A DNA stretch of 64,000 nucleotides, taken from Phycisphaerae bacterium (GTDB lineage Bacteria; Planctomycetota; Phycisphaerae; WQYP01). The stretch covers positions 85-64,084 of the forward strand of contig DASZZD010000060.1 in the NCBI GenBank assembly GCA_035545015.1. Direction: 5' to 3'. Each line of letters starts with the position of its first letter. The stretch's first letter is position 1. Below the pieces are notes generated by a model. That model searched no databases. It was not told where the DNA came from and was given only the letters and a program-made list of their open reading frames with translations. Below are positions 1 through 64,000 of the stretch, piece after piece. Made by a program: the position numbers and the translations under genes.

Positions 1-99
1 AAATCCCCCTGTCAAGTCCCAACTTGCAAAAATCCGTCCCCCATTTCCGCCGTTTCCTGCTACCATGCTGATTCCCACCCCCAACCCTCGAGGTGCCTC

Positions 100-630
100 A
101 TGTCCACCGCCCGCAGCAGCCTTACCGCCAAAGGCCTCTGGCTCATCGGCCTTGGCCTCCTCGCCAACGCCGGCGTCGGCCTCTACACCCACGCCACCAA
201 CCGCTCCCCAGACCTCTCCATCGACCAGAAAGCACTCGCCCAAGCCCTCGAATCCCCCAACCCCCAGGCCATGCTCGGCGCCCGCGGCATCTACATGATG
301 CCCGCCCAGATCGGCCCCTCCTCCTACGGCGCCTACCTCATGGACCTCGACTCCGGAACTCTCGTCGTCTATCAGGTCGGCCTCGACGCCAACAACCTCC
401 CCCGACGCCTCCACCTCCTCGCCGCTCGCAGCTTCCGCAACGATCGCTTCCTCGAAGACTGGAACACCGACACCCCCAACCCCACCGAAGTCCAGGCCCT
501 CGTCGCACAGCAACGCCAACGCAAAGCCCTCCAAAGCCAGACCGCTCAGCCCACCGTCGATCAATCCCCACCCCCCGGCGACCAAACTCCGCCGCCGCCT
601 CCCATCAACGCCCCCGATCTCCCCAAATAA
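100..630 (+). CDS. hypothetical membrane-anchored protein with Pro/Gln-rich C-terminus
   Basis: 176-aa ORF. One N-terminal hydrophobic helix (GLWLIGLGLLANAGVGLY) follows a short basic stretch. Uniform NNC codon usage matches local strand composition. No family recognised by eye. Confidence 0.55.
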   Translation: MSTARSSLTAKGLWLIGLGLLANAGVGLYTHATNRSPDLSIDQKALAQALESPNPQAMLGARGIYMMPAQIGPSSYGAYLMDLDSGTLVVYQVGLDANNLPRRLHLLAARSFRNDRFLEDWNTDTPNPTEVQALVAQQRQRKALQSQTAQPTVDQSPPPGDQTPPPPPINAPDLPK

Positions 631-720
631 CGCAAATTTCAACTGGCCAACTCGCCTCCGCCCGGGTACAACTAACAGAAGCCTCTTCTCCAAAACATCA
701 TCTCTCGAGGAGTTCGCGTC

Positions 721-1620
721 ATGGCAAAAATGTTCTACACAAGCGATGAAGCCGCCCAAAAGCTCGGCATGTCCCAGGATGGCCTTAAAGACCTCGTCAC
801 CCAGAACCGCCTCCGCGAATTCCGTGACGGCAACCGCGTCATGTTCAAAGTCGACCAGGTCGACAAAGTCGTCTCCGAACGACAGGCCGCTGAACAAAAG
901 AAAACCGGCGATACCGGCATGTCCGACTCCGGCATCGCACTCGCACCCTCCGATTCCGCCGCCGGCGACGCCATCTCCCTCTCCGATACCGCCCACCCCA
1001 CCGCCAAGGATGACACCGTCGCCGCCGCCCCCGGCCAGTCCGACTCCGGCGTCAAAGTCTTCGAGAGCGGCGAAATGAAAGCCGTCGACGCTTCCGCTCA
1101 AACCCAGATCCAGCCCCCCGCCTCCGACTCCAGCGACCAGCTCTCCCTCGAAGGCGTCGGCTCCGGCTCCGGCCTCCTCGACCTCACCCGCGAATCCGAC
1201 GACACCTCCCTGGGCGCCGAACTCCTCGACGAAATTTATCCCGGCGGCGACGCCAAGGGTGAATCCGGCATCGCTTCCGCCTCCGGTATCTTCGAACAGG
1301 CCGGCGCCGGCGACGTCGGCAGCTCCACGGGCCTCGAAAATGTCGCCTCCTCCGCCCCCGTCGCCGCCAGCCCCATGGTCGCAGAAGTCGAAGCCGCCGA
1401 TCCCTCCGCCGAAGCCTTCGGTGGGATGGCCTTCGCCTCCCTCCTCATCATGATCGTCGGCATCATCGTCGTCGGCTCCTTCTTCCGCGGCTACAGCCCC
1501 CAATGGGTCGAAACCGTCACCGCCAACACCACCAACCTCTTCATCTTCGCAGGCGCTCTCGTCCTCGTCTCCGCCATCCTCACCGGCATCGGCATGTTCA
1601 TCGGCAAGGCGTCCCGCTAA
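721..1620 (+). CDS. HTH (excisionase/MerR-like) DNA-binding domain protein with acidic linker and C-terminal TM helices
   Basis: 299-aa ORF. The N-terminus MFYTSDEAAQKLGMSQDGLKDLVTQNRLREFRDGNRVMFKVDQVD resembles excisionase-type HTH domains. A D/S/G/A-rich linker follows. Two C-terminal hydrophobic helices (FASLLIMIVGIIVVGSFF; LFIFAGALVLVSAILTGIGMFIG). Confidence 0.7.
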   Translation: MAKMFYTSDEAAQKLGMSQDGLKDLVTQNRLREFRDGNRVMFKVDQVDKVVSERQAAEQKKTGDTGMSDSGIALAPSDSAAGDAISLSDTAHPTAKDDTVAAAPGQSDSGVKVFESGEMKAVDASAQTQIQPPASDSSDQLSLEGVGSGSGLLDLTRESDDTSLGAELLDEIYPGGDAKGESGIASASGIFEQAGAGDVGSSTGLENVASSAPVAASPMVAEVEAADPSAEAFGGMAFASLLIMIVGIIVVGSFFRGYSPQWVETVTANTTNLFIFAGALVLVSAILTGIGMFIGKASR

Positions 1621-2915
1621 CCCGCGACGCCCTTCCCCCGCAGCGCACGCATCGCCTCGAGCAACTGCTCCACCTGCCCGTCGCTGTGCGTCGCCATCAA
1701 ACTCACCCGCAACCGCGCCGCCCCCGGCCCCACCGTCGGCGGCCGAATCGCCGGAACGTAAATCCCCCGCTCCCGTAAAAACGCCGCCGCCTCCAGCGCC
1801 TTCTCCGCCTCGCCCAAAATCACCGGCACGATCGGCGTCCGCGTATCCCCGCAGTCAAACCCCATCCCCCGCAGCTCCTCCCGCACCCGCTCCGCCAGCC
1901 CCAGCACCCGCTCCCGCCGCGCCGGCTCGCGCTCGACAATCCGCAGCGCCACCAGCGCCGCCCCCGCGCACGCCGGCGGCAACGCCGTCGTGTAAATAAA
2001 CGGCCGCCCCGCATTCACCAGCGTCTCAATCACCGCCCGCCGCCCCGCCACAAAACCCCCCAGCGACCCCAGCGCCTTCGACAACGTCCCCACCGTCACC
2101 GCCACCCGCTCCTCCACGCCCTGCGCCTCCGCCAGCCCCGCCCCGCGCGCCCCGAGCACCCCCGTCGCATGCGCTTCATCAATCACCACGAGCGCCGCAT
2201 GCCGCTCGGCCGCATCGCACGCCGCCGGCAAATCCGCGACATCGCCGTCCATGGAGAACACCGAATCGCTCACCAGAAATCGCCGCGACGCCGGAGCGCA
2301 GGCGTGAAAGCGCGCCAGCAATTCCGCGGCCCGGGAATAACGCCGATGCGGAAACGCGCGATGCGCCGCCCCCGAAAATTTCGCCGCGTCGAGCAAACTC
2401 GCATGGTTCAGTTTGTCGGAGACGATCGCATCATGTTCGCCCGCGAAAGTCGTGAGCACCGCGAGATTCGCCATGAACCCGGTGGGAAAGACCAGCGCCG
2501 CCTCGGCGTGCTTGAGGCGTGCGAGCGCGGATTCGAGTTCGTGATGAAGCTCGAGCGAGCCGGCGACGAGGCGCGACGCGCCGCTGCCTGCGCCCAGGCG
2601 TGCGGTGGCGTCGCGAGCGGCGTCGATGACTTCCGGATCGGTCGCAAGGCCGAGATAATTGTTGGTGCAGAACTGGACGAATTGACGCCCATCGATGGTG
2701 ACGGTCGGGCCGGTGGCCGAGGAGAGCGGCCGGAGTTCGCGCAACAAGTGCGCATCCCGGCGCCGCTGGAGCGATTCTTCAAGCGCGGCGAGCCACGCCG
2801 GGAAAGCGGCGCCGGCCGGCGGCGGGGGGGATGCGCTTTCGGGAACATTCATGGGAGCGGCGGAAAACTCGGGCAAAAAAACACCCCGGCACGCGCCGGG
2901 GCGGGTCTGTGTCAC
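1617..2915 (-). CDS. bioF: 8-amino-7-oxononanoate synthase (alpha-oxoamine synthase family, PLP-dependent)
   Basis: 432-aa ORF, collinear by eye with E. coli BioF. Motifs: NNYLGL, GSGASRLVAG, FPTGFMAN, SDKLNHASL, FSMDGD, DEAHATG, TLSKALG (PLP lysine), IRPPTV. GTG start at 2915; the internal ATG at 2852 is an alternative. 4-nt tail-to-tail overlap with 721..1620. Kbl or another family member cannot be excluded without a search. Confidence 0.85.
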   Translation of the reverse strand: MTQTRPGACRGVFLPEFSAAPMNVPESASPPPPAGAAFPAWLAALEESLQRRRDAHLLRELRPLSSATGPTVTIDGRQFVQFCTNNYLGLATDPEVIDAARDATARLGAGSGASRLVAGSLELHHELESALARLKHAEAALVFPTGFMANLAVLTTFAGEHDAIVSDKLNHASLLDAAKFSGAAHRAFPHRRYSRAAELLARFHACAPASRRFLVSDSVFSMDGDVADLPAACDAAERHAALVVIDEAHATGVLGARGAGLAEAQGVEERVAVTVGTLSKALGSLGGFVAGRRAVIETLVNAGRPFIYTTALPPACAGAALVALRIVEREPARRERVLGLAERVREELRGMGFDCGDTRTPIVPVILGEAEKALEAAAFLRERGIYVPAIRPPTVGPGAARLRVSLMATHSDGQVEQLLEAMRALRGKGVAG

Positions 2916-2939
2916 GCAAATGCAGCGGGGACAGGAAGT

Positions 2940-3284
2940 TCAGGCCTTGGCGCCAGCGGCTTCGGGCTGTCCGTCACGGGAGGCGGCCTGGGCGTTGGCG
3001 ATTTCCTGCATCTTCAGCTTCATGAGCCGGCCGACCTTGAACTTGACGGTCCGCTTGGAAGGCACCGGAACCCGCTCCATGGTCTTGGGATTCTGGGCGA
3101 TGCGGGCGGCGCGTTGCTTGCACTCGAAGACGCCGAAGTCCCGGAATTCCAAGCGGTTGCCGCGACCGAGTTCGCGAATCACCTCGTCGAGGAACTGCTG
3201 GGTCACGCGTTTGACGGTCACGCGCTTCACATCGAGTTGTTCCGCAATGCGATCCACCAGTTCCTTTTTGGTCACCGTTGCCAT
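2940..3284 (-). CDS. HU/IHF-family nucleoid-associated DNA-binding protein
   Basis: 114-aa ORF. KKELVDRIAEQ...RLEFRDFGVFECKQRAARIAQNPKTMERVPVPSKRTVKFKVG matches the HU/IHF fold with the beta-arm proline. Ala/Gln-rich tail. Confidence 0.85.
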   Translation of the reverse strand: MATVTKKELVDRIAEQLDVKRVTVKRVTQQFLDEVIRELGRGNRLEFRDFGVFECKQRAARIAQNPKTMERVPVPSKRTVKFKVGRLMKLKMQEIANAQAASRDGQPEAAGAKA

Positions 3285-3516
3285 GTTCTTCCTTTTCCTG
3301 CCCCCGGGGCAGGCAGAGAGATGCCTATTCGCACGAAGCGGGTCAGACTCTCAGTCCCACGAGCGTCCGTGACCCGTCCGATGTGCAATAGTCTCCGGGG
3401 ATGGAAGTATCATCCTCTTTCGCCGTGCGGTCGTCAAGATGTGACCGGACAATCGGTTCTGGCGGTGCTCCGCCGGGGGGAGGGGGGGCGGCCAAAAGGG
3501 GGCGGGCGGCGGCGGG

Positions 3517-3879
3517 TCAGGGGAATTGCACGCCCTGGCGGACGACCCAGCGGTAGCGGAAGCCGGTGCCATAGGGGCTGGAGATGTTCTGGGCGTCGTA
3601 GTCAAAGATGGTGAAAGCGGAGGTTTGATAGAGGGTTTCCGGGCCGTAAACGACCTTTTCGGGACGGGGGAAGAAGAGGTCTTCGTCGGCGTCGGCGAGC
3701 ACGGCGAAGGGGTTGATGGGGCGGGAGTCCGCGGTGCGGGCGAGGGCGGTGGCGGGTACGTAGAAGGGCGGCGCCGGCGGCGCGGCGGGGGCGTGTTGCG
3801 CGGCGGTTTGAGGACGCGACGGCTGAGCCGCACAACCGGCGACGGTCAGCAGCAGGGCGGGCAAAAAGAGGTAACGCAT
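3517..3879 (-). CDS. putative lipoprotein
   Basis: 120-aa ORF. Signal peptide MRYLFLPALLLTVAG|C with a lipobox cysteine. No family recognised. Confidence 0.6.
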   Translation of the reverse strand: MRYLFLPALLLTVAGCAAQPSRPQTAAQHAPAAPPAPPFYVPATALARTADSRPINPFAVLADADEDLFFPRPEKVVYGPETLYQTSAFTIFDYDAQNISSPYGTGFRYRWVVRQGVQFP

Positions 3880-4068
3880 GACACCAGTCTCCGCTGGAGC
3901 CAGCGCAAGGGTTGTGCCGGGAAATGTCCGAGAATCACGCGGGAATCAGCGTTGGAAAGGGCAGGATGTAGCGGCGTGCGGTGGAAAAGCCACACAGCAG
4001 CGAAACGCGTGGTGTCGTTGCATCACGCCGGGACAGGATGGCTGGGCGGCGCGGGAGGGCGGGGGGGG

Positions 4069-4800
4069 TCAGGCTTCGCTGGCGTGTTTGACGGGGCCGT
4101 CGATGGGGTCCTGTTTGGGAAGAAATTCCGCGTTGACGGCGCGTTCGGCGAGCTGATCGAGGATGGCCAGAAGGGGCTCGCGATCAAGTTCGTAATCGTC
4201 GAACTTCGCATGGCGTGTTTGTCCGGCGGCGTCGGTGTAGGTGATGTCGACGATGCCGGTGGATTTCCAGCGGGAGTTGTCGACGATGGTGATTTTCTCC
4301 CAGGGGATGGTGACGTCGGGGGCGGGGGAGACGGTGTCGGGCTGGGCGATGGCGCGGCGAGCCTGGCAGCGGAAGAACCACCAGATGGCGGCGATGACGG
4401 CGACGCCCAGGCCGGCGACGATGGCTTTCTGGGTGGCGATATCGCTGGCGCTGCGCCAGCCATCGACTTTGGCGATGGAGGCGATGTCGGTCATTTTGGC
4501 GCGGGCCTCGGAAGTTTCGTGGGCCCAGCCTTTCCAGGAGTCGAGGTCGGATTGATAAACGGAGACGAGGTTGTTGGTGGGGCCCATGTTTTTCATGACT
4601 TCGACGAGGCGGTCATCGTCCTGGGGATAGCGTACGAAGGCGTCGTAGGTGAACCAGCAGAAGAACGCGAGGCACATGAGGATGATGAGGATGTTTTTGT
4701 TGCGGACGGTATTCGACGCGCGGGCGACCAGCGGGAAGGAGGGCGGGGCGGGAACGGCGGAGATCGGCGAGGCGGCGGGAGGGGGCGGTTGATCGGACAT
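4069..4800 (-). CDS. hypothetical membrane protein
   Basis: 243-aa ORF. Pro-rich N-terminus and two hydrophobic helices (ILIILMCLAFFCWFTYDAF; IVAGLGVAVIAAIWWFF). Coding-like composition. Confidence 0.6.
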   Translation of the reverse strand: MSDQPPPPAASPISAVPAPPSFPLVARASNTVRNKNILIILMCLAFFCWFTYDAFVRYPQDDDRLVEVMKNMGPTNNLVSVYQSDLDSWKGWAHETSEARAKMTDIASIAKVDGWRSASDIATQKAIVAGLGVAVIAAIWWFFRCQARRAIAQPDTVSPAPDVTIPWEKITIVDNSRWKSTGIVDITYTDAAGQTRHAKFDDYELDREPLLAILDQLAERAVNAEFLPKQDPIDGPVKHASEA

Positions 4801-4898
4801 GCGGAGTGCTCCGTGAGAGGGCGAGGAAGAAGAAAGATCGGCGTGATGGGGGAGGGCTCTTTCGGGAAAACCCGGGGGCGCGGGGGTTTATTGCGGGA

Positions 4899-5108
4899 TC
4901 ATTCGGGGAATTGGGCGTTGTTGAAGACGAGGCCCCAGAAGATGTTTTTGACACGTTCGGAGAACTGGCCCCTGCCGACCTGATGGATGGGGATCCACTC
5001 AACGCGTTCAGGATTGCGGAGGCCCCACTCGATGAAGCGGGAGGTGTCGTCGAGCATCTGCTGGCGCCACTGCTCGTGGTTGATGTAAACGGGTCGACGG
5101 CGTGCCAT
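4899..5108 (-). CDS. small hypothetical protein (69 aa)
   Basis: Only the C-terminal part of ORF-track 4899..5513 looks protein-like (MARRRPVYINHEQWRQQMLDDTSRFIEWGLRNPERVEWIPIHQV...). ATG at 5106-5108. The upstream part of the long ORF is low-complexity. Confidence 0.4.
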   Translation of the reverse strand: MARRRPVYINHEQWRQQMLDDTSRFIEWGLRNPERVEWIPIHQVGRGQFSERVKNIFWGLVFNNAQFPE

Positions 5109-5325
5109 GAAATCCCCAGGAACGTTGGGGAGATTATAGGCGGCGGGCGGGCATCGGGGGAATGGCGATGGGGAGTGAAAATGGATGGGAAAGAGTTCGC
5201 GGTGATGAACCGCGGACGCCGCGGGTTCGCGGGGGGGGAGAGCGTTGCGTTCCACGAGGGGATATGTCGCGGATATGATGGAGGGTGGGAGTGTTGGGGC
5301 GCCGGGTGCCGCGCGAGAGGTTTGT

Positions 5326-5877
5326 ATGGAATCGCCGTTGGTTGGCAAGGTGTTGGTGGCGTCGCCGCAGTTGCTGGATCCGAATTTTGCGAGGTCGGTG
5401 GTGTTGGTGGTGCAGCATGATGCGAAGGGGGCGATGGGGCTGGTATTGAATCGGCCGCTGGAGACGAGCGTGGGGGAGGCGTGGTCGCAGGTATCGGCGG
5501 TGCCGTATGACAATGGGGACCCGCTGTTTCAGGGCGGTCCGGTGGAGGGGCCGCTGATGGTGATCCATCATGATGCGGCGCGTGGGCAGATCGAGGTATT
5601 GCCGGAGGTGTATTTGTCGTCGGATGCGGATGCGGTGCGGGGGCTGGTGGCGGACGCGACGGAGCCGATGAAATTTTTCGTGGGGTACTCGGGGTGGACG
5701 GCGATGCAGTTGGAGTCGGAGCTGGCGGAGGGGGCGTGGCACGTGGCGCTGATCGAGGCGGAGCATGTGCTGGCGACGCCGCCGGCGTTGTGGGAGCAGT
5801 TGGTGCGGCATGCGCGCAAGGCGGTGGGGCCGGCGGTGGATCCGAAGCTGATCCCGCCGGATCCGTCGGTGAACTAG
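5326..5877 (+). CDS. YqgE/AlgH family protein (UPF0301)
   Basis: VLVASPQLLDPNFARSVVLVVQHDAKGAMGLVLNRP ... FFVGYSGWTAMQLESEL is the YqgE/AlgH pattern. Start set at ATG 5326 (MESPLVGK) with GAGAGG upstream. The ORF-track start at 5245 is probably too long. Confidence 0.8.
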   Translation: MESPLVGKVLVASPQLLDPNFARSVVLVVQHDAKGAMGLVLNRPLETSVGEAWSQVSAVPYDNGDPLFQGGPVEGPLMVIHHDAARGQIEVLPEVYLSSDADAVRGLVADATEPMKFFVGYSGWTAMQLESELAEGAWHVALIEAEHVLATPPALWEQLVRHARKAVGPAVDPKLIPPDPSVN

Positions 5878-5964
5878 CGACGACGTAAATGGCCACGAAA
5901 AACACGAAAGGCACGAAAGACGACGGGAATTGTCCACAAATGGACCCTAATGCGCACGAATGGG
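5878..5964 (+). repeat. composite CACGAA-hexamer repeat element, copy 1 (orientation A), starts 1 nt after the yqgE stop
   Basis: CGACGACGTAAATGGCCACGAAAAACACGAAAGGCACGAAAGACGACGGGAATTGTCCACAAATGGACCCTAATGCGCACGAATGGG. Same architecture as the copies at 6086, 11888, 12075, 35230, 35337, 36583, 58243, 59878 and 62738. Confidence 0.85.
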
Positions 5965-6085
5965 TCGGGGCTGGGCGGGGGCGTGTGTCGCCGATAGGTG
6001 AGGATTCAGAAGTCAGCAGTCAGTCGACGAAGTTTTCAACTTGATCTTGAAACGATCCTGGGTGGATCACGCTGCGCGTGTCTGT

Positions 6086-6175
6086 TATTTGTGTTGATTT
6101 GTGTGCATTTGTGGATAGTTCTGTCGCGATTTCGTGATTTTCGTGCTTTTCGTGATTTTCGTGGTCAATTTATCG
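6086..6175 (-). repeat. composite repeat element, copy 2 (inverted partner of copy 1)
   Basis: TATTTGTGTTGATTTGTGTGCATTTGTGGATAGTTCTGTCGCGATTTCGTGATTTTCGTGCTTTTCGTGATTTTCGTGGTCAATTTATCG. It is the reverse complement of the architecture at 5878-5964, with ~120 nt between the two copies. Confidence 0.85.
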
Positions 6176-6203
6176 TAAGCGGGGAGTTTCTTGGGCGGGG
6201 GGG

Positions 6204-7253
6204 ATGGGGTATCTTGGGGGGATGGCTGAGATTTCTGCTGAGGAATTGCTGGCGGGGGCGCGGGAGGTGGTGCGGTCGGAGGCGGCATCGATTGCGGCGG
6301 TGGCCGAGACGCTGACGGAGGCGGCGGCGCGGGCGATTGTGCTGATTCATGAGCGGACGCGCGGGGACGGCGGGGGAGGGGCGCATGGAGGGGGGACGGT
6401 GGTGTTGTCGGGGATTGGCAAGTCGGGGTTGGTGGGGCAGCGGATTTCGGCGTCGTTTGCGTCGACGGGGACGCCTTCGCATTTTCTGCATCCGGTGGAA
6501 GCGCTGCATGGGGATCTGGGGCGCGTGCGGCGGAATGATGTGGCGCTGCTGCTCTCTTACAGCGGGGAGACGGATGAAGTGGTGCGGCTGCTGGATCATT
6601 TGAAGCGGCAGGAAATTCCGGTGGTGGCGATCACGTCGTCGGGGCAATCGACGCTGGGGCGGGTGGCGGATATTGCGATCACGATCGGGCGGATCGAGGA
6701 AGTGTGCCCGCATGGGCTGGCGCCGACGACGACGGTGAATTGCATCTCTGCGGTGGGCGATGCGCTGGTGCTGGGGGTGATGAGCCTGAGGAAATTTTCG
6801 CGGGAGGAGTTCGCGGCGTTTCATCCGGGGGGCTCGCTGGGGCGGAAGTTGCTGCGGGTGGAGCAGGTGATGGAGTTTCGGGTGGGGGAGAATTTTGCGG
6901 CGGTGGGGGAGGGCGTGACGCTGCGCGAGGTGCTGGAGCGCGATCCGGTGAGCGGGCGTCGCGCGGGGGCGGTGGTGGTGGTGGATGGGTCGGGGAAGCT
7001 GAGCGGGGTGTTCACGGATGGGGACTTGCGGAGGCACCTGCGGAATCGGCCGGCGGCGGAGTTGTTGGAGACGCCGATCGGGGTGGTGATGACGCGTTCG
7101 CCGAAGCGGATCGGGAAGGAGTCGCTGGCGTCGGAGGCGCTGGGGCTGCTGAACCGGTATCGGATTGATGAGTTGCCCGTGGTGGACGGGGAAGGGCGGC
7201 CGGTGGGGCTGGTGGATGTGCAGGATCTGGTGCGGGTGAGGGTGGTGGAGTGA
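6204..7253 (+). CDS. kdsD: arabinose-5-phosphate isomerase (SIS + tandem CBS domains), KdsD/KpsF family
   Basis: 349-aa ORF. SIS motifs VLSGIGKSGLVGQRISASFASTGTPSHFLHP, LLLSYSGETDE, AITSS, then two CBS-like repeats. An alternative ATG lies at 6222. Confidence 0.9.
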   Translation: MGYLGGMAEISAEELLAGAREVVRSEAASIAAVAETLTEAAARAIVLIHERTRGDGGGGAHGGGTVVLSGIGKSGLVGQRISASFASTGTPSHFLHPVEALHGDLGRVRRNDVALLLSYSGETDEVVRLLDHLKRQEIPVVAITSSGQSTLGRVADIAITIGRIEEVCPHGLAPTTTVNCISAVGDALVLGVMSLRKFSREEFAAFHPGGSLGRKLLRVEQVMEFRVGENFAAVGEGVTLREVLERDPVSGRRAGAVVVVDGSGKLSGVFTDGDLRRHLRNRPAAELLETPIGVVMTRSPKRIGKESLASEALGLLNRYRIDELPVVDGEGRPVGLVDVQDLVRVRVVE

Positions 7254-7298
7254 GATATTTGAATTGTGTAGGCCGGCGGCGGGTGATAGTGCGGGGAT

Positions 7299-7546
7299 AT
7301 GGTGGACAGCAAACTTATTGACAAGATTGTCGCGTTATCTCGTGCCGATCGCGAGGAGCTTCTGGGGAGCTTCTGGACATCGTTTTGGCAAGTTTGGAAA
7401 AAGACGTGGCCCCAAATCTGACGCCCGAGGAGCAGGCCGAACTCTCGCGGAGCCTTGAGGCATTCCGCCAAAATCCTGAAACGTTTATGACTTGGGAGCA
7501 GGTAAAGGAACTATTTGCGCAGCAACGAGCGAGGCGATCGGCGTGA
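7299..7546 (+). pseudogene. frameshifted addiction-module antitoxin (ParD/RelB-partner type, TIGR02574-like)
   Basis: ATG 7299 gives MVDSKLIDKIVALSRADREELLG..., then stops at 7419. The next frame continues LDIVLASLEKDVAPNLTPEEQAELSRSLEAFRQNPETFMTWEQVKELFAQQRARRSA* (stop 7544-7546). The frames join at the GGGG run at 7364-7367. Neither piece is in the ORF track as a sensible protein. Confidence 0.5.
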
Positions 7547-7702
7547 ATGGGACTGATCCGCTTCGCAGTAGATGAAACATTTCATGTGGTCTGGGCTGTA
7601 CGGCTACGGGGACACGCCTGCTATATACACGCGATTGGTGACGGGGCGAAGGGCAATCGGGTGACCTCAGACTTTGTGGAGCAGCGGTTCTTCTACTTTT
7701 GA
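7547..7702 (+). pseudogene. truncated RelE/ParE-like toxin remnant (51 codons)
   Basis: An ATG immediately follows the antitoxin stop (TGAATG). It encodes MGLIRFAVDETFHVVWAVRLRGHACYIHAIGDGAKGNRVTSDFVEQRFFYF. This is too short for a toxin; position and size suggest a decayed partner. Weak call. Confidence 0.3.
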
Positions 7703-7784
7703 CCACTCGGCAAGTTGCTTTCCTTTTCCGGTCGCCTGCGACACAATCCGGTTCTGATCTTTCCCCCCTTGCTGTGGAGTTGTC

Positions 7785-8291
7785 ATGGCCCTCGCCAATA
7801 TTCAACTGCTCATTCTCGATGTCGATGGCGTGCTCACGGATGGGGGGATTATTCGGGATGACAACGGGCAGCAGATCAAGCGATTTCATGTGCGGGATGG
7901 GGCGGGGATCGTGTTGTGGCGGCGGCTGGGGAAGGATGTGGCGATCATCACGGGGAAGGAGTCGGACGTGGTGAGCCACCGGGCGGAGGAGCTGGGGATT
8001 CGGCATGTGTATCAGAACGTGGGGAACAAACTGGAGGCGTATGACCAGGTGAAGGATGAACTGGGGGTGTCGGATTCGCAGGTGGCGTATGTGGGGGATG
8101 ATCTGCCGGATTTGCCGGTGATGCGGAAGGTGGGGGCGGCGATCGCGGTGGCGGATGCGGTGGAGGAGGTGCGGGCGGTCGCGAAATATGTGACGAAGTT
8201 TCCGGGGGGATATGGGGCGGTGCGGGATGCGATCGAGTATTTGTGCAAGGAGATGGGGTTGTGGGAGCAGGTGTTGGAGCGGTATCGGTGA
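7785..8291 (+). CDS. kdsC: 3-deoxy-D-manno-octulosonate 8-phosphate phosphatase (HAD family)
   Basis: 168-aa ORF. LLILDVDGVLTDGGI, ITGKES, YVGDDLPDLPVM and GGYGAVRDAIEYL match KdsC. Confidence 0.9.
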   Translation: MALANIQLLILDVDGVLTDGGIIRDDNGQQIKRFHVRDGAGIVLWRRLGKDVAIITGKESDVVSHRAEELGIRHVYQNVGNKLEAYDQVKDELGVSDSQVAYVGDDLPDLPVMRKVGAAIAVADAVEEVRAVAKYVTKFPGGYGAVRDAIEYLCKEMGLWEQVLERYR

Positions 8292-8298
8292 GGGGGCG

Positions 8299-8361
8299 GT
8301 CAGTGGTCAGTGGTCAGTGGTCAGAAGGCAGTAGTCAGTAGTCAGTAGTCAGAAGTCAGAA
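8299..8361. repeat. tandem heptamer array (GTCAGTG x3, GTCAGAAG, GCAGTA, GTCAGTA x2, GTCAGAA x2)
   Basis: Read directly from the sequence. TAG occurs at 8332, 8339 and 8346, covering all three + frames. Every unit gives TGA on the - strand at 7-nt spacing. Confidence 0.9.
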
Positions 8362-8518
8362 GGGTTGGGGGGCGGGGATTTTGCTGGGGGGCCAACGGAT
8401 GGGGGTGGGGGTTGTCTAGTGGGGGGCGTGAGTGGGCACAAACACGGGCGGACATTGCGGATGATGGATCGCGTGCGGCTTGTTGCGCCGGGCCGCGGCG
8501 GGGTACACTTTCCGATCT

Positions 8519-11500
8519 ATGCTGAAACGAGTTGCACTTTTTGTCATCGGCCTGATGGTCGCGGTGGGCGCGCTGCTGTTGTATGAGTACTTCAGCGGTG
8601 CGAGCATCAATGGGAACCGGGTGGAGTCTGACGCGGGGCCGACGGCGGCGCCGCGGGGGGACCAGCCGTTCGAGTACGAAGGTCGCCGGCCGGAGAACGC
8701 GGACCTCGAGTACGTGTTGACGGCCAAGAAATTCAAGCAGGCGACGAAGGAGGATGGGACGCCGATTCCGGGGGAGTTCCTGCTGACCGAGCCGTCGGCG
8801 CGTTATTACACGACGGACGGGCGGCTGGTGACGATCCGCAGCGACAGCGGCGTGGTGTTCGTGGACACGGTGGCAAGCGGGCCGGGGGGAACCCGGACGA
8901 AATTCATGCCGCGGGGCGGAAGGTTGTCGGGGCACGTGCTGCTGACGTTTGGGCCGCAGGATGCGGATACGAATCCGGCGTCGGCGGCGAGCACGATCAA
9001 GGTGAAGCTGTCGAAGGATTTGGAATTCGACAACGTGGCGCGGACGCTGCACAGCGCGGGCGACATCAATGTGCGGTCGAACCAGGTGGCGTTCGACGGG
9101 TCGGATGTGACCATTGCGTTCAACCCGGACCAGAAGCGGCTGGAGTTTTTCCGGATCAACCAGGGCAACAAGATCATTCTGCATGATGTGGATCCCCAGA
9201 CGCTGGCGCTCAGCGATATGACGGCGCCCGGGGCGGGGGGGAAGGGGAACGCCGCCACGGCACGGACGACTGCTCCGGCGGCGGCGGCGGTGACGACAGC
9301 GCCGGCGACGGCGCCGGGTCAGGCAGTGGCATCGGCGACGCAGCCGGCGTCGGGGGGCAAGGCTTCCAGCGTGCCGACGACGTACAAGCTGGCGTTCGGT
9401 CAGAACGTGGAGGCGACGGTGGGGCAAGGGAAGCTGAGCAGCGAGCAGTTGTTCGTGTTGTTCATGGCGGCGCCGGCGGATGTGGAAAAGGCCAAACCGC
9501 AGGCGGTGACGGAACCGGGAACGGCCGGAGGGGCGGCGAGCGGGGCGGGCAACGCGACAGGCGGCGGTGGCGCGACGGCCGGCGCGGCGACGCAGGATGC
9601 GGCACTGACCGGAACCACGCTGCCGGCGGCGACCGAGCCGCTGCCCAAGGCGAATTCGACGGATCTGGTGATCACCTGGACGGGGCCGATGGAAATGCGG
9701 CCGACGGGTCCGGAAGACATGAAGCTGGCGGGACCTAAGGATAAAGCGCTGGAGGCGGTGGGGACGGCGGAGCATCCGGTGGTGGTTCAGGATGGGACGA
9801 TCACGGTGACCGGCGGGCGGCTGTGGGTGCATGCGGCGGAGCGGCGGCTGGAGATCGAGCCGGGGGATGTGGGGCAGGTGCGGATGGCGGATGCGACGCG
9901 GGGCAGCGGGACGTGCCAGGGGATTTCGTTCGATCGGGCGGCGAATCATCTGCGGCTGGCGGGGCCGGGGGTTGTGGATGTGCCGCAGACGTTGCTGCGG
10001 AAGTCGGCGACGGCGACGGGCCGGCCACTGGAAATCTCGTGGAAAACGGCGCTGGACCTGGACCTGATCGACATTCCGGATCCGAAAAAGCCGGGCAAGA
10101 AGAGCACGGAGCCGGCGGTGCGGCGGGCGATTCTGACGGGCCTGGCGAAGATCGACGATCCGACGTTCCAGCTTGCGGGCGACACGATCGACGCGCTGAT
10201 CGCCAACACGGCGGACCCGATCAATCCGCAGACGCTCGAGCATCTGCTGGCGACGGGGAACGTGACGGTGAAATCGTCGCGCGGGGCGGGCAGGGGGGCG
10301 AAGAATGTGCAGGCGGCGGCGGAGCCGGATGGGATCAGCGGGCAGCGGCTGGAGCTGCTGACGGCGGTGCCGGACGACGGCCGGAGCAAAGCGCCCGTGC
10401 CAACGCGGCTGCTGGTGGATGGCGATGTGACGGCGTGGAGCTATCGCACGGAGAAAGAAACGAAGGATGCGGGCGAAACGGCGTCGAGCAAGCAGAAGGA
10501 GCGGGGCAAGGAGACGATTTACGGGCAGCACCTGGACATCGCGCTGGCGTCGAAGCCGAAGAACAGCGGTGCGGCGGGGGGCGGCGGGGAGGAGATGGCC
10601 GGCGGCGTGGGGCTGGGCGATTACCAGGCGGTGGCGTTTACGGCGGACGGCGGGAACACGGACCGCGGGGTGAAAATCGAGCTGGAGAATTATGCGGCGC
10701 ACGTGATCACGGCGACGGCGCATGTGCTGCACGCGACGCCGCTGGATAATCGGGCGACGCTGGAGGGCGTGAGCGGGAATCCGGCGCGGGTGTCGTTTGC
10801 GGAGGATGCGATCTCCGGCGACAGGATTTTGCTGGACCAGAACAAGAAGACATTTGAGATTCCGGGCGCGGGGGAGTTTTTGTTCACGCTGCCGGCGAGC
10901 AAGGCGCGCAAGGAAGCGGCGCCGATGCGCGTGACGTGGACGGACCGGATGGTGTTCGACAGCGATGCGCTGCTGGCGACGTTCGATGGCCACACGGTGT
11001 CGCGGATGCTGTCGGTGAAGACTGCCGATACGAGCCAGCTTACGGCCGATCATCTGCGGGTGCGGTTGAAGCATGTAAAGCCGGTGGATGCGGCGGCGAC
11101 CGCCCCGGGCGATTCGGAGCTGGCGAATCTCGCGGGGTCGTCGGACCTGACGCTCGACACGATCGACGCCGAGGGAAGAGTGGTTGCGACGGGCAGCCAG
11201 ACGGGGCCGGGCGGCGTGCTGCTGACGCAGATGCTGCTGATGACCGAGAAGCTGACGTATGCGGATGAGACGCACCAGCTCACGATTCCCGTGCCCGGCA
11301 GGATGGTGCTGATCGACAATCGGCCGGAGAAGGAGAAGACCGGCGGCGCGGGGGCGACGGGCGGGGTAACCGGCGGCAGCGCTCGGGGTCAGACGGCGTT
11401 CGAGTGGGCGGGAAAACTGGTGTACAACCAGCAGGACAACACTGTGGAGCTCACGAAGGATGTGTGGATGGTGCATGTCCCGGCGAAGGCGATCCGGGTG

Positions 11501-11887
11501 AGCGGGGCCGCGGCGACGTCGAGGGTCGACCTGCGGACGCAGCATCTGGTGGCGAAGCTGTCGGCGGCCAGGGATGTGGGGGAAACGACCGATCTGGCGA
11601 GCCCGGTGGGGGTGGGCGCGGGTGGGAACCAGCGGCTGGAAAGCGTGCGTGCGGATGGCGGAGCGACGCTGACGCTGGACAACAAACAGGAATGCCGGGC
11701 GGATGCGCTGACGTATGACGACAACACGCACCTGGCGACAGCGACCAGCGCGACGCGGGAAGGCGGAACGTACATTGATCCGGAGAAGCAACAGTTGCTA
11801 CATTTCTCGTCGCTGCAATGGAATATGCACGACAACGCGGTGACGACGAGCAATCTGGGGGGGAATATCCAACTCTCGCCGCCGTGA
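8519..11887 (+). CDS. giant membrane-anchored LptC/LptA (OstA-like) repeat protein, putative
   Basis: 1122 aa from ATG 8519 (TTG 8480 is possible). N-terminal anchor VALFVIGLMVAVGALLLY. It occupies the lptC-lptA slot after kdsD and kdsC. It holds many OstA-like beta-strand repeats (NQVAFDGSDVTIAFNPDQKRLEFF, AISGDRILLDQNKKTFEIPG, EKLTYADETHQLTIPVPGRMVLID, AGKLVYNQQDNTVELTKDVWMVH, ADALTYDDNTHLATA). The coding call is firm; the family call is by eye. Confidence 0.7.
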   Translation: MLKRVALFVIGLMVAVGALLLYEYFSGASINGNRVESDAGPTAAPRGDQPFEYEGRRPENADLEYVLTAKKFKQATKEDGTPIPGEFLLTEPSARYYTTDGRLVTIRSDSGVVFVDTVASGPGGTRTKFMPRGGRLSGHVLLTFGPQDADTNPASAASTIKVKLSKDLEFDNVARTLHSAGDINVRSNQVAFDGSDVTIAFNPDQKRLEFFRINQGNKIILHDVDPQTLALSDMTAPGAGGKGNAATARTTAPAAAAVTTAPATAPGQAVASATQPASGGKASSVPTTYKLAFGQNVEATVGQGKLSSEQLFVLFMAAPADVEKAKPQAVTEPGTAGGAASGAGNATGGGGATAGAATQDAALTGTTLPAATEPLPKANSTDLVITWTGPMEMRPTGPEDMKLAGPKDKALEAVGTAEHPVVVQDGTITVTGGRLWVHAAERRLEIEPGDVGQVRMADATRGSGTCQGISFDRAANHLRLAGPGVVDVPQTLLRKSATATGRPLEISWKTALDLDLIDIPDPKKPGKKSTEPAVRRAILTGLAKIDDPTFQLAGDTIDALIANTADPINPQTLEHLLATGNVTVKSSRGAGRGAKNVQAAAEPDGISGQRLELLTAVPDDGRSKAPVPTRLLVDGDVTAWSYRTEKETKDAGETASSKQKERGKETIYGQHLDIALASKPKNSGAAGGGGEEMAGGVGLGDYQAVAFTADGGNTDRGVKIELENYAAHVITATAHVLHATPLDNRATLEGVSGNPARVSFAEDAISGDRILLDQNKKTFEIPGAGEFLFTLPASKARKEAAPMRVTWTDRMVFDSDALLATFDGHTVSRMLSVKTADTSQLTADHLRVRLKHVKPVDAAATAPGDSELANLAGSSDLTLDTIDAEGRVVATGSQTGPGGVLLTQMLLMTEKLTYADETHQLTIPVPGRMVLIDNRPEKEKTGGAGATGGVTGGSARGQTAFEWAGKLVYNQQDNTVELTKDVWMVHVPAKAIRVSGAAATSRVDLRTQHLVAKLSAARDVGETTDLASPVGVGAGGNQRLESVRADGGATLTLDNKQECRADALTYDDNTHLATATSATREGGTYIDPEKQQLLHFSSLQWNMHDNAVTTSNLGGNIQLSPP

Positions 11888-11970
11888 CGGTAAATTGGCC
11901 ACGAAACGCACGAAAAACACGAAGAACGGGGGGGGACGGTCCACAAATGTTCACAAATTGGCACGAATGC
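11888..11970 (+). repeat. composite repeat element, copy 3 (orientation A), starts 1 nt after the stop of 8519..11887
   Basis: CGGTAAATTGGCCACGAAACGCACGAAAAACACGAAGAACGGGGGGGGACGGTCCACAAATGTTCACAAATTGGCACGAATGC. Confidence 0.85.
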
Positions 11971-12074
11971 GGCTGAGTGGCTCGGGGGGACTTGAGGCGC
12001 AAGGCGCTATTTTATTTAGGGTTACGGTGGGATCCTTGGTGACGGCGCGGGGGGTTGTTCCGTTTCTAATCTAC

Positions 12075-12115
12075 CTATTTGTGAAAATTTGTGTTTATTT
12101 GTGGACAATTTATCC
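12075..12115 (-). repeat. composite repeat element, copy 4 (inverted, half-length: CACAAA half only)
   Basis: CTATTTGTGAAAATTTGTGTTTATTTGTGGACAATTTATCC. It contains the exact reverse complement of TTGTCCACA at 12100-12108 and lacks the TTTCGTG triplet. Confidence 0.75.
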
Positions 12116-12245
12116 CCCGTGATTCACGTTTCGGATTATTTGCGGATTGCCAACTATCTTGACGCGATATTGTCGGAGCATGTAGGTGAGGCCGATTGCC
12201 CCGGTTCAGCCCGGCGGATTTCACCGATGTTCGTGGAGTTGAGCC

Positions 12246-12653
12246 ATGTTGACGATGTTTGGAAGCCTGGTGGGTAAAGCGAAAGTTCTTGGTTTGGCGG
12301 GAGTTGCGACGGGTGCGCTGGCGTTGGCGCCCCAGGCGGCAAGTGCCCATGACCGGTTCAGTTTCGGCATCACGATCGCCGCCCCGGCGCGTGTGTACGC
12401 GGCTCCGGTGGTGGTGGCTCCCGCCCCGGTGTACGCACCGGCCCCGGTGGTGGTGACGACGCCCGCTTACGTGCCGGCACCGGTCTACACGCCCGCCCCG
12501 GTGGTGGTGGCGGCTCCGGCTTGCCCGGCACCGGTGGTGGTTGCCGCCCCGGTGTATGCGGCGCCAGTGGTGGTGGAGACCCCTCGCTACTATCGCCCCC
12601 GGCCGGTGTTCGTCGGCGGCTGGCATCATGATTTCGGATGGCATCATCGGTAA
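12246..12653 (+). CDS. secreted PXPV/APVV-repeat protein
   Basis: 135-aa ORF. Signal peptide ending AASA|HD, then ~12 repeats of (A)P(A)PV(Y/V)(V) and a C-terminal RPRPVFVGGWHHDFGWHHR tail. A terminator follows. Confidence 0.65.
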   Translation: MLTMFGSLVGKAKVLGLAGVATGALALAPQAASAHDRFSFGITIAAPARVYAAPVVVAPAPVYAPAPVVVTTPAYVPAPVYTPAPVVVAAPACPAPVVVAAPVYAAPVVVETPRYYRPRPVFVGGWHHDFGWHHR

Positions 12654-12713
12654 GGCTCTGGAGGCGGCAGGACCGGCAGGGGGGGATGGGGGGGGCCAAG
12701 CTTCTACCTAATG

Positions 12714-12757
12714 GCGCGGCGGCGCGGTGGAGACCCACCGGCCGCCGCGATTTTTTT
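12714..12757 (+). terminator. Rho-independent terminator
   Basis: GC-rich hairpin GCGCGGCGGCGCGGTGG-AGA-CCCACCGGCCGCCGCG followed by TTTTTTT (12751-12757), ~60 nt after the stop of 12246..12653. Confidence 0.6.
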
Positions 12758-12848
12758 GCGCGCCCGCGCGCGAACGGGGCGGAGAGGCGGGACGTAGAGG
12801 CGGAGAGGGAGCCGCATGGTAATAGACGTCGTCGTCAGGCCGCGCGGG

Positions 12849-13436
12849 TCACGGGGTTGGTGCGGCTTCGGAGGCGGGAACCGGGGATGTTGGGGCGGCC
12901 CAGGGGTTGTAGTGATCATCCTCGTGGGGGAGAGAGGCGTTGAGGGGAATTTCGTGAAGGGCGAAGAGGCGGATGCCGGAGAGATTGTCGGCGCGCCATT
13001 GCCATTCGAAGCGGAGGAAGCGACGGGCGGTGGCGGTGGGGCGGACCTCCATGTAGTCGCCGGATTCGGGACCGCCGGGCGTGGGCGGCACGCGGATGGT
13101 GCGTTCGGGGATGATCGTGAAGAGGCTCATGAAGAAGGTGAGGGGGGAGTCGATGTGTTGGTAAAGTTGATTGTCGATCTCCAGCCACACGTGCATGGGG
13201 GTTTCGGACGCGAGCAGGTTGAGGGGAAAGCGAAGGGGTGGCGGTGGTGGACTGGTGTCGTTGGGATCTCGGTCGGGAGGCGCATCGGGGCGGAAGCCAA
13301 AGAGCAGGGCGGTCGCCTTCGCACTGAGGGCGACTTCCAATGTTGTGATCAGGAGACGAGCGCCGAGGTCGTCGAAGTTGATATCGGCGGCACGCTTCCG
13401 AGGGGGAGGAATCGAACGTTTGCGGAGTCGAAACAT
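12849..13436 (-). CDS. hypothetical protein
   Basis: 195-aa ORF with non-repetitive, protein-like sequence (e.g. MHVWLEIDNQLYQHIDSPLTFFMSLFTIIPERTIRV, FLRFEWQWRADNLSGIRLFALHEIP). It lies 58 nt downstream of 13495..14106 on the same strand. Confidence 0.55.
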   Translation of the reverse strand: MFRLRKRSIPPPRKRAADINFDDLGARLLITTLEVALSAKATALLFGFRPDAPPDRDPNDTSPPPPPLRFPLNLLASETPMHVWLEIDNQLYQHIDSPLTFFMSLFTIIPERTIRVPPTPGGPESGDYMEVRPTATARRFLRFEWQWRADNLSGIRLFALHEIPLNASLPHEDDHYNPWAAPTSPVPASEAAPTP

Positions 13437-13494
13437 GGTTCTCCGTTGGGAGATGTATCTTTATTGTAACACGATGGAGAACCGCTCCGCGGAA

Positions 13495-14106
13495 TTAGCT
13501 CCGATCGATCATCGCGGCGTGACTTCCAGCAGGATGATCGCTGCTCGCTCGGTTGGTGGGAGCGACATATTGTTGCTGATCGTTAAAATCCCGCCGGACA
13601 GCGCGACGGGAGGAAAAAAGAAGTACGGGGACGATGCTGTAGACCGCCAGACCGATGAGCCAATCCAAGGTGCGGGCGTGGTCATCCCAGCGAAACTCGT
13701 GGATGGCCCAGAAAAAATAGAGCGGGATGAAGAGGAGGCTGGAACGTGCTCCCAGTCGCGTGAGGCGAAGGGCGAAGGGGAGTGCGCCGGCATCGCTTTT
13801 CCAGAGGGCAATGGCCGTTCGAGCAGCGCTGCCTCCCCAGATGATCAGCGAGAGGCCGATCAGACCGAACGGGATGGCGTAGAAAAGGTGGAATCGCTCC
13901 ATTTCGTGAATTCCTACTACGAACGAAATCACGGTTCCCACCAAAAACAATGACCCCCAGAAAAGCGCGAGGCAGGCCCAAAAGAGGAGAATGAGAAAGC
14001 TGTTGCGGCAGCGGGTTCGCTCTGGGACGTGGTACGACAGCGGAGCCGGTGTCACTGGTGGATCGATGGCGGGTGGAGGGGACGGTCCTGTTGGTTGATT
14101 GCTCAT
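13495..14106 (-). CDS. hypothetical polytopic membrane protein
   Basis: Start set at ATG 14104-14106 (MSNQPTGPS...); the upstream part of ORF-track 13495..14742 is antisense junk. About 4 hydrophobic helices. The start overlaps the P450 stop in ATGA (14103-14106). Confidence 0.6.
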   Translation of the reverse strand: MSNQPTGPSPPPAIDPPVTPAPLSYHVPERTRCRNSFLILLFWACLALFWGSLFLVGTVISFVVGIHEMERFHLFYAIPFGLIGLSLIIWGGSAARTAIALWKSDAGALPFALRLTRLGARSSLLFIPLYFFWAIHEFRWDDHARTLDWLIGLAVYSIVPVLLFSSRRAVRRDFNDQQQYVAPTNRASSDHPAGSHAAMIDRS

Positions 14107-15503
14107 CGCGCGGTGGCCTCCAGTAGGATTGGCGTTGCGGGGCGGAGGGTGATGGCGGGGTGGAGTTTTAGCGGGGGGGATTTTTGGGAGAGGGTGAAGC
14201 GGAAGTGTTGGAGGAGGAGGGGGAGGACGAGTTGCATTTCGAGGGAGGCGAAGGATTCGCCGATGCAGTTGCGCGGGCCGGTGGAGAAGGGGAGGTAGGC
14301 GTGGCGCGGGTGGGTGGGGTTTTGCCAGCGGTCGGGGGTGAAGGCGAGGGGATTGGGGAAGAAGCGTGGGTCGCGGTGGAGGGTCCATTGGGGGATGAGG
14401 AGGGTGGATCGGTTCGGGATGCGGTAGCCGGCGAGGGTGAGGGAGCGCTGGTTCTGCCGGCCGAGGGTCCAGGCGGGGGGGTAGAGGCGGAGGGATTCGG
14501 CGATCACATTGTGGGTGTATGGCAGCGCGTGCAAGTCGGCCACGGTGGGGGGGCGATCGGCGAGGACGGAGCGGATTTCGTCGGCGAGTTTTTGCTGTTC
14601 GTCGGGGTGGGTGGCAAGGAGATAGAGGGTGAAGGTGAAGGCGTTGGCGGTGGTTTCGTGGCCGGCGGTGAGGAGGGTGATGGCCTGGTCGCGGAGTTGT
14701 TGGTCGGTGAGGCGGACGGCGGCTTTGGCGGCGTGGGGGCATTCGGTGTCGGTGGCGGCGATGAGGGTGGAGAGGAGATCGGCGTAGGGAGTTCCTGGCG
14801 ACGCAGACTGGGTGCGGCGGTTGGCGATGAGGCGGTCGATGAGGGCGAAGAGGTCGGTGCGGGCTTTTTTGATGCGGCGGGTGGAGGGCAGGGGGAGGGC
14901 GTTGAGGAGTTTGCCCCAGGGCACGACGGTGCGGATGTAGTTGGACATGAGGGTGTGCATGGAGCGGCCGACGAGATCGGTGTCGGCGGCATTGAGGCCG
15001 GCGGCGTCGATGCCGAAGAGGGTTTGCACGGCGATGCGCAGGGTGAGGCGGGTCATGAAATCGCGGATGTCGACAGGGCTTTGCGCGGCGGCGAGTTCCT
15101 GGATGGTGCGCTGTGTGCAGGCGAGGATGTCGGGGGCGTAGGTTTCGACGCGCTTGGCGTGGAAGGCGGGGGTCATGAGGCGGCGCTGGGATTTATGGGT
15201 GTCGCCTTCGGCGGTGAGCAGGCCATCGCCGAGGAGATGGCGGGAGTTTTGCAGGGCGGGTCCTTTGAAGAAAGCGTCGGCCTGGGTGAGAAGGACATCG
15301 CGGGCGAGATCGGGGTGGTTGAGGATGATGTAGCGCTGGCCGAGGGCGGAGAAGGAGGAGATGTCGCCGAAGGTGCGTGTGAGGTGGGAGATGAAGGCGA
15401 GGGGGTCGCGGCGGAGGTGGAGGAAAGTTTTGGCCGGGAGGAGGGAGCGCGGGCCGGGGGGGAGGGGGGCGGTGATTTTCGATTTTCGATAGAGGGGGGC
15501 CAT
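14103..15503 (-). CDS. cytochrome P450
   Basis: Heme-thiolate loop FSTGPRNCIGESFA, I-helix LLTAGHETTANAF, EXXR (ESLR). Start set at ATG 15501-15503 (MAPLYRKSK...); the ORF-track extension to 15677 is Arg/Pro junk. Confidence 0.9.
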   Translation of the reverse strand: MAPLYRKSKITAPLPPGPRSLLPAKTFLHLRRDPLAFISHLTRTFGDISSFSALGQRYIILNHPDLARDVLLTQADAFFKGPALQNSRHLLGDGLLTAEGDTHKSQRRLMTPAFHAKRVETYAPDILACTQRTIQELAAAQSPVDIRDFMTRLTLRIAVQTLFGIDAAGLNAADTDLVGRSMHTLMSNYIRTVVPWGKLLNALPLPSTRRIKKARTDLFALIDRLIANRRTQSASPGTPYADLLSTLIAATDTECPHAAKAAVRLTDQQLRDQAITLLTAGHETTANAFTFTLYLLATHPDEQQKLADEIRSVLADRPPTVADLHALPYTHNVIAESLRLYPPAWTLGRQNQRSLTLAGYRIPNRSTLLIPQWTLHRDPRFFPNPLAFTPDRWQNPTHPRHAYLPFSTGPRNCIGESFASLEMQLVLPLLLQHFRFTLSQKSPPLKLHPAITLRPATPILLEATAR

Positions 15504-15514
15504 GGTGGATCCGA

Positions 15515-15901
15515 TCACCAGAGCGATGAGACGGGGTACACACGAATGGCGGCGTCGGGGGTGAGGATGGTGGCGTTGGCGTCGAGCGCCTGGCAAATGA
15601 GGAGACGGTCGAAAGGGTCGCGATGAACGGGAGGCAGGGAGGGGAGGTGGAGGACAGCGGACTCGGCGAGCGGCCACGGAACGAACGCGCGAGAGGCGCG
15701 GGCACGGGCGAGCACATCCTGGATGGGCTCCGTAACTTTGAGCTTGCCGATAGTGTGTTTAACGAGCAGTTCCCAGACGACGACCGGACTGAGCAGCAAC
15801 TCGTTTACGGGATCGTCAAATACCTGGAGAGCAGTCGTGGAAAGCTTTTGGGATTCCAGCGCCAGCCACCAGAAGGCCGCGGTGTCGACAAGAACCTTCA
15901 C
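15515..15901 (-). CDS. vapC: PIN-domain toxin, VapC family
   Basis: VKVLVDTAAFWWLALESQKL...SPVVVWELLVKHTIGKL...HRDPFDRLLICQALDANATILTPD is the PIN (COG3744-like) pattern. The GTG start overlaps the antitoxin stop (GTGA at 15898-15901). Confidence 0.8.
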   Translation of the reverse strand: MKVLVDTAAFWWLALESQKLSTTALQVFDDPVNELLLSPVVVWELLVKHTIGKLKVTEPIQDVLARARASRAFVPWPLAESAVLHLPSLPPVHRDPFDRLLICQALDANATILTPDAAIRVYPVSSLW

Positions 15902-16113
15902 TCGTTTTCGCCCTCGAAGAGGCGAAGGACTTCTTCGGGCAACGGATCGAAGAAGACGCTGTCCGGCACGTCGGGGATGAGCCCCTTGGCCCATCCTGGG
16001 CGGCGCATTTCGACGGGGGCGGTGAGCTGCGCGCGGTAGGTTTGGATGGCGGCTTCGAGGGCGTCTACGAAGGGCTTGGGGAGGTCGCTGACATCAAGAA
16101 GTTGTTGTGACAT
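15898..16113 (-). CDS. antitoxin partner of VapC (71 aa)
   Basis: ATG 16111-16113 (MSQQLLDVSDLPKPFVDALEAAIQTYRAQL...). Small acidic protein translationally coupled to the PIN gene. Confidence 0.7.
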   Translation of the reverse strand: MSQQLLDVSDLPKPFVDALEAAIQTYRAQLTAPVEMRRPGWAKGLIPDVPDSVFFDPLPEEVLRLFEGENE

Positions 16114-16221
16114 GCGGGCATTATAGCACAAGCCGAAGGGGGGAAAGGAGAGCGAGCCGGGAGGGACATTGGCAGTTTTAGATGGACGCAATTACATACT
16201 AAAGCATGAATTCCGGACGTG

Positions 16222-17193
16222 TCATGACGCTCTTTCGGGAGACTCCTTGTCCGCGTAGGCCTGCACGATGTTTTGTACGAGGCGGTGGCGGACGATGTCG
16301 GTTTTGTCGAGTTTGACGAAGGCGATGCCTTTGATGCCGCGGAGGGTGCGGTGGGCGTCGGTGAGGCCGGAGGATTGGCCGGCTTCGAGATCGACTTGCG
16401 AGGGGTCGCCGGTGACGATCATTTTGGAACGTTCGCCGAGGCGTGTGAGGAACATGAGCATCTGGGAGGGGGTGGTGTTCTGGGCTTCATCGAGGATGAC
16501 GACGGCTTCGTTGAGCGTGCGGCCGCGCATGTAGGCGAGGGGGGCGACCTCGATGATGTCGTTGGCCATGTAGCGGCGGATCTGTTCGAAGGTCATCATG
16601 TCGGATAGGGCGTCGAGGAGCGGGCGGAGGTAGGGGTTCACTTTTTCCTCGATGCCGCCGGGGAGGAAGCCGAGTTTTTCGCCGGCTTCGACGGCGGGGC
16701 GGACGAGGACGATGCGGCGGGTGATGGAGCGGCGGAGGAGGGAGACGGCCATGGCGACGGCGAGGAAGGTTTTGCCCGTGCCGGCGGGACCTTCGCAGAA
16801 GACCAGGTCGTGATGGGCGATGGCGTTGAGGTAGCGTTTCTGGCCTTCGGTTTTGGCGTGAACGAGCTGGCCGCGGGCGAGGACGTCGAGGGCGCCGGAT
16901 TCATCGGGTCCGACGGCGGAGGCGTCGCCGGAAATCTCGGATTCGGTGCGGCGGACGAGGGCGACGAGCTGGTCGCGATCGACGGAGGGATGGTGGCGGA
17001 GGTAGCGCTGCAATTCGGCGATGACGGCGGCGGCGCGGGAGACGGCGGCGGGTTCGCCGGAGATGCGGAGGGTGTCGTTGCGCGCGGAGAGGTGGACATC
17101 GAGGAGTTCGCGCAGCAGCTTGAGGTTGCGGTCGGCGTGGCCGAAGAAGGCGGAAGCGTCGATGGAGGGATCGAGGGAGAGGTTGAGATTCAT
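16222..17193 (-). CDS. phoH: PhoH-like ATPase
   Basis: Walker A GPAGTGKTFLAVAMAV, ILDEAQN, GDPSQVDL, LDKTDIVRHRLV. Start set at ATG 17191-17193 (MNLNLSLD) with GGAG upstream. The ORF-track start at 17232 would lie inside the predicted promoter. Confidence 0.9.
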   Translation of the reverse strand: MNLNLSLDPSIDASAFFGHADRNLKLLRELLDVHLSARNDTLRISGEPAAVSRAAAVIAELQRYLRHHPSVDRDQLVALVRRTESEISGDASAVGPDESGALDVLARGQLVHAKTEGQKRYLNAIAHHDLVFCEGPAGTGKTFLAVAMAVSLLRRSITRRIVLVRPAVEAGEKLGFLPGGIEEKVNPYLRPLLDALSDMMTFEQIRRYMANDIIEVAPLAYMRGRTLNEAVVILDEAQNTTPSQMLMFLTRLGERSKMIVTGDPSQVDLEAGQSSGLTDAHRTLRGIKGIAFVKLDKTDIVRHRLVQNIVQAYADKESPERAS

Positions 17194-17221
17194 GCGGGCT
17201 CCGGAGTGCGGCGGTGGGGGA

Positions 17222-17227
17222 ATTATA
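17222..17227 (-). promoter_or_regulatory. candidate -10 box (perfect TATAAT) for phoH
   Basis: The + strand ATTATA at 17222-17227 reads TATAAT on the - strand, ~29 nt upstream of the phoH ATG. This hexamer is rare in so GC-rich a sequence. No convincing -35. Confidence 0.35.
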
Positions 17228-17307
17228 GGCATAGGGTAGCTTTGGGAAATGAATCGCAGGCTTGCTATGATGTCACGCGGAGCGGATCACACGGCAGGGA
17301 GCAGTGA

Positions 17308-17502
17308 ATGGCCACCATGGAAGTTGCACGGAAAAAAGCGGGACGGGCTCCGGCGCGCAAAAAGCGTCGGGCGGGAGCGGGCACACGGGGCAGGAATGAG
17401 AGTCTCAAGCAGGTGAAGGCTCGTTTCAAGGCGAACCGGAAGACGATGATCGAGCGGGCGGCGGCGAATGCCATGGCCCTGTTTGGAAAACCCGCAGTTT
17501 AA
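17308..17502 (+). CDS. small basic protein, candidate antitoxin of the downstream MazF-like gene
   Basis: 64-aa ORF ending 13 nt before the MazF-like gene on the same strand. No fold recognised; the role is assigned by position only. Confidence 0.45.
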   Translation: MATMEVARKKAGRAPARKKRRAGAGTRGRNESLKQVKARFKANRKTMIERAAANAMALFGKPAV

Positions 17503-17515
17503 TTGAACGGAAATC

Positions 17516-17887
17516 ATGGCCGCCCCGCAACGCCTCAGAATGGGGCAAATCTTCTGGCTCCGCGACTGTCCTGCGCTGGAGGGGGAGGGCGTGAAAGATC
17601 GCCCGGTGATTTTGATCGTGCCGCCCGGGGTGGACGATGTCGTCCTGGTGGTGGTGGCGTGTACGACCCGATTCAGCCCGAATCACGCCGATGCGGTCGA
17701 AATTCCAAATGCCCAGACGCATCCGCGGTCGACCAGTGGATTGCGCCGGCATACGTGGGCCATTCCCAAGTGGTACTTTCCGGTAAGGGTGGAACGATTG
17801 GGCGAGCAGATCGGGAGTATCTCGGGGAATATTTTGAAAAGAGTGGCGTTGGCAGTTGAAGCGCGCATGCGGGCAAGCGGAGATTGA
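17516..17887 (+). CDS. MazF/PemK-like (CcdB/MazF fold) toxin
   Basis: GQIFWLRD...KDRPVILIV...VVLVVVACTTRF...ADAVEIP...HTWAIPKWYFPVRVERLGEQIGSISGNILKRV follows the PemK/MazF order of motifs (GDI-W, RP-vvv, v-v-TS). Confidence 0.65.
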   Translation: MAAPQRLRMGQIFWLRDCPALEGEGVKDRPVILIVPPGVDDVVLVVVACTTRFSPNHADAVEIPNAQTHPRSTSGLRRHTWAIPKWYFPVRVERLGEQIGSISGNILKRVALAVEARMRASGD

Positions 17888-17906
17888 TCGAACCCGTTGA
17901 CGTTCC

Positions 17907-18191
17907 TCACGCGCGACGGCGGCGGCGGGTGGCCCCGAGTTGGGAGAGGTCCGAGAGGAAGGCGAGGGCGATGAAGATGATTGCCAGGGGATGCGCGGCA
18001 TTGGGCGGCATTCCGTAAAAGACGCAGAGCTCGTAGACCAGGGTGGTGGCGGGAAGGAAGATGAATCCGAGCAGCGGCAAGAGAACCGTGTGAAACGCGC
18101 GCTGGGGAATCTGGTGGGCGAAAAAGTAGATCAGCACCAGCAGCACGCGCGGCCAGAGCGCTCCGATGATGGCAATCAGACAGCAGCCCAT
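17907..18191 (-). CDS. small membrane protein (94 aa)
   Basis: Start set at ATG 18189-18191 (MGCCLIAIIGALWPRVLLVLIYFF...). Three hydrophobic helices and an Arg-rich C-terminus. The upstream part of the ORF-track entry is not protein-like. Confidence 0.5.
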   Translation of the reverse strand: MGCCLIAIIGALWPRVLLVLIYFFAHQIPQRAFHTVLLPLLGFIFLPATTLVYELCVFYGMPPNAAHPLAIIFIALAFLSDLSQLGATRRRRRA

Positions 18192-18283
18192 GGAAGTTCC
18201 TTTGCAAACCTGGAATGCGCCTGGCGCGGTGGATGCGGCGGTAAGGCGTCCTGACGTGCGTATTGTAGGCACGCAGCGTTCGG

Positions 18284-18661
18284 GTGATGATGAGTCCCGT
18301 CGCGAGGTGCTGGATGCCGCCGTCTTCTGAAATCCTCGGTTATGCCCGCCACCGTGGTTCGGTGGTTGGACGCTGGGCGGGCGCGGGCATGTTGACCATG
18401 GGAACGGGGGCGCTGCTGGCGGAGCTGTTTGTGCTTCGCTGGGAAGCATCACCGGGGTTCGAGGTACCGCTGGCGGTCACGGCCTTTTTCTGGAGCGGGA
18501 CGCTGGCGGGATTCGGAGCGCTGGCGGTGGCGTGCCTTCCGGAGACTCGCCTTTATCAGCGGCTGCTGCTGTTTTTCGTGGGGACTCTGCTGCTGGTGAT
18601 GGGGCTGTTGCAGGCGTTTGATGTGATGTGGGAATTGAAAGTGGCGCTGTGGGGGTGGTGA
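18284..18661 (+). CDS. hypothetical membrane protein
   Basis: 125-aa ORF with 3-4 hydrophobic helices (MLTMGTGALLAELFVL, AVTAFFWSGTLAGFGALAVA, LLLFFVGTLLLVMGLL). Confidence 0.5.
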   Translation: MMMSPVARCWMPPSSEILGYARHRGSVVGRWAGAGMLTMGTGALLAELFVLRWEASPGFEVPLAVTAFFWSGTLAGFGALAVACLPETRLYQRLLLFFVGTLLLVMGLLQAFDVMWELKVALWGW

Positions 18662-18746
18662 GCGCGTTGGCGGTTGTGGCGGAATTGGCCGAACGGTCTC
18701 GGGGCCCGAATCGTATACAGAGCGGCGGGCCTTCGAGGGATGGACC

Positions 18747-19100
18747 ATGGAAGATGGAACCCTGAGCTATCGCCGGTTTGTGGCGCGGGAGCGCCTATGC
18801 CCGATGGGGTTTTTTACATGGATATGGCTGGTGTGCGGGCTCACCGTTGGGGTCCTGCATGTGGCCTGCGAGTTCGCGTATAGATTCACAGATCCTCACA
18901 CGCCAACGCGTTGGAGCCGCTGGCTTGAGGAAGCATGCCTGGGATTTATGCTTGGCGACCTGATGTGGGGGATCTTCAGTGTTTCACTCATCTTCATTCT
19001 GCTGGCATGGACGGATGGTTCTGAGCGTGGAAGACTGGTGATGTGCGCGGTGATCTGCTTGACATTGCTTATGTATGAATCGCGGCATTTCGTGGTGTGA
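18747..19100 (+). CDS. hypothetical membrane protein
   Basis: 117-aa ORF with hydrophobic helices (FFTWIWLVCGLTVGVL, GIFSVSLIFILLAW, VMCAVICLTLLMY). Confidence 0.5.
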   Translation: MEDGTLSYRRFVARERLCPMGFFTWIWLVCGLTVGVLHVACEFAYRFTDPHTPTRWSRWLEEACLGFMLGDLMWGIFSVSLIFILLAWTDGSERGRLVMCAVICLTLLMYESRHFVV

Positions 19101-19124
19101 GGACCGGCGTGAGGGACCGTTACG

Positions 19125-19925
19125 TCAAGCGTTCGGCGGAGGGGGCAGGGGTTCGTTCTGGAGTTCGCGGCCGTAGAGCACGGAGTATTTGAGCGTTGCT
19201 CCGATCGTGGATTTGTAGGCGATCACCAAGCCGAAGCGGCCGTCCAGAAATGCTCCTTTGAGGATGTAATACTTGAGGAAGGTCAGGGGCGGGCGTGTGA
19301 GCAGGTGGAGCAGGGTGGCGCGTTTGCCGCGCGCCTGCATCGCGTTGGCGAGGATGGTGGCGTGTTCCTGCATGCGTGGGCCGTCGCAGAAGTCGGCGGG
19401 CGTGAAGGGGGTGAGGCGGTTGTGGAGGAGCGGGTATTTGAGTTTGTGCTGGGTGAAGCCGTATTTGGGGGTGCGGATTTCCGGGGCGGAGTGTTCGCCC
19501 CAGAGGGTGCGGTTTTTGTGGATCAGGCGCGTCTGGTAGTCCGGGGACCAGCAGCGGATGTAGCGGCGGTCGAGGTAGTTTTTTCGCGGCATTTCGAAGA
19601 TGGCGGCTTTTTCGAGGCGGTCGGGCGAGAGCGCCTGAATTTCCTGGCGCAGGCCGTCGGAAACTTCTTCGTCGGCATCGAGAAGAAGCACCCAGTCGGT
19701 GGGGCAGAGGGAGGCGGCGAACTGGCGTTGCTGGTTGTATCCGCGGAAGGGCTCGTAGACGGCGTGGACTTTGCCGGAGGGATGGTTGTTGCAGAGGGCC
19801 ATGGTGCCGTCGGTGGAGCCGGAATCGACCACGATGATGCGCATGCACCAGTCGAGCGAATCGAGGGCGAGGCGGATGCGGTGGGCCTGGTTTTTGGCGA
19901 TGATGCAGGCGGAAATGGGCAGCAT
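19125..19925 (-). CDS. family 2 glycosyltransferase (LPS-core type)
   Basis: SACIIAKNQAHRI, IIVVDSGSTDGT, LLLDADEEV (DXD). 266 aa. Confidence 0.85.
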   Translation of the reverse strand: MLPISACIIAKNQAHRIRLALDSLDWCMRIIVVDSGSTDGTMALCNNHPSGKVHAVYEPFRGYNQQRQFAASLCPTDWVLLLDADEEVSDGLRQEIQALSPDRLEKAAIFEMPRKNYLDRRYIRCWSPDYQTRLIHKNRTLWGEHSAPEIRTPKYGFTQHKLKYPLLHNRLTPFTPADFCDGPRMQEHATILANAMQARGKRATLLHLLTRPPLTFLKYYILKGAFLDGRFGLVIAYKSTIGATLKYSVLYGRELQNEPLPPPPNA

Positions 19926-19955
19926 GCGGGTCGTCAGCGGTCCTTCGTGGGGAGA

Positions 19956-20186
19956 TCAGAGGGGCGTTTTGAGGCCCATGGCCCGCAGGACGCACCAGCG
20001 TTTCCTGGCCTCGAAGAGGGCGAAAGCGCCCGCGCCGGCAGCGGCGGCGACCACCAGCCAGAGCCACCACACCTGCGCCCAGACGGCGAGGCCCGTGAGC
20101 ATGGCGGCTGTGAGCAGGGCCATGATTCCATAGACCAACCGAAGGCGCGCTCCCTGGGCGTCGATGTTGCATTTCATGGCGCCCAT
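19956..20186 (-). CDS. DUF2892 (YgaP-like) small membrane protein
   Basis: MKCNIDAQGARLRLVYGIMALL...ALFEARKRWCVLRAMGLKT matches the DUF2892 pattern. Start uncertain: ATG at 20186 or 20177; the ORF track extends to 20243. Confidence 0.6.
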   Translation of the reverse strand: MGAMKCNIDAQGARLRLVYGIMALLTAAMLTGLAVWAQVWWLWLVVAAAAGAGAFALFEARKRWCVLRAMGLKTPL

Positions 20187-20311
20187 CGTACGGAGAAAAG
20201 TCGAAACGCAAAACTCAAAAAGCAAAAACGACTGCACTTCCACCCTGCCCCCGCAACGGCCTTCCCACGCACCTCATGCGCTCCTTGTGCGGCGGCGGCG
20301 ATTCAGCAGGC

Positions 20312-20752
20312 CTATCCCTGGGGCAACAAATCCGAGGCGACGGTGTCGCCGCCGTCGCCGAGTTGTTTGGCGACGTAGCCTGGCTGCTGGGAGCGTTGGA
20401 ACTCGGCGTGATAGGCGTTGAGGATTTCCTTTTCGACCATATGGCGGCACTCGGCGTTGATGGGGTGGGCGACGTCGCAGTGCATTTTGACGCGTTCGCC
20501 GGTGGGCACCATTGCGGGGAGCTGGGCGCCGCACTGGTTGCAGAAGCGCGCGTGGAGGTGGTTTTTTCCGCGGCATTGGGCGCAGGAGGCCATGATTTTG
20601 CGGGAGGGCATGGCGACGAACAGGCCGTTGGGTCCATGGATGATTTTGATATCGCGGACGACGAAACAGCCGTCGATGGTGATGCAGCAGAAGCCGCGGA
20701 GCCGGTCCTGGCCATGGGGGGCGAGTTGGATGGCCACATCGGTGATTTTCAC
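20312..20752 (-). CDS. spoVG: SpoVG family protein with an inserted zinc-ribbon
   Basis: MKITDVAIQL...CITIDGCFVVRDIKIIHGPNGLFVAMPSRK ... DVAHPINAECRHMVEKEILNAY is the SpoVG core. A ~35-aa insert with CAQC-x10-CNQC lies between PSRK and DVAHPIN. Confidence 0.85.
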   Translation of the reverse strand: MKITDVAIQLAPHGQDRLRGFCCITIDGCFVVRDIKIIHGPNGLFVAMPSRKIMASCAQCRGKNHLHARFCNQCGAQLPAMVPTGERVKMHCDVAHPINAECRHMVEKEILNAYHAEFQRSQQPGYVAKQLGDGGDTVASDLLPQG

Positions 20753-21242
20753 AATGCACTCCTGTGTGCGAGAGAAGCGGGACGTGGCCCGTAAAAGGCG
20801 CAGGGATAGCGGAAGCGGTGAAAATCGAGGTGGCTAGCAGGGCTGAGCTTCAGCATAACGATGGCGGATAGTCAAAAAATGGCGCTGAGCTACAGCGCGA
20901 GGTCGCTGCCCGAAAGCCGCGGAAAACACAGGAACTATCCAGAAGAAGCGTCAGGGGTGGCGGGAAACCGCAATTCGCAAGCGGGTAGATTTGTGCATCA
21001 TGCGTTGCTGCGCGGCGAATTGCAAGCGCACCTGTGAAGGCGGTTGGAAGGAGAGATAGGATGGTTCCGGGAATGCCGGCGCCGGCGCAAGGCGACGCCG
21101 GAAAGGCGTTCGGAAAACGGTCGCGAACGCCGGCGCTGGCCGCGGGGAGCGCGTGCGCGCGTGCCTGCGGGGACGTTCATCCCCCGTAGTGGGGCCCTGC
21201 GCCGATGGCATCGCCCTCCCAAGAGGAGTATGCTCACGGCTC

Positions 21243-21905
21243 ATGCAAATGCTCGCGGCCGATCTTCTCTGGGGCATGACGCCCACCCAGATGGCCCTCC
21301 TGGCCAGCGGCGCCGCGCTGATCTTCGCCCTCAAGCGGTGGCGTCAGGTGGCGGTTCATCAGCGGGCGGGGGCGGCTGGGGCACGGTCGCTGGCAGAGCG
21401 GGCGCGGGCGAGCGGGCGGTCAGCGGAAACAGCCGAGGCGCTGGCGGTGGGGTTGAATCATCCGATGGCCGTGCAGAGCGGTGGAGGGGGGGGCGGACGA
21501 TCGCCGTTGAGCGTGCGGGAGCTGACGGTGGAAATTCAGGCGTTGTTGGGGGAGGTGGAGGAGACGGCGCGGCGGGCGGCGGCGCAGGTGGACAACCGGT
21601 ATCGCAAGCTCGAGCAACTGGTGCTTGAGGCCGACGACAAGATTCAGCGGCTTGAGGCACTGATGGCGGCGGCCCAGCGCACGGGCGCTCGGGGCGACGT
21701 GCTGGCGGCAACTGGAGGCGCGGAACTGCTCTCGCGCCTCCGCCAGGAACGCGGGGCTCCCTCGGCGATCGAAGACCCGGCGTATCAACCGATCTATCGC
21801 CTTGCCGATGCCGGCCGCACGCCGCGCGAGATCGCCCAGGAGCTTGGGCGGCAACCGGGTGAAGTGGAGCTGATTCTGGCCCTGCGGAAGCGGGCCGGCG
21901 TCTGA
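21243..21905 (+). CDS. hypothetical protein with N-terminal TM helix, coiled coil and C-terminal HTH-like motif
   Basis: Start set at ATG 21243 (MQMLAADLLWGMTPTQMALLASGAALIFAL). Central heptad-like region. C-terminus YRLADAGRTPREIAQELGRQPGEVELILALR resembles DUF2802-type HTH tails. Confidence 0.55.
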   Translation: MQMLAADLLWGMTPTQMALLASGAALIFALKRWRQVAVHQRAGAAGARSLAERARASGRSAETAEALAVGLNHPMAVQSGGGGGGRSPLSVRELTVEIQALLGEVEETARRAAAQVDNRYRKLEQLVLEADDKIQRLEALMAAAQRTGARGDVLAATGGAELLSRLRQERGAPSAIEDPAYQPIYRLADAGRTPREIAQELGRQPGEVELILALRKRAGV

Positions 21906-21973
21906 GAAGCCATTTCAAAAATGCGGCATGGGTGGGCCGCCGATGTTTCTGATCGGAATGGCCAGCGTCCTTA

Positions 21974-22031
21974 GAACATGGGCAGGATGACCATGCCAGC
22001 ATGATTCGAACATGGGCAGGATGCCCATGCC
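21974..22031. repeat. two tandem REP-like palindromic units between convergent genes
   Basis: GAACATGGGCAGGATGACCATGCC (21974-21997) and GAACATGGGCAGGATGCCCATGCC (22008-22031). The second forms a perfect CATGGGC-AGGAT-GCCCATG hairpin. Confidence 0.8.
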
Positions 22032-22047
22032 ACGTTTGACATGGACG

Positions 22048-23664
22048 TTATGCGCCCGCCATGGTGCGGTCGATGCGTGCCAGTGTTTTTTCGCGGCCGA
22101 GGAGCGCGATGGTTTCGAGCATGGGCGGGGTGACGGTGTTGCCGGAGAGGGCGACGCGGAGCGGTTGTGCCGCGGCGCCGCGCTTGCCGCCGGTGTCCAC
22201 GCCCAGGGCAAGAATCCGTTCCATCGGTTCGGTCAAGCCGGTTTTGGTCCAATCCGTTACCGGTTCGAGGATCGCCCGGATGTGGCGCAGGAATTCCATG
22301 CCGCCGTTGTTGCGCACGAATTTTTCAAGCGCCTTGGCGTCGGTCGCCGGCTCTTCAAAAAAGAACCGGGAATTTTCGGCCATTTCGGCGAGCGTCACCA
22401 TCCGCTCCTGATACATCGCCAGCAACTCCAGGAGCATGTCGCGGTTGGCCTGCTTGAGCGGGAAATCGGTGACGGCGTTGAAGGATTCCACGGCGTCGGC
22501 GAGGCGTTCGAGCGACGACTTGCGGATGTATTCGCCGTTCATCCAGGCGAGCTTTTTGCGGTCGAAGCGTCCCGGCGTTTTCTGAATGCCGTCCAGCGAG
22601 AACAGCTCGAGCATCTCGTCGGGCGTGACGATTTCCCGATCGCCGCCGGGAGACCAGCCCACGAGGGCGATGAAATTGCGGAGCGCTTCGGGCAGGTAGC
22701 CGCTTTTGCGGAAGTCCTGGACGTCGATTTCCGGCAAGCGCGTGCCGGTGACCGCCGCCAGTTTCACGGCGATCTCGACGGCGTCGGTCTTTTTCGCCAT
22801 GAAATCCTGCACGTCTTTGAGCGGGACGCCCGACTTTTCCCCGAGCGGCGCGAAATCTTTGGTCCCGCTTTTCTGAATGTCCGCGCGCACCGCCTTGGCC
22901 TTTTCGCGCTTGGACATCTTCGTGTTGTCCATGTTGAAGACCAGCGGCAAATGGCCGTGCGCCGGCGGCGACCAGCCCAGCGCCTCGTACAGGCCCAGGT
23001 GCTTGAACGTGTTCATCAGATGTTCCTGCGCCCGCAGCACATGGGTGATGCCCATGTGGTGGTCGTCGATCACCACCGCGAAGTGGTAGGTGGGAAAGCC
23101 GTCGGATTTGCGGATGACGATGTCATCGTGCTCATCGGCCTTTACGGTGACATCGCCGAGGATCAAATCGTGGACGGTGATGTCTTTGTAGGGCATGGCG
23201 AAGCGCACGACCGACTTCACACCCTCTTGAGGCGCAAGCTGTCGGCCGGGCATGTCGCGGCGGTAGCGGAACGGCCGCTTGGCCTTCTCTGCCGCCTGGC
23301 GCATGGCGGCGAGCTGCGCGGGCGATTCATAGGCCTCATAGGCGGCGCCCCTGGCGAGAAGCTCATCGAGATGCTTTTGATACAGCGGCAGGCGTTCGGA
23401 CTGGAAGTAGTCATTCTTCGCCCCGCCGACGACCGGCCCCTCATCCCAGTTCAGGCCGAGCCAGAGGAGATCGTTGAGGATGCCTGCCGCGGATTCGGCG
23501 GTGGAGCGAACCTGGTCAGTGTCTTCGATGCGCAGGACGAAGGTTCCGCCCGGCCCGCCATGGACCTGATGCTTGTGGGCGAAGAGCCACGAGTACAGGG
23601 CGGTGCGTGCCCCGCCGACATGCAGGAACCCGGTGGGCGAAGGAGCAAAGCGAGTTTTAACCAT
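22048..23664 (-). CDS. gltX: glutamate--tRNA ligase
   Basis: MVKTRFAPSPTGFLHVGGARTALYSW (HIGH-type), KMSKR, class I fold order. Start set at ATG 23662-23664; the ORF-track extension to 23949 is not protein-like. Confidence 0.92.
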   Translation of the reverse strand: MVKTRFAPSPTGFLHVGGARTALYSWLFAHKHQVHGGPGGTFVLRIEDTDQVRSTAESAAGILNDLLWLGLNWDEGPVVGGAKNDYFQSERLPLYQKHLDELLARGAAYEAYESPAQLAAMRQAAEKAKRPFRYRRDMPGRQLAPQEGVKSVVRFAMPYKDITVHDLILGDVTVKADEHDDIVIRKSDGFPTYHFAVVIDDHHMGITHVLRAQEHLMNTFKHLGLYEALGWSPPAHGHLPLVFNMDNTKMSKREKAKAVRADIQKSGTKDFAPLGEKSGVPLKDVQDFMAKKTDAVEIAVKLAAVTGTRLPEIDVQDFRKSGYLPEALRNFIALVGWSPGGDREIVTPDEMLELFSLDGIQKTPGRFDRKKLAWMNGEYIRKSSLERLADAVESFNAVTDFPLKQANRDMLLELLAMYQERMVTLAEMAENSRFFFEEPATDAKALEKFVRNNGGMEFLRHIRAILEPVTDWTKTGLTEPMERILALGVDTGGKRGAAAQPLRVALSGNTVTPPMLETIALLGREKTLARIDRTMAGA

Positions 23665-23764
23665 GAAGGAAACTCCGGAGCGGAAAGCAGAGTTCCGTAT
23701 TAAAGGCGAAACGTTCGCCGAAAAAAAGCGGCGAGCAGAGATAATGAATCCCTGACCGCCGTAG

Positions 23765-23800
23765 TTGCGTAAGCGCGAGGCTGCGTACATAATGTGCGCA
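23765..23800 (+). promoter_or_regulatory. candidate higBA promoter (TTGCGT-N17-CATAAT) overlapped by a 19-bp palindrome (operator candidate)
   Basis: -35 TTGCGT at 23765-23770 and -10 CATAAT at 23788-23793. Palindrome TGCGTACAT-A-ATGTGCGCA at 23782-23800 (one mismatch). AGGAGGA at 23801-23807 precedes TTG 23811. Confidence 0.5.
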
Positions 23801-23810
23801 AGGAGGACGA

Positions 23811-24119
23811 TTGCACCTGATTGACTTGCGCACGCTCCGGGAGTTTTGGCGCCGCTATCCCGAAGCGGAGACCCCGTTGCGTCGCTGGTATGGCGTTGCC
23901 CGAAGGGCGAATTGGGCCAGCCTTCAGGAGGTTCGCACCGCCTTTCCACACGCCGATGCGACCGTCGTGAAGAGCGGTAGTGTTGCGACGATCTTCAACA
24001 TCTGCGGCAACAAATTTCGGTTGATCACCGCGATCCACTACAATCGACAAAAGATCTTCCTGATGATGGTTCTTACCCATCATGAATACGACAAGGACTC
24101 CTGGAAGGCGAAGTTATGA
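23811..24119 (+). CDS. higB: HigB-type toxin (RelE superfamily mRNA interferase)
   Basis: 102 aa. FWRRYPEAETPLRRWYGVARRANWASLQEVRTAFPHAD...FNICGNKFRLITAIHYNRQKIFLMMVLTHHEYDK matches the HigB family. TTG start with a strong SD. Confidence 0.8.
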   Translation: MHLIDLRTLREFWRRYPEAETPLRRWYGVARRANWASLQEVRTAFPHADATVVKSGSVATIFNICGNKFRLITAIHYNRQKIFLMMVLTHHEYDKDSWKAKL

Positions 24120-24541
24120 AAGTTACTGGCCGTCACCGTGCGCGCGACAGTTATCTGCAACTCGTCCAGCAATTTCCGCTGGTGGCGATTCGTGATGATG
24201 CGCACCTGGCTGCGGCGGTGCGGGTCGCCAAGAAACTGGGGATTCGTGATGAGGTGACGCTTGACGCGGGCGAAAGCGACTATCTCGACGCCCTTTGCGT
24301 TCTCATTGAAGCGTACGAACAAAGCCATCACGCCATCGAGGATCGTGATTTGCCGCCATTGGAGGCTTTGCGGTACCTCATGGAGGAAAGCGGGATGGGA
24401 ACCGCCGATCTGGGGCGGCTGCTGGGGAACCGGAGCCTCGCCAGCCAAATACTTCTTGGCAAACGGCAACTCAGCAAGTCGCATGTGCTCGCGCTGTCGC
24501 GCCATTTTCACGTGGATGCCGGATTGTTCCTTGGGGAATGA
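24116..24541 (+). CDS. higA: HigA-type antitoxin (XRE-family HTH)
   Basis: 141 aa. ATGA overlap with higB. C-terminal HTH LRYLMEESGMGTADLGRLLGNRSLASQILLGKRQLSKSHVLALSRHF. Confidence 0.8.
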   Translation: MKVTGRHRARDSYLQLVQQFPLVAIRDDAHLAAAVRVAKKLGIRDEVTLDAGESDYLDALCVLIEAYEQSHHAIEDRDLPPLEALRYLMEESGMGTADLGRLLGNRSLASQILLGKRQLSKSHVLALSRHFHVDAGLFLGE

Positions 24542-24589
24542 TCGCGCACCGTTGTCGGCACACGCGCCGCCGTATACCATGCACCTACC

Positions 24590-24946
24590 ATGAACGAATC
24601 CGAAACGTCCACAGCCCTTGGCGATCACCAGCAAACGCTTCTCTATCAGCCCGGTACGCGCGTGCGCATCACCCAGCAGATCCCCCGCCGGACGGACACC
24701 CTGGTCACCGTCACGGAGGGCAAGGTGATTCGGCAGGAGCGCCAGCGGTCGGGTTCCTGGTATGCGCGGAACAAAAACGCCAAGGTGTGGCTCGATCGCC
24801 TGATCATCCAAAAGCCCGACGGCGAGGTATCGATCCTGAACCTGGATGAATACAGCGTGGTGGAGGTGCTCGACGGCCCCGAAGGTCTTCGCGCCAGCCC
24901 GCCGTTGATCCTGCCTTCTCAGGACCCCACGGCCGGGGTCACCTGA
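24590..24946 (+). CDS. hypothetical protein
   Basis: 118-aa ORF, non-repetitive (RVRITQQIPRRTDTLVTVTEGKVIRQERQRSGSWYARNKNAKVWLDRLIIQKPDGEVSILNLDEYSVVEVL). No family recognised. Confidence 0.5.
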   Translation: MNESETSTALGDHQQTLLYQPGTRVRITQQIPRRTDTLVTVTEGKVIRQERQRSGSWYARNKNAKVWLDRLIIQKPDGEVSILNLDEYSVVEVLDGPEGLRASPPLILPSQDPTAGVT

Positions 24947-25261
24947 CCTTTTACAGTGCGGCGGGGGGGAGGTTCCCGAGTTTTTCCCTAACGCCGGGCG
25001 GCGGCGCGTGCGCCAGCCTTGTGGTGCGAAACTGGGGAATCTGCGGGGTTTCGTCTTTGCGGGAAGGAATGCGGTCGAGCGTGCGCGGTGCGGGGGGCAG
25101 CCCCTTCTCGGCCGTACAGGGGCCAGTTGGTCCGATTTCGTATCTATTTTCGCGTGAGTTTGCGCCGATAGAAATGGCAGACGGGCGTTGGACTTCCCCT
25201 CTTCCCAACGCTAGATTTCTGTCAAGGAGAGAAGGTTATAGGGGTTTTTAAAGGATCTCTT

Positions 25262-25498
25262 ATGATCGCTGACACGGCCAAGAAGGCCGATACCACCAAC
25301 AGCCCGGCGACTTCGGCGGAAGCGAGAATACATTGGGCGGCGGCGCCGACGGGGGCCAACCCGGAACTCGAAGCACGCTTTGAAGCGATGCGCGCCCGCA
25401 ACTGGATCACCGACCGCATGGTCGAGCAATACCAGAAGCACTGGCACTGCTCCCGCGAACAGGCGCTTGAACGCCTGCTGCCAAAAGCCGGCGAATAA
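25262..25498 (+). CDS. small hypothetical protein
   Basis: 78-aa ORF. GGAGAGAAGG lies ~25 nt upstream, too far to count as a Shine-Dalgarno site. Helical-looking C-terminus (ELEARFEAMRARNWITDRMVEQYQKHWHCSREQALERLL). Confidence 0.45.
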   Translation: MIADTAKKADTTNSPATSAEARIHWAAAPTGANPELEARFEAMRARNWITDRMVEQYQKHWHCSREQALERLLPKAGE

Positions 25499-25608
25499 TT
25501 CTCGCCGGTAAATAGCTGCGCTCCGGGAATATGCACGCGGCGCTGACCCCGCGCCTTGATCCCAAGCCCTCCTGGTGTCCGCTCCGGCCATAGCCGACTG
25601 CCTCCTCC

Positions 25609-26247
25609 TCATTCCGGTTTTCGCGCCGCGGCCGCATGAAACGTCCGGCCCTCCGTGATGTACTTCCTTTCAAAATTCGTTCCCACAATCGACCCCGCCG
25701 GGGCGTTCGCTTTCAGCGGCGCCGGCGAGTCGAATTCGACCACGTCCAGGTACGTCTGTTCCTTGAGCACCTGCTGCATGTGCGCAAAGTAATCCGCGTG
25801 GTCGGTCACGAGGCGCAGCTTGCCGCCGGGGACGAGGATGCGATGCACTTCCTTGATGAAGGGCACCTGCACGAGCCGCCGCTTGTGATGGCGCGCTTTG
25901 GGCCAGGGATCGGGAAAGTAGACATGGACGGCGGCGATGGAGCTATCGGGAATGTGGCAGCGCACCCACCACGAAGCCTCGGCATGCACCATGCGCGCGT
26001 TGCGCGTGTCGTGGCGGCGCAGGCGATCCGCGGCGAACTCGGCATAGGCCCTGGCATACTCGATGCCGATGTAATTGTGCTCGGGCTTGGACTCCGCTAT
26101 CGCGAGGAGGAACGTTCCCTTTCCCGATCCGATCTCCAGCTCCACCGGATGTTCGTTGCCGAAGATCGTTTGCCAGGAGAGCTTCCCGGCTTCATCGGGC
26201 GCATCAAGGAGAAATTCAGCGGGTTGCAGGTTGGGGCGAAGGGCCAT
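25609..26247 (-). CDS. trmB: tRNA (guanine-N7)-methyltransferase
   Basis: ELEIGSGKGTFLLAIA (SAM motif), VYFPDPWPKARHHKRRL, TDHADYF, TNFERKY. Start set at ATG 26245-26247 (MALRPNLQP). Confidence 0.9.
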   Translation of the reverse strand: MALRPNLQPAEFLLDAPDEAGKLSWQTIFGNEHPVELEIGSGKGTFLLAIAESKPEHNYIGIEYARAYAEFAADRLRRHDTRNARMVHAEASWWVRCHIPDSSIAAVHVYFPDPWPKARHHKRRLVQVPFIKEVHRILVPGGKLRLVTDHADYFAHMQQVLKEQTYLDVVEFDSPAPLKANAPAGSIVGTNFERKYITEGRTFHAAAARKPE

Positions 26248-26423
26248 GAAAGATCCTGGGCGATATGACGGGGATATGCGCACGGCGTGCGGGAGGGCCG
26301 CAGGATATGTCAAATGCCGGCGTTTCGCCACGCGGGCGGTGCGATGGCTGGGATCGTCTGGCTCACAAGCACTCCTTCCGTTTGGCAGGCGTTCCTGTGA
26401 CGGGAGCATAGCGATACGCAAGA

Positions 26424-27881
26424 TCAGGGGTTTGATACTGCCACGACATGCGGCGCGACCCGCTCGAGGATGGCGGGAAGGTCGTAAAAAAACAGAGTGT
26501 GGTTTTCGACATCGACGACGATTTGGTTGTTGGCGAGGAGCCCGAGGCCGTAACACTGACCGCCGGACCCCGGCGTATCGAGGATTACTTCCTGCCGTCC
26601 TGTGGTGGTGTTCCAGAGGAAAAGACCGTCGCCTCCGGCGAGGAGGTGGCAACTGTCCGGGGACCAGAGGAGGGTATCGAGGTGCTCGAAGGAGCCAATG
26701 TCACCGGCGCGGAGCTGGTGAAGCGGAGCACCATCCGTGGTGCGGAAGAGCAGGAGATCCAAGCCTCGTCCTTCCGCAGTGTTCTCGCGGGGCAAATAGG
26801 CAAGCGCGAGAATTCGCCCATCGGGGGAAAACGCGTCGATCCAGCGGTGTGTGCCGGCGTAGAGGGGAGCGATTATCTTGTGGGTGTGAAGGTTCCAGAG
26901 TGAGAGGTTGCGGTCTTTCGTCTGGATTACTGCGAAGGATCCGTTGGGAGAGGGATGGAAGGCCACGGCGCCGGGAGGAACAAGATCCGGGAGTGGAAGG
27001 CCGGCAAAGGTATGCGCGTCGAAGGCAGCCAGATGATCGTCGCCCCAGCGAAGCAGCAGGTGCTGGCCGTCGGGGGTGAAAATCGGGTCGTAGTAGTAAT
27101 AACCGACGTTGTCGCCGGCGGACGGGCGAGCGAAAGTGAAGAGGGGCTCCCAGGAGGAGGTATTGAAGACGGTGCAGGGAGATTCTCCGGCGACAAGTTG
27201 GGAACCGTTGGGGCTGAAAGCGATTTCATTGCGCAGTCCCGACAGGCGATGCCGATCGATCAGGCGGTGAGTGGCGGCATCCCAGACAGCGATTGGTTGG
27301 GCATTGGCAACCGTAGCGAAGTGCTTGCGATCGGGCGAGACGGCCAGGCCGCCTTCGACCTCGTCGTCGCCGGCGGGAATGGAAGATGCGGGTGCGATCG
27401 TGGGAATGAACGAACCCATTCCTGAGCCGGATTCGCGCAAGACATCCAAAACGGGCTGGGGCAGATTCTGGCGATCATAGACGCGGGAAAACGAGCGGCC
27501 GTTCCACTGGAACTGCAGCAGGAGCCTGTGGGCAGGCGGAGGGAGCCGCTGGTGATCGTCTGGAAGCGTCGCGAAGAGCAGTTGGAGGAGCGGGATTTCA
27601 AAGGGAAGGAAGCGTTTGGCGGCATCGCCGCCGCGATGGCCAAAGGAATTGGAAGACTCCCATGATGTACGGCCGTCGGCGCTGACAGTGTAGCTTGCAT
27701 GGTAGTCGGTATCGCCGTGGGGTGGAGGATCGTCGACGGGAGTAATGATGAGAATGGCGAGCGGGTCGGCGCTTGCGGCGTGGGTTGCCACCCAATGTGT
27801 GTAAGTTTCAGGTGGAGGCGTGGCGCCGGTGGCGGCAAGGGCAAACAGCGGGAGAAAAGCGATGCAATGGAAGCGCGACAT
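26424..27881 (-). CDS. secreted beta-propeller (WD40/PQQ-like repeat) protein
   Basis: 485 aa. Signal peptide MSRFHCIAFLPLFALAATGA. Repeated FSP(D/N)G..L.. strands (AFSPNGSQLVAG, FTPDGQHLLL, FHPSPNGSFAV, AFSPDGRILALA, LWSPDSCHLLAG). Confidence 0.7.
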   Translation of the reverse strand: MSRFHCIAFLPLFALAATGATPPPETYTHWVATHAASADPLAILIITPVDDPPPHGDTDYHASYTVSADGRTSWESSNSFGHRGGDAAKRFLPFEIPLLQLLFATLPDDHQRLPPPAHRLLLQFQWNGRSFSRVYDRQNLPQPVLDVLRESGSGMGSFIPTIAPASSIPAGDDEVEGGLAVSPDRKHFATVANAQPIAVWDAATHRLIDRHRLSGLRNEIAFSPNGSQLVAGESPCTVFNTSSWEPLFTFARPSAGDNVGYYYYDPIFTPDGQHLLLRWGDDHLAAFDAHTFAGLPLPDLVPPGAVAFHPSPNGSFAVIQTKDRNLSLWNLHTHKIIAPLYAGTHRWIDAFSPDGRILALAYLPRENTAEGRGLDLLLFRTTDGAPLHQLRAGDIGSFEHLDTLLWSPDSCHLLAGGDGLFLWNTTTGRQEVILDTPGSGGQCYGLGLLANNQIVVDVENHTLFFYDLPAILERVAPHVVAVSNP

Positions 27882-28089
27882 CTAAACCCTCCCAGCAGTC
27901 TCCCCGCCACCCTCCAGCAGTATACCGCTTGCCCTGACCGGTCTGGGGCCTCTTTCAAATGCGGGGTCCTGAGCGGACGCGGGATGGAACACCGGGCGGC
28001 CTTTTCACGACATTTTTCTGCCCGTCACTGAAGTTGCTGGGAGCACTGCGAAAAATGATCCAGCTCCGCGCCGCGCCGGCGTGCCACCG

Positions 28090-28098
28090 TGTTATACT
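28090..28098 (+). promoter_or_regulatory. candidate extended -10 (TGTTATACT) upstream of uvrD
   Basis: TG-T-TATACT at 28090-28098, 35 nt before ATG 28133. No clear -35. Confidence 0.3.
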
Positions 28099-28132
28099 CG
28101 CTGGTCTGTCGCACACCCACCACGGATCCGTC

Positions 28133-30691
28133 ATGAACGCCTGGAACTCTTCCGCTTCCTCGTCCGCCGCATCGCCCGAACGTGCTCTGGAAGGACTCAC
28201 TCCGCCGCAGCGCGAGGCCGCTTCGTGGATTGATGGACCGCTGCTGGTGCTGGCCGGGGCGGGCTCGGGAAAGACGCGCACCATCACGCGGCGGATCGCT
28301 TACATGGTTGCCTGCGGGATTCCGGCGTGGAACATTCTGGCCATCACGTTCACGAATAAAGCCGCCGGGGAAATGCGGGAACGGGTGAATCATCTGCTCA
28401 GGGAGATGGGCACCGGGATGCGCACGGAGCGGGCGTGGGGTCCGCAGGGTCGGGGCGTAACGGTGGCCACGTTTCATGCGCTGTGTGCGCGTCTGCTGCG
28501 CGAATTCGCCGAGGCGGCGGGACTCTCGAAGACGTTCACGATTTTCGACACCAGCGACCAGGGCAAGGCCGTCAAGCAGGCGATCAAGGATGTGAACATC
28601 TCGCCGGAGAATTTCCAGCCCGCCGCCGTGCTCAACGCAATCAGCAACGCGAAGAACAAGCTGCAATCCGCGGCCGCCTATACGAAACAGGCGGGCGCGT
28701 TTTTCGAGAAAAACGTCGCGCGCGCCTACACCCGCTACGAGCAGATTCTCACGGAGAACAAGGCTGTCGATTTCGACGACCTGCTGCTCAAAATGGCGAT
28801 TCTCCTGCGCGACAACGCCGACGTGCGCACGCAGCTCCAGGAGCGCTATCAGTACATCCTCATCGACGAATACCAGGACACCAACCACGCCCAGTTCATG
28901 CTCGCCCACATGCTCGCCATGGGGCACAAGAACATCTGCGCCACCGGCGATCCCGACCAATCCATCTACGGCTGGCGCGGCGCGAATCTCAACAACATCC
29001 TGGAATTCGAGCAGTTTTATCCCAACGCCAAGGTTGTGCTGCTCGAACAGAATTACCGCAGCACGAAGGTGATTCTCCAGGCCGCCAGCGCGCTGATTTC
29101 CAAAAATACGAAGCGCAAGAAGAAGGACCTCTGGACCGAGAACGAAAGCGGTCCGAAGATTCAGGTTCTGTCCTGCAACGATGAGCACCAGGAGGCTTCG
29201 GAGATCGTGCGCCGCCTGAAGGAGCAGCACGACAGGAACGGTCTTGCCTGGGAAAAAATGGCCGTTTTTTACCGGGTGAACTCGCTCTCGCGCGTGCTCG
29301 AAGACGCGCTGATGAAGCAGGCCGTGCCTTATCAGATCGCCCGCGGCACGGAATTTTACGCGCGCAAGGAAGTGAAGGACGTGCTGGCGTATCTGCGGGT
29401 GATCGCCAATCCCGGGGACAGCGTGTCGCTGGAGCGCATCATCAACGTGCCGACGCGCGGTCTTGGCGACACCAGCCTGCTGAAAATCCAGGCCTTCGCC
29501 TCGCAGCAGCGTCTGACGCTTCTGGAGGCGTGCGCCCGCGCCGATGAAGTGCCGGATCTTGCCACGCGCGCCGTCAACTCCGCCAAAAAGGTGGCCGGCC
29601 TGTTCGATGCGTGGCAGCGCTTCGTCGCCGGCCAGTCGCCGCTCGATGCGGCCGAAAAATCGAACTCCGGCGAACAGTCCGGTGCCGCCGGCGATCCGCT
29701 TTTTGATCCCTCGCTCCTGGAAGCCGCGCAGGAAGAACTCGCCGAATCGGCCGCCGAGGGAGGCGCCGAACGTCCCGTTTTTCTCATTCCCGGCGGCATC
29801 CGGGGCCTCATGGAAAAGGTCGTCCGCGAGTCGGGCCTCGAAGCGGATGTCAAAAAATCCGACTCCGATGAAGGCGCCGCCGACACCGGCAACGCGCGCT
29901 CGGCGAACGTCGCCGAACTCATCTCCGTCGCCGCCGAATTCGATGTGCAGAATCCCGAAGGCACCCTGCAGGATTACCTCGAGCAAGTCACGCTGGTTTC
30001 CGATGCCGACAAGCTCAAAGAGGCGGGCGGCAAAGGCGAGGGGGCGGTGACGCTGATGACGCTTCACGCGGCCAAGGGTCTGGAGTTTCCCTTTGTTGCG
30101 ATGGTGGGCGTGGAAGATGGCCTGATCCCGCACGCCCGGGCCGTCGGTTTCGCCGCCAATCCCGACGAGATGGAAGAAGAGCGCCGCCTCGCCTTCGTCG
30201 GGATCACGCGCGCGATGAAGCAGCTCGTGCTCTCCCACGCCCGCTACCGGATGATCCGCGGCCAGACCGAACGCACCGTCGAAAGCCAGTTCCTCAACGA
30301 GATGCCCGCCGAATGCTTCGAGGAAATCGATCTCACGGGCGACGATGAAGGCGTCGGCAGCCTCGGATACCGCGATGAGGCGTCCTATGCTCGCCGCGCG
30401 CAGCAGCAACGCGGCGCGGGCGGGGCTGGTTCCGGCTTTGGCGGCTATGGAGGCGGGAGCGGTGGAGGAGCACGGCGCGAAGCCGAAGCCGCCAGCCAGC
30501 GCCGCCAAGCGGACGCCGTCGCCGGGGAATTCCGCAAAGGCGTTCTCGTGCGCCACCCGCAGTTTGGCCTGGGGCGCATCGAATCCATCGAGCCCTCCGG
30601 CGCCACCACCAAGGCCGTCGTGCACTTCCAGGGCTCGGGCAAGAAAACGCTCATCCTGCAATATGCGCGGCTGGAAAAGGTCGACGCCTGA
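28133..30691 (+). CDS. uvrD: ATP-dependent DNA helicase, UvrD/PcrA family
   Basis: LAGAGSGKTRT (Walker A), TFTNKAAGEM, IDEYQDTN, GDPDQSIYGWRGA, NYRS, TLHAAKGLEF, VGITRA. Gly-rich linker and Tudor-like tail (VRHPQFGLGRIESIE). Start set at ATG 28133. Confidence 0.92.
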   Translation: MNAWNSSASSSAASPERALEGLTPPQREAASWIDGPLLVLAGAGSGKTRTITRRIAYMVACGIPAWNILAITFTNKAAGEMRERVNHLLREMGTGMRTERAWGPQGRGVTVATFHALCARLLREFAEAAGLSKTFTIFDTSDQGKAVKQAIKDVNISPENFQPAAVLNAISNAKNKLQSAAAYTKQAGAFFEKNVARAYTRYEQILTENKAVDFDDLLLKMAILLRDNADVRTQLQERYQYILIDEYQDTNHAQFMLAHMLAMGHKNICATGDPDQSIYGWRGANLNNILEFEQFYPNAKVVLLEQNYRSTKVILQAASALISKNTKRKKKDLWTENESGPKIQVLSCNDEHQEASEIVRRLKEQHDRNGLAWEKMAVFYRVNSLSRVLEDALMKQAVPYQIARGTEFYARKEVKDVLAYLRVIANPGDSVSLERIINVPTRGLGDTSLLKIQAFASQQRLTLLEACARADEVPDLATRAVNSAKKVAGLFDAWQRFVAGQSPLDAAEKSNSGEQSGAAGDPLFDPSLLEAAQEELAESAAEGGAERPVFLIPGGIRGLMEKVVRESGLEADVKKSDSDEGAADTGNARSANVAELISVAAEFDVQNPEGTLQDYLEQVTLVSDADKLKEAGGKGEGAVTLMTLHAAKGLEFPFVAMVGVEDGLIPHARAVGFAANPDEMEEERRLAFVGITRAMKQLVLSHARYRMIRGQTERTVESQFLNEMPAECFEEIDLTGDDEGVGSLGYRDEASYARRAQQQRGAGGAGSGFGGYGGGSGGGARREAEAASQRRQADAVAGEFRKGVLVRHPQFGLGRIESIEPSGATTKAVVHFQGSGKKTLILQYARLEKVDA

Positions 30692-30811
30692 CGCCCGGTG
30701 TGAACAGCGCTAACCCTCACGCGATCGCGCAGCGTTGGCCGCCTCCCGCCGGATTTCTGTGGACGCCCGAGCGCCCCGGGTTACACTTGCGGCACCTTTT
30801 CATGCGAAAGG

Positions 30812-31363
30812 ATGCCGATGTCTCAATTGCCTGGCGCCTCCGGTCCCACCACCTACGTCCAGCCGCGATCCAACGGCCTCGCCATCGCCGGCTTCGTCAC
30901 CTCGCTCGTGGGCATTGTCACCTGCGGACTTCTGTGTCCGATCGGCCTGATCCTCTCGTTCATCGCGCTCTTTCGCCGCCCACGCGGTTTCGCCGTCGCC
31001 GGATTCATCATCGGCATCGTTGGCACCCTCATCCCGCTGGTCATCTTCCTGATCTGGGGCGCGGCTGTGTTTGCCATATTCGGCCTTGCCGTCGCCGCGA
31101 GCGGCGGTCTGCAGACCCTTCAATCCATGACCACCGCCGAAACTCGCATCCACACCGCTTACGCCGAGCACACGTCCCTCCCGACTGACGACGACGGCGA
31201 TGCCCTCATCGACGATCTGCCCGATCAATGGCATCACACCTTGCGCTACCACCGCCTCAGCCCCACCCGCTACGAGCTTCGCAGCGCCGGCGCCGACGGC
31301 ACCTTCGATACCCCCGATGACATCACCAAAACCTTCACAGGCACCGACACCGGCAGCGAATAA
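30812..31363 (+). CDS. DUF4190-like membrane protein with GspG-like C-terminal motif
   Basis: 183 aa. Helices LAIAGFVTSLVGIVTCGLLCPIGLILSFIAL and FAVAGFIIGIVGTLIPLVIFLIWG. C-terminus YELRSAGADGTFDTPDDI resembles the pseudopilin G tail. Confidence 0.6.
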   Translation: MPMSQLPGASGPTTYVQPRSNGLAIAGFVTSLVGIVTCGLLCPIGLILSFIALFRRPRGFAVAGFIIGIVGTLIPLVIFLIWGAAVFAIFGLAVAASGGLQTLQSMTTAETRIHTAYAEHTSLPTDDDGDALIDDLPDQWHHTLRYHRLSPTRYELRSAGADGTFDTPDDITKTFTGTDTGSE

Positions 31364-31375
31364 CGGGCGGTCGCC

Positions 31376-33339
31376 TCACTCGACCTTCGGCGAAAACGCC
31401 TCCGCGAACACCTCCAGCATCAACAGCGCAAAGAGCCGATGCGTGTGATCGCGGTTCGCCGACTCATGCTCCGCCAGCAACTGCTCCACCGCCGGCGCCC
31501 GCAAATGGGTCCGCACGAACGATCCCGCCCCCAGCAACCGCTCCCGCAACGGCTCGCGCAACTTCCCCCGAAACCACGCTCCCACCGGCACCGCAAATCC
31601 CTTCTTTCCCCGCCCGCGCACCTCCGCCGGCAGCTCCGCCGCAAACGCCTCCCGCAGAATCCGCTTGCCGCGCGCCCCCGCAAACAACGCCTCCTCCGGC
31701 AACCCGTTGGCAAATCCCACCACCCGATGATCCAGAAACGGCGAGCGCACCTCCAACGCCACCTGCATCGCCGCCGTGTCCACTTTCCACAGCACATCGC
31801 CCGGCAGATATTCCTGCTGATCCCGCACCCGCGCCAACTTTGCCGCCGGAACATCGTCCGCCAGCCCATATTCCTCCGGCAGCGGAAAATAATCCAACAC
31901 CGGCTCGCCCAGCAGTTCCTCGATCCCCCCCCCCCCCCGCCCCCGCCCCCGCCCTCCGGCGAAAAAATTTCCACCAGCCGCGTGTAGCGCTCGGACGCAA
32001 TTCCCGCCCGCGCCGCCGCCGCCAGCCGCCGGTACCGCTCCCGCTTCGCCAGCGATCCCAAGGGCATCGTCCGCGGCACAAAGCGCGATAGCGGCGACCA
32101 CCGCGCCAGCATGCGCATCGCCCGATAGCGGTCATATCCGCCGAACAATTCATCCGCCCCATCCCCCGAAAGCGCCACCGGCGCGATCGACCGCACCGCC
32201 TTGCTCAATTGATACGTCGGCAACAGCGACGAATCCGCAAACGGCTGGCCCAACCCCGCATGCATCAACGCCGCCAAGTCTCCCAGCACGTCCCCGTCCG
32301 CCGACACCTCCAGCCGCGTGTGCACGCTGCCGATTTTCCGCGCGACCTGCTCGGCGAATTCCGTTTCGTCAAAGCCCGCCTCCGCAAACCCCACCGATAC
32401 CGTGCGAATACTTTCGCCACCCCCGCGCCGCGCCGCCGCCTGCATCAACGCCGCCACGATCGACGAATCAATCCCCCCCGACAAAAAGCACGCCACCGGC
32501 ACATCCGATACCAGTTGAGATCGCACCGCCTCCTCCATCAACCCGTGCAGCTCTCCGCGCGCCCGCTCAACCTCCCGCTCCGCCGCTCGCTCCTCCGGCC
32601 GAACATCCCCCATCGGCGTCCAGTACCGCTTTCCATCCAGCACCTCCCCGCGCAGCCGCACCCATGCCCCCGGCAACACCTGATGCACATCCCGCCACAC
32701 CGTCTGCGGCGCCGGAAAATATCCCAGCAGCAAATACAAGCCGATCTGTTCCCGTGGCAACCTCCGCGGCACCTCCGGCCACGCCAGCACGCTCGGTATC
32801 GTGCTCCCAAACGCCACCCCATCTTCCAGGCTCGCATAAAACAGCGGCTTCTGCCCCATCCGATCGCGCGCCAGAAAAAGCGTGTCCACTTCGCGGCCGT
32901 TTTCCCCCCGCCGAAAATCCCACACCGCAAACGCAAACATCCCCAGCAATTTCCCCGGCAACTCCTCCCCCCATTCCTCCCACCCATGCACCAGCACCTC
33001 CGTGTCCGAATGATCCGTCGCGAACCGATGCCCCGCACGCATCAGCGCCGCGCGCAGCTCCGCGTGATTGTAAATCTCCCCGTTGAAGACCACCTGCACG
33101 CGGCCATCTTCGTTGCCCATCGGCTGCGCGCCGCACGGCAGATCAATTACTGCCAGCCGCCGATGCACCAGCGCCGCCACCTTCCCCGCACGCGGATCCA
33201 CAAATTCCCCCCGCCCGTCCGGCCCCCGGTGCGCCAGCGCTTCCGACATGCCCCGTATTCCTCCCGCCATCGCCGGATCTTTCCACGGATTGCCCGCCCC
33301 CGCCGCCGTCCATTTCACCACGCCCGCGATCCCGCACAT
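31376..33339 (-). pseudogene. asnB: asparagine synthase (glutamine-hydrolysing), reading frame broken in a 14-nt homopolymer
   Basis: ORF-track 31420..33339 carries MCGIAG (Ntn Cys) and SGGIDSS. ORF-track 31376..32101 carries the C-terminal LPGDVLWKVDTAAMQVALEVRSPFLDHRVV... The two frames meet at C14 (31925-31938; G14 on the coding strand). A run of 12 or 15 would keep the frame. Confidence 0.85.
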
Positions 33340-33348
33340 GAAAAAACC

Positions 33349-34590
33349 TCAGCCCGAGGCCCGATCGGCGTCCGAAGAATCCGCCCCGGCAAACCCCGCC
33401 CGCATTTCTCCATCCGCCACCCGCAACGTCACCGCCAATTTTCCCCCTACGAACGCCGCCAGCTTTTCCCCAAGACACTCCCGATGCCAACCGGTCATCA
33501 AAGCATGCTTCTCCAGCGGCTTTTTCCGATGCACCAGCCGCGCCAAACTCAACACCTCATTCTGACTCGTCACCAGCCCCGGCGCAATGCTCTGGCCCAG
33601 GCATATCCCCTGCGCCGCCACCCACAGCATCTCCCCGAGCCGCTTCACTTCCGCCGAATCCTCCCCCGGAATGTGAATGTGTGGCTGCTCATTCTCCGGC
33701 ACCGCCCGCCCACGCCGCACCGCATCCAGAAATGGCTCCGCGTACGTGTCCAATTGCTCCTGCGGCATCTCCCGCAGCCCGCGCAACGCCTTCTCATCCT
33801 TCGGCATCCGCGTCGCTATCTCCAGCAACGCCTCATCCTTCATCACCGACCGCGATGGCACATCATGCTCGTACGCGATCTGCTCCCGCAACGCCGTCGC
33901 CTCGCGCAGCACCGACAACTGCATCCCGCTCAACCCCGCCGCCCCGCGAATTTTCACGAACAGTTTCCGCGCCTGCACCGGCGCCGCCGAGGCCGCGCAC
34001 ATCTCGTTGCACGCCGCCCGCATCCAGTCCAGATGCCCCAGCTCCCCGATCCGCCGCTTCATCGCCTCATGCACCGCCGGCAAATAGCGCACGTCGTCGA
34101 TCGCATACTGAAACTGCGCCCTGGAAAGCGGCCGCCGGTCCCACGCCGAATACGTGTGCGCCTTCTCCAGCGTCACGCCCGTGAAATGCTCCACCGCCCG
34201 CCACAGCGCCGTCGGATAGGACAGCCCCATCATCCCCGCGCCGATCTGCGTATCGAACACGTTCTGCGCCACCCGCGCGCTGTGCTGCCACACGATCTCG
34301 ACATCCTGGTCTCCCGCGTGGCAAATCTTCTCGATCGCCGGATCGCCAATCAGCGCCCACAACGGCGACAGCGCCTCCTCCCGCAGCGCGAACGGATCGA
34401 TCAGCTCCACCCGCTTCGCCGTCGCCACCTGCACCAGGCACAGCACCGGCTGATACGTGTTCTCCCCAATGAACTCCGTATCGAACGCAAACCTCCCCGC
34501 CGCGCGAAGCTCATCACAAACCCCCGCCAGCTCCTCAGGTGTTTGAATCAGGTGCGTCGGAACAGCCGGTAAATCATCAGGTGCTTCCAT
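33349..34590 (-). CDS. rnd: ribonuclease D (DEDD 3'-5' exonuclease + HRDC)
   Basis: FAFDTEFIGENTYQPVLCLVQV, HAGDQDVEI, YAIDDVRYL and an HRDC-like region. Start set at ATG 34588-34590 (MEAPDDL). Confidence 0.85.
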   Translation of the reverse strand: MEAPDDLPAVPTHLIQTPEELAGVCDELRAAGRFAFDTEFIGENTYQPVLCLVQVATAKRVELIDPFALREEALSPLWALIGDPAIEKICHAGDQDVEIVWQHSARVAQNVFDTQIGAGMMGLSYPTALWRAVEHFTGVTLEKAHTYSAWDRRPLSRAQFQYAIDDVRYLPAVHEAMKRRIGELGHLDWMRAACNEMCAASAAPVQARKLFVKIRGAAGLSGMQLSVLREATALREQIAYEHDVPSRSVMKDEALLEIATRMPKDEKALRGLREMPQEQLDTYAEPFLDAVRRGRAVPENEQPHIHIPGEDSAEVKRLGEMLWVAAQGICLGQSIAPGLVTSQNEVLSLARLVHRKKPLEKHALMTGWHRECLGEKLAAFVGGKLAVTLRVADGEMRAGFAGADSSDADRASG

Positions 34591-34720
34591 GCGCCTATTG
34601 TGGGGCACCCCACCCAAAAACTCAAAATTCGGTTCATGCTCGCTGTTCTCGGCCGGGGGAGGAAGGGGGGATGGGCGCACCTCAATGCCGTTGATACCAT
34701 ATCTGCCGTGGAGGTGCCGC

Positions 34721-35182
34721 ATGAAATGGGAAGGACGCTGGAAATGGGTTGCCGCCGGGGCCGCCACGGCGGTGCTCATTGTCGTGGAACTGGCCAGCAC
34801 AGGCCCGGGCGCCACTCGCGCGACTGACCTCCTCCGCCGCATTGTGTACGTGAACGCCTATGCCCTCTGGATCGTCCTCGTTCTCTGGCGACCGCTCTGC
34901 TGGTTCATCGCCCATTGGACCTTCGGCTCCCGCAGTCCCTGGCGGCCGCGCGGAATCCTCTGGTGGACCACCGCCTTCTCCATCGCCACTTTCGCGACGC
35001 TCCTCGCCATCGCCGGCAACCACGGCCTGCGCGCCCTCCTCATCATCTTCGACGACGATGCCGCCGCGCTGGGCACCCTCATGACCGCCATCAGTGCCCT
35101 CATGCTTGTTCTCGCCGCCTGGCGCGAACACCGCGAACTTCGTGCCCAACCACTGCCCGCCTTCCCCCTCCAGGAATCATGA
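34721..35182 (+). CDS. hypothetical membrane protein
   Basis: Start set at ATG 34721 (MKWEGRWKWVAAGAATAVLIVV). Four hydrophobic helices. The ORF-track start at 34589 overlaps the rnd start region. Confidence 0.5.
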   Translation: MKWEGRWKWVAAGAATAVLIVVELASTGPGATRATDLLRRIVYVNAYALWIVLVLWRPLCWFIAHWTFGSRSPWRPRGILWWTTAFSIATFATLLAIAGNHGLRALLIIFDDDAAALGTLMTAISALMLVLAAWREHRELRAQPLPAFPLQES

Positions 35183-35229
35183 AGTACCTATATAAATTGT
35201 TAAATGTTACCGGTCCCAGCCACCCGCCG

Positions 35230-35318
35230 TCCCTTCCGTGCTCGCCGCGTCCTCTGTGGTTCAAACCGTCTCCAGCTTTCGTGCCTTTGGTGCCTTTCGT
35301 GGCTAATTTACGTCGTCG
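35230..35318 (-). repeat. composite repeat element, copy 5a (diverged, full length)
   Basis: ...CCTTCCGTGCTCGCCGCGTCCTCTGTGGTTCAAACCGTCTCCAGCTTTCGTGCCTTTGGTGCCTTTCGTGGCTAATTTACGTCGTCG. Confidence 0.65.
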
Positions 35319-35336
35319 TCGGCGGGGGTGGCGTCG

Positions 35337-35414
35337 TTCCTCCGTGCCCCTTCGCGTGCTCCGTGTTTTTTTGGTGCGGCTTCGCCGCGCTATGTTTTTC
35401 GTGGCCATTTACGT
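35337..35414 (-). repeat. composite repeat element, copy 5b (diverged), ends 7 nt from the M42 peptidase stop
   Basis: ...TCCGTGCCCCTTCGCGTGCTCCGTGTTTTTTTGGTGCGGCTTCGCCGCGCTATGTTTTTCGTGGCCATTTACG. Tandem with 5a. Confidence 0.65.
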
Positions 35415-35420
35415 CAATGA

Positions 35421-36581
35421 TCACACCGGATTTGCCCGAAACATTCCCCGCTGCTCCTCCCGATGCATCTTCGATAGCCGCTTCCTGAACACCTCCAGCC
35501 CCGGCTCATACTTCCCAAATCGCCGCACCGTCTCCATCAGCAACCGCACCATCCCCGCAAAATCCCCCGCATGAATCGTCTCGCTGGCGATCGCCTTGCC
35601 CGCCTTCGTCCCATCGCCCCAGCCCACCTCGCCCTTCACCGTCATATTGTGATAATTCCCGAGCGCCAGACACAGCCCCGCCGAATCGTACCCATATGCC
35701 AGAAACGCCGTCGAATTGCACGTGCCCCCGTCCATCAACTTCCGCTGATACTTAAAAGAAGCATCCTCATCCGCAATATGCCCCGCCGTCTGCGACAGAA
35801 AATACGAAAGCCCCGGCGAAAAAATCCCCGTCCGGTCTCCCACGCGAATGATCGGCCCCGCGCCCTGCGGCGAACCCGCCGACGCCTTGCTCGTCTCCAG
35901 CCCGATCACCGAACTTCCCCGGGGAATCCACCCGTTCTCGCACACCGCCAGCACCCCCGCGAATCCCACCTCCTCCGCCCGCGTGCACAGCCCGATCACA
36001 TGCCCCTCCACCTGCTTCTCCACCAACTCCTTGAGCAAACACGCGATCGCCGCCACGCCGCCGATGTCATCACACACCCGCGCCGCAAAAATCCCTTTTG
36101 TCACCCGCGCGTCGGGCAAATCCCACATGCCGATCGCCCCCGCCGGCAACTTCTCCCGCACCCCCGCCAGCGTCACCCGCAGCGTCCGCTTCCCGCGCAC
36201 CTGCTTCACCCTCAGCACGCGCGTCCGCACCCACCGCCCCCCGCCCTCACCCTCCTCCCAAAACCCCACCCGCGCCCCCGCAAAACACGATGGCCGCACG
36301 CCCCCGCGAAACTCCGCCCGCAAGTCCCCCGCGCGCGATCGCCCCATCAGCACAAACCCCGGATGATCCATGTGCGCTTCAATCACCACAGGCCGCCCCC
36401 CCCGTGCGCTTGCCCGCCCCCGCCGATACTCCAGATACACATTCCCCACCCCATCCCGCCGCACCCGCACCGCCTTCTCCAACGACCGTGCAAACGCGAG
36501 CAGCCACGCAATCACATGCTGCTCCCGATACGGCGCCGTCGGCAAATTGCACAATGAAGTAAGGATCTCCACTGAATTCAC
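35421..36581 (-). CDS. M42-family (FrvX/glutamyl aminopeptidase-like) metallopeptidase
   Basis: 386 aa. PTAPYREQHV, VVIEAHMDHPGFVL, CDDIGGVAA, TRAEEVGFAG, GTCNSTA follow the M42 order of metal ligands. Confidence 0.75.
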   Translation of the reverse strand: MNSVEILTSLCNLPTAPYREQHVIAWLLAFARSLEKAVRVRRDGVGNVYLEYRRGRASARGGRPVVIEAHMDHPGFVLMGRSRAGDLRAEFRGGVRPSCFAGARVGFWEEGEGGGRWVRTRVLRVKQVRGKRTLRVTLAGVREKLPAGAIGMWDLPDARVTKGIFAARVCDDIGGVAAIACLLKELVEKQVEGHVIGLCTRAEEVGFAGVLAVCENGWIPRGSSVIGLETSKASAGSPQGAGPIIRVGDRTGIFSPGLSYFLSQTAGHIADEDASFKYQRKLMDGGTCNSTAFLAYGYDSAGLCLALGNYHNMTVKGEVGWGDGTKAGKAIASETIHAGDFAGMVRLLMETVRRFGKYEPGLEVFRKRLSKMHREEQRGMFRANPV

Positions 36582-36582
36582 A

Positions 36583-36625
36583 TCCGTCCTCCGTGCTTTT
36601 CGTGTGCTCCGTGGTTTTGAATCGC
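36583..36625 (-). repeat. partial composite repeat (TTCGTG-triplet half), ends 8 nt from the sugE stop
   Basis: TCCGTCCTCCGTGCTTTTCGTGTGCTCCGTGGTTTTGAATCG. Confidence 0.55.
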
Positions 36626-36632
36626 CATCATC

Positions 36633-36998
36633 TCACGTCGAAGTCTGCGAACTCCCCGCCCGCGCCGCCCCTTCTCCCGGCGGTGACAGAAACTTCAACC
36701 CCACCGCCCCCGTGATAATCAGCGTCAAACACCCCAGCCGCACCCAATCATGCGGCTCATGAAACAGCAGCATCCCCAGCACCACCGTCCCCGCCGCCCC
36801 CAGCCCCGTCCACACCGCATACGTCGTCCCGATCGGAATGCCCCCCTTGGTCGCCTGCGACATCAGATACAGCGACAAAACCATGATTCCAAACGTGATC
36901 CCCACCGCCCAATACCGCATCGTGAACCCGTGCGTGTACTTGAACCCCAGCGGCCAGATCATCTCGCAAACCCCCGCCAGCACCAGCCACACCCACGC
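36633..36998 (-). CDS. sugE: SMR-family transporter (SugE/Gdx type)
   Basis: MAWVWLVLAGVCEMIWPLGFKYTHGFT...IGTTYAVWTGLGAAGTVVLGMLLFHEP is the SugE pattern, including the conserved Glu in helix 1. Unusually long C-terminal tail. Confidence 0.85.
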   Translation of the reverse strand, partial: AWVWLVLAGVCEMIWPLGFKYTHGFTMRYWAVGITFGIMVLSLYLMSQATKGGIPIGTTYAVWTGLGAAGTVVLGMLLFHEPHDWVRLGCLTLIITGAVGLKFLSPPGEGAARAGSSQTST

Positions 36999-37078
36999 CA
37001 TGCACACCTCCATCGATTCGCCTCAAAGCATAGGCGATCCATCGGAAATGTGCAGCCCGTGAATGGGTCCGCCCCCGT

Positions 37079-37927
37079 TCACCCCCGCGCCCGCCGCCGC
37101 CCCAACAGCACCATCGCCCCCGCCGCCAGCAGCGCCACGCTCGCGGGCTCCGGCACGTTATTCGCCGCCGCCAGCGCCGCCACCTCGTCCGCCGTCAGCG
37201 CCCCGTCATACAACCGAATTCTCGCCACATCCCCGGACTGCGATTCCGGATCGATGTTGTCTCCCACGATCCCCACATTGTCATTCATGAAAAAATGCAG
37301 CGCCTGCGTGGTCGGATCGCCCGGCGCCGCGATCAGCGCCAGATCCGACGAATCCACAAACGAAAACGCCTCCGCTCCCCCCACATATGCCGTCACCACT
37401 GGATTCGCCGGATCCGTCGCCGCATCCCGCGTCAGCACGATCTGCGCATACTGGTCCACGCTCGTCAGCCCCTGCGCGCTCGTCCCCACCGCCGTCGGCA
37501 CATCAAAAAAATCCAGCGCGTTCGACAAATTGTACAGCCCCGTGTCCGCCAGCAAATTGTTGAAATCGATCAGCTTCGCCGCCGGCGACGCCCCGCTCCC
37601 CGTCGCCAGCGGCACCAGTTTCGCATCCATCACGATCGAATAATTCGCCGGCGAAATCACTCCGCTCGTTATCGCGCCCAACCCGTAGTTGTTGCTGAAC
37701 GCGTACACCGTCCGCGTCTGCCCATACACCGTATCCGTCGTGAACGCGTTGGTGTTCGTCCCGTTCCCCGTCGCCGCCACCGTCAGGTCCGGCGCCGTCC
37801 CGCCGTTCACCGACGATGCAAACGTGTTCTGAAACTGATAGTCCGCCTCCAGCGTTGCCCCGCGCAACCCCAGCGGCGCGGCGCTCAACATCACGGCGGC
37901 AATCACGCAAAAACGAGCGGCAGACAT
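37079..37927 (-). CDS. PEP-CTERM sorting-domain protein with LamG/ConA-like domain
   Basis: 282 aa. Signal peptide. C-terminus VPEPASVALLAAGAMVLLGRRRA is the PEP-CTERM motif. RIRLYDGALTADEV is typical of LamG-type domains. Confidence 0.8.
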   Translation of the reverse strand: MSAARFCVIAAVMLSAAPLGLRGATLEADYQFQNTFASSVNGGTAPDLTVAATGNGTNTNAFTTDTVYGQTRTVYAFSNNYGLGAITSGVISPANYSIVMDAKLVPLATGSGASPAAKLIDFNNLLADTGLYNLSNALDFFDVPTAVGTSAQGLTSVDQYAQIVLTRDAATDPANPVVTAYVGGAEAFSFVDSSDLALIAAPGDPTTQALHFFMNDNVGIVGDNIDPESQSGDVARIRLYDGALTADEVAALAAANNVPEPASVALLAAGAMVLLGRRRARG

Positions 37928-38042
37928 GTTGTATCTCCCGGCGAATCAGATCTCCGCCGGAAGAATACCCCCGCCCCGCGACCTCGCAAGCACTGCTGGA
38001 GCATGTCTCGAGCGCTATCGTGCCACAATACCCAGCTTACCG

Positions 38043-39518
38043 TCACGCCAGCGACGTCACCCCCATCAGATACCGATCGCACTCCCGCGCCGCCCCGCGA
38101 CCCTCGTTGATCGCCCACACCACCAGCGACTGCCCGCGCCGGCAATCCCCCGCCGCGAACACCCCCGGCACGTTGGTCGCAAACTTCCCGTGCTCCGCCT
38201 TGTAATTGCTCCGCGCATCATGCTCCACCCCCAGTTGCTGAGACACCGCGTTCTCCGGCCCAAGGAACCCCATCGCCAGGAACACCAGGTCCGCCTTCCA
38301 CTCCTGCTCCGTACCCGCCATCTCCTTCATCTTGAACTGCCCGTTCTCCTTCACCCACTCCACCCGAATCGTCTTGAGCGCCCGCAGGTTGCCCTCCGCA
38401 TCGCCTAGGAATTCCTTCGTCAAAATCGCATACTCACGCGGATCGCGTCCGAACTTCGTCGCGCTTTCCTCGTGCCCGTAATCCGTCCGCAATATCCGCG
38501 GCCACTGCGGCCAGGGATTGTCCGGCGCACGACTCTCCGGCGGCTGCGGCAGCAATTCAAAATTCGTCAGACTCCGGCACCCATGCCGCATCGACGTCCC
38601 GATGCAATCGTTCCCCGTGTCCCCGCCGCCAATCACGATCACATGCTTATCCAGCGCCGAGATGAATTTCTTGTCCGCATGCCCGCTATCCAGCAAACTC
38701 TTCGTGTTCGCCGTCAAAAACTCCATCGCAAAATGCACCCCCTTCAAATTCCGCCCCGGCGCCGGCAGATCGCGCGGCTTCGTCGCTCCCGTCGCCAGCA
38801 TGATCGCATCAAAATCCTTCCGTAACTGCTCCACGCCCGGACCGCTCGCGACGCCGATATGCGCCCCGGTCACAAACGTCACCCCCTCCTCCTCCATCAG
38901 CTTCACCCGCCGCTGCACAATCTCCTTCTTATCCAGCTTCATGTTCGGAATCCCATACATCAGCAACCCGCCGATGCGGTCCGCGCGCTCGAACACCGTC
39001 ACCAGATGCCCGGCTTTATTCAACTGATCCGCCGCGGCCAGCCCCGCCGGCCCAGACCCGATCACCGCCACCTTCTTCCCCGTCCGTTTCTCCGGCGGCT
39101 GCGGCTTCACTAGCCCATGCTCCCACGCATGGTCGATGATCGCCGCCTCCATCTGCTTGATCGTCACCGGCGGCTCGTTGATCCCCAGTACGCAACTCCC
39201 CTCGCACGGCGCGGGACACACCCGCCCCGTGAACTCCGGAAAGTTGTTCGTCTTCCACAGCCGCAGGATCGCATCCTCCCACTGTCCCCGATACACCAGG
39301 TCATTCCACTCCGGAATCAGGTTGTTCACCGGACATCCGCCCGTGTGATCGCTATGGCAAAAAGGCACGCCGCAGTCCATGCACCGCGCCCCTTGCTGCC
39401 GCAACCGTTCCTCCGGCAGATGCTCGTGAAACTCCTTCCAATCCAGGATGCGCAGCGACGCCATCCGATACGGCGCCAGCTCCCGCGCGTATTCCATGAA
39501 GCCGGTGGGTTTACCCAT
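38043..39518 (-). CDS. gltD: glutamate synthase (NADPH) small subunit
   Basis: [69 protein letters not shown]. The start at 39518 overlaps the gltB stop by 8 nt. Confidence 0.92.
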
Positions 39519-42500
39519 GCCCCACCTCCTCACCCGCAAGAGCCATCTGGGCCAACGCCCGCTTGTAATCCGTCGGCATCACTTTGTGGAACTTATTCAA
39601 GGATTCTTCCCAATGCGAAAGGATATGCTCGGCAACCGTCGAGCCGGTGTGCTGCCGATGCTGGGTAATCAATTCCTTCAGCAACTCGACATCCGAGCGC
39701 TCCGTCGGCTTCTCCAACTCCACCATCGCCAGGTTGCAGCGCGCCAGAAATTCATCGTTCGGGTCATACACATACGCGATCCCCCCCGACATGCCGGCGG
39801 CAAAATTCCGCCCCGTCGGCCCGAGAATCACCGCCCGCCCGTTCGTCATGTATTCGCAGCCGTGATCGCCCACCCCTTCGACCACCGCATACGCGCCCGA
39901 GTTGCGCACGCAGAACCGCTCGCCGGCCACGCCGCGGAAAAACGCCCGCCCGCTCGTCGCCCCATACAGCACCACGTTGCCCACGACGATGTTTTCCTCA
40001 GCCTTGAAACCGGCCGCCACCGCCGCCTTGTCCGGATACACGATGATCTTCCCGCCCGACAGGCCCTTGCCCACATAATCGTTGGCATCGCCTTCGAGCT
40101 CGATCGTCACGCCGCGCGCCAGCCACGCCCCCAGCGACTGTCCCGCATGCCCTTTCAGCTTGATCGCCACCGTATCATCCGGCAGCCCCTTCTCGCCATA
40201 ACGTTTGGCAATCTCGTTCGACAACATCGTCCCCACCGTCCGATGCGTGTTCTTGATCGCCCGCTCGATCGTCACCTTCTCACCGCGTTCCAGCGCAGGC
40301 GCCGCCTCCACAATGATCTCATTGTCCAGCGCCTTCTCCAGGCCGTGATCCTGCGGAATGCTCTTGATCACCTGCACACGCTCGTGCGGCTTATGTGCCG
40401 GCATCAAAATCGGCGACAAATCCAGCCCCTGCGCCTTCCAATGCCTGATCGCATCCGACACGTCCAGCAGATCCACTCGACCCACCATCTCCTCAAATTT
40501 CCGGAACCCAAGCTGCGCCATCAGCGCCCGCACTTCCTCCGCCAAAAGGAAGAAGAAGTTGATCACATACTCCGGCTTGCCCGCGAACTTCGCCCGCAGC
40601 GCCGGATCCTGCGTCGCAATCCCCACCGGGCACGTGTTCAAATGACACGCCCGCATCATGATGCACCCCAGCGTCACCAGCGGCGCCGTCGAGAAACCAA
40701 ACTCCTCCGCCCCCAGCAGCGCCCCGATCACCACATCCCGACCCGTCTTGAGCTGCCCATCCACCTGCACCGTCACCCGGCTCCGCAGGTCGTTGAGCAC
40801 CAGCGTCTGATGCGTCTCGGCCAGCCCAATCTCCCACGGACCGCCCGCATGCTTGATGCTCGTCAGCGGCGACGCCCCCGTCCCGCCATCATGCCCCGCG
40901 ATCAATATATGATCCGCATGCGCCTTGGCGACACCCGCCGCCACCGTCCCCACCCCTACCTCCGCCACCAGCTTCACGCTCACGCGCGCCGCCCGGTTGG
41001 CGTTCTTCAAATCATGAATAAGCTGCGCCAAATCCTCGATCGAATAAATGTCATGGTGCGGCGGCGGCGAAATCAACTGCACCCCAGGCGTCGAGTGCCG
41101 CAGCCAGCCGATGTACTTATCGACCTTGTGCCCCGGCAACTGCCCCCCTTCGCCCGGCTTCGCCCCCTGCGCCATCTTGATCTGCAATTCATCCGCGTTC
41201 GTCAGGTAGTTGATCGTGACGCCAAAACGCCCCGACGCCACCTGCTTGATCGCCGACCGACGCACCCGCGGCTTGCCGTCCGGCCACAATCCCAGCGGCT
41301 CATTGGGATCCACGTGGAACCGCCGCGCGTCCTCCCCGCCCTCCCCGGTGTTGCTCTTGCCGCCCAGCCGGTTCATCGCCATCGCCAGCGTCTCGTGCGC
41401 CTCCGGCGAAATCGACCCCAGCGACATCGCCCCCGTGCAGAACCGCTTCACGATCTCCTTCGCCGGCTCCACTTCCTCCAGCGGAACCGCCGTCGATGGC
41501 TTGAACTTGAACATCCCGCGCAGCGTGCACAACGCCCCCGCCTGCTCATTGATCGCCTTGGCATACCGCGCATACGCCGCCCGGCTCCCTTCCGAACCCT
41601 GCCCCGCCCACGTCGCCTGCTGCAAGCTCGAAATCACCTCCGGGCTGAACAGGTGCCGCTCGCCCTCGCGCCGCCAGTGATACTGCCCGCCATTGGGCAG
41701 CACCGGCAGCGGCTTCGATTCCTTCCGCGTCGGGAAGCCGATCTCATGCCGCCGCACCGCTTCCTTCGCCAGCACGTCAAAACCCACCCCCTCCACGCGC
41801 GACGCCGTCCCCACAAAGCTCTTGTCCACAACGGCGCTATTCAGCCCCACCGCCTCAAAAATCTGCGCGCCCTTATAGGATTGCAGCGTGGAGATGCCCA
41901 TCTTCGACATCACCTTCAGCAGCCCCTTGTCCACCGCCTTGATGTAATTCTTGACGATCGTCTTTTCATCTTTGACGTCGATCTTCTTCTGCGCCCGCAG
42001 GTCCCACAGCGTCTCAAACGCCAGGTACGGGTTGATCGCATCCGCACCATACCCGATCAGCATCGCGTGGTGATGCACCTCCCGCGCCTCGCCCGTCTCC
42101 AGCACCAGCCCGATCGCCGTGCGCTTGTTCGCCTTCACCAGGTGATGATGCACCGTCCCGATCGCCAGCAGCGACGGCAACGCCACCTTGTCATAATCCA
42201 TCGCCCGGTCCGACAGGATCACCAGGCTGTATCCATCCTTGATCGCCTGCATCGTCTCGGCGCAAATCCGCTCCAGCGCCGCCAGCATCCCCTTCTCGCC
42301 GGCCTCCCGCTCAAACACGCTGTCGATCACCTTCGTCTTCCACCCCCGGTGATGCATCTCCTTGATCTTCGCCAACTGCTCGTTGGTCAGAATCGGATGC
42401 TCGATCCGCAGCCGATGCGCATGCTCCGGCGTCGCCTCCAGCAGGTTCCGCTCCGGACCGATGTACGCCTCCAGCGACATCACGATGTATTCCTTGTCCG

Positions 42501-44130
42501 AATCCAAGGGCGGATTCGTCACCTGCGCAAAGGTCTGCTTGAAATAGTCGTACAGCATCCGCGGCTGATCGCTCAGACACGCCAGCGCCGCGTCATTCCC
42601 CATCGACCCCAGCGCCTCCTGCCCCTGTGTCCCCATCGGCGCCAGCAGCTTGTTCACATCTTCCGTCGTGTATCCCAGGCACTGCTGCCGCGTGATCAGC
42701 GTCTCGCTCACGAACCCGCCCACATACGTCGGCGTCGGCAGGTCGTCCAGCGTGATCCGCTGCTCCTGCACCCACTGCCCATACGGATGCTCCTCCGACA
42801 GCTTCTTCTTCAATTCCAAATCATCAACGATCCGCCCCTCCTGGAAATCCACCAGGAACATCCGCCCGGGCTGCAAACGCCCCTTCTTCGCAACATTCTC
42901 CGGCGGCACCGGCAACACCCCCACCTCCGACGCCATGATCACCAGGTCGTCCTTTGTCACGTAATAACGCGACGGCCGCAGCCCGTTCCGATCCAGCACC
43001 GCCCCGATGAAATGCCCGTCCGTGAACGCCACCGACGCCGGCCCGTCCCACGGCTCCATCAGGCACGAGTGATACTCGTAAAACGCACGCCGCCGCGGAT
43101 CCATCGATTCGTGGTTCTGCCACGCCTCCGGAATCATCATCATCACCGCGTGCGGCAAACTCCGCCCGCTCTGCAGCAAAAGCTCCAGGCAGTTGTCAAA
43201 TTCCCACGAGTCCGACCCCTCCGGTTCGATCACCGGCTTGATCCCCTCGATCTCCTTCCCCGGAAACAGCTCGCTCTTGAACATGCCTTCCCGCGCCCGC
43301 ATCCAGTTGATGTTCCCCCGACGCGTGTTGATCTCGCCGTTGTGCGCCATGAACCTGAACGGCTGCGCCCGGTCCCAGCTCGGAAACGTGTTCGTCGAAA
43401 AACGCGAATGCACCAGCGCCAAATGGCTCGTGTAATCCTTGTCCGAAATGTCCGCCCGGAAATATTCCGTCACCTGCGCAGGCGTCAACTGCCCCTTGTA
43501 AATCATCACCTTCGTCGACAGCGAGCACACGTAAAAATACCCCGCCATCGTCATGTCCATCGCCCGGCACGCATACGTCGCACGCTTCCGCACGATGTAC
43601 AGCTCCCGCTCCAGCGAATCCCCCGTCTTTCCCGTCTTCCCCCCGCCAATAAACACCTGCTTCATCCGCGGCTCAATCTGCTTCGCCGTCATCCCCAGCG
43701 TCGAATTGTCCGTCGGCACGTCCCGCCACCCCAACAGGCTCAGCCCCTGCTCCTCCACGATCTCCGCAACCTTCGCCTCGCACACCACCCGCTGCTCGTT
43801 ATCCGTCGGCAAAAATACGACCCCCGCCCCATACTCCCCCTTCGCCGGCAACTCGATCCCCGCGTCCCGCTTCGCCGCCTTCACCAGAAATTCGTGCGGC
43901 AACGCCGTCAGAATCCCCGCTCCGTCCCCCGTGTTCTGCTCGCACCCGCACGCACCTCGATGGTCCATGTGCTCCAGCATCGTCAACGCATTGGTCACGA
44001 TCTCATGCGACTTCTTCCCCTTGATGTGCGCCACAAACCCCACGCCGCACGAATCATGCTCGAACGCCGGATCGTACAACCCGATTTTTTGCGGCATCCC
44101 GGCCGACGAGCCCAATGGTGTGGTACCCAA
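39511..44130 (-). CDS. gltB: glutamate synthase large subunit
   Basis: 1539 aa. [11 protein letters not shown] (Ntn Cys), FMN/3Fe-4S and GXGXG beta-helix domains present in order. TTG 44130 has GGAGG 7 nt upstream; ATG 44097 is an alternative. Confidence 0.95.
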
Positions 44131-44215
44131 CTGAAAACCTCCGAGTCAGGGCCTCTCGCCCCAGCCTCCGCGCGCAGCATAACCAACGGTTTCGCCAATG
44201 CGTTGAGAGTCACTT

Positions 44216-44244
44216 ACTTTAGCATTCTCCCCCGACCTCATCAA
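44216..44244 (-). promoter_or_regulatory. candidate sigma70-type promoter for gltBD (TTGATG-N17-TAAAGT)
   Basis: On the - strand, TTGATG lies at 44244-44239, a 17-nt spacer follows, and TAAAGT lies at 44221-44216. This is ~85 nt upstream of the TTG start. Confidence 0.4.
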
Positions 44245-44307
44245 GAATTTCCTTCCCTTTCCCCACCCCCATTTTCACCCTCCCCACTCTCCCGCCCCTT
44301 TCACCAT

Positions 44308-45543
44308 TCACGATTCACCAGTCACAATTTTTCGCACCAATCCATTCAACGCCCGCACCGCCATCTCCAGATGCTCCTCCTTCGTGTCCTCAATCCTGTT
44401 GTGCGAGATCCCCCGCAAACTCTGCACGAACAGCATCACCGTCGGGATCCCCGTCCGGCATACCTCCGCCGCGTCATGCAGCGGCCCGCTCGGCAATCGA
44501 TGGCTCGCCCCGCACACCCCCCGCACCGCCGCATCCGCCATCTCGATCAGCTTCCCATCAAACGGAAACGGCTGAATCGCCCACAACTTCTTCCATTCGA
44601 CCCCAATCTTCTCCTCCGCCGCAATCCGCTCGCTCGCCTCCCGCGCCTCCGCATGCATCTTCGCCAGCGCCCCCGCATCCAGGTGCCGCTGATCCAGCGT
44701 CATCACCGCCCCACCCACCACCGCCGTCACGATCCCCGGCTTCGTCACCACGCTCCCCACCGTGCACACGCCCCCATGCCGCACCGCAATTTCCCGCACC
44801 GCCAGGTGCAGCTTGCTCACACCGCCCAGCGCATCCCGCCGATGCCCCATCGGTGTCGACCCCGAATGCGCCGCCTGCCCCGTAAACGTCACCTCGTGCC
44901 GCTCCACCCCAAACGTCCCCAGCACCACCCCCAGCGGCAACCCCAGACTCTCCAACACCGGCCCCTGCTCAATATGCAACTCCACATACGCCGCCGCCCC
45001 CGCGCGTTCTGCCCCCGCCTCCAGCACCCGCTCAAATTCAATCCCCTGCGAAGCCAGTGCCTCCGGAAGCCCAACCCCCGCCTTATCCTTCAACCCCCGC
45101 ACTTCCTCCAGCACCAGCGCCCCCGAAAACGCCGACGACCCAAACAGCGATCTCCCAAACCGCGCCCCCTCCTCATCCGCCCAATCCACCACCCGCACCG
45201 TCATCGGCGGACCCTCTGGAAACGCCGCCGCAATCCCCCGCAAAATCTCCACCCCCGCCAGCGTATTCAAACACCCATCCAGCCACCCCCCATTCGGCAC
45301 CGAATCTATATGCCCCCCAATCAACACCGCCTTCTCACTCTTCCCCCGCAACGTCCCCCACAAATTCCCCGCCGCATCCCGATGCACCTCCACCCCCGGC
45401 ACCCCTTCCAACTTCCCCCGCAACCACCCCCGCGCCTTCGCCCACACCTCCGTAAACGCCACCCGCTGCGCCCCCTCAGAATCCCCCGTCAACGCCCGCA
45501 ACTCCTTCAACTCCTCCACCGTTCGTTCCGGTCGTAATGTCAT
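44308..45543 (-). CDS. M20-family Zn amidohydrolase (N-carbamoyl-amino-acid / beta-ureidopropionase / allantoate amidohydrolase type)
   Basis: 411 aa. GGHIDSVPNGGWLDG, DWADEEGARFG, YVELHIEQGPVLE, GQAAHSGSTPM, SGPLHDAA. Its placement with preA and dihydropyrimidinase favours beta-ureidopropionase function. Confidence 0.85.
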   Translation of the reverse strand: MTLRPERTVEELKELRALTGDSEGAQRVAFTEVWAKARGWLRGKLEGVPGVEVHRDAAGNLWGTLRGKSEKAVLIGGHIDSVPNGGWLDGCLNTLAGVEILRGIAAAFPEGPPMTVRVVDWADEEGARFGRSLFGSSAFSGALVLEEVRGLKDKAGVGLPEALASQGIEFERVLEAGAERAGAAAYVELHIEQGPVLESLGLPLGVVLGTFGVERHEVTFTGQAAHSGSTPMGHRRDALGGVSKLHLAVREIAVRHGGVCTVGSVVTKPGIVTAVVGGAVMTLDQRHLDAGALAKMHAEAREASERIAAEEKIGVEWKKLWAIQPFPFDGKLIEMADAAVRGVCGASHRLPSGPLHDAAEVCRTGIPTVMLFVQSLRGISHNRIEDTKEEHLEMAVRALNGLVRKIVTGES

Positions 45544-45623
45544 GCATCACCTGAATCGCGCCATTCCCTCTGAACCGCCGCCACCGCCCGCCAGAACTCA
45601 TAATCCCCGTCCGCTGATCCTTC

Positions 45624-45887
45624 TCAACCAAACAGACTGTCGAATTCATTGTGCGTTCCGATCCACGACCAGTAAATCGTGTCGCCGTCACGTTCTCCAA
45701 TCGCCCGATACTGCTCGTTGATCCGCACCGACCACACCCGCTCATACCCGCCCAGCTTCTTGAATCGCAGCGATGGATGCTCCGGCGACTTCGCGAACAA
45801 TGCATACGCCCGCCGCGCAGCCTCTCTTGTCCGCCCGTCTAGCTTCTCATACGACCGCCAGAAACTGGGCCGTACACGCGACTTCAC
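45624..45887 (-). CDS. RelE/ParE-superfamily toxin
   Basis: 87 aa. FWRSYEKLDGRTREAARRAYALFAKSPEHPSLRFKKLGGYERVWSVRINEQYRAIGERDGDTIYWSWIGTHNEFD matches the ParE-like toxin pattern. Confidence 0.75.
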   Translation of the reverse strand: MKSRVRPSFWRSYEKLDGRTREAARRAYALFAKSPEHPSLRFKKLGGYERVWSVRINEQYRAIGERDGDTIYWSWIGTHNEFDSLFG

Positions 45888-46114
45888 AACCGGCCCTGAT
45901 CCAGCGGCTCATCACCCTCCGCCGCCGATGACCGCAAAAACGCCTCCAGCCGTGGCCGCGCCTTCGCCGTTTCCAATTCCCTCTCCCACGCCTCCTCCCC
46001 CTCCCGCGCCAGCAGAAACCGCGCAAAATCCATCACCTCCGCACGCCTGCTCTCCGGCAGCGACTCGCATATCGCCACGATTTCTTCCGTCGCTCGTGTC
46101 ATAACCCCCTTCAT
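45884..46114 (-). CDS. antitoxin partner (DUF2281-like)
   Basis: ATG 46114 (or 46102). EIVAICESLPESRRAEVMDFARFLLAREGEE. 4-nt overlap with the toxin start. Confidence 0.65.
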   Translation of the reverse strand: MKGVMTRATEEIVAICESLPESRRAEVMDFARFLLAREGEEAWERELETAKARPRLEAFLRSSAAEGDEPLDQGRL

Positions 46115-46170
46115 AACGCTACGCCCGCCAGCAATCAACAAATTTCCGCCTCGCCCCCCATGCGTCGCCT

Positions 46171-47595
46171 TCACGTCAACGCCGCCCCCGTCCGCGTCGG
46201 CTCTATCCGCTCCACCTTCCCCTCGCTCAACATCTTCTGATACTCATTCCAACTCATCTTCCCCTTCACCGTCGGTACCTCATCCATCGTGATGCACCCC
46301 TCCACCGGACACGCCAGCGCGCACATGTTGCACCCCACGCACACGTCCGTCTTCACCGTAAACACATCCACCGGGGTCGCCGTCTTCCCCACAACTCCCC
46401 CAGCAATCCCTTCCAGCGCCAGCGCCGGCGCCGCCTGATCCGCCCGCGTCTTCTTCGGCTCCCCGAATTTCTCCACGTACTCCCCCCGAGGCACCTTGTC
46501 CCACGCGATCGCCTGGTAACATCCGTCCTCGCACGCCGCATAACAAATCCCACAGTGAATGCACTTCTCCTCGTGAATGTGCGCAATCACTTTATAGTTC
46601 AAATCCAGGTCTCCCCACTTCCGAATACGCCCCACCGCCTTCCCTCGCAAATCCCCAATCGTCCCAAACCCCTTCTCCGCCATGTACCCCTCCAGCCCGC
46701 GAATCATGGCCTTCACGATCCCAAACCCCTTATGCATCACCGCTGTGCAAACCTGCACGCTCGTCGCCCCCAACAGCATGAATTCCACCGCATCATTCCA
46801 ACTCTTAATCCCCCCAATCCCCGACAGCGGCATTCCCGCCAATTCCGCATCCCCCGCCAAACTAGCAACCATGTGCAACGCCACCGGCTTCACCGCAGGT
46901 CCGCTATACCCCCCGTGCGGCCCCCATCCCCCCCCCCATGGCCGCGGCGCAAATGAATCGATGTCCACCCCCATGATCGAATTGATCGTGTTGATCAGCG
47001 ATATCCCGTCCGCACCTCCGCGCTTCGCCGCTCGCCCCACCGCCACAATGTCCGTCACGTTCGGCGTAAGCTTCACCAGCACCGGCAGCCGCGACGCTTC
47101 CTTCGCCCACCCCACGATCCGCTCGCAATACTCCGGCACCTGTCCCACCGCGCTGCCCTGCCCCCGCTCGTTCATCCCGTGCGGACACCCGAAATTCAGC
47201 TCAAACCCATCCACCCCCGAATCCCCAATCCGCTTGATCGCTTCATGCCACGCCTCCCGCGTGCTCGCCACCATCACCGACGCAATCACCGCACGATCCG
47301 GAAACTCCCGCTTCACCTCCGCAATCTCCCGCAGATTGTCCTCCAGCGGCCGATCCGAAATCAGCTCGATGTTGTTCAGCCCCATCAACCGCTGATTCCC
47401 CAGCGAAATCCCCCCATACCGCGACGCCACGTTCACCACTTGCTCCGTCGTCACCGTCTTCCACACCACTCCGCCCCACCCCGCCAAAAACGCGTTCCGC
47501 ACCTGATGCGCCGTATTCGTCGGCGGCCCACTCGACAACCAAAACGGATTCGGCGCCTTAATCCCCCCAACATTCACAGAAAGATCCGCCATCAA
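46171..47595 (-). CDS. preA: NAD-dependent dihydropyrimidine dehydrogenase subunit PreA (DHODH-like TIM barrel + 2x[4Fe-4S])
   Basis: 474 aa. GIKAPNPFWLSSGPPT, ELNFGCPHGM, VKLTPNVTDI, GISLINT, GYSGPAVKP. C-terminal CIHCGICYAAC and CVGCNMCALACP. Confidence 0.88.
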   Translation of the reverse strand: MMADLSVNVGGIKAPNPFWLSSGPPTNTAHQVRNAFLAGWGGVVWKTVTTEQVVNVASRYGGISLGNQRLMGLNNIELISDRPLEDNLREIAEVKREFPDRAVIASVMVASTREAWHEAIKRIGDSGVDGFELNFGCPHGMNERGQGSAVGQVPEYCERIVGWAKEASRLPVLVKLTPNVTDIVAVGRAAKRGGADGISLINTINSIMGVDIDSFAPRPWGGGWGPHGGYSGPAVKPVALHMVASLAGDAELAGMPLSGIGGIKSWNDAVEFMLLGATSVQVCTAVMHKGFGIVKAMIRGLEGYMAEKGFGTIGDLRGKAVGRIRKWGDLDLNYKVIAHIHEEKCIHCGICYAACEDGCYQAIAWDKVPRGEYVEKFGEPKKTRADQAAPALALEGIAGGVVGKTATPVDVFTVKTDVCVGCNMCALACPVEGCITMDEVPTVKGKMSWNEYQKMLSEGKVERIEPTRTGAALT

Positions 47596-47610
47596 AAAAC
47601 TCCCGGATAC

Positions 47611-47698
47611 GAGTAGTCAGAAGTCAGTAGTCAGAATACAGAAATTTCATTGCCACCACATTCCTCTGTTCATTGGGTCTACTGACTACTGACTACTC
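47611..47698. repeat. inverted GTCAGNA-heptamer arms forming a long intercistronic stem-loop
   Basis: Left arm GAGTAGTCAGAAGTCAGTAGTCAGA (47611-47635). Right arm TCTACTGACTACTGACTACTC (47678-47698). The outer 10 bp are perfectly complementary, with a 42-nt AT-richer loop. It lies between the dihydropyrimidinase stop (47702) and the preA start (47595). Confidence 0.85.
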
Positions 47699-47701
47699 GC
47701 A

Positions 47702-49087
47702 TCAAAAATGCGAAGGCTCCCGCCGCAAAAACTTCCCGCGCTTGTGATCCCCCACAAACTTCCCCTCCCGCACCGCCACCGCCCCACGCACCGTCACCAC
47801 GCTCGGCCGCCCCCCAATCTCCCACCCCTCAAACGCGTTGTAATCCACATTCTGCTTCTGCCTCTTCGCGCTCAGCACCCCCTGATAGTTCGGATCATAC
47901 ACCACCAGATCCGCATCGCTCCCCAGCGCAATCGTCCCCTTCCTCGGAAACAGCCCAAACAACTTCGCCGCATGTGTGCTGCACGCATCCACAAACCGAT
48001 TCAATCCGATCCGCCCCGTCTTCACCCCCTGCGTGAAAAACAGGTTCACCCGATCCTCAATCGCCGGTATCCCGTTCGGAATCTTCGTGAAATCCCCCTT
48101 CCCCATCACCTTCTGCGTCGCAAAATCAAACGGCGCATGATCCGTCGCCAGCGTCGAAATAAGCCCGCTCGCCAGCCCATCCCACAACACCTTCTGGTTC
48201 TTCTTATCCCGCAGCGGCGGACTCATCACATACTTCGCCCCCTCAAAATTCTCCTCCCGCTCTGCATAGCTCTTATCGATCAGCAAATACTGTATCAATG
48301 TCTCCACCCACGCATGCACTCCCCGAAACTTTGCATCCGCCGCCACCCGCAGCGCCTCCTCGCAGCTCAAATGCACCACGTACACATGCGCATCATGCAT
48401 CGCCGCGAACGTCATCAAGTGATGCGTCCCCTCCGCCTCGATCAGCGGCGGCCGGCTCTCATGGTGATACCCCTGCCCCGTCTTCCCCGCCGCCAACAAC
48501 TCCGCCTGCTTCTCCGCCACCGCCGTCGCATTCTCGCAATGCGCTGTCGTGATCACCCCCAGACTCTTCGCCAGTTTCAGCGTATTCCACAACTCCCCAT
48601 CATCAATCCCCAGCGCCCCCTTGTACGCCAGAAATACCTTGAAACTCGAAACCCCCGCCTTCACGATCTCCCGTAACTGCGATTCCGCCCCGCTGTCATA
48701 TCGCGTCACCCCCATGTGAAACGTGAAATCGCACGCGCTCTTCCCCTCCCCCTTCCCCTTCCACAACGCAAACGCCTCCAGCGGCTCCTCCGCCTTCCCC
48801 GGACAAATCATCTCAATGATCGTCGTCGTCCCCCCAACCAGCGCCGCTTCGCTCGCCGTCACGTAATCGTCCTTCGCATACGTCCCCATGAACGGCAAAT
48901 AAATATGTGTATGCGGATCGATAAATCCCGGAAATACATACTTCCCCGCCGCATCAATCACCTCCGCGCCCGGCGGCGCCTCCAGCCCCTTCCCGATCTT
49001 CGCAATCACCTCCCCCTCGCACAAAATATCCGCGACATACCGCTCCGTCGCCGTCACAATCTCGCCATTCCGTATCAACAACGCCAT
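47702..49087 (-). CDS. dihydropyrimidinase / D-hydantoinase
   Basis: MALLIRNGEIVT, GFIDPHTHIYLPFMG, carboxylated-Lys region FKVFLAYKG, HCEN, VHLS, ATDHAPF. Start set at ATG 49085-49087. Confidence 0.9.
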   Translation of the reverse strand: MALLIRNGEIVTATERYVADILCEGEVIAKIGKGLEAPPGAEVIDAAGKYVFPGFIDPHTHIYLPFMGTYAKDDYVTASEAALVGGTTTIIEMICPGKAEEPLEAFALWKGKGEGKSACDFTFHMGVTRYDSGAESQLREIVKAGVSSFKVFLAYKGALGIDDGELWNTLKLAKSLGVITTAHCENATAVAEKQAELLAAGKTGQGYHHESRPPLIEAEGTHHLMTFAAMHDAHVYVVHLSCEEALRVAADAKFRGVHAWVETLIQYLLIDKSYAEREENFEGAKYVMSPPLRDKKNQKVLWDGLASGLISTLATDHAPFDFATQKVMGKGDFTKIPNGIPAIEDRVNLFFTQGVKTGRIGLNRFVDACSTHAAKLFGLFPRKGTIALGSDADLVVYDPNYQGVLSAKRQKQNVDYNAFEGWEIGGRPSVVTVRGAVAVREGKFVGDHKRGKFLRREPSHF

Positions 49088-49320
49088 CGCGCAAACTCCT
49101 GTCGCCGATCCCCGCACCGCCTCCAGCCGGCCCGCGCCCACCGCGCGCCGCCACGCCGCACACGCCTTACGCTTCCGCTGGAATCACGCCATACCGCAAA
49201 AAGTATATCCCCCGCCCCCACCCCCATCCACCCGCCCGCCTCCATCCCTCAATCTCGCCGCAACGCCGCGACCTCACACACCCTGTGCGCCCATCCCCAC
49301 CGTACCCCCTCCCCGCCCCC

Positions 49321-50592
49321 TTACAGCGGCACATCCCCAATCGCCTTGTCCGTCAACTTCTCATACCCCCACTGCGCCTCCGCTATCAGCAAATCCCGAC
49401 CCACCGACGCCCACTCCCCCGTCACCCCCGCCGTGATCGGCACCAGCGCAATGTCCGAAAACGACAACGCCAGCTCGAAAATCGAAAACCCCTTCCCACG
49501 CTCCTCCTCAATCTTCTTATACCTGGCAATCACAGGCTTCAACGCCGCCTCCATCGCCTGCACACGCTTCTGCAAATCCCCGATCTTCCCGATCAACTCC
49601 ATCACCTTGTTATTCAGCGGCATGATCGTCGTGTTCAGCCGGCTCTTGATCTGCGACAAATACGCGTTCACCTTCCCGTCCGGTATCCCCCGCTTGTGCA
49701 ATACCTCCGCCGCCTTCGCCACAATCTCGTTCTCCGCCACCTCCGATTGCTTCAGCACCTTGTTCAGCGTCTGCGCAAGCGCATGCGACTTCACATCGAT
49801 CCCCTGCGTCTTCGCCTTCACCGTCTTCACCTGGTCGCTCGTGTTCTTGATGTTCGGCCCCGCTATCCCGATGAACTGATTCAACACGATCGACGCCGCC
49901 TCGTTCACCTTCCCCAGCGCCGTGATCTTCCCCTTCGCGTCCAGAAACGCCTTCTCCATCGCCGCCATCTGCACCTGCAGGACCTTGAACGCCTCCTCCA
50001 CCTCCAATAGCGCGCTGGCAATCTCCTTCGTCAGCACGATCGCGCTCTTGATCAACCCGATGATCCCCATCACCGTCGTGAAGCCCCCCGTGAACGCCCC
50101 CGTCGCCGCCGACGCAATGCTCGCCGCCAGCCCCGCGACCGCTCCCGTGATCGTCGCCCCCACCTTGATCTTGTACTTCTTATACTCCGCATGCGACTGC
50201 AGATATTTGTCATAGCACCCCAGCGCATCCTTCGTCGCATTCTCCTTCGCGATCCCCATCTGCTGCTCCACCATCGTCTTCATCTTCCCCGGTATCTGCT
50301 TCACCAGGTCGATGTGCCCCTCATCCCGCTGCGCCCGCCCGATCACCTCGAATTTCTTGAAATCATCCGCCAGCGACGCCACCAGCTTCTTATACGTCGG
50401 CCCAATCTGGTCGTGCATCTTCTGCAACAGCAGCGGGTCCTTCGTCAACGCCTTCTCCAGCTCCGGAGGCATCTCCACCTCCACATGAAAATCCAGCCCC
50501 TCCGGCAACACCAGCACCTGCAACGTCCCCACCGCCGCCGCCAAATCCGACTTCATCTTCCCGTTGTCATCAAACACCACATGCTTCGACAT
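49321..50592 (-). CDS. orphan helical protein with central hydrophobic hairpin (unknown family)
   Basis: 423 aa, Lys/Glu/Ala-rich and predicted mostly helical. One ~45-aa small-residue hydrophobic block (GATITGAVAGLAASIASAATGAFTGGFTTVMGIIGLIKSAIVL). No signal peptide. Flanked by 178- and 263-nt gaps. Confidence 0.7.
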   Translation of the reverse strand: MSKHVVFDDNGKMKSDLAAAVGTLQVLVLPEGLDFHVEVEMPPELEKALTKDPLLLQKMHDQIGPTYKKLVASLADDFKKFEVIGRAQRDEGHIDLVKQIPGKMKTMVEQQMGIAKENATKDALGCYDKYLQSHAEYKKYKIKVGATITGAVAGLAASIASAATGAFTGGFTTVMGIIGLIKSAIVLTKEIASALLEVEEAFKVLQVQMAAMEKAFLDAKGKITALGKVNEAASIVLNQFIGIAGPNIKNTSDQVKTVKAKTQGIDVKSHALAQTLNKVLKQSEVAENEIVAKAAEVLHKRGIPDGKVNAYLSQIKSRLNTTIMPLNNKVMELIGKIGDLQKRVQAMEAALKPVIARYKKIEEERGKGFSIFELALSFSDIALVPITAGVTGEWASVGRDLLIAEAQWGYEKLTDKAIGDVPL

Positions 50593-50855
50593 GCCGCACC
50601 TTCCTCATCAACCCGCCCCGCCCACACCGCGCAACCATATCACATTCACGAAATTCCAGCCACTCCTTCCACCATATCTACACGCACGCGCCGCCCCCAT
50701 CATCCCTCATCCGTCGCGCTCCTCCAGCGCCCCAAAGATCCCCTGTCAACCACTCCGAACATTCTGGATGCTCGCCCACCTCATGCCGAAAAAGCGCTCA
50801 TCCATCACCAGCCCTGTCGCCATCGTTCATCGCCTTTCATCTGGCTGTACAACGA

Positions 50856-52073
50856 TCATAGATCATCCACGGGAAAGTCCGGAATTTGCGTGAAACCAAT
50901 GCGCGTTGGGGCGACTTCCTGCATGCCGTGCATGTCCGCGAAATACACAGTGTCGCCGCCAAATCTGTCGTTCAGGGAATCCAGCGCGTACGACAGCGCC
51001 AGGCGATGCTGGTCGGCGGGAAACAGCGACAGCGTCGTCGAGCGCGGGTTCGTCAGCTTGTACAGCGTGACCGCCACCTGCGTCGGATGATCGCCCGGCG
51101 GCGGTGATTGCCACAGGATATTGAACGCCTCCAGCATGCTCAGCGTGTCCTGGCATTGCTGCAACGGAATGGCCGCTTTCCACCCCTCTTCACGGAAGGT
51201 GAACGAAATGTACACTTCGAGCAGGCTGGCGCAATGGTTCAGGCGGCGCAATCGCGCGGCAACTTTGTGAATCAGCCGGATCAGCACCGCCCGCGCGCCT
51301 TCCCTCGTCCGCAGCTCCGGCGGCAGTACGTGGGAATGGCCGACGCTCGATCGCCGCGTCGGGGCTTCTGGCACGTTGAAGCCCCGCAGCCAATACCACC
51401 ACCGCTGCCCCACCACGCCACCCCAGATGTTCTTAAGCTGCAATTCCGAAAGTCCGCAGAGTTCTTCTACCGTGGTGATCCCCGCGGTCGCCAGACGCAG
51501 CAGCATCCGGGATCCGATGCCCGGCAAATCATTCAGATGCAACGGATGCAGGGCGCGGGGAAGGTCGGAGTCGTTCAACACCACGAGCCCATCGGGTTTC
51601 TGCATGTCCGCCGCCACCTTGGCCAGCAAACGGTTGGGCGCCAAGCCGATCGAGCATTTCAAACACGGCCCGACATGGTTGTAAATCGCGCACTTCACCC
51701 GCTGCGCAAGGGCCAGGGCAGCGTCAGGATCGATCTGCCGCGCATCAAGCAGGCAGGACATTTCATCAATCGAATGCACCCCGTGGACAGGAATGCACGT
51801 TTCCACCGCTTTGATGATTTTGTGATGGACGCGCACGTACATCTCCGGCCGCGCTTCAATCACGCGGACCTCCTTATGCAACCGTGCCTGCCAGACCGGC
51901 GTCCCCGTGCGCAGACCCAGCCGCTTCGCTTCATAACTCGCCGCTATACAGCACGTGGAATCCACATCCAGCGCGGCAACCACCACCGGATGTCCGCGCA
52001 ATTCCGGCCGCAGGTGCTGCTCGACCGACGCGAAATAGGAATTCATGTCCAAAAAAAGCACACGCAGTGGCAT
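50856..52073 (-). CDS. dinB: Y-family DNA polymerase (DinB/Pol IV-like)
   Basis: MPLRVLFLDMNSYFASVEQ, CIAASYEAKRLG, HSIDEMSCLL (catalytic DE), LPGIGSRM. Start set at ATG 52071-52073; the ORF-track TTG 52106 would overlap the radical SAM stop. Confidence 0.85.
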   Translation of the reverse strand: MPLRVLFLDMNSYFASVEQHLRPELRGHPVVVAALDVDSTCCIAASYEAKRLGLRTGTPVWQARLHKEVRVIEARPEMYVRVHHKIIKAVETCIPVHGVHSIDEMSCLLDARQIDPDAALALAQRVKCAIYNHVGPCLKCSIGLAPNRLLAKVAADMQKPDGLVVLNDSDLPRALHPLHLNDLPGIGSRMLLRLATAGITTVEELCGLSELQLKNIWGGVVGQRWWYWLRGFNVPEAPTRRSSVGHSHVLPPELRTREGARAVLIRLIHKVAARLRRLNHCASLLEVYISFTFREEGWKAAIPLQQCQDTLSMLEAFNILWQSPPPGDHPTQVAVTLYKLTNPRSTTLSLFPADQHRLALSYALDSLNDRFGGDTVYFADMHGMQEVAPTRIGFTQIPDFPVDDL

Positions 52074-52102
52074 AACGCTTCTCCAGGAAAAACGCGTGCT
52101 GT

Positions 52103-53227
52103 TCAAAACAACCGCATCTGCCCCCCCACATCCGGCCGCCGAAAATTCGCCGTCGACAGCGGCCGCACATCCCGATTCAACCCATACTTCCGCGTGAACA
52201 CGTCAAACGTCTGCGCAATGCTCTCCACCAGCGCCCCGCGCCCGTGCCGCCGCTCGCGCGATGCCTGGTACAGCTTCCCCCCGCGCGCCTGCCGGATCAG
52301 CGACTCCACCTTCTTCGCCCGCTCCGGATGCACCGACCGCTGCAACCATTCCAGAAACAAATCCTTCAACTGGTACGGCAGCCGCAGCAACACCCACGCC
52401 GCCCGCTGCGCACCCGCGTGCGCTACCGCCTCCAAGATCCGCGGCAACTCCGTGTCCGTCAGCCCCGGGATGATCGGCGCCACGTTCACCGACACCGGCA
52501 CCCCCGCCGCCGTCAATTCCCGGATCACCCGCAGCCGCCCCGCCGGCGACGACGCCCGCGGCTCCAGTTTCTCCGCCAATTCCGCATCCAGCGTCACCAG
52601 CGTCACCACCACCCGCCCCGCGTTCATCGCCGCCAGCCGCTGCCACAAATCCACATCCCGCAGCACCAGCGCGCTCTTCGTCATCGTTGTCACCGCCTGC
52701 CCGCACTCCGCCATCACCTCCAGGCATCCCCGCGCAATCCGCATCTTGTGTTCCAGCGGCTGATAAATGTCCGTGATCGCCGACATCACGATCGGCTCCC
52801 CCTTCCACCGCGCCTCCGCCAGCTCCTTCCGCAACAGCTCCGGCGCGTCCGGCTTCGCCAGAATCTTCGTCTCAAAATCCAGCCCGCAACTGAACCCCAG
52901 GAATTCATGGAACGGCCGCGCAAAACAATAAATGCACCCGTGCTCGCACCCCCGATACGGATTCACCGTCCAATCGAAAGGCACATCGGACGTCTTGGCC
53001 ACCTCATTGATAATCCGCTGCGTCCGATCGAAAAACACCTGCCGCTCCACCCGCCGCAACCCCGCCCCTCCCTCCTCCGCCCGCTCCACCATCTGCCGAT
53101 CGATCTCCTCCCCCAGCACGTGCAGCCGCACCCGCTCAAACCGATTCCCCGGATTCAACCCCGCCCCACGCCGATGCGCCGGCCCCTGTGCCAGCGCGTC
53201 CCGATACAAAAACTCATCCTCGCTCAT
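52103..53227 (-). CDS. radical SAM protein, SplB/PA0069-like (COG1533 'DNA repair photolyase')
   Basis: NPYRGCEHGCIYCFARP (CxxxCxxC). N-terminal GAGLNPGNRFE motif typical of the PA0069 family. Start set at ATG 53225-53227 (MSEDEF) with GGAGG upstream. Confidence 0.8.
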   Translation of the reverse strand: MSEDEFLYRDALAQGPAHRRGAGLNPGNRFERVRLHVLGEEIDRQMVERAEEGGAGLRRVERQVFFDRTQRIINEVAKTSDVPFDWTVNPYRGCEHGCIYCFARPFHEFLGFSCGLDFETKILAKPDAPELLRKELAEARWKGEPIVMSAITDIYQPLEHKMRIARGCLEVMAECGQAVTTMTKSALVLRDVDLWQRLAAMNAGRVVVTLVTLDAELAEKLEPRASSPAGRLRVIRELTAAGVPVSVNVAPIIPGLTDTELPRILEAVAHAGAQRAAWVLLRLPYQLKDLFLEWLQRSVHPERAKKVESLIRQARGGKLYQASRERRHGRGALVESIAQTFDVFTRKYGLNRDVRPLSTANFRRPDVGGQMRLF

Positions 53228-53261
53228 AACCGCCTCCGCCAACGAAACAGCGCCTGCCGCC

Positions 53262-53300
53262 AGATATAACAAATACCTAACAAAATACAACCACCAAATT
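53262..53300 (-). promoter_or_regulatory. AT-rich island with direct repeats in the divergent promoter region (candidate promoter/operator of the radical SAM-dinB pair)
   Basis: The + strand reads ATAACAAATAC (53266-53276) then CTAACAAAATAC (53277-53288). On the - strand, TTGTAT-N16-TATATC can be read. This is the only AT-rich patch for kilobases. Confidence 0.3.
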
Positions 53301-53379
53301 CTCCGCCCCGCCGTGCAGCCGCCCCACGAATTTCCGCGCTTGTCCACAGTTCCCGCCCCCCCTTATAGTTACAACCGTC

Positions 53380-54018
53380 ATGGATGGACGCCACTACCGT
53401 GAATCGCTGCGCCGCCTGCGCCTCTTCGCGCAGGAAGCTCCCCTCACCCCCGACGCCGTCTCCAAAATCGTCCAGCCCTTCATCGACCAGTGGAAGCCCA
53501 TCGCCGTCCCCAACCTCAAAGACGCGCGTGCCCCCATGCAACCCTTCCTCTCACCCGCCTCCCTCGACGATCTCACCGCGCGCATCCGCGCCATCGGCAT
53601 GAACCTCCACAAGTCCGGCCTCAAGGGCATCCACTACCACAACGCCTTCCAGAAACAACTCGCCGCCCTCGCCGAAGTCTTCGACGCCCGCGGTTGGAAC
53701 GAATCCCCCGCCCTCTTCGACGACCCCGACCTCGCCCCCGCGCCTGCCGATCACCCCACCCAACGCGCCGGCCGCGTCGACGTCGTCTGGTCCGCCCCCG
53801 ACCGCACCCCCGTCCTCATCATGGAAATCGATTCCACCGTCAAAGCCCGCTCCTTCCAGAAACTCAAGGAAGCCGCCGCGCCCCACAAACTCTGGATCTA
53901 CTTCGGCCGCGATATCTGGGCCTTCCGCATGTTCCTCGCCGCCAACGACCCCGACCGCCGCATCACCCCCATCCTCATCCCCCACACCTTCGTCCCCACC
54001 TTCGACGACGTCGTGTGA
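53380..54018 (+). CDS. hypothetical protein (possible PD-(D/E)xK-like C-terminal core)
   Basis: 212 aa, divergent from the radical SAM gene. The C-terminal GRVDVVW...PVLIMEIDSTVKARSFQKL is reminiscent of nuclease cores, but the motif is not canonical. Confidence 0.55.
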   Translation: MDGRHYRESLRRLRLFAQEAPLTPDAVSKIVQPFIDQWKPIAVPNLKDARAPMQPFLSPASLDDLTARIRAIGMNLHKSGLKGIHYHNAFQKQLAALAEVFDARGWNESPALFDDPDLAPAPADHPTQRAGRVDVVWSAPDRTPVLIMEIDSTVKARSFQKLKEAAAPHKLWIYFGRDIWAFRMFLAANDPDRRITPILIPHTFVPTFDDVV

Positions 54019-54045
54019 ATTCCTTCCCACCCACACCGCCTGCCT

Positions 54046-55561
54046 TCACTTGCCCACGCTGACCACCAGGTCATCCGCCTTCCCCCCATCATCCTTCCCG
54101 TTGACCCCCACCGACTTCAACGTATACCCCCCATCCGCCGGATAATAAATCAGCCCCTTCCCCGACAGCGGATCGCTCGTATCCACCCCCGCCCCCAACT
54201 CCTGCAGCCCCATCGGAAACGCCCCATTCTTCCGCCGATACTGCTCCAGCCGCACCGCCAGCAGCACCAACTTCCGCTGCACCTCCCGCGCCTCCAGCAA
54301 ACGGTCATAGCTCCTCACCTGCTCCGGCAGAAGCCCAAACATATCCGACACCCGCACGCTGTAAGCCTCCACGCTCTCCCCCGGTTTCCTCTTCAAAAAC
54401 GCCTCCACCGCCTCCTTCCTCTTTCCCGTCCCTGTTCCCATCTCAATCTCATCCAGCGTCGCCGCATCGAAAGGATGCGCTGGCCCCGGCAGCTTCTCCA
54501 ACGCCGCCTGCCGCTCCGCAAACGTCGGCAGCCCCTCCGCCGCCTCGATCGCCGCCGTCTTCGCATGCACCGTCTTGAGCACCGTGTCCCAGTCTGCGCT
54601 CGCAAGGTCCCCCGGATCCACCTGATCGCCCGGCAGAATCCCCATTGCCTCGATCCGCAAAAATGTCTCCCTGCCCCCCAATGCACGACATCACCGTCCC
54701 CGGCGCCAGCAGATACTCCACATCAATCACCGGCCGCTCTGGCAGATCAATCGTCCGATCCTCCAACTCCCGCCCCACCGCCGCCAATTGCTCATCCGTC
54801 AAATCCATCTTCGTCACCATCCCCGCATACGCCGTCCACGCCGCCCTCGCCGCCGCCGCCCCCTCCAGCACCGCCAGTTCCGTCCGCCCCTGCACCTGCA
54901 GCGCCCCCAGCTTCCTCACCTCCCGCAACTCCGACAGCGCCCCCGCCACATCCTTCGCCCCCGCCAGACGCATCGCCTCGCACATCAGCGCATCCCGCTC
55001 CATCGACACATCCGCCTGCAGCGGTATGGCGCTCAGTACATCCCCACGCCCATGCTCCGCCACCCACGGCAAATAAAACCGCGGCCGCTCCGCCCCAACC
55101 CTGATCCTCGCCAGCCCCGCCTTGTTCGCATCCAGCCACGCCGCAATCACCGGAAATTCCTTCTCCGTCCACGGCCGCCGCCGCGCCTCCATCTCCCGAT
55201 CCCCCAGCACATCGACATCGATATCCAGATGCTGCTCCAGCGCAAAGTCCTCCAGGCTCTTCATCGCCGGCACCAGCGCCCCACCCTTCACCCCCAGCGC
55301 CGCCAACTCCTCCTTCGTCTTGCCCACCGGCGCAAACACCCCCAGCAAAACCACCGCCGCATTATTCTCCGCCGTCACCCCCTTCGACAGCCGCTCATTG
55401 ATCGCCCCCACATAATCCAGCGTCCCATCATCCCACATCGGCCCATTGATCACCGTCGTCTCCGCCCCCACCGTATACGGCCGCGCCGCCGGCCCCGCCG
55501 CGTACACCACTCCCGCTCCCGACACCATCACCGCCGCACAAACAAAACTGGCAACCCGCAT
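54046..55561 (-). pseudogene. secreted protein with GspG-like C-terminal motif, frameshifted (paralogue A)
   Basis: ORF-track 54449..55561 (signal peptide, AGPAARPYTVGAETTV...) and 54046..54681 (...DPLSGKGLIYYPADGGYTLKSVGVNGKDDGG) are one gene. The frames join at a C6 run (54674-54679). Removing one base gives CIGGRETFLRIEAMGILPGDQVDPGDLASADWDTVL, which aligns with paralogue B. Confidence 0.75.
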
Positions 55562-55660
55562 ATACGCTCCTCATCATCCAGCCACCAGCCCCACACCTCC
55601 GTCCCCAGCCTCGACGTCGTGGTGGAAGCGATGGTCCTCTTGACACAGGATTGCGGACTT

Positions 55661-56290
55661 TCACGCTGATGGCTGTGCCTGCACCGGAAATCCGATGGGA
55701 ACGTTGCCCACGTGAGCTTGGGCAAACGCGCGGAACTCATTGAGTTCCGCAGGCGAAGTGAAAGCCCGTTTCGGAAGTATATGCGCCCCCCGCGGAATCG
55801 TGAATAACAGAAAAGATGAGCGCGTTTCGATGAAGCGCATGAAATAATTCCACTGAAAGACCGACGTGGCGCCGGGCTCCTGCACCGTGAGTTGACCGTC
55901 CGTAATCTCCGCCGTCTTCGGTTCGCCGACCCTCAACACCTGCGGCGCAAACCGGCGATAAAGAAACTTCGATCGCCCCACCCAGATCACGAGCCCCGCA
56001 ACCATGATGAAAAAAACCGGAAAGGGCAGCATCTCAAGGATCGCCTGGCCCGGCGGGATGGGTGGGGGCGCAGGCGCCGCCGCCGCGCCGGGTGCCGAGG
56101 GAGGTGTCACCAGCACCATGAAGCAGATAAAGATCACCATGATCAGGACCAGGGCTCCCCAGAAAATCAGCCGGGGCGACCGCATCCCGCGCGCATTGCG
56201 CGGTGTGAGCGAGCGCCGGTGCTTCATGTACGCAAACTGAAAGTCGCAATAGTCGTCAGGCGTCAGCGTGAATTGCAGCCGGATGTCCAT
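55661..56290 (-). CDS. YcxB-like membrane protein
   Basis: 209 aa. N-terminal LTPDDYCDFQFAYMKH, two TM helices, and a C-terminal beta-rich domain ending ILPKRAFTSPAELNEFRAF, as in YcxB-family proteins. Confidence 0.6.
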   Translation of the reverse strand: MDIRLQFTLTPDDYCDFQFAYMKHRRSLTPRNARGMRSPRLIFWGALVLIMVIFICFMVLVTPPSAPGAAAAPAPPPIPPGQAILEMLPFPVFFIMVAGLVIWVGRSKFLYRRFAPQVLRVGEPKTAEITDGQLTVQEPGATSVFQWNYFMRFIETRSSFLLFTIPRGAHILPKRAFTSPAELNEFRAFAQAHVGNVPIGFPVQAQPSA

Positions 56291-56311
56291 ACACCGCGTC
56301 TCCCTTGGGAA

Positions 56312-56998
56312 TCACACCCCCCCATCCTTCCACCAGCTCGCCGTCCAATGATGCCGCGCATACGCCTCCGGGTACTGATCCCACTCCCGCTGCGGCTCCG
56401 TGTAGTAATACGGATAAAACACCCGCCAATCAAACCCATACACCTGCCGCGAACCATCCGCCGACGACACCCGCAGCCGCCGCCTCATCCCCCAATCCCA
56501 CTCATACCGCCGCTTCTCCCCGAGATACGCCTCAAGCTCCCGCTTCAAAAACCGCGGCCCCGTCTTGTCCACGATGTCCCCCTCCCCTCTGAACGACTCC
56601 GGCAACTTCTTCACCAGGTGCTCGAAAAACCCATCCCCCGCCGCACACCCCAAGATCGCATTGCACGGCGTGTCCGGCCGCTCGTCCCCATAAAACGCAT
56701 TCACCCCCTCCAGCAACTCCCCAATCGGCCGCAGCGGCTCCACATCCGAATCCACATAGATCCCCCCGTGCTTCCAGCAAATCTCATATCTCAAGATGTC
56801 ACTCTTCGCCGCCATCTTGTCCGCCCCCTCAAACTCCTTCCGATTCACCAGCGCCGGCAACCGCTCATCCCTCCACCACTCCACCCGCCATCCCGGATTC
56901 AAGGCAACCCAGCGCTCCGCCCACTCCCGAAACTTCCCCGGTATCGGCTTCGATCCCAGCCAGATCTGATGAAACACCTTCGGTATCAACAACGCCAT
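56312..56998 (-). CDS. family 32 glycosyltransferase (OCH1/Gly_transf_sug-like)
   Basis: IPKVFHQIWLG, AKSDILRYEICWKHGGIYVDSDVE (DXD). Start set at ATG 56996-56998. Confidence 0.75.
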   Translation of the reverse strand: MALLIPKVFHQIWLGSKPIPGKFREWAERWVALNPGWRVEWWRDERLPALVNRKEFEGADKMAAKSDILRYEICWKHGGIYVDSDVEPLRPIGELLEGVNAFYGDERPDTPCNAILGCAAGDGFFEHLVKKLPESFRGEGDIVDKTGPRFLKRELEAYLGEKRRYEWDWGMRRRLRVSSADGSRQVYGFDWRVFYPYYYTEPQREWDQYPEAYARHHWTASWWKDGGV

Positions 56999-57035
56999 CA
57001 CGCTCTCCACTCTCCCCCACCCGCTGCACGCCGCC

Positions 57036-58161
57036 TCACTCCCGCTTCCCCGCCCGAATAACAATGTCGTCTTTCTCATTCAAAATATCATCCGACCCCC
57101 CATCGTCCTTCCCGTTAAACCCGACGGAATACAGCAGGAACCCGTCAGAAGTCCTACGATAAATCAAAGCCTTCCCGGAAAACGGATCGGAAGCATCGAT
57201 CGGCGAAGCGAGCGCGGCGAGCGTCTCCGGATACTCCCTGTGCCCGAGCCGATAAGTCGCCATATCGACCGCAAGCTCCGCCAGCCGCCGATAGACATGC
57301 TCGCGCTCCACCAGTTTGTCCACCCGCGCACCCACCGCCGGATCAGGACCAAACAACATCGCCAGCCGCCGTGAGTACGCCTCCCGCGATTCCTCCGGGC
57401 CCATCTTCAAAAACGCCTCCACCGCCGCTTTGCCAACCTCCGGCCGCGAAGAACCCTCCGCCACCATGCTCAGTGGCGCCTTCGCCTCCTCGAACGCCGG
57501 CTCGCGCTTCGCATATGCCGCCTGCCGCTCTGCATACGTCGGCAACTTCTCAATGTCTCCATACGCCGCCGCCGCCCCGTTCAACGCGCGCAAAAGCACG
57601 TCCCAATCCGCCTTTGCCAAATCCCCTTCATCCACCGTTTCCCCCGGATTAATTATCGCCGCCGGATCAAGCACCTTCGTCCCCTCCCCGCGAATGCACA
57701 TCATCACGGAATCCAGCGACAGGTATTTTTCCATATCAACCTCGAACGTCATCGCATTCCGTGGATCCGCCAAATCCCCCCGAATCTCCTGCAACTGCGC
57801 CCCCGTGATCTTCGGCGCCGTCGCCAGCCCCGCCGCCGCCTGATCCGCCACATTCGCCAGGGCCAACGCAATCAATTCATCGATCTCCGTCCCCTCCTGG
57901 GTGGTCAGCCGCGCCAACCGCCACATACGCCCAATATCCTCCCGCGCCCCCTTTCGTCACCCCCTTCGACAGCTCCCCATTGATCACCGCCACATAATCA
58001 ATCGTCCCATCTGCCCGCACCGGGCCACTGACCACCGTCGTCTCCGCCCCCACCGTATACGGCCGCGCCGCCGGCCCCGCCCCCTCGCAAACCGCCACCG
58101 CCCCAACCCCCAGAACCACCGCCCAACCCACAATCCACCGCATCACAACACTCCTCCTCAT
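57036..58161 (-). pseudogene. shorter, frameshifted paralogue B of 54046..55561
   Basis: 57877..58161 encodes the signal peptide plus AGPAARPYTVGAETTVVSGP...LSKGVT. 57036..57926 encodes the rest (...DPFSGKALIYRRTSDGFLLYSVGFNGKDDGGSDD). The frames join at a C5 run (57947-57951). About 150-190 residues present in A are missing. Confidence 0.7.
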
Positions 58162-58242
58162 CCCCCAACCTCCCCATCCCCATCAACCCCACCTCGCACC
58201 CTTCATACCGTCATCCCCAACCCAACAACCCCCCCTAAAAAA

Positions 58243-58389
58243 AACCATCGCCGTCCATCCGCATCCATCGGCGGCTCCTACCCGTCCACTCAACAGCCCC
58301 CCGCACTATTCGTGTCAATTTGTGAACATTCGTGGACAACTCCCGTCGTCGTCTTTCGTGCCTTTCGTGTTTTTCGTGGCCATTTACCG
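58243..58389 (-). repeat. composite repeat element, copy 7 (long form); its terminal motif contains the uxaE-like stop codon
   Basis: ...CCATCGGCGGCTCCTACCCGT...ATTCGTGTCAATTTGTGAACATTCGTGGACAACTCCCGTCGTCGTCTTTCGTGCCTTTCGTGTTTTTCGTGGCCATTTACCG. Confidence 0.85.
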
Positions 58390-59679
58390 TCCTCCCTCCA
58401 TCCCCCGGTTTAACGCCTCCAGATGCTTCGCAAAATGCTCCGTCAACACCTCCGTAAACGTCTCCGGATGCGCCCGCAAAACCTCCTTGATCCGCCGCGC
58501 CAGCTCCCCATTCGTCAGCGTGCTCCCAAACGTGCAATGCAGAATCTGCCGCCCCGGCTCCGTGAATCCCGCCCCCGCCTTCACATCCGGCCACATCTCC
58601 AAATACAGCCGCTCCAGCTCCCGCCCATCCTTCACATCCTTGGGCGCCGGCACCTTGCTCACTTCCGCCGACACGTGATACGTCGCCTTGTCCACGTCAT
58701 ACCGCCCCCGCGCAAAATCGATCAGCTCCCGGAACAGCTTCTCATCATGCCGCGCCACCACCCGCAGCATCTCCAGATACGACGTCCCCGCCGTCTTCAC
58801 ATGCCACTTCCCCTTCGTGACCCGCGCGAACGGCGTGTAAATCGACAGCTTGTCCGACCCCGAATGCAGCGACAATTTATACGGCCCCAAATCCTCCATC
58901 ACCGCCACATGATCCGCCAGCGACTTCTCAAACGCCTTCACGTCCCCCTTGTAATCCACCCCCTTCTCAAAATCCCCAATGTACCGCGGCGCCAGCGACA
59001 CCAGCTTCATCCCCTTCGACAGCACCTGCTGCGCAATGATCCAATGCTCCGCCAGCGTCGTCGGCTGCGGCGTCTCATCCACCGACAACTCAATCTCATA
59101 ATCCTTCCCCGATTTCTGATGCACCCCTGCAATGTGCTTCGCCATCCGCGTCGCACGGTTGATCGCCCGCCCATACTTCACCGCCGCTCGCTTCACCGCC
59201 TGCTCGTTCAAATCGATTGTCGTCCCCGTCTTCAATTTCACCGTCTTCCCCCGATACTGCTCCACCCAATCCACCTCCGCCTTCACCGCCTCAAACTTCT
59301 CCGCCAGCCTCCCCCCATCGTAATTGTCCGCCTGCGGATCCACATCATCCGACGGATCGATCGTGAAAAACGTGAACCCCGCCGCCGCCGTCCGATCCAC
59401 ATCCTCCGGCGTCTTCAAATGGTCCGCATCCGCCCCATGCTGCCCCGTATACCCCGCCGCCTCCATCGCCCGCAACGCATCCCCCATCACCTGCTCCGGC
59501 GTCCGATTCGTCCGCGTCATCTCCCGAATCGACTGCTGCGCAAAAATCGGCTTGATCCCCCCGCCCGCCTTCCGCAACGCCGCAATATGCCCCGCCGTCG
59601 CCAACCCCGTCCGATCCCCAAACCCAAACGAAGCCGCCAACCCCAAAGGTGTCGGTGCCGGAACTTTCGAATTCGCCAT
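58384..59679 (-). CDS. tagaturonate/fructuronate epimerase (UxaE-like) family protein
   Basis: 431 aa from ATG 59677-59679. SFGFGDRTGLATAGHI, KPIFAQQSIREMTRTNRTPEQV, GADADHLK, SVDETPQPT, LSLHSGSDK. Family recalled by eye. Confidence 0.6.
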   Translation of the reverse strand: MANSKVPAPTPLGLAASFGFGDRTGLATAGHIAALRKAGGGIKPIFAQQSIREMTRTNRTPEQVMGDALRAMEAAGYTGQHGADADHLKTPEDVDRTAAAGFTFFTIDPSDDVDPQADNYDGGRLAEKFEAVKAEVDWVEQYRGKTVKLKTGTTIDLNEQAVKRAAVKYGRAINRATRMAKHIAGVHQKSGKDYEIELSVDETPQPTTLAEHWIIAQQVLSKGMKLVSLAPRYIGDFEKGVDYKGDVKAFEKSLADHVAVMEDLGPYKLSLHSGSDKLSIYTPFARVTKGKWHVKTAGTSYLEMLRVVARHDEKLFRELIDFARGRYDVDKATYHVSAEVSKVPAPKDVKDGRELERLYLEMWPDVKAGAGFTEPGRQILHCTFGSTLTNGELARRIKEVLRAHPETFTEVLTEHFAKHLEALNRGMEGGR

Positions 59680-59877
59680 AACCATTCCTCGCCAATCCAA
59701 GTGCACGATACAACCCACCCCCAAACCCGCATCCTACCCGAACCCCGCCCCCGCGCCTCCCCTCCACGCCAAGTAACCCCGATTCCAAAAGGACTCCCCC
59801 AAATTCTCCCAGCGCCTTCGTATGACTATCTCGAAACCTCTTCCTTTGCCGACAAGATTTTCCCGCGCAATCCAATC

Positions 59878-60026
59878 ATCGGTGTCCATCGGCGTCCATC
59901 GGCGGCCCCTTCCCGTTGCACGCAATCCCACGCCCCAAATTCGTGTAAATTCGTGTCCATCCGTGGACAAATTCCCGTCGTCTTCTTTCGTGTCCTTCGT
60001 GCCTTTCGTGGCCATTTACGTCGTCG
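59878..60026 (-). repeat. composite repeat element, copy 8 (long form), same orientation as copy 7
   Basis: ...TCCATCGGCGTCCATCGGCGGCCCCTTCCCGT...AAATTCGTGTAAATTCGTGTCCATCCGTGGACAAATTCCCGTCGTCTTCTTTCGTGTCCTTCGTGCCTTTCGTGGCCATTTACGTCGTCG. Confidence 0.85.
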
Positions 60027-60237
60027 CGGGGGGGTCGTCGTCGTCGTTGCTCCCTGCCCTCCATGTCCTTCGTGGTTAATTTTCGGTTACCCCCGCCGCG
60101 ACGTGGCCCTTCGCCTCCTCGCCCCTTCTTCAGTCTGGACCCCCGAGGAAAGACGCTTCCGCTCCCCGCAAAAAAATCCCTCCCGCAATTGAACCGCCCC
60201 CGCCTCCGCCCAGACTATATCCCCATCAGGAGCCCCC

Positions 60238-60783
60238 TTGCCTAGCGAAACCGAAAAACTCCGCACCCAACTCCTCGTCCTCCGCTGCATGCGCGACGAC
60301 CCCTCCGCCTGGCCCGAACTCGTCGCCGCCTGGGAACGAAAAATGCTCTACTACATCTCCCGCCTCGTCCCACGCCACCACGACGCCTACGACATCCTCC
60401 AGCAAGTCTGGTTTGCCGCCTATCGCGGCATCGGTCGCCTCGACGACCCCCGCGACTTCTCCCCCTGGATCTACCGCATCGCCCGCAACAAGGCCATCGA
60501 CCACCGCCAGCTCCGCCTCCTCAAAACCACCGACGCCGCCGACGACCTGCCCACCTCCGACGACCACGCCCAGGACCGCTTCGACAACGCCGAGGCCCTC
60601 CACCTCGCCCTCGATCGCCTCTCCATCGCCCACCGCGAAGTCCTCACCCTCTACTTCCTCGAAGATTTTTCCGTCGACCAGATCGCCCGCGTCCTCGAGG
60701 TTCCCCCCGGCACCGTCAAATCCCGCCTCCACCACGCCAAACGCGATCTGCGCCAGCTCTTGGAAAATCAGGAGAACCCATGA
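60238..60783 (+). CDS. ECF-type RNA polymerase sigma factor
   Basis: Region 2 FSPWIYRIARNKAIDHRR. Region 4 EVLTLYFLEDFSVDQIARVLEVPPGTVKSRLHHAKRDL. TTG start with AGGAG 5 nt upstream. Confidence 0.88.
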   Translation: MPSETEKLRTQLLVLRCMRDDPSAWPELVAAWERKMLYYISRLVPRHHDAYDILQQVWFAAYRGIGRLDDPRDFSPWIYRIARNKAIDHRQLRLLKTTDAADDLPTSDDHAQDRFDNAEALHLALDRLSIAHREVLTLYFLEDFSVDQIARVLEVPPGTVKSRLHHAKRDLRQLLENQENP

Positions 60784-61367
60784 CCCGCGACCACCAGACT
60801 CTCCAATCCCGCCTCGTCGCGCAACAACCCATCGACGAAGCTTCGTTCCAGAACTACCGCCACGCCGTTGACCAAATGTTCATCGAAAAGCTCGGCCCCG
60901 CCCGCCGCACCCATCTGGCGATTCGCATTCTCTTCGGCCTCGCCATTGCCGGCTATATCGTCTATGACCTTGCGGCAAATCGAACCCAGCCCCTGCATCA
61001 CCTCATCATCGACGCCGTCATTGTGCTCGTGGCGATTGTCTGGAGCGCCTACCTCCTGCGAGACTTTCTCAATGCCTCTATGGACCGCCGCAAACGTGGA
61101 AAGATCCAGGCATTCCTCCAGCTCGGCCTGATCGTCATCATCGCGGCCGCCACCTTCATCGCCGCCGCCGCTGCACCTGACACCCTCCAATCCATCCGCG
61201 TCCTCACCGCCGGGGCCGTGTTCCTTGTGATCGTCTCCGTCCTTCACCTCCGCGGCCAGATCCGCAACGCCCGCATGGACCTCGAACAGCGCAACCTCGA
61301 ACTGCAACTCCGCATCGCCGCCCTCACCGAATCACTCACCCGAAAGGAATCCCATGAAAGCCTTTGA
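60780..61367 (+). CDS. putative anti-sigma factor / membrane protein
   Basis: 195 aa. ATGA overlap with the sigma gene. Four TM helices and a C-terminal coiled-coil-like tail. Confidence 0.6.
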   Translation: MTRDHQTLQSRLVAQQPIDEASFQNYRHAVDQMFIEKLGPARRTHLAIRILFGLAIAGYIVYDLAANRTQPLHHLIIDAVIVLVAIVWSAYLLRDFLNASMDRRKRGKIQAFLQLGLIVIIAAATFIAAAAAPDTLQSIRVLTAGAVFLVIVSVLHLRGQIRNARMDLEQRNLELQLRIAALTESLTRKESHESL

Positions 61368-62619
61368 TCGCGCCACGCTGCTTGTCTCGGCGATGTTCGC
61401 ATGCAGTCTCTTCACGTCGCCGCCACTTTTCGCGAACGCAGCCGCACCGGCCTCGCAGCCAACCCCCGCCGCTACCCAGCCCGACATCTCCCCCGAGGCC
61501 CGGGCTCAACTCGCCGCCCTTCGCGCCGCCTACAGCAACCTCCACGCTATCCAATTCACCGGCACCCTCTCCGGCAACCTTACTGCCGGCGGAAAACAAC
61601 AGCCGCTCCACTACCCATTCGACACCACCTTCCTCTCCCCCAGCCAGTTCCGGCACACCCCCAAGGCCGGTGCCGACGGCTCCGCCAACATCTCCTTCGG
61701 TGGCACCGGCGCTTTCGCCTACATGCTGCTCACCGGTCCAAAAGGATCCGGTTACCTCTCTGAAAGCCCCGCCGTCGCCGCCGACCAGATCGCCGACCAC
61801 CGCGGCCAACTCGCCACGGCCATGTGGCGCCTTGATCCGGCCCTCGCCCTGTGCATCGCACCCGGCAGCGGCGTATCTCTCGCCCCCGACGCCCGACGGA
61901 TCCACACCGCGCCCGATGTGCTCATCGACGGCCATCCCTTCAGCGCCGTTATCTACGACTGCCCCGCCAGCCAGGTCGTGCTCCTGCTCGATCAGAAAAC
62001 TCATCTCGTCCGACGCATCTCCACGACCATCCCGCCGCGTCCCGGCGCCACGGGAGTTGCCGCCGTCGCCGGCGTCATTGTCTGCGACTACCCCAGCACC
62101 ACCCTCAACGCCGCGCCCCTTCATCAATCCTTCGACTGGACCCCGCCCCCCGGCGCCCAGCAACTCCTCCAGCCCGCCGAGGTCGCCGACAAATTCCAGG
62201 GCCGGCCCGCCCCCGATCTCACCTTCACCTGCCTCGACGGCACCCGCGTCACTCTCTCCGCCCTCAAGGGCCACGTCGTCGTCCTCGATTTCTGGGCCAC
62301 CTGGTGCGTCCCCTGCATCGCGAGCATGCCGGCCCTCCACAAACTCCACGAGGAAAACCAATCAAAGGGACTCGAAATGTTCGCACTCGACGCCGGCGAA
62401 AAGCCCGACGCGGTAAAAGACTTCATCGCCAACAAACAGATGACCCTGCCCGTGGCCATCGACGACGGAACCGCCGCCAAAGCCTACGCCGCCGACGCTC
62501 TCCCCGAAACCGTCGTCATCGGCAAGGACGGCAGGGTCGAGCAAGTCTTCGTCGGATTCTCCGCCGATTCTGAAACGCGCCTTCGCACCGCCATCCAACA
62601 TGCCCTCGCACAACCCTGA
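61354..62619 (+). CDS. secreted two-domain protein: LolA-like N-domain + TlpA/ResA-like thioredoxin domain
   Basis: 421 aa. Signal peptide. C-terminal VVVLDFWATWCVPCIASMPAL (WCxxC) and PETVVIGKDGRV. 14-nt overlap with the upstream gene. Confidence 0.8.
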   Translation: MKAFDRATLLVSAMFACSLFTSPPLFANAAAPASQPTPAATQPDISPEARAQLAALRAAYSNLHAIQFTGTLSGNLTAGGKQQPLHYPFDTTFLSPSQFRHTPKAGADGSANISFGGTGAFAYMLLTGPKGSGYLSESPAVAADQIADHRGQLATAMWRLDPALALCIAPGSGVSLAPDARRIHTAPDVLIDGHPFSAVIYDCPASQVVLLLDQKTHLVRRISTTIPPRPGATGVAAVAGVIVCDYPSTTLNAAPLHQSFDWTPPPGAQQLLQPAEVADKFQGRPAPDLTFTCLDGTRVTLSALKGHVVVLDFWATWCVPCIASMPALHKLHEENQSKGLEMFALDAGEKPDAVKDFIANKQMTLPVAIDDGTAAKAYAADALPETVVIGKDGRVEQVFVGFSADSETRLRTAIQHALAQP

Positions 62620-62737
62620 ACCAACCGAATCAGCTTGAACTCCCGGTATCCCTCCAAAGCGTTCCCCCGGTCGTGGCTCCATGCCCGCCGTGTTTATTTA
62701 AAAGCCCCTCCCCGAACGGAACGCCCGCAAACCCACC

Positions 62738-62782
62738 ACCATTTATGCAAATTTGTGCCTATTTGTGGGCAATTCCGTCTGT
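62738..62782 (-). repeat. partial composite repeat (CACAAA half), 3' of 62809..63936
   Basis: CCATTTATGCAAATTTGTGCCTATTTGTGGGCAATTCCGTCTG. TGTGGGCAA is the reverse complement of TTGCCCACA. Confidence 0.65.
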
Positions 62783-62808
62783 CCCCGCCCCCGCCCCCCC
62801 CTCCGCCC

Positions 62809-63936
62809 TCACGGCATCCCCCGCACCCCCTCCCGCATCTTCTCGCTCATGTCTGTCACCTTCACCTTCTCCCCGCCCGCCGGCGCACTCGCCGCATCAT
62901 GCACCGTCCCATCCGCATCAATCACCCGCCACCCCGCCTTCCCCGCCGGCTTATACCACAGCACCGCCTTCCCCTTCGTCCCCACCGCCACCCCATGCCC
63001 ATCATACGTCCACCCCGTCCCATACTTCGTACCCCCCATCACCATCCAGGCCCGCGCCAGCGGCGCAATCTCCGCCGCCACCGCCTGCCGCGCCTCCGGC
63101 GTCTGACCCGCCGCCCCCTTCGCCTGCACCGAATCCTTCATCATCTCCATCACCGACTCCATATCCACCCGCGCCGGCAACACGCCCCCATTCACTTCCC
63201 CCACCACCCGCAGCATCTCCACCACATCCTTCTCCCCCATCCCCGCCACATCTAGCGCCGACTTCGTCACCGTATACCCCGCCGGCGCACGAAACTCCGC
63301 CAACCCCGCCGGCACCACCGGATTCCAGTCAAAATCGCTGTACGTGTACCGCGCCCCCACCCCCATCGCCTGCGTCGCCATCGTCACCAGCACCGGCTTC
63401 TCCGTCTTCTCGTCCGCCCAGATCTCATACGTCTGCCCCCCCCCCGCCCCCGCCTTTACCGAAAATCCCCGCGCCTTCACCCCCTCCACCTCCTTCTCCC
63501 CAAGCGCCTCCTCCCCCTTCGTCCCCAACCCCTGAAACATCGTCAACAAATTCGGCACCTGCTCCGCCCCCGCCGCCGCCCCGCCCACCATCCCCGAATC
63601 CTTCGAATCAATAATGATCGCCTTCTTCGCCTCATCATCCAGCATCATCATCTCGATATGCCCCGGCGACGCCTTCAACACCGTCCGCTTCGTCCCATTC
63701 TGCGTGATCGACCACCCCTCCTCCGACATCACCACGTTGCTCGTCACCGTCCGCGTCCCCTTCTCCCCCAGATCCATCTCCATCTTCACCTTGCACCCCA
63801 CCACCTTCGCCGCCTTCACCTGCTCCACCACATCCGCAAACGCCACCCGTCCCCCGCCCCACGGCGCCATCACCACCCCGACTCCCACCGCCGCCGCCAA
63901 TGCCGCCGCCACCGCCGTCCGTCGCACCATCTTCAT
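62809..63936 (-). CDS. secreted hypothetical protein (LolA-like fold plausible)
   Basis: Signal peptide MKMVRRTAVAAALAAAVGVGVVMA (ATG 63936; the ORF track starts at 63966). Lys/Glu/Gly-rich beta-looking protein, convergent with the ECF module. Confidence 0.6.
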   Translation of the reverse strand: MKMVRRTAVAAALAAAVGVGVVMAPWGGGRVAFADVVEQVKAAKVVGCKVKMEMDLGEKGTRTVTSNVVMSEEGWSITQNGTKRTVLKASPGHIEMMMLDDEAKKAIIIDSKDSGMVGGAAAGAEQVPNLLTMFQGLGTKGEEALGEKEVEGVKARGFSVKAGAGGGQTYEIWADEKTEKPVLVTMATQAMGVGARYTYSDFDWNPVVPAGLAEFRAPAGYTVTKSALDVAGMGEKDVVEMLRVVGEVNGGVLPARVDMESVMEMMKDSVQAKGAAGQTPEARQAVAAEIAPLARAWMVMGGTKYGTGWTYDGHGVAVGTKGKAVLWYKPAGKAGWRVIDADGTVHDAASAPAGGEKVKVTDMSEKMREGVRGMP

Positions 63937-64000
63937 ACTCCACCAACCTTTCTGCTTGGATCCCATCGCGGACCCGGCCCTCGCCGCGCCCGCGCCTCCA

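Follow-up and report, generated by a model that had tools for sequence, protein, structure and literature searches.

Gene content and strand composition around bioF

The sequence analyzed here, called the window, is a 64,000-nt stretch from an uncultured soil planctomycete of the class Phycisphaerae. Composition was scored on its plus strand unless the coding strand is named. An intact bioF gene lies near the left end, and the window divides into the following segments and genes.

1–2238, no strand: left arm, plus strand C-rich (third-codon-position [GC3] skew −0.65 to −0.81), holding the 3′ half of bioF
100–630, plus: 176-aa gene, left arm
721–1620, plus: 299-aa gene with an N-terminal excisionase-type helix-turn-helix (HTH), left arm
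1617–2852, minus: bioF (8-amino-7-oxononanoate synthase, 411 aa), intact; PF00155, TIGR00858
2205–2534, no strand: polarity switch zone, with the maximum-likelihood change point at 2238 and mixed third positions until ~2534
2535–3600, no strand: zone of weak or intermediate positive skew (5′ part of bioF, HU, intergenic stretch)
2940–3284, minus: HU gene, weak-skew zone
3285–3516, no strand: intergenic stretch of 232 nt, weak-skew zone
3601–21000, no strand: positive block, plus strand G/T-rich irrespective of gene orientation
3601–21000, minus: 120-aa gene, 243-aa gene, P450, PhoH, GT2, and SpoVG genes of the positive block
3601–21000, plus: AlgH, KdsD, HAD, and 1135-aa genes of the positive block
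21000–31000, no strand: broad terminus-type transition, skew +0.45 to 0 to −0.5
22048–23949, minus: gltX, terminus-type zone
25609–26652, minus: trmB-like gene, terminus-type zone
26424–27881, minus: lineage-specific WD40 gene, skew +0.5, terminus-type zone
27959–30691, plus: uvrD, terminus-type zone
31000–64000, no strand: right arm, plus strand C-rich, GC3 skew mostly −0.4 to −0.9

The bioF product passed the TIGR00858 equivalog threshold (440.2 bits against a cutoff of 426.45) and matched PF00155 over profile positions 3 to 360 of 361 (E = 1.6e-59), which covers the full-length PLP-dependent class I/II aminotransferase fold. The 411-aa gene call was repeated in independent assemblies. The 5′ and 3′ halves of the protein were equally identical to five relatives (0.83/0.89, 0.64/0.67, 0.69/0.73, 0.70/0.71, and 0.65/0.64), and neither a second BioF-like gene (tblastn) nor an inverted repeat was found in the window. 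Judged from its sequence, BioF is a single collinear orthologue, intact as originally predicted, and not a chimera of two genes. The adjacent 299-aa protein is likely a membrane-anchored HTH protein with no Rep-like fold (poor structural model, pLDDT 57.5).

In 1-kb windows, plain GC skew was −0.39 and −0.31 over positions 1 to 2000, −0.04 over 2001 to 3000, +0.12 to +0.51 from 3 to 21 kb, ~0 from 22 to 31 kb, and −0.08 to −0.54 from 31 to 64 kb. At 200-nt resolution, it rose from −0.49 (2001–2200) through 0.00 (2301–2500) to +0.17 (2501–2700). Skew at third codon positions was far stronger. GC3 skew was −0.65 to −0.81 over positions 1 to 2400, holding at ~−0.75 until ~2200, and peaked at +0.5 to +0.8 between ~3.6 and 17 kb, with dips at short open reading frames (ORFs) and intergenic stretches; from 31 to 64 kb it lay for the most part between −0.4 and −0.9. 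Within the positive block, genes on the plus strand (AlgH, KdsD, HAD) had coding-strand GC3 skews of +0.64 to +0.79, and those on the minus strand (P450, PhoH, GT2, SpoVG) had values of −0.54 to −0.75. Skew is thus set by the DNA strand and not by gene orientation. An excess of T over A accompanies that of G over C in the window, and the favored base occupies 83 to 88% of 4-fold sites in this Phycisphaerae lineage. Earlier inspection of the sequence had proposed that composition tracks the DNA strand, that the bias is unusually strong, and that the plus strand turns from C-rich to G-rich at bioF, an origin-type sign change. All three statements hold, with GC3 skew of ~0.75 to 0.9.

The sign change expected from sliding-window GC3 skew was located within bioF, where the maximum-likelihood change point (2238) had a 2-lnL support interval of 2205 to 2388 and raised lnL by 43 units. 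At bioF third positions, plus-strand G/(G+C) was 0.115 left of this point and 0.57 right of it. Read on the coding strand, codons 1 to 205 range from mixed to C3-rich (47 to 91 strongly C3-rich, 92 to 205 mixed), and codons ~206 to 411 are G3-rich; these tallies move the boundary from codon ~110, where the original prediction had set it, to codon ~206. In the coding strand, fG at 4-fold sites was 0.32/0.23 for HU and 0.23/0.23 for the 120-aa gene. The switch at bioF and the terminus-type zone (gltX to uvrD) are 19 to 29 kb apart; this second transition had not been weighed in the original prediction. In the right arm, 21 of 26 genes (81%) lie on the G-rich (minus) strand. Scans for tRNAs and Rfam families returned no matches.

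The switch is independent of assembly and shared with a sister species

Four independent contigs have the flanking gene beside bioF; one comes from an NCBI MAG, two come from JGI metagenomes, and one comes from a Logan run. Across the junction, the window (positions 1–5781, 28–3318, and 111–3050) aligns collinearly with three assemblies of different samples at 99.3 to 99.95% identity. The four near-identical assemblies carry few polymorphisms, some of which are clustered like recombination tracts. The flip is real and independent of assembly.

Every short-read contig stops near window position 1, as does the 64,877-bp contig that contains the window. When left-arm extensions were sought, the sister contig's isochorismatase gene matched metagenomes at no more than 66% identity, and the 423-aa protein, used to scan genomes, retrieved the sister species only. 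A circular 65-kb replicon was considered and rejected, as the window's rightmost genes differ from those to the left of the sister species' 176-aa gene.

In this sister species (L084, GCA_035548175.1; BioF 85% identical), gene order on both sides of bioF matches that of the window, and two assemblies show the same structure across the junction. The skew of the sister species flips at the same bioF alignment column (codon ~206) and stays strong over 10 kb or more on each side. Left-arm polarity continues leftward by another 10 kb or more, within the ~11 kb covered in that direction, and the weak-skew zone beside bioF is also present. The terminus-type zone is conserved as well, with the transition again at uvrD and ~25 to 37 kb between the origin-type and terminus-type changes; the trmB–uvrD stretch itself has no homology between the two species. 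Right-arm polarity is the same over the syntenic stretch and one further contig.

Compositional equilibrium was evaluated at 4-fold sites of the window and the sister species with a GTR model whose parameters came from the flanks. In the flanks (n = 1103), C was 0.83 and between-species identity was 0.861; in the positive block (n = 491), G was 0.878 and identity was 0.868. For a block exposed to flank-type pressure from the time of the species split onward, the model predicts an fG of 0.75 and an identity of 0.68. The observed values were 0.93 and 0.87, and the equilibrium prediction was 0.91 and 0.86. An old, unrelaxed inversion is rejected on the basis of this discrepancy. The two species are well diverged, since 4-fold identity is only 0.53 to 0.57 in the unskewed gltX and uvrD; RNaseD, M42, and GltD in the right arm have fG values of 0.87 to 0.91 and identities of 0.85 to 0.88. 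Divergence between species is equal in block and flanks, and thus there is no sign of introgression. By outgroup parsimony, changes away from the common base numbered 17:2 in the left arm and 33:5 in the block; with at least 90% of the sites in one state, parsimony yields this direction on either side and does not discriminate between them. Both sides of the switch are at compositional equilibrium in the two species. The original prediction had also allowed for one end of an inverted segment. With gene order, junction neighborhood, and change point unchanged in the sister species and no relaxation of block skew toward the local equilibrium, that option is not supported.

Origin features and polarity in further relatives

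The switch is placed in coding sequence, not in an intergenic region. No DnaA box (TTATCCACA, at most one mismatch) occurs in 2200–3600, with the proviso that this consensus may not be that of Planctomycetota; across the whole window, 8 were found versus 4.6 expected, which is at chance level. DnaA-box clusters were likewise not found at the switches of relatives. Proximity of dnaA/dnaN to oriC is frequent but not obligatory. The suggestion that dnaA/dnaN be located led to no candidate, as a tblastn DnaA probe had no match in the window or in the fetched loci of close relatives. Its sole match was beside bioF in a distant Planctomycetota MAG (L071), where these two genes and one for a ketoacyl synthase are contiguous. 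Positions 1 to 6000 contain no 40-nt run of 65% A+T or more, as for an AT-rich unwinding element, and no iterons or plasmid-type initiator were found at the switch. Among the ORFs tested, including all large ones, there was no Pfam or NCBIfam match to Rep or ParA/ParB; the only Par-named match was a ParE-like toxin domain (45624–45887). Neither the bioF switch nor the terminus-type one showed DnaA boxes, AT-rich elements, or a dif-like motif, and dif prediction has also been unsuccessful for Planctomycetes (PMC3025954).

Among further relatives, an origin-type switch lies no more than ~2 kb from the HTH-bioF-HU locus in L096, L098, and, weakly, L097. The bioF 3′ end of L086 is the start of a 6-kb zone of zero skew, and skew is positive from ~7 kb downstream. 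Local gene order in L093 and L211 is as in the window with the switch absent, and in L095 and in L210 and L087 the segment from the HTH gene to the 1135-aa gene is inverted with uniform polarity; the feature is therefore lineage specific and not clade-wide. L096 and L211 contain small, oppositely polarized islands at the locus, and the uvrD/asnB-end flanking genes predicted for the L096 island were not found. Polarity blocks of 5 to 35 kb vary between related genomes with the same gene order. L093 and L096, for example, share gene order with opposite polarity, as do L173 and the window at the RNaseD-M42 junction; thus, differences in polarity are not simply DNA inversions. A relaxing block is recognizable in the HU-bioF-1135-aa zone of L087, where skew is −0.07 to −0.33 within a −0.8 context, and the window block is unlike it. 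The bioF 3′ end is a cluster point of synteny breakpoints, at which the neighborhood differs in more distant relatives; such clusters are typical of replication pivots. No account of skew in this clade was found in the literature.

Probable fork divergence at bioF and its alternatives

The bioF switch most likely marks a site where replication forks diverge. We consider it probable that the flip is a maintained change in the polarity of replication-associated strand bias and that bioF straddles the divergence point. As a general rule, G exceeds C on the leading strand whatever the gene orientation, and on this rule we infer replication direction as the cause. Forks would travel leftward to the left of ~2.2 to 2.5 kb and rightward beyond it; with opposite directions at that position, bioF would span a functional site or zone of initiation. 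Under an extreme mutational asymmetry between leading and lagging strands, the two halves of bioF would have drifted to opposite synonymous compositions, with an intact and orthologous protein preserved throughout. To the right, the arm would be short, fading over a 10-kb zone (gltX to uvrD) 19 to 29 kb away, beyond which forks would again run leftward.

The switch resembles the GC-skew change of bacterial origins in Lobry-type analyses in that it is abrupt, runs from C-rich to G-rich independently of gene orientation with T over A accompanying G over C, and has rearrangement breakpoints clustered around it. It differs in its extreme amplitude, in its position within a coding gene that lacks a DnaA-box cluster, dnaA/dnaN, and an AT-rich element, and in the terminus-type change only 19 to 29 kb on. 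Several observations count against fork divergence at bioF: canonical origin features were not found, the switch is inside coding sequence, 9 to 10 of the ~14 genes of the positive block are on the presumed lagging strand, and several relatives have no switch or have the segment inverted. From the original prediction of an origin, the maintained fork-divergence point is retained and a canonical oriC is not.

The arrangement suggests a single origin of which one arm is very short, and hence near-unidirectional replication, or, alternatively, a secondary site of initiation. The close spacing of the terminus-type transition also counts against a normal chromosomal origin, and its conservation at 21 to 31 kb makes an ordinary two-armed origin unlikely. 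We put forward, tentatively, a near-unidirectional replicon of core genes or more than one initiation site per replicon. In the former case, the initiation zone would overlap the bioF coding sequence without a recognizable DnaA-box origin; the rightward fork would stop 20 to 30 kb off at gltX-uvrD, and the leftward fork would copy the rest. Multiple sites would explain the paired origin- and terminus-type switches at different places in related genomes. Pseudoalteromonas chromids replicate unidirectionally, with ter2 near ori2, and a GC-skew survey of 16,103 large replicons predicted unidirectional replication for 77, with no Planctomycetota listed (PMC7858055). The bioF locus shares with these chromids the proximity of origin- and terminus-type polarity changes, as seen with coverage beyond them of 33 kb rightward in the window and ~11 kb leftward in the sister species. 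In contrast to the chromids, no plasmid-type Rep/Par gene or iterons were found here, and the replicon bears the core genes gltX, uvrD, gltBD, kdsD, and HU.

It is unlikely that the switch is a relic of rearrangement or recombination. In that case, either the 2.3- to 21-kb block or the left arm would have been inverted, or acquired from an oppositely polarized relative through homologous recombination, and would have kept its old skew; replication direction would then not change at bioF. Like skew islands from recent inversions or horizontally acquired DNA, the window has an opposite-skew block between two sign changes, and neighboring segments are inverted in relatives (L095, L210, and L087). 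The concentration of synteny breaks at the bioF 3′ end, the small islands in L096 and L211, and the strand shared by most block genes with flank genes also favor a relic. However, an inversion cannot end within an intact single-copy gene, and bioF has no paralogue or inverted repeat in the window and has equally orthologous halves. In the sister species, gene order and boundary codon are the same and skew is at full strength to either side, and the block shows neither the predicted relaxation nor excess divergence relative to its flanks.

A domain-wide strand bias of nonreplicative origin, in which some process exposes one strand over tens of kilobases with a boundary at bioF, is improbable. 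It would fit the missing origin features and the 5- to 35-kb polarity blocks that vary among related genomes of the same gene order. However, we know of no process besides replication that biases strands over 20 kb or more regardless of gene orientation, and the usual leading-strand signature (G over C with T over A) and the placement of 81% of the long right-arm genes on the G-rich strand also argue for replication.

An ordinary DnaA-dependent oriC on a bidirectional chromosome, with the 21- to 31-kb switch produced by later rearrangement of the 31- to 64-kb arm, is very unlikely. The sign change is origin-type and conserved, and dnaA is close to bioF in L071, but the switch itself lacks the corresponding origin features. 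Moreover, the 31- to 64-kb arm is syntenic with full, equilibrated skew in both species, which rules against a recent rearrangement, and positive polarity right of bioF does not extend over a whole replichore in the 64-kb window or the sister contigs. An assembly chimera or recombination between inverted alpha-oxoamine synthase paralogues, both raised in the original prediction along with a search for a second such gene of reciprocal pattern, is hardly tenable: the junction does fall within a conserved gene family, a classic site of assembly mis-joins, but the independent contigs, the two sister assemblies, the evenly conserved BioF halves, and the tblastn search that found no second BioF-like gene in the window all oppose it.

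Fork divergence at bioF thus remains our preferred reading. Strand-skew switches are a standard computational marker for bacterial origins and termini, and here the marker is exceptionally strong and lies inside an intact gene. Equilibrium in two species separates a true change of replication direction from a flipped piece of DNA. To our knowledge, near-unidirectional replication has so far been known only for plasmid-derived chromids; if the short arm is true, this lineage would have a core-gene replicon that replicates almost unidirectionally, or it would be a bacterium with several initiation sites. In such genomes, binning based on codon usage or skew, gene calling, and chimera detection may take real switches for misassemblies. 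With one gene, bioF, bearing both compositional regimes, the clade offers a natural system for measuring the pace at which protein composition and codon usage adjust when replication direction changes.

Strand asymmetry and its reversal within bioF

The window has a G+C content of 63% and an extraordinary strand asymmetry, with skew at third codon positions far stronger than plain GC skew.

GC skew of the + strand along the window (plain skew in 1-kb windows)
1-2000: plain, -0.39 and -0.31
2001-3000: plain, -0.04
3-21 kb: plain, +0.12 to +0.51
22-31 kb: plain, about 0
31-64 kb: plain, -0.08 to -0.54
1-2400: third position, -0.65 to -0.81
3.9-17 kb: third position, peaks of +0.5 to +0.8, with dips at short ORFs and intergenic stretches
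31-64 kb: third position, mostly -0.4 to -0.9

At 45106-45633 (150 codons), third positions contain 0 G versus 115 C. The bias is common to genes of both orientations. Within the block of positive skew (~3.6-21 kb), coding strands are G3-rich for + strand genes (AlgH, KdsD, and HAD) and C3-rich for - strand genes (P450, PhoH, GT2, and SpoVG). Composition is thus tied to the DNA strand and not to the gene, as originally predicted. The excess of G over C is accompanied by T over A, the usual leading-strand signature. Most of the block genes (9-10/~14) share a strand with the majority of flank genes; this points weakly to a change of replication direction on DNA that stayed in place, as opposed to an inversion of the DNA.

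Genes discussed, with window coordinates
721-1620, + strand: gene for a 299-aa protein, kept across Phycisphaerae (79 genome loci)
1617-2852, - strand: bioF, 411 aa (TIGR00858 and PF00155)
8480-11887, + strand: ORF of 1135 aa, no Pfam/NCBIfam match
31376-33339, - strand: asnB, apparently frameshifted
45624-46174, - strand: ParE-like toxin and DUF2281 gene pair

BioF scores 440 bits against TIGR00858 (cutoff, 426) and covers the PF00155 profile end to end. A flip inside this gene had been predicted at 2200-2600, and the computed third-position skew indeed changes sign there. The maximum-likelihood change point is 2238 (2-lnL support, 2205-2388; gain, 43 lnL units), with + strand G/(G+C) of 0.115 to its left and 0.57 to its right. 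The predicted boundary at codon ~110 did not hold; codons 47-91 are C3-rich, 92-205 mixed, and ~206-411 G3-rich, placing it nearer codon 150-206. Positive skew is weak across the bioF 5' end and the HU gene and is not at full strength until about 3.6-4 kb.

An assembly chimera is refuted: the 299-aa protein gene adjoins bioF on an NCBI MAG contig, two contigs from JGI metagenomes, and one from a Logan assembly, all independent; three of the four have DNA collinear with window positions 1-5781, 28-3318, and 111-3050 (99.95, 99.3, and 99.5% identity) and differ from one another in SNPs. An inversion end arising through inverted paralogues is likewise refuted. The window lacks a second BioF-like gene and any inverted repeat joining the two block edges, and similarity to five relatives is equal in the 5' half of BioF and the 3' half (e.g., 0.83/0.89 and 0.64/0.67).

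Conservation in a sister species

The sister species GCA_035548175.1 (Phycisphaerae, SMAG_U6078) encodes a BioF 85% identical to that of the window. Its 139-kb contig matches the window on both sides of bioF (HAD, KdsD, AlgH, 243-aa and 120-aa genes, HU, bioF, HTH gene, and 176-aa gene) and carries the identical flip, with strong skew over 10 kb or more on either side and the same weak-skew zone at HU and the bioF 5' part. In both species, the best change point maps to one and the same alignment column (support, 188-209 in the sister species versus 156-217 in the window). The terminus-type transition (+ to -) is also kept. On that 139-kb contig, UvrD (88% identical) belongs to a shared gene series (SpoVG-GltX-...-UvrD-AsnB-RNaseD-M42-GltD-GltB), and polarity passes from + to about 0 in uvrD and then to -0.3 to -0.64, with negative polarity running on to the contig end and along a further contig.

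Beyond the 176-aa gene, left of the point that corresponds to window position 1, the contig of the sister species runs on with further genes, PALP and rhodanese among them. The source contig (64,877 bp) and contigs from three independent short-read assemblies all stop within ~110 nt of position 1, which suggests a repeat or strain-variable region immediately left of the window. The trmB-uvrD stretch (26263-28085 versus 4590-10010 of sister locus L088) is nonhomologous between species, holding a WD40 gene in the window and four other genes in the sister species; both inserts show positive skew within an otherwise unskewed zone. In asnB, the Asn_synthase profile is split between ORFs 31420-33339 (profile positions 2-191) and 31376-32101 (positions 210-352). 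The gene is intact in the sister species (645 aa); the split in the window reflects either pseudogene formation or an indel introduced in assembly.

Divergence between the two species is substantial: 4-fold-site identity in the unskewed gltX and uvrD (22048-30691 versus L088) is only 0.53-0.57 (chance, 0.40). Strongly skewed genes reach 0.85-0.92, as an extreme bias that slows synonymous turnover would predict. The skew sign of gltX differs between species (coding-strand fG, 0.39 versus 0.67). A reversible substitution model fitted to 1103 flank 4-fold sites was used to ask how a block would look had it been exposed to flank-type pressure ever since the two species separated.

Block composition and between-species identity at 4-fold sites
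Relic prediction: fG 0.75, identity 0.68
Observed block (491 sites): fG 0.93, identity 0.87
Equilibrium prediction: fG 0.91, identity 0.86

Because the block matches the equilibrium and not the relic prediction, an unameliorated inversion or recombination import predating the species split is rejected. Divergence is equal in block and flanks; thus, introgression is not indicated. A relaxing block is exemplified by a more distant genome, in which the HU-bioF-1135aa zone has a skew of -0.07 to -0.33 in a -0.8 context.

Polarity switches in other Phycisphaerae

Extreme skew is present in several Phycisphaerae lineages, and the bioF switch is lineage-specific.

Polarity at the corresponding loci of other relatives (origin type, - to +)
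L096: origin-type switch at HU, terminus-type switch only 5 kb to the left
L098: origin-type switch at the HTH gene 3' end, 10-kb arms on both sides
L097: weak origin-type switch at or near the HTH-bioF-HU locus
L086: 6-kb zero-skew zone from the bioF 3' end, positive skew from ~7 kb downstream of the gene
L093 and L211: gene order as in the window, without a switch
L095 and L210+L087: segment from the HTH gene to the 1135-aa gene inverted, uniform polarity

In the genome of L093, the RNaseD-M42 junction (L173 1116-2177, JBEHXY010000248.1) shows an origin-type switch, while the window, with the same gene order, is negative on both sides. Opposite polarity on one gene order shows that flipping of DNA alone does not account for the polarity differences. 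In this chromosomal neighborhood, switches of the origin and terminus types tend to come in close pairs, 5-35 kb apart.

The 1135-aa ORF, the far end of the segment inverted in some relatives, has a homologue in L087 (33% identity over 1177 aa), and the sister species has a 1120-aa gene in the corresponding position. In a distant Planctomycetota MAG (L071 6566-11119, JBBIVY010000014.1), dnaA, a beta-ketoacyl synthase gene, and bioF lie side by side, which hints that a position close to the origin is possible for bioF in Planctomycetota; this was the sole dnaA found within the 3.25 Mb of loci searched.

A probable fork-divergence point within bioF

The leading strand carries more G than C, and no cause other than replication direction is known for an orientation-independent strand bias over tens of kilobases. 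On that basis, forks would diverge at about 2.2-2.5 kb, inside bioF, and converge at about 21-31 kb. Unlike a canonical oriC, the switch falls in coding sequence and has a terminus-type zone very close by; no DnaA-box cluster was found at the switch, nor dnaA or an AT-rich element near it.

In the neighboring 299-aa protein, an excisionase-type HTH occupies the N-terminal end and hydrophobic helices the C-terminal end, so that the protein is probably anchored in a membrane; the long middle part, about 160 residues, is disordered and holds an invariant GSGSGLLDLTRE..ELL.EIYPG motif. No link between this protein and initiation or fork arrest was found. Arrays of CACAAAT units in 10-nt phase occur in AT-rich intergenic DNA (window 6078-6125, 11942-11952, 12051-12126, and 62751-62761; sister loci L084 ~20026 and L088 ~16446; and L171 3090-3147), ending in a DnaA-box-like unit (TTGTCCACA or CTATCCACA). 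Since they are dispersed and away from the skew switches, they probably represent a promoter or operator motif. The ParE-like/DUF2281 pair, between M20 peptidase and dihydroorotate-dehydrogenase-like genes, is likely a toxin-antitoxin module.

If each replicon has a single origin, the arrangement reads logically as an origin whose right arm is very short, i.e., near-unidirectional replication. Alternatively, bioF may hold a secondary initiation site or one of several; the left arm, which bears on this choice, is visible for ~11 kb at most. The closest described case is that of chromids with a terminus beside the origin (PMC7858055), from which the window replicon differs in the core genes it carries; the window yielded no Rep or Par genes of plasmid type. 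The predicted origin holds up in the form of a maintained fork-divergence point whose features are noncanonical, and the flip is real and of more interest than an artefact.

Follow-up and report, generated by a model that had tools for sequence, protein, structure and literature searches.

The window analysed here, 64,000 nucleotides of a 64,877-bp contig from a soil planctomycete of the class Phycisphaerae, contains a broad, terminus-type change of strand composition lying ~24 kb from a steep, origin-type switch inside bioF. We give about an even chance to the reading that a termination zone without a fixed site here closes a short, rightward-replicated arm that begins near the origin-like switch. 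A distance of ~24 kb between the two points to very lopsided or otherwise unusual copying of the chromosome. The visible DNA amounts to this contig of ~65 kb, together with 10 kb more in the leftward direction in a sister species.

GC skew on the + strand is about -0.35 at positions 1-2300 (domain A; range -0.23 to -0.44), about +0.3 at ~3400-21000 (domain B; +0.2 to +0.43), close to zero at ~21800-30600 (domain C; -0.18 to +0.3, mean ~+0.05) and -0.2 to -0.46 at 30600-64000 (domain D). This computed profile bears out the broad, opposite-sign transition that a sequence-only reading had placed at 21.5-31 kb. Those limits hold for the core of the zone, but at four-fold degenerate sites the full sigmoid spans ~20.5-36 kb. 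The skew at these sites, calculated per gene on the + strand, is termed GC4 skew below. The domains and switches are as follows:

1 to 2100: domain A, + strand C-rich, with a 176-aa ORF, an HTH_17 protein and the 3' two-thirds of bioF (GC4 skew -0.94, -0.95)
1617 to 2852, - strand: bioF, intact
2100 to 4150: origin-type (divergent) switch from - to +, the steep part within intact bioF
2940 to 3284: HU; the skew is intermediate here and in the next ORF
4150 to 20500: domain B, + strand G-rich, reversed polarity, genes on both strands
20500 to 36000: terminus-type (convergent) gradient from + to -, core 21500 to 31000
36000 to 64000: domain D, + strand C-rich, GC4 skew -0.75 to -0.97 in most genes

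The asymmetry at four-fold sites is nearly saturated, running from +0.94 to -0.97, and values of +/-0.8-0.97 at n = 100-800 sites per gene are far above sampling noise. Moreover, the skew tracks the DNA strand independently of gene orientation. In domain B it is positive in AlgH (+0.94) and KpsF (+0.88) and stays positive on the + strand in the minus-strand genes P450 (+0.83) and PhoH (+0.86), and it is negative in a + strand gene of each of domains A (HTH_17, -0.95) and D (ORF 53380-54018, -0.84). Of the 21 genes called with confidence at 31-64 kb, 19 are on the - strand, even more than the ~80% estimated earlier. Because these genes sit on the G-rich strand, their co-orientation suggests that the G-rich strand is the leading strand, and the asymmetry is presumably driven by replication. 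By the same token the - strand, being G-rich in domain A, would be leading there. However, only ~50% of the coding length of domain B is co-oriented with the supposed rightward fork, which counts against the reading we prefer.

On the leading strand, four-fold sites comprise 82-88% G, 3-11% C, 3-4% A and 4-5% T. AT skew at these sites is negligible (0.00 to -0.11), so the asymmetry is one of G versus C only, and strands first described as G/T-rich and C/A-rich should be called G-rich and C-rich. In animal mitochondria, replication-dependent strand exposure also produces near-saturating synonymous skew irrespective of gene orientation; there the skew affects A/T as well as G/C and is ascribed to deamination. 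The window shares the magnitude and the independence of orientation but differs in being restricted to G versus C. Among bacteria, the skew typical of SkewDB is ~2.5%, and the most lopsided replichores in that catalogue are ~3-4:1 (PMC8941118). As in those genomes, the leading strand appears to be G-rich and the skew to record replication direction and rearrangements (PMC8941118), but in the window the skew amounts to 30-45% over the whole sequence and reaches 97% at four-fold sites.

A logistic fit to four-fold sites places the centre of the terminus-type sigmoid at 25.6-26.7 kb and puts its 10-90% width at ~19.7 kb. GC4 skew falls through SpoVG (+0.78), a 217-aa protein (+0.34), GltX (+0.24), a 118-aa protein (-0.08), TrmB (+0.01), UvrD (-0.16), DUF4190 (-0.60), AsnB (-0.76), Rnd (-0.81) and EmrE (-0.94). 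The genes and insertions of the core are as follows:

22048 to 23664, - strand: gltX (Pfam)
23734 to 24570, + strand: higB/higA-like toxin-antitoxin insertion, missing in the sister species (gap in the blastn alignment)
23811 to 24119, + strand: higB (Pfam HigB_toxin, E 7.8e-26)
24116 to 24541: higA-like HTH partner of higB (weak HTH_3 match)
25609 to 26247, - strand: trmB (Pfam)
26263 to 28085, - strand: lineage-specific block between trmB and uvrD, containing the beta-propeller gene
26424 to 27881, - strand: beta-propeller gene (Pfam), not in the sister species
28133 to 30691, + strand: uvrD (Pfam); the skew crosses zero within the gene

Pfam agrees with the names given from sequence to gltX, higBA, trmB, the beta-propeller gene and uvrD, the higA partner being a weak HTH match. 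The intermediate codon endings reported across the zone hold as an overall gradient, but the beta-propeller gene is off-trend: with a GC4 skew of +0.50 and a four-fold-site G+C of just 0.73 its composition is atypical, and it interrupts the monotonic gradient. The hand tallies within uvrD were exact at 28381-28440 (C13/G28) and right for G at 28861-28920 (G10), where C is 25 rather than 26; the patchiness of this gene is partly due to amino-acid content and is weaker at four-fold sites. The k-mer depth of exact-match contigs across the zone (~7.3 versus 7.0, run X1) shows no copy-number step, a comparison of low power.

Both switches are conserved in the sister species (UvrD identity 89%, BioF identity 85%, both genes on one 139-kb contig), in which the + to - change likewise falls around uvrD, a non-homologous block of 5.4 kb takes the place of the beta-propeller block, and the reversed domain is ~35 kb long as against ~24 kb in the window. 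Between the two species, the composition of the flanks and of the reversed 24-kb domain is stationary. In domains A and B and in distal D, G/C differences stand to transitions in a ratio of 0.17-0.58, and their counts are balanced; in domain B the G/C differences are few (59 versus 71) and the skews almost identical, and domain D is stationary over 35.4-40.7 kb (93-95% identity). The zone itself, however, is non-stationary, with an excess of directional G/C substitutions. Over 20.7-33.4 kb the ratio is 0.7-0.9; left of ~28.6 kb the differences split 182 to 51, and between 31.4 and 33.4 kb they split 17 to 66, the sign reversing at ~28.6 kb, within uvrD.

Related lineages (L164, L167, L168, L170, L171, L172, L175 and L176) were compared. 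The GC4 skew of asnB is -0.76 in the window, -0.53 in L164, -0.09 in L167, +0.60 in L171 and +0.64 in L172, with gene order unchanged, and that of uvrD is -0.16, -0.01, +0.32, +0.30 and +0.86, respectively. L164 and L172 are collinear with the window over uvrD-DUF4190-asnB-rnd-M42-EmrE. The position of the boundary therefore drifts in place among relatives, within conserved gene order. The gradient in the sister species is non-monotonic (gltX block -0.36, inserted block +0.6, uvrD 0), so the history of individual blocks also contributes. The diffuse terminus proposed from the sequence thus survives as a convergent-type, diffuse zone formed in place, but not as a purely steady-state spread of fork-meeting points, since the boundary has moved and the gradient is at least partly non-equilibrium.

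One alternative, which we consider unlikely, is that the zone is the ordinary chromosome terminus roughly opposite a conventional oriC, with domains B and D belonging to the two long replichores and domain A as a separate local anomaly. The zone does share with the canonical termini of E. coli and B. subtilis (dif or Tus/RTP fork trap) a convergent GC skew change, far-side genes co-oriented with the G-rich strand and a variable, insertion-prone neighbourhood: the trmB-uvrD interval is a hotspot of lineage-specific insertions, as is often the case at termini, and a transition from + to lower skew beside uvrD-asnB-rnd recurs in five lineages. However, domain A spans at least 12 kb, with a saturated GC4 skew of -0.95 and a composition that is stationary relative to the sister species, in which it continues for no less than another 10 kb to the left at -0.3 to -0.5. 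It is genuinely under opposite pressure, and a divergence point at 2.2-2.5 kb is therefore still needed. Moreover, the + domain of L171 is just ~8-10 kb long, and a free-running terminus of megabase replichores would, absent a trap, be expected to be far broader than the SD of ~8 kb seen here. The zone also differs from canonical termini in that an origin-type switch lies just 24 kb off, the transition occupies ~20 kb rather than a step, and its position drifts within conserved gene order. A dif-type site had been suggested as a check; no dif-like 28-mer was found in the window or its relatives, which is weak evidence because prediction of dif failed in Planctomycetes altogether (PMC3025954).

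The origin-type switch is far steeper. Its third-position change point lies at 2235-2238 (2-lnL support interval 2205-2244; log-likelihood ratio 76), and a logistic fit to four-fold sites gives a centre at 2499 and a 10-90% width of ~1.0 kb. A narrow origin-type change (~1 kb) and a broad terminus-type change (~20 kb) are what initiation at a fixed point and stochastic termination should produce. In the sister species the - to + change point falls at an equal codon offset in bioF, ~620 nt from its 3' end. No DnaA-box cluster, AT-rich unwinding element, rep/par gene or dnaA/dnaN was found near the switch, and no sequence element is common to the origin-type switches of different lineages. The steepest stretch falls in coding sequence, which counts against an origin. 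L175 and L176 have no polarity flip at bioF, and in L170 the flip is gradual and 3-7 kb from bioF; the initiation-type boundary is thus not a deeply conserved, sequence-defined site.

These features also bear on the possibility that the asymmetry of domain B is set by a polar process different from normal fork movement, for example recurrent, site-specific nicking or breakage near bioF/HU followed by long one-way resection and re-synthesis, or by strand-displacement synthesis, in tracts of 24 +/- 8 kb. A start point in coding DNA, the absence of origin motifs, and a sharp start with a broad end, whose SD of ~8 kb is large relative to the length, would all suit such a process. We nonetheless give it a low probability, as the asymmetry of domain B matches that of the flanks in magnitude and G-versus-C character, which argues for the same process acting in the opposite direction, and the neighbourhood has no nickase, relaxase or mobile-element genes.

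The sequence-only reading had left a choice between a rearrangement and an unusual replication programme, and the evidence favours the latter. A domain B that had been inverted or transposed, its edges since blurred by re-equilibration, is quite improbable, and for the left boundary is already largely refuted. A minus-plus-minus pattern is the classic sign of an inversion inside one replichore, lineage-specific blocks in the zone have their own skew, and relatives show gene-level skew mosaics with transposases and inserted genes of about zero skew. However, bioF, within which the left boundary falls, is intact and encodes a protein of even conservation throughout, and the offset is shared with the sister species. 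The order 176aa-HTH17-bioF-HU-...-AlgH-KpsF is collinear in L168, L170 and L176, and relatives share gene order over both boundaries, including L176, which has no flip; the proposed inversion with ends near 2.3 kb and in the zone is contradicted by this unbroken order. Domain B is as saturated as domain D and at equilibrium, its G/C substitutions against the sister species being neither in excess nor directional, and long inverted repeats are absent from 1500-6300 except for a short array in the AlgH-KpsF spacer. Import of domain B or of the intermediate zone by recombination, from a lineage of opposite or no skew, is very unlikely. Opposite skew states do occur among orthologues of related lineages, and recombination junctions may lie within genes, but an oppositely saturated donor would differ at most synonymous G/C sites and be too divergent for homologous exchange. 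Moreover, domain B is saturated and stationary in two species, and the zone is graded gene by gene rather than blockwise.

Under the preferred reading of a termination zone without a fixed site, synthesis would start rightward at or near bioF/HU, travel 24 +/- 8 kb and end on meeting, or being stopped ahead of, the leftward forks that would copy both flanks. The two sides of the zone are under opposed, nearly saturating strand-specific mutation pressure, the presumed leading strand acquiring G instead of C at almost all free sites. The convergence zone of ~20 kb arose in place, untied to any gene or rearrangement breakpoint, and has shifted by kilobases between related lineages, with synonymous sites from gltX to asnB still converting. 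For the whole replicon we infer either adjacent origin-like and terminus-like landmarks, as in unidirectional replicons, or a local extra initiation site.

Multi-origin chromosomes (archaeal, naturally fused Vibrio cholerae, E. coli with oriZ) have extra divergent and convergent switches, and the termination zones between their initiation sites are not sequence-defined. The window is similar in both respects but differs in that no initiator gene or origin motifs were found, and since domain D runs at least 33 kb without another switch, the spacing is unfit for two synchronously firing origins. Under the preferred reading, the arrangement resembles that of replicons copied in one direction, where origin and terminus are neighbours. 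In Pseudoalteromonas chromids that replicate unidirectionally, ter2/dif2 adjoins ori2 (PMC7858055). As in these chromids and unidirectional theta plasmids (R6K and ColE1 types), the origin-type and terminus-type landmarks are adjacent rather than opposite (PMC7858055), the two long flanks agree in the sign of their skew, and the spacing between the landmarks has been altered by insertions during evolution. Unlike them, the replicon has housekeeping genes (gltX, uvrD, gltBD, purB, HU), no RepA-type initiator, iterons, parAB or dif beside the switch, a reversed arm of 24-35 kb with a broad end, and a skew larger by an order of magnitude, as known from a 65-kb contig.

Lastly, an assembly or sequencing artefact (a chimeric contig or strand-specific error), in favour of which there is nothing except a likely homopolymer error in asnB, is already refuted, as identical sequence and junctions occur in Logan contigs from several runs, a JGI contig and an NCBI MAG, and a different species carries the same pattern. 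Soil or rhizosphere runs containing the window sequence number at least 10 and come from several studies, and each of the two switches is spanned by independent contigs.

Sliding GC skew of the + strand divides the window into four domains:

1-2300: domain A, skew about -0.35.
~3400-21000: domain B, skew +0.2 to +0.43.
~21800-30600: domain C (the zone), skew near zero.
30600-64000: domain D, skew -0.2 to -0.46.

The transition described in the sequence-only reading is therefore real in the computed profile, and the hand tallies on which it relied agree with the computed counts to within one base. Gene positions were fixed by Pfam and NCBIfam matches together with the gene calls of relatives. 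The names given to gltX, higB with its HTH partner, trmB, the beta-propeller gene and uvrD are backed by Pfam, and the reported predominance of - strand genes in domain D is found in 19 of 21 confidently placed genes. The strands had been described as G/T-rich and C/A-rich; the G versus C part of this description holds, and the A/T asymmetry is not meaningful. Scans for tRNAs and Rfam families gave 0 matches.

The asymmetry is extreme. Third-position skew per gene reaches +/-0.5-0.8 and tracks the DNA strand, independent of the strand on which the gene lies. GC skew at four-fold sites (GC4 skew) is near saturation, with values of -0.94 and -0.95 in domain A, up to +0.94 in domain B (including the - strand genes P450, +0.83, and PhoH, +0.86) and -0.75 to -0.97 for most of domain D. 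The usual assignment of the G-rich strand as leading is supported by the co-orientation of the domain D genes with it. On this inferred leading strand, four-fold sites are 82-88% G, 3-11% C, 3-4% A and 4-5% T. According to SkewDB, bacterial GC skew is "typically around 2.5%" (PMC8941118), and in distant relatives of the window (UvrD identity of 64% or less) skew is ordinary, with a maximum of 0.1-0.2. Where bacteria normally show a strand asymmetry of a few percent, free codon positions here are almost completely asymmetric, and in G versus C only. Four-fold codons end in G in leading-strand genes and in C in lagging-strand genes, so that a single codon-usage model recognises one orientation only; the model used for gene calling settled on G-ending leading-strand genes and known genes were missed. 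Gene callers and codon models that have learned from the genes of one strand fail for those of the other, so automated annotation of genomes of this kind may be orientation-biased. Two genes in domain D have weak skew:

50856-52106, - strand: Y-family (DinB/Pol IV-like) polymerase gene, GC4 skew only -0.40.
55661-56290, - strand: YcxB-like gene, GC4 skew only -0.38.

The neighbours of both are saturated (GC4 skew -0.92 to -0.95), which suggests recent arrival or reorientation of the two genes.

The two switches in sign differ in shape. Logistic fits to four-fold sites centre the - to + (origin-type) switch at 2499 with a 10-90% width of ~1.0 kb, and the + to - (terminus-type) switch at 25.6-26.7 kb with a 10-90% width of ~19.7 kb. 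A two-segment likelihood on third positions places the left step at 2235-2238 (support interval 2205-2244, logLR 76), within bioF (1617-2852, - strand). On the right, the GC4 skew runs as a sigmoid from +0.8 to -0.9, as expected of the convergent, terminus-type switch that had been proposed. The extent of 21.5-31 kb first assigned to it stands as its core only, the full sigmoid being wider. Gene by gene, GC4 skew passes from SpoVG (+0.78) through the 217-aa ORF (+0.34), GltX (+0.24), the 118-aa ORF (-0.08), TrmB (+0.01), UvrD (-0.16), DUF4190 (-0.60), AsnB (-0.76) and Rnd (-0.81) to EmrE (-0.94). The beta-propeller gene, a lineage-specific insert, departs from this gradient, with a GC4 skew of +0.50 and a four-fold G+C of only 73%. 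Patches of opposite composition inside uvrD are smaller when only four-fold sites are counted, and some of them recur in relatives; amino-acid content therefore contributes to them, and a recombination mosaic is unnecessary as an explanation. The asnB gene in this gradient has a local irregularity:

31420-33339, - strand: asnB, frame lost after a poly-Gly stretch; window ORF of 639 aa.
31923-31957: the tract concerned, on the + strand a run of 13 C plus C-rich repeats.

Beyond the tract the translation is W/C/R-rich nonsense, the AsnB of relatives is intact at 645 aa, and independent contigs end at the poly-C tract. The frame loss is probably a homopolymer assembly error and possibly a real frameshift.

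Of the well-established processes, only replication fork direction has a polarity along the DNA, does not depend on the direction of transcription and can flip at a point. Replication direction was inferred from composition alone. On this basis, forks would run leftward in domains A and D and rightward in domain B, diverging at a fixed place in bioF/HU and converging in a zone with its centre near 26-28.6 kb; the logistic SD of this zone, ~8 kb, is large against the length of the arm, 24 kb. Fixed initiation combined with stochastic termination should produce just such a pair of switches, one narrow and staying in place, the other broad and drifting. The rightward fork would meet the near-unbroken - strand genes of domain D head-on, which may help to stop it. 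The switches lie at ~2.5 kb and ~26 kb, and both flanks are negative, over 12 kb or more on the left (in a sister species) and over 33 kb or more on the right. The window thereby shares the skew signature of a terminus adjoining an origin with the unidirectionally replicating Pseudoalteromonas chromids, in which a terminus beside the origin has been demonstrated (PMC7858055). Such a unidirectional replicon would be expected to carry a plasmid-type initiator or partition genes and iterons at the origin, with dif beside it; the ORFs adjoining the switch gave no such genes or iterons, and dif was not found in the window. A related alternative is a chromosome that is conventional apart from one additional, local site of initiation. 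We hold with moderate confidence that fork direction, in one or other of these two forms, accounts for the polarity map. That the zone is an ordinary chromosome terminus, for which the sign of the right switch would be suitable, is unlikely; a divergent switch lies on the same 64 kb. A polar process other than fork movement is to be considered just as unlikely. If the polarity map does reflect fork direction, a core-gene replicon would have origin-like and terminus-like landmarks side by side, a layout so far demonstrated only for plasmid-derived chromids.

The closest relative found, a sister species represented by the NCBI MAG GCA_035548175.1 (UvrD 89% and BioF 85% identity), carries uvrD and bioF on one 139-kb contig, which was seen as two loci with a 14.7-kb gap between them. 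Apart from insertions, window and sister are collinear across window positions 53-9110 and 20711-40662, and the skew of the sister is equally extreme. The - to + step lies 621 nt from the 3′ end of bioF in the sister and ~620 nt in the window; domain A extends at least 10 kb further left in the sister, with a skew of -0.3 to -0.5, and the + to - change is located around uvrD. The spacing of the switches is ~35 kb in the sister against ~24-26 kb in the window, owing to insertions.

Skews of domains A, B and distal D are nearly identical in the two species and the differences there are mostly transitions. G/C differences are few and balanced in these domains (59 versus 71 in domain B), and their ratio to transitions is 0.17-0.58, compared with 0.7-0.9 at 20.7-33.4 kb. 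At 20.7-23.7 kb, 182 sites are G in the window and C in the sister, and 51 are the reverse; at 31.4-33.4 kb the counts are 17 and 66, the direction reversing at ~28.6 kb, within uvrD. AlgH/KpsF in domain B show ~1% G/C differences from the sister and a GC4 skew of +0.9. With neither an excess of G/C differences nor weakened skew, domain B is maintained under opposite pressure. Only the zone is out of equilibrium in this comparison. Within the species, comparison of the window with L081 gave only 2 differences. With L167, a more distant relative, as outgroup, synonymous sites are saturated, so substitutions cannot be polarised.

These data bear on a rearrangement or inversion scar, which could also place opposite polarities side by side and had been suggested as an inversion with ends near 2.3 kb and in the zone. 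No synteny breakpoint is seen at either boundary; the sister loci, L170, L172 and L176 keep the gene order of the window through both. Moreover, the left boundary lies within an intact bioF whose product is evenly conserved along its length, and long inverted repeats are absent from the scanned 1500-6300. An inverted domain B should show a zone-like excess of G/C differences and reduced skew; it shows neither: GC4 skew there is as high as +0.94, and G/C differences between window and sister are few and balanced. The inversion is thus not borne out, and a scar of this kind is very unlikely. The same expectation applies to an imported domain B, and import of domain B or of the zone by recombination is less probable still. 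An assembly or sequencing artefact is practically discounted, as a Logan contig (111-3050), one JGI contig and one NCBI MAG contig independently span the 2.3 kb flip and an exact-match contig spans the zone (22010-28628), which excludes a chimeric assembly.

By its UvrD, BioF and GltB the window belongs to the class Phycisphaerae (Planctomycetota), and its DNA recurs in at least 10 soil or rhizosphere sequencing runs from several studies. The sequence covered amounts to ~65 kb of the window species (the source contig of 64,877 bp, of which the window is nearly all) and ~58 kb of one sister contig. UvrD scans of GTDB species genomes and JGI metagenome contigs found only distant relatives (identity of 64% or less and 50% or less, respectively), with ordinary skew and a gene order not shared with the window.

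The segments that differ between window and sister include three small ones:

Window 23734-24570: higB/HTH pair between gltX and the 118-aa ORF, window only.
Sister uvrD-side locus (L164) 17716-18496: Gp49/HTH pair between M42 and EmrE, sister only.
Window 34630-35392: 760-bp stretch between rnd and M42, absent from the sister.

Both toxin-antitoxin modules have a skew of about zero; such modules are gained and lost in the neighbourhood of the zone. Metagenome k-mer depth is raised over the 760-bp stretch, which also contains one 9-bp repeat array and could be a small mobile or repeated element.

Six loci from more distant relatives show the following:

L172 (UvrD 71% to the window): order uvrD-DUF4190-asnB-rnd-M42-EmrE kept, with GC4 skews in that order of +0.86, +0.24, +0.64, +0.30, +0.25 and 0.00; boundary several kb further right.
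L171 (UvrD 70%): skew turns from - to + 2 kb left of uvrD, between RecQ and NicO; + domain of ~8-10 kb, ending after asnB.
L167 (UvrD 73%): weakly + as far as uvrD, ~0 beyond.
L170 (BioF 67%): bioF-HU-...-AlgH-KpsF block strongly +; - to + change gradual, over 6-8 kb, left of bioF.
L175 and L176 (BioF 72% and 68%): same skew sign on either side of bioF.

A terminus-type boundary beside uvrD-asnB thus recurs and drifts within a conserved gene order, and the accompanying origin-type boundary lies at a short, variable distance and is not tied to any one sequence. Such loci would provide a natural experiment in how termination zones drift without a fixed site to hold them. More tentatively, the observations may be joined into a single reading, in which a core-gene replicon of a soil Phycisphaerae lineage is copied strongly one-sidedly, or from a site other than a classical oriC, with boundaries 8-35 kb apart that move through genes over evolution and with replication-strand-specific G-versus-C mutation lacking an A/T component. 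If so, codon choice would be dictated by gene orientation (82-88% G at leading-strand four-fold sites). In two long contigs of the same clade, L173 (17.6-20.6 kb) and L174, gene blocks with a GC3 skew of -0.78 to -0.88 adjoin genes near zero or mildly + (a transposase, a TPR protein and ribosomal proteins S7/S12). Gene-level skew mosaics are common in genomes of this clade, and transposases and inserts in its loci have a skew of about zero; the history of individual blocks therefore also contributes.

Searches for origin and terminus elements were negative. For the 28-bp dif site, which had been proposed as a check on the zone, neither a consensus pattern nor a PWM derived from six dif sequences gave scores above chance in the window or in six related loci; a published survey failed to predict dif in Planctomycetes (PMC3025954). 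No DnaA boxes lie within 2-5 kb of the 2.3 kb switch and none lie near the switches of the sister bioF-side locus (L168) or L170. Neither an AT-rich unwinding tract, at the origin-type switches searched, nor a sequence common to those of different lineages was found, and the window contains neither dnaA nor dnaN. Pfam and NCBIfam scans of the ORFs adjoining the switch returned no plasmid-type initiator, partition genes or iterons. A conserved HTH_17 neighbour is predicted, in a low-confidence model (mean pLDDT 61), to be an excisionase-like wHTH with a coiled coil, and no Rep-like or initiator-like features are evident in that model. In 64 kb with near-saturated skew, G-rich words are strand-biased from composition alone, so that a strand switch of FtsK-orienting polar motifs (KOPS), proposed as a check on the zone, would be readable only at the scale of a whole genome. 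Contig k-mer depths showed no copy-number step across the zone (in run X1, ~7.3 in domains B and C versus ~7.0 in D), with low power at a depth of only 5-10x and in soil, where populations may not be growing.

Because the bias is confined to G versus C, and because regions of recently changed polarity are dominated by G/C differences, the net effect of the process would be to turn C into G in the leading-strand sequence. This could proceed on the exposed strand by C to G transversion via abasic sites filled with C, or by deamination of C to T with a subsequent, very rapid change of T to G under strong GC pressure. The source of a pure G/C strand bias is a question raised by these data, and skew this extreme makes past and present changes in replication direction readable at a resolution of a few hundred bases. 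The Y-family polymerase at 50856-52106 is of interest given the unusual bias; genes of this family are common.

Lastly, a 9-bp unit, TTTCGTGNN (CACGAAANN on the other strand), occurs in short tandem arrays at seven intergenic places (14 pattern matches against 0.06 expected):

5894-5918
6130-6163
11900-11924
35277-35301
36589-36604
58354-58378
59986-60010

At six of the seven places the array reads CACGAAA on the coding strand just 3′ of a stop codon, the upstream genes being AlgH, a 1135-aa gene, M42, EmrE, UxaE and one further ORF. It may be a terminator-associated or 3′-UTR element. Metagenome k-mer depth spikes at several arrays, so the motif is multi-copy. In the AlgH-KpsF spacer (5887-6170), two arrays form an inverted repeat. 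The ~220 bp that they enclose contain a further, imperfect inverted repeat and the 60-mer with the highest AT content in that part of the window. Two DnaA-box-like 9-mers in this spacer, TTGTCCACA at 5930 and CTATCCACA (- strand) at 6110, belong to the repeat element, which lies 3.5 kb inside domain B, away from the skew switches.
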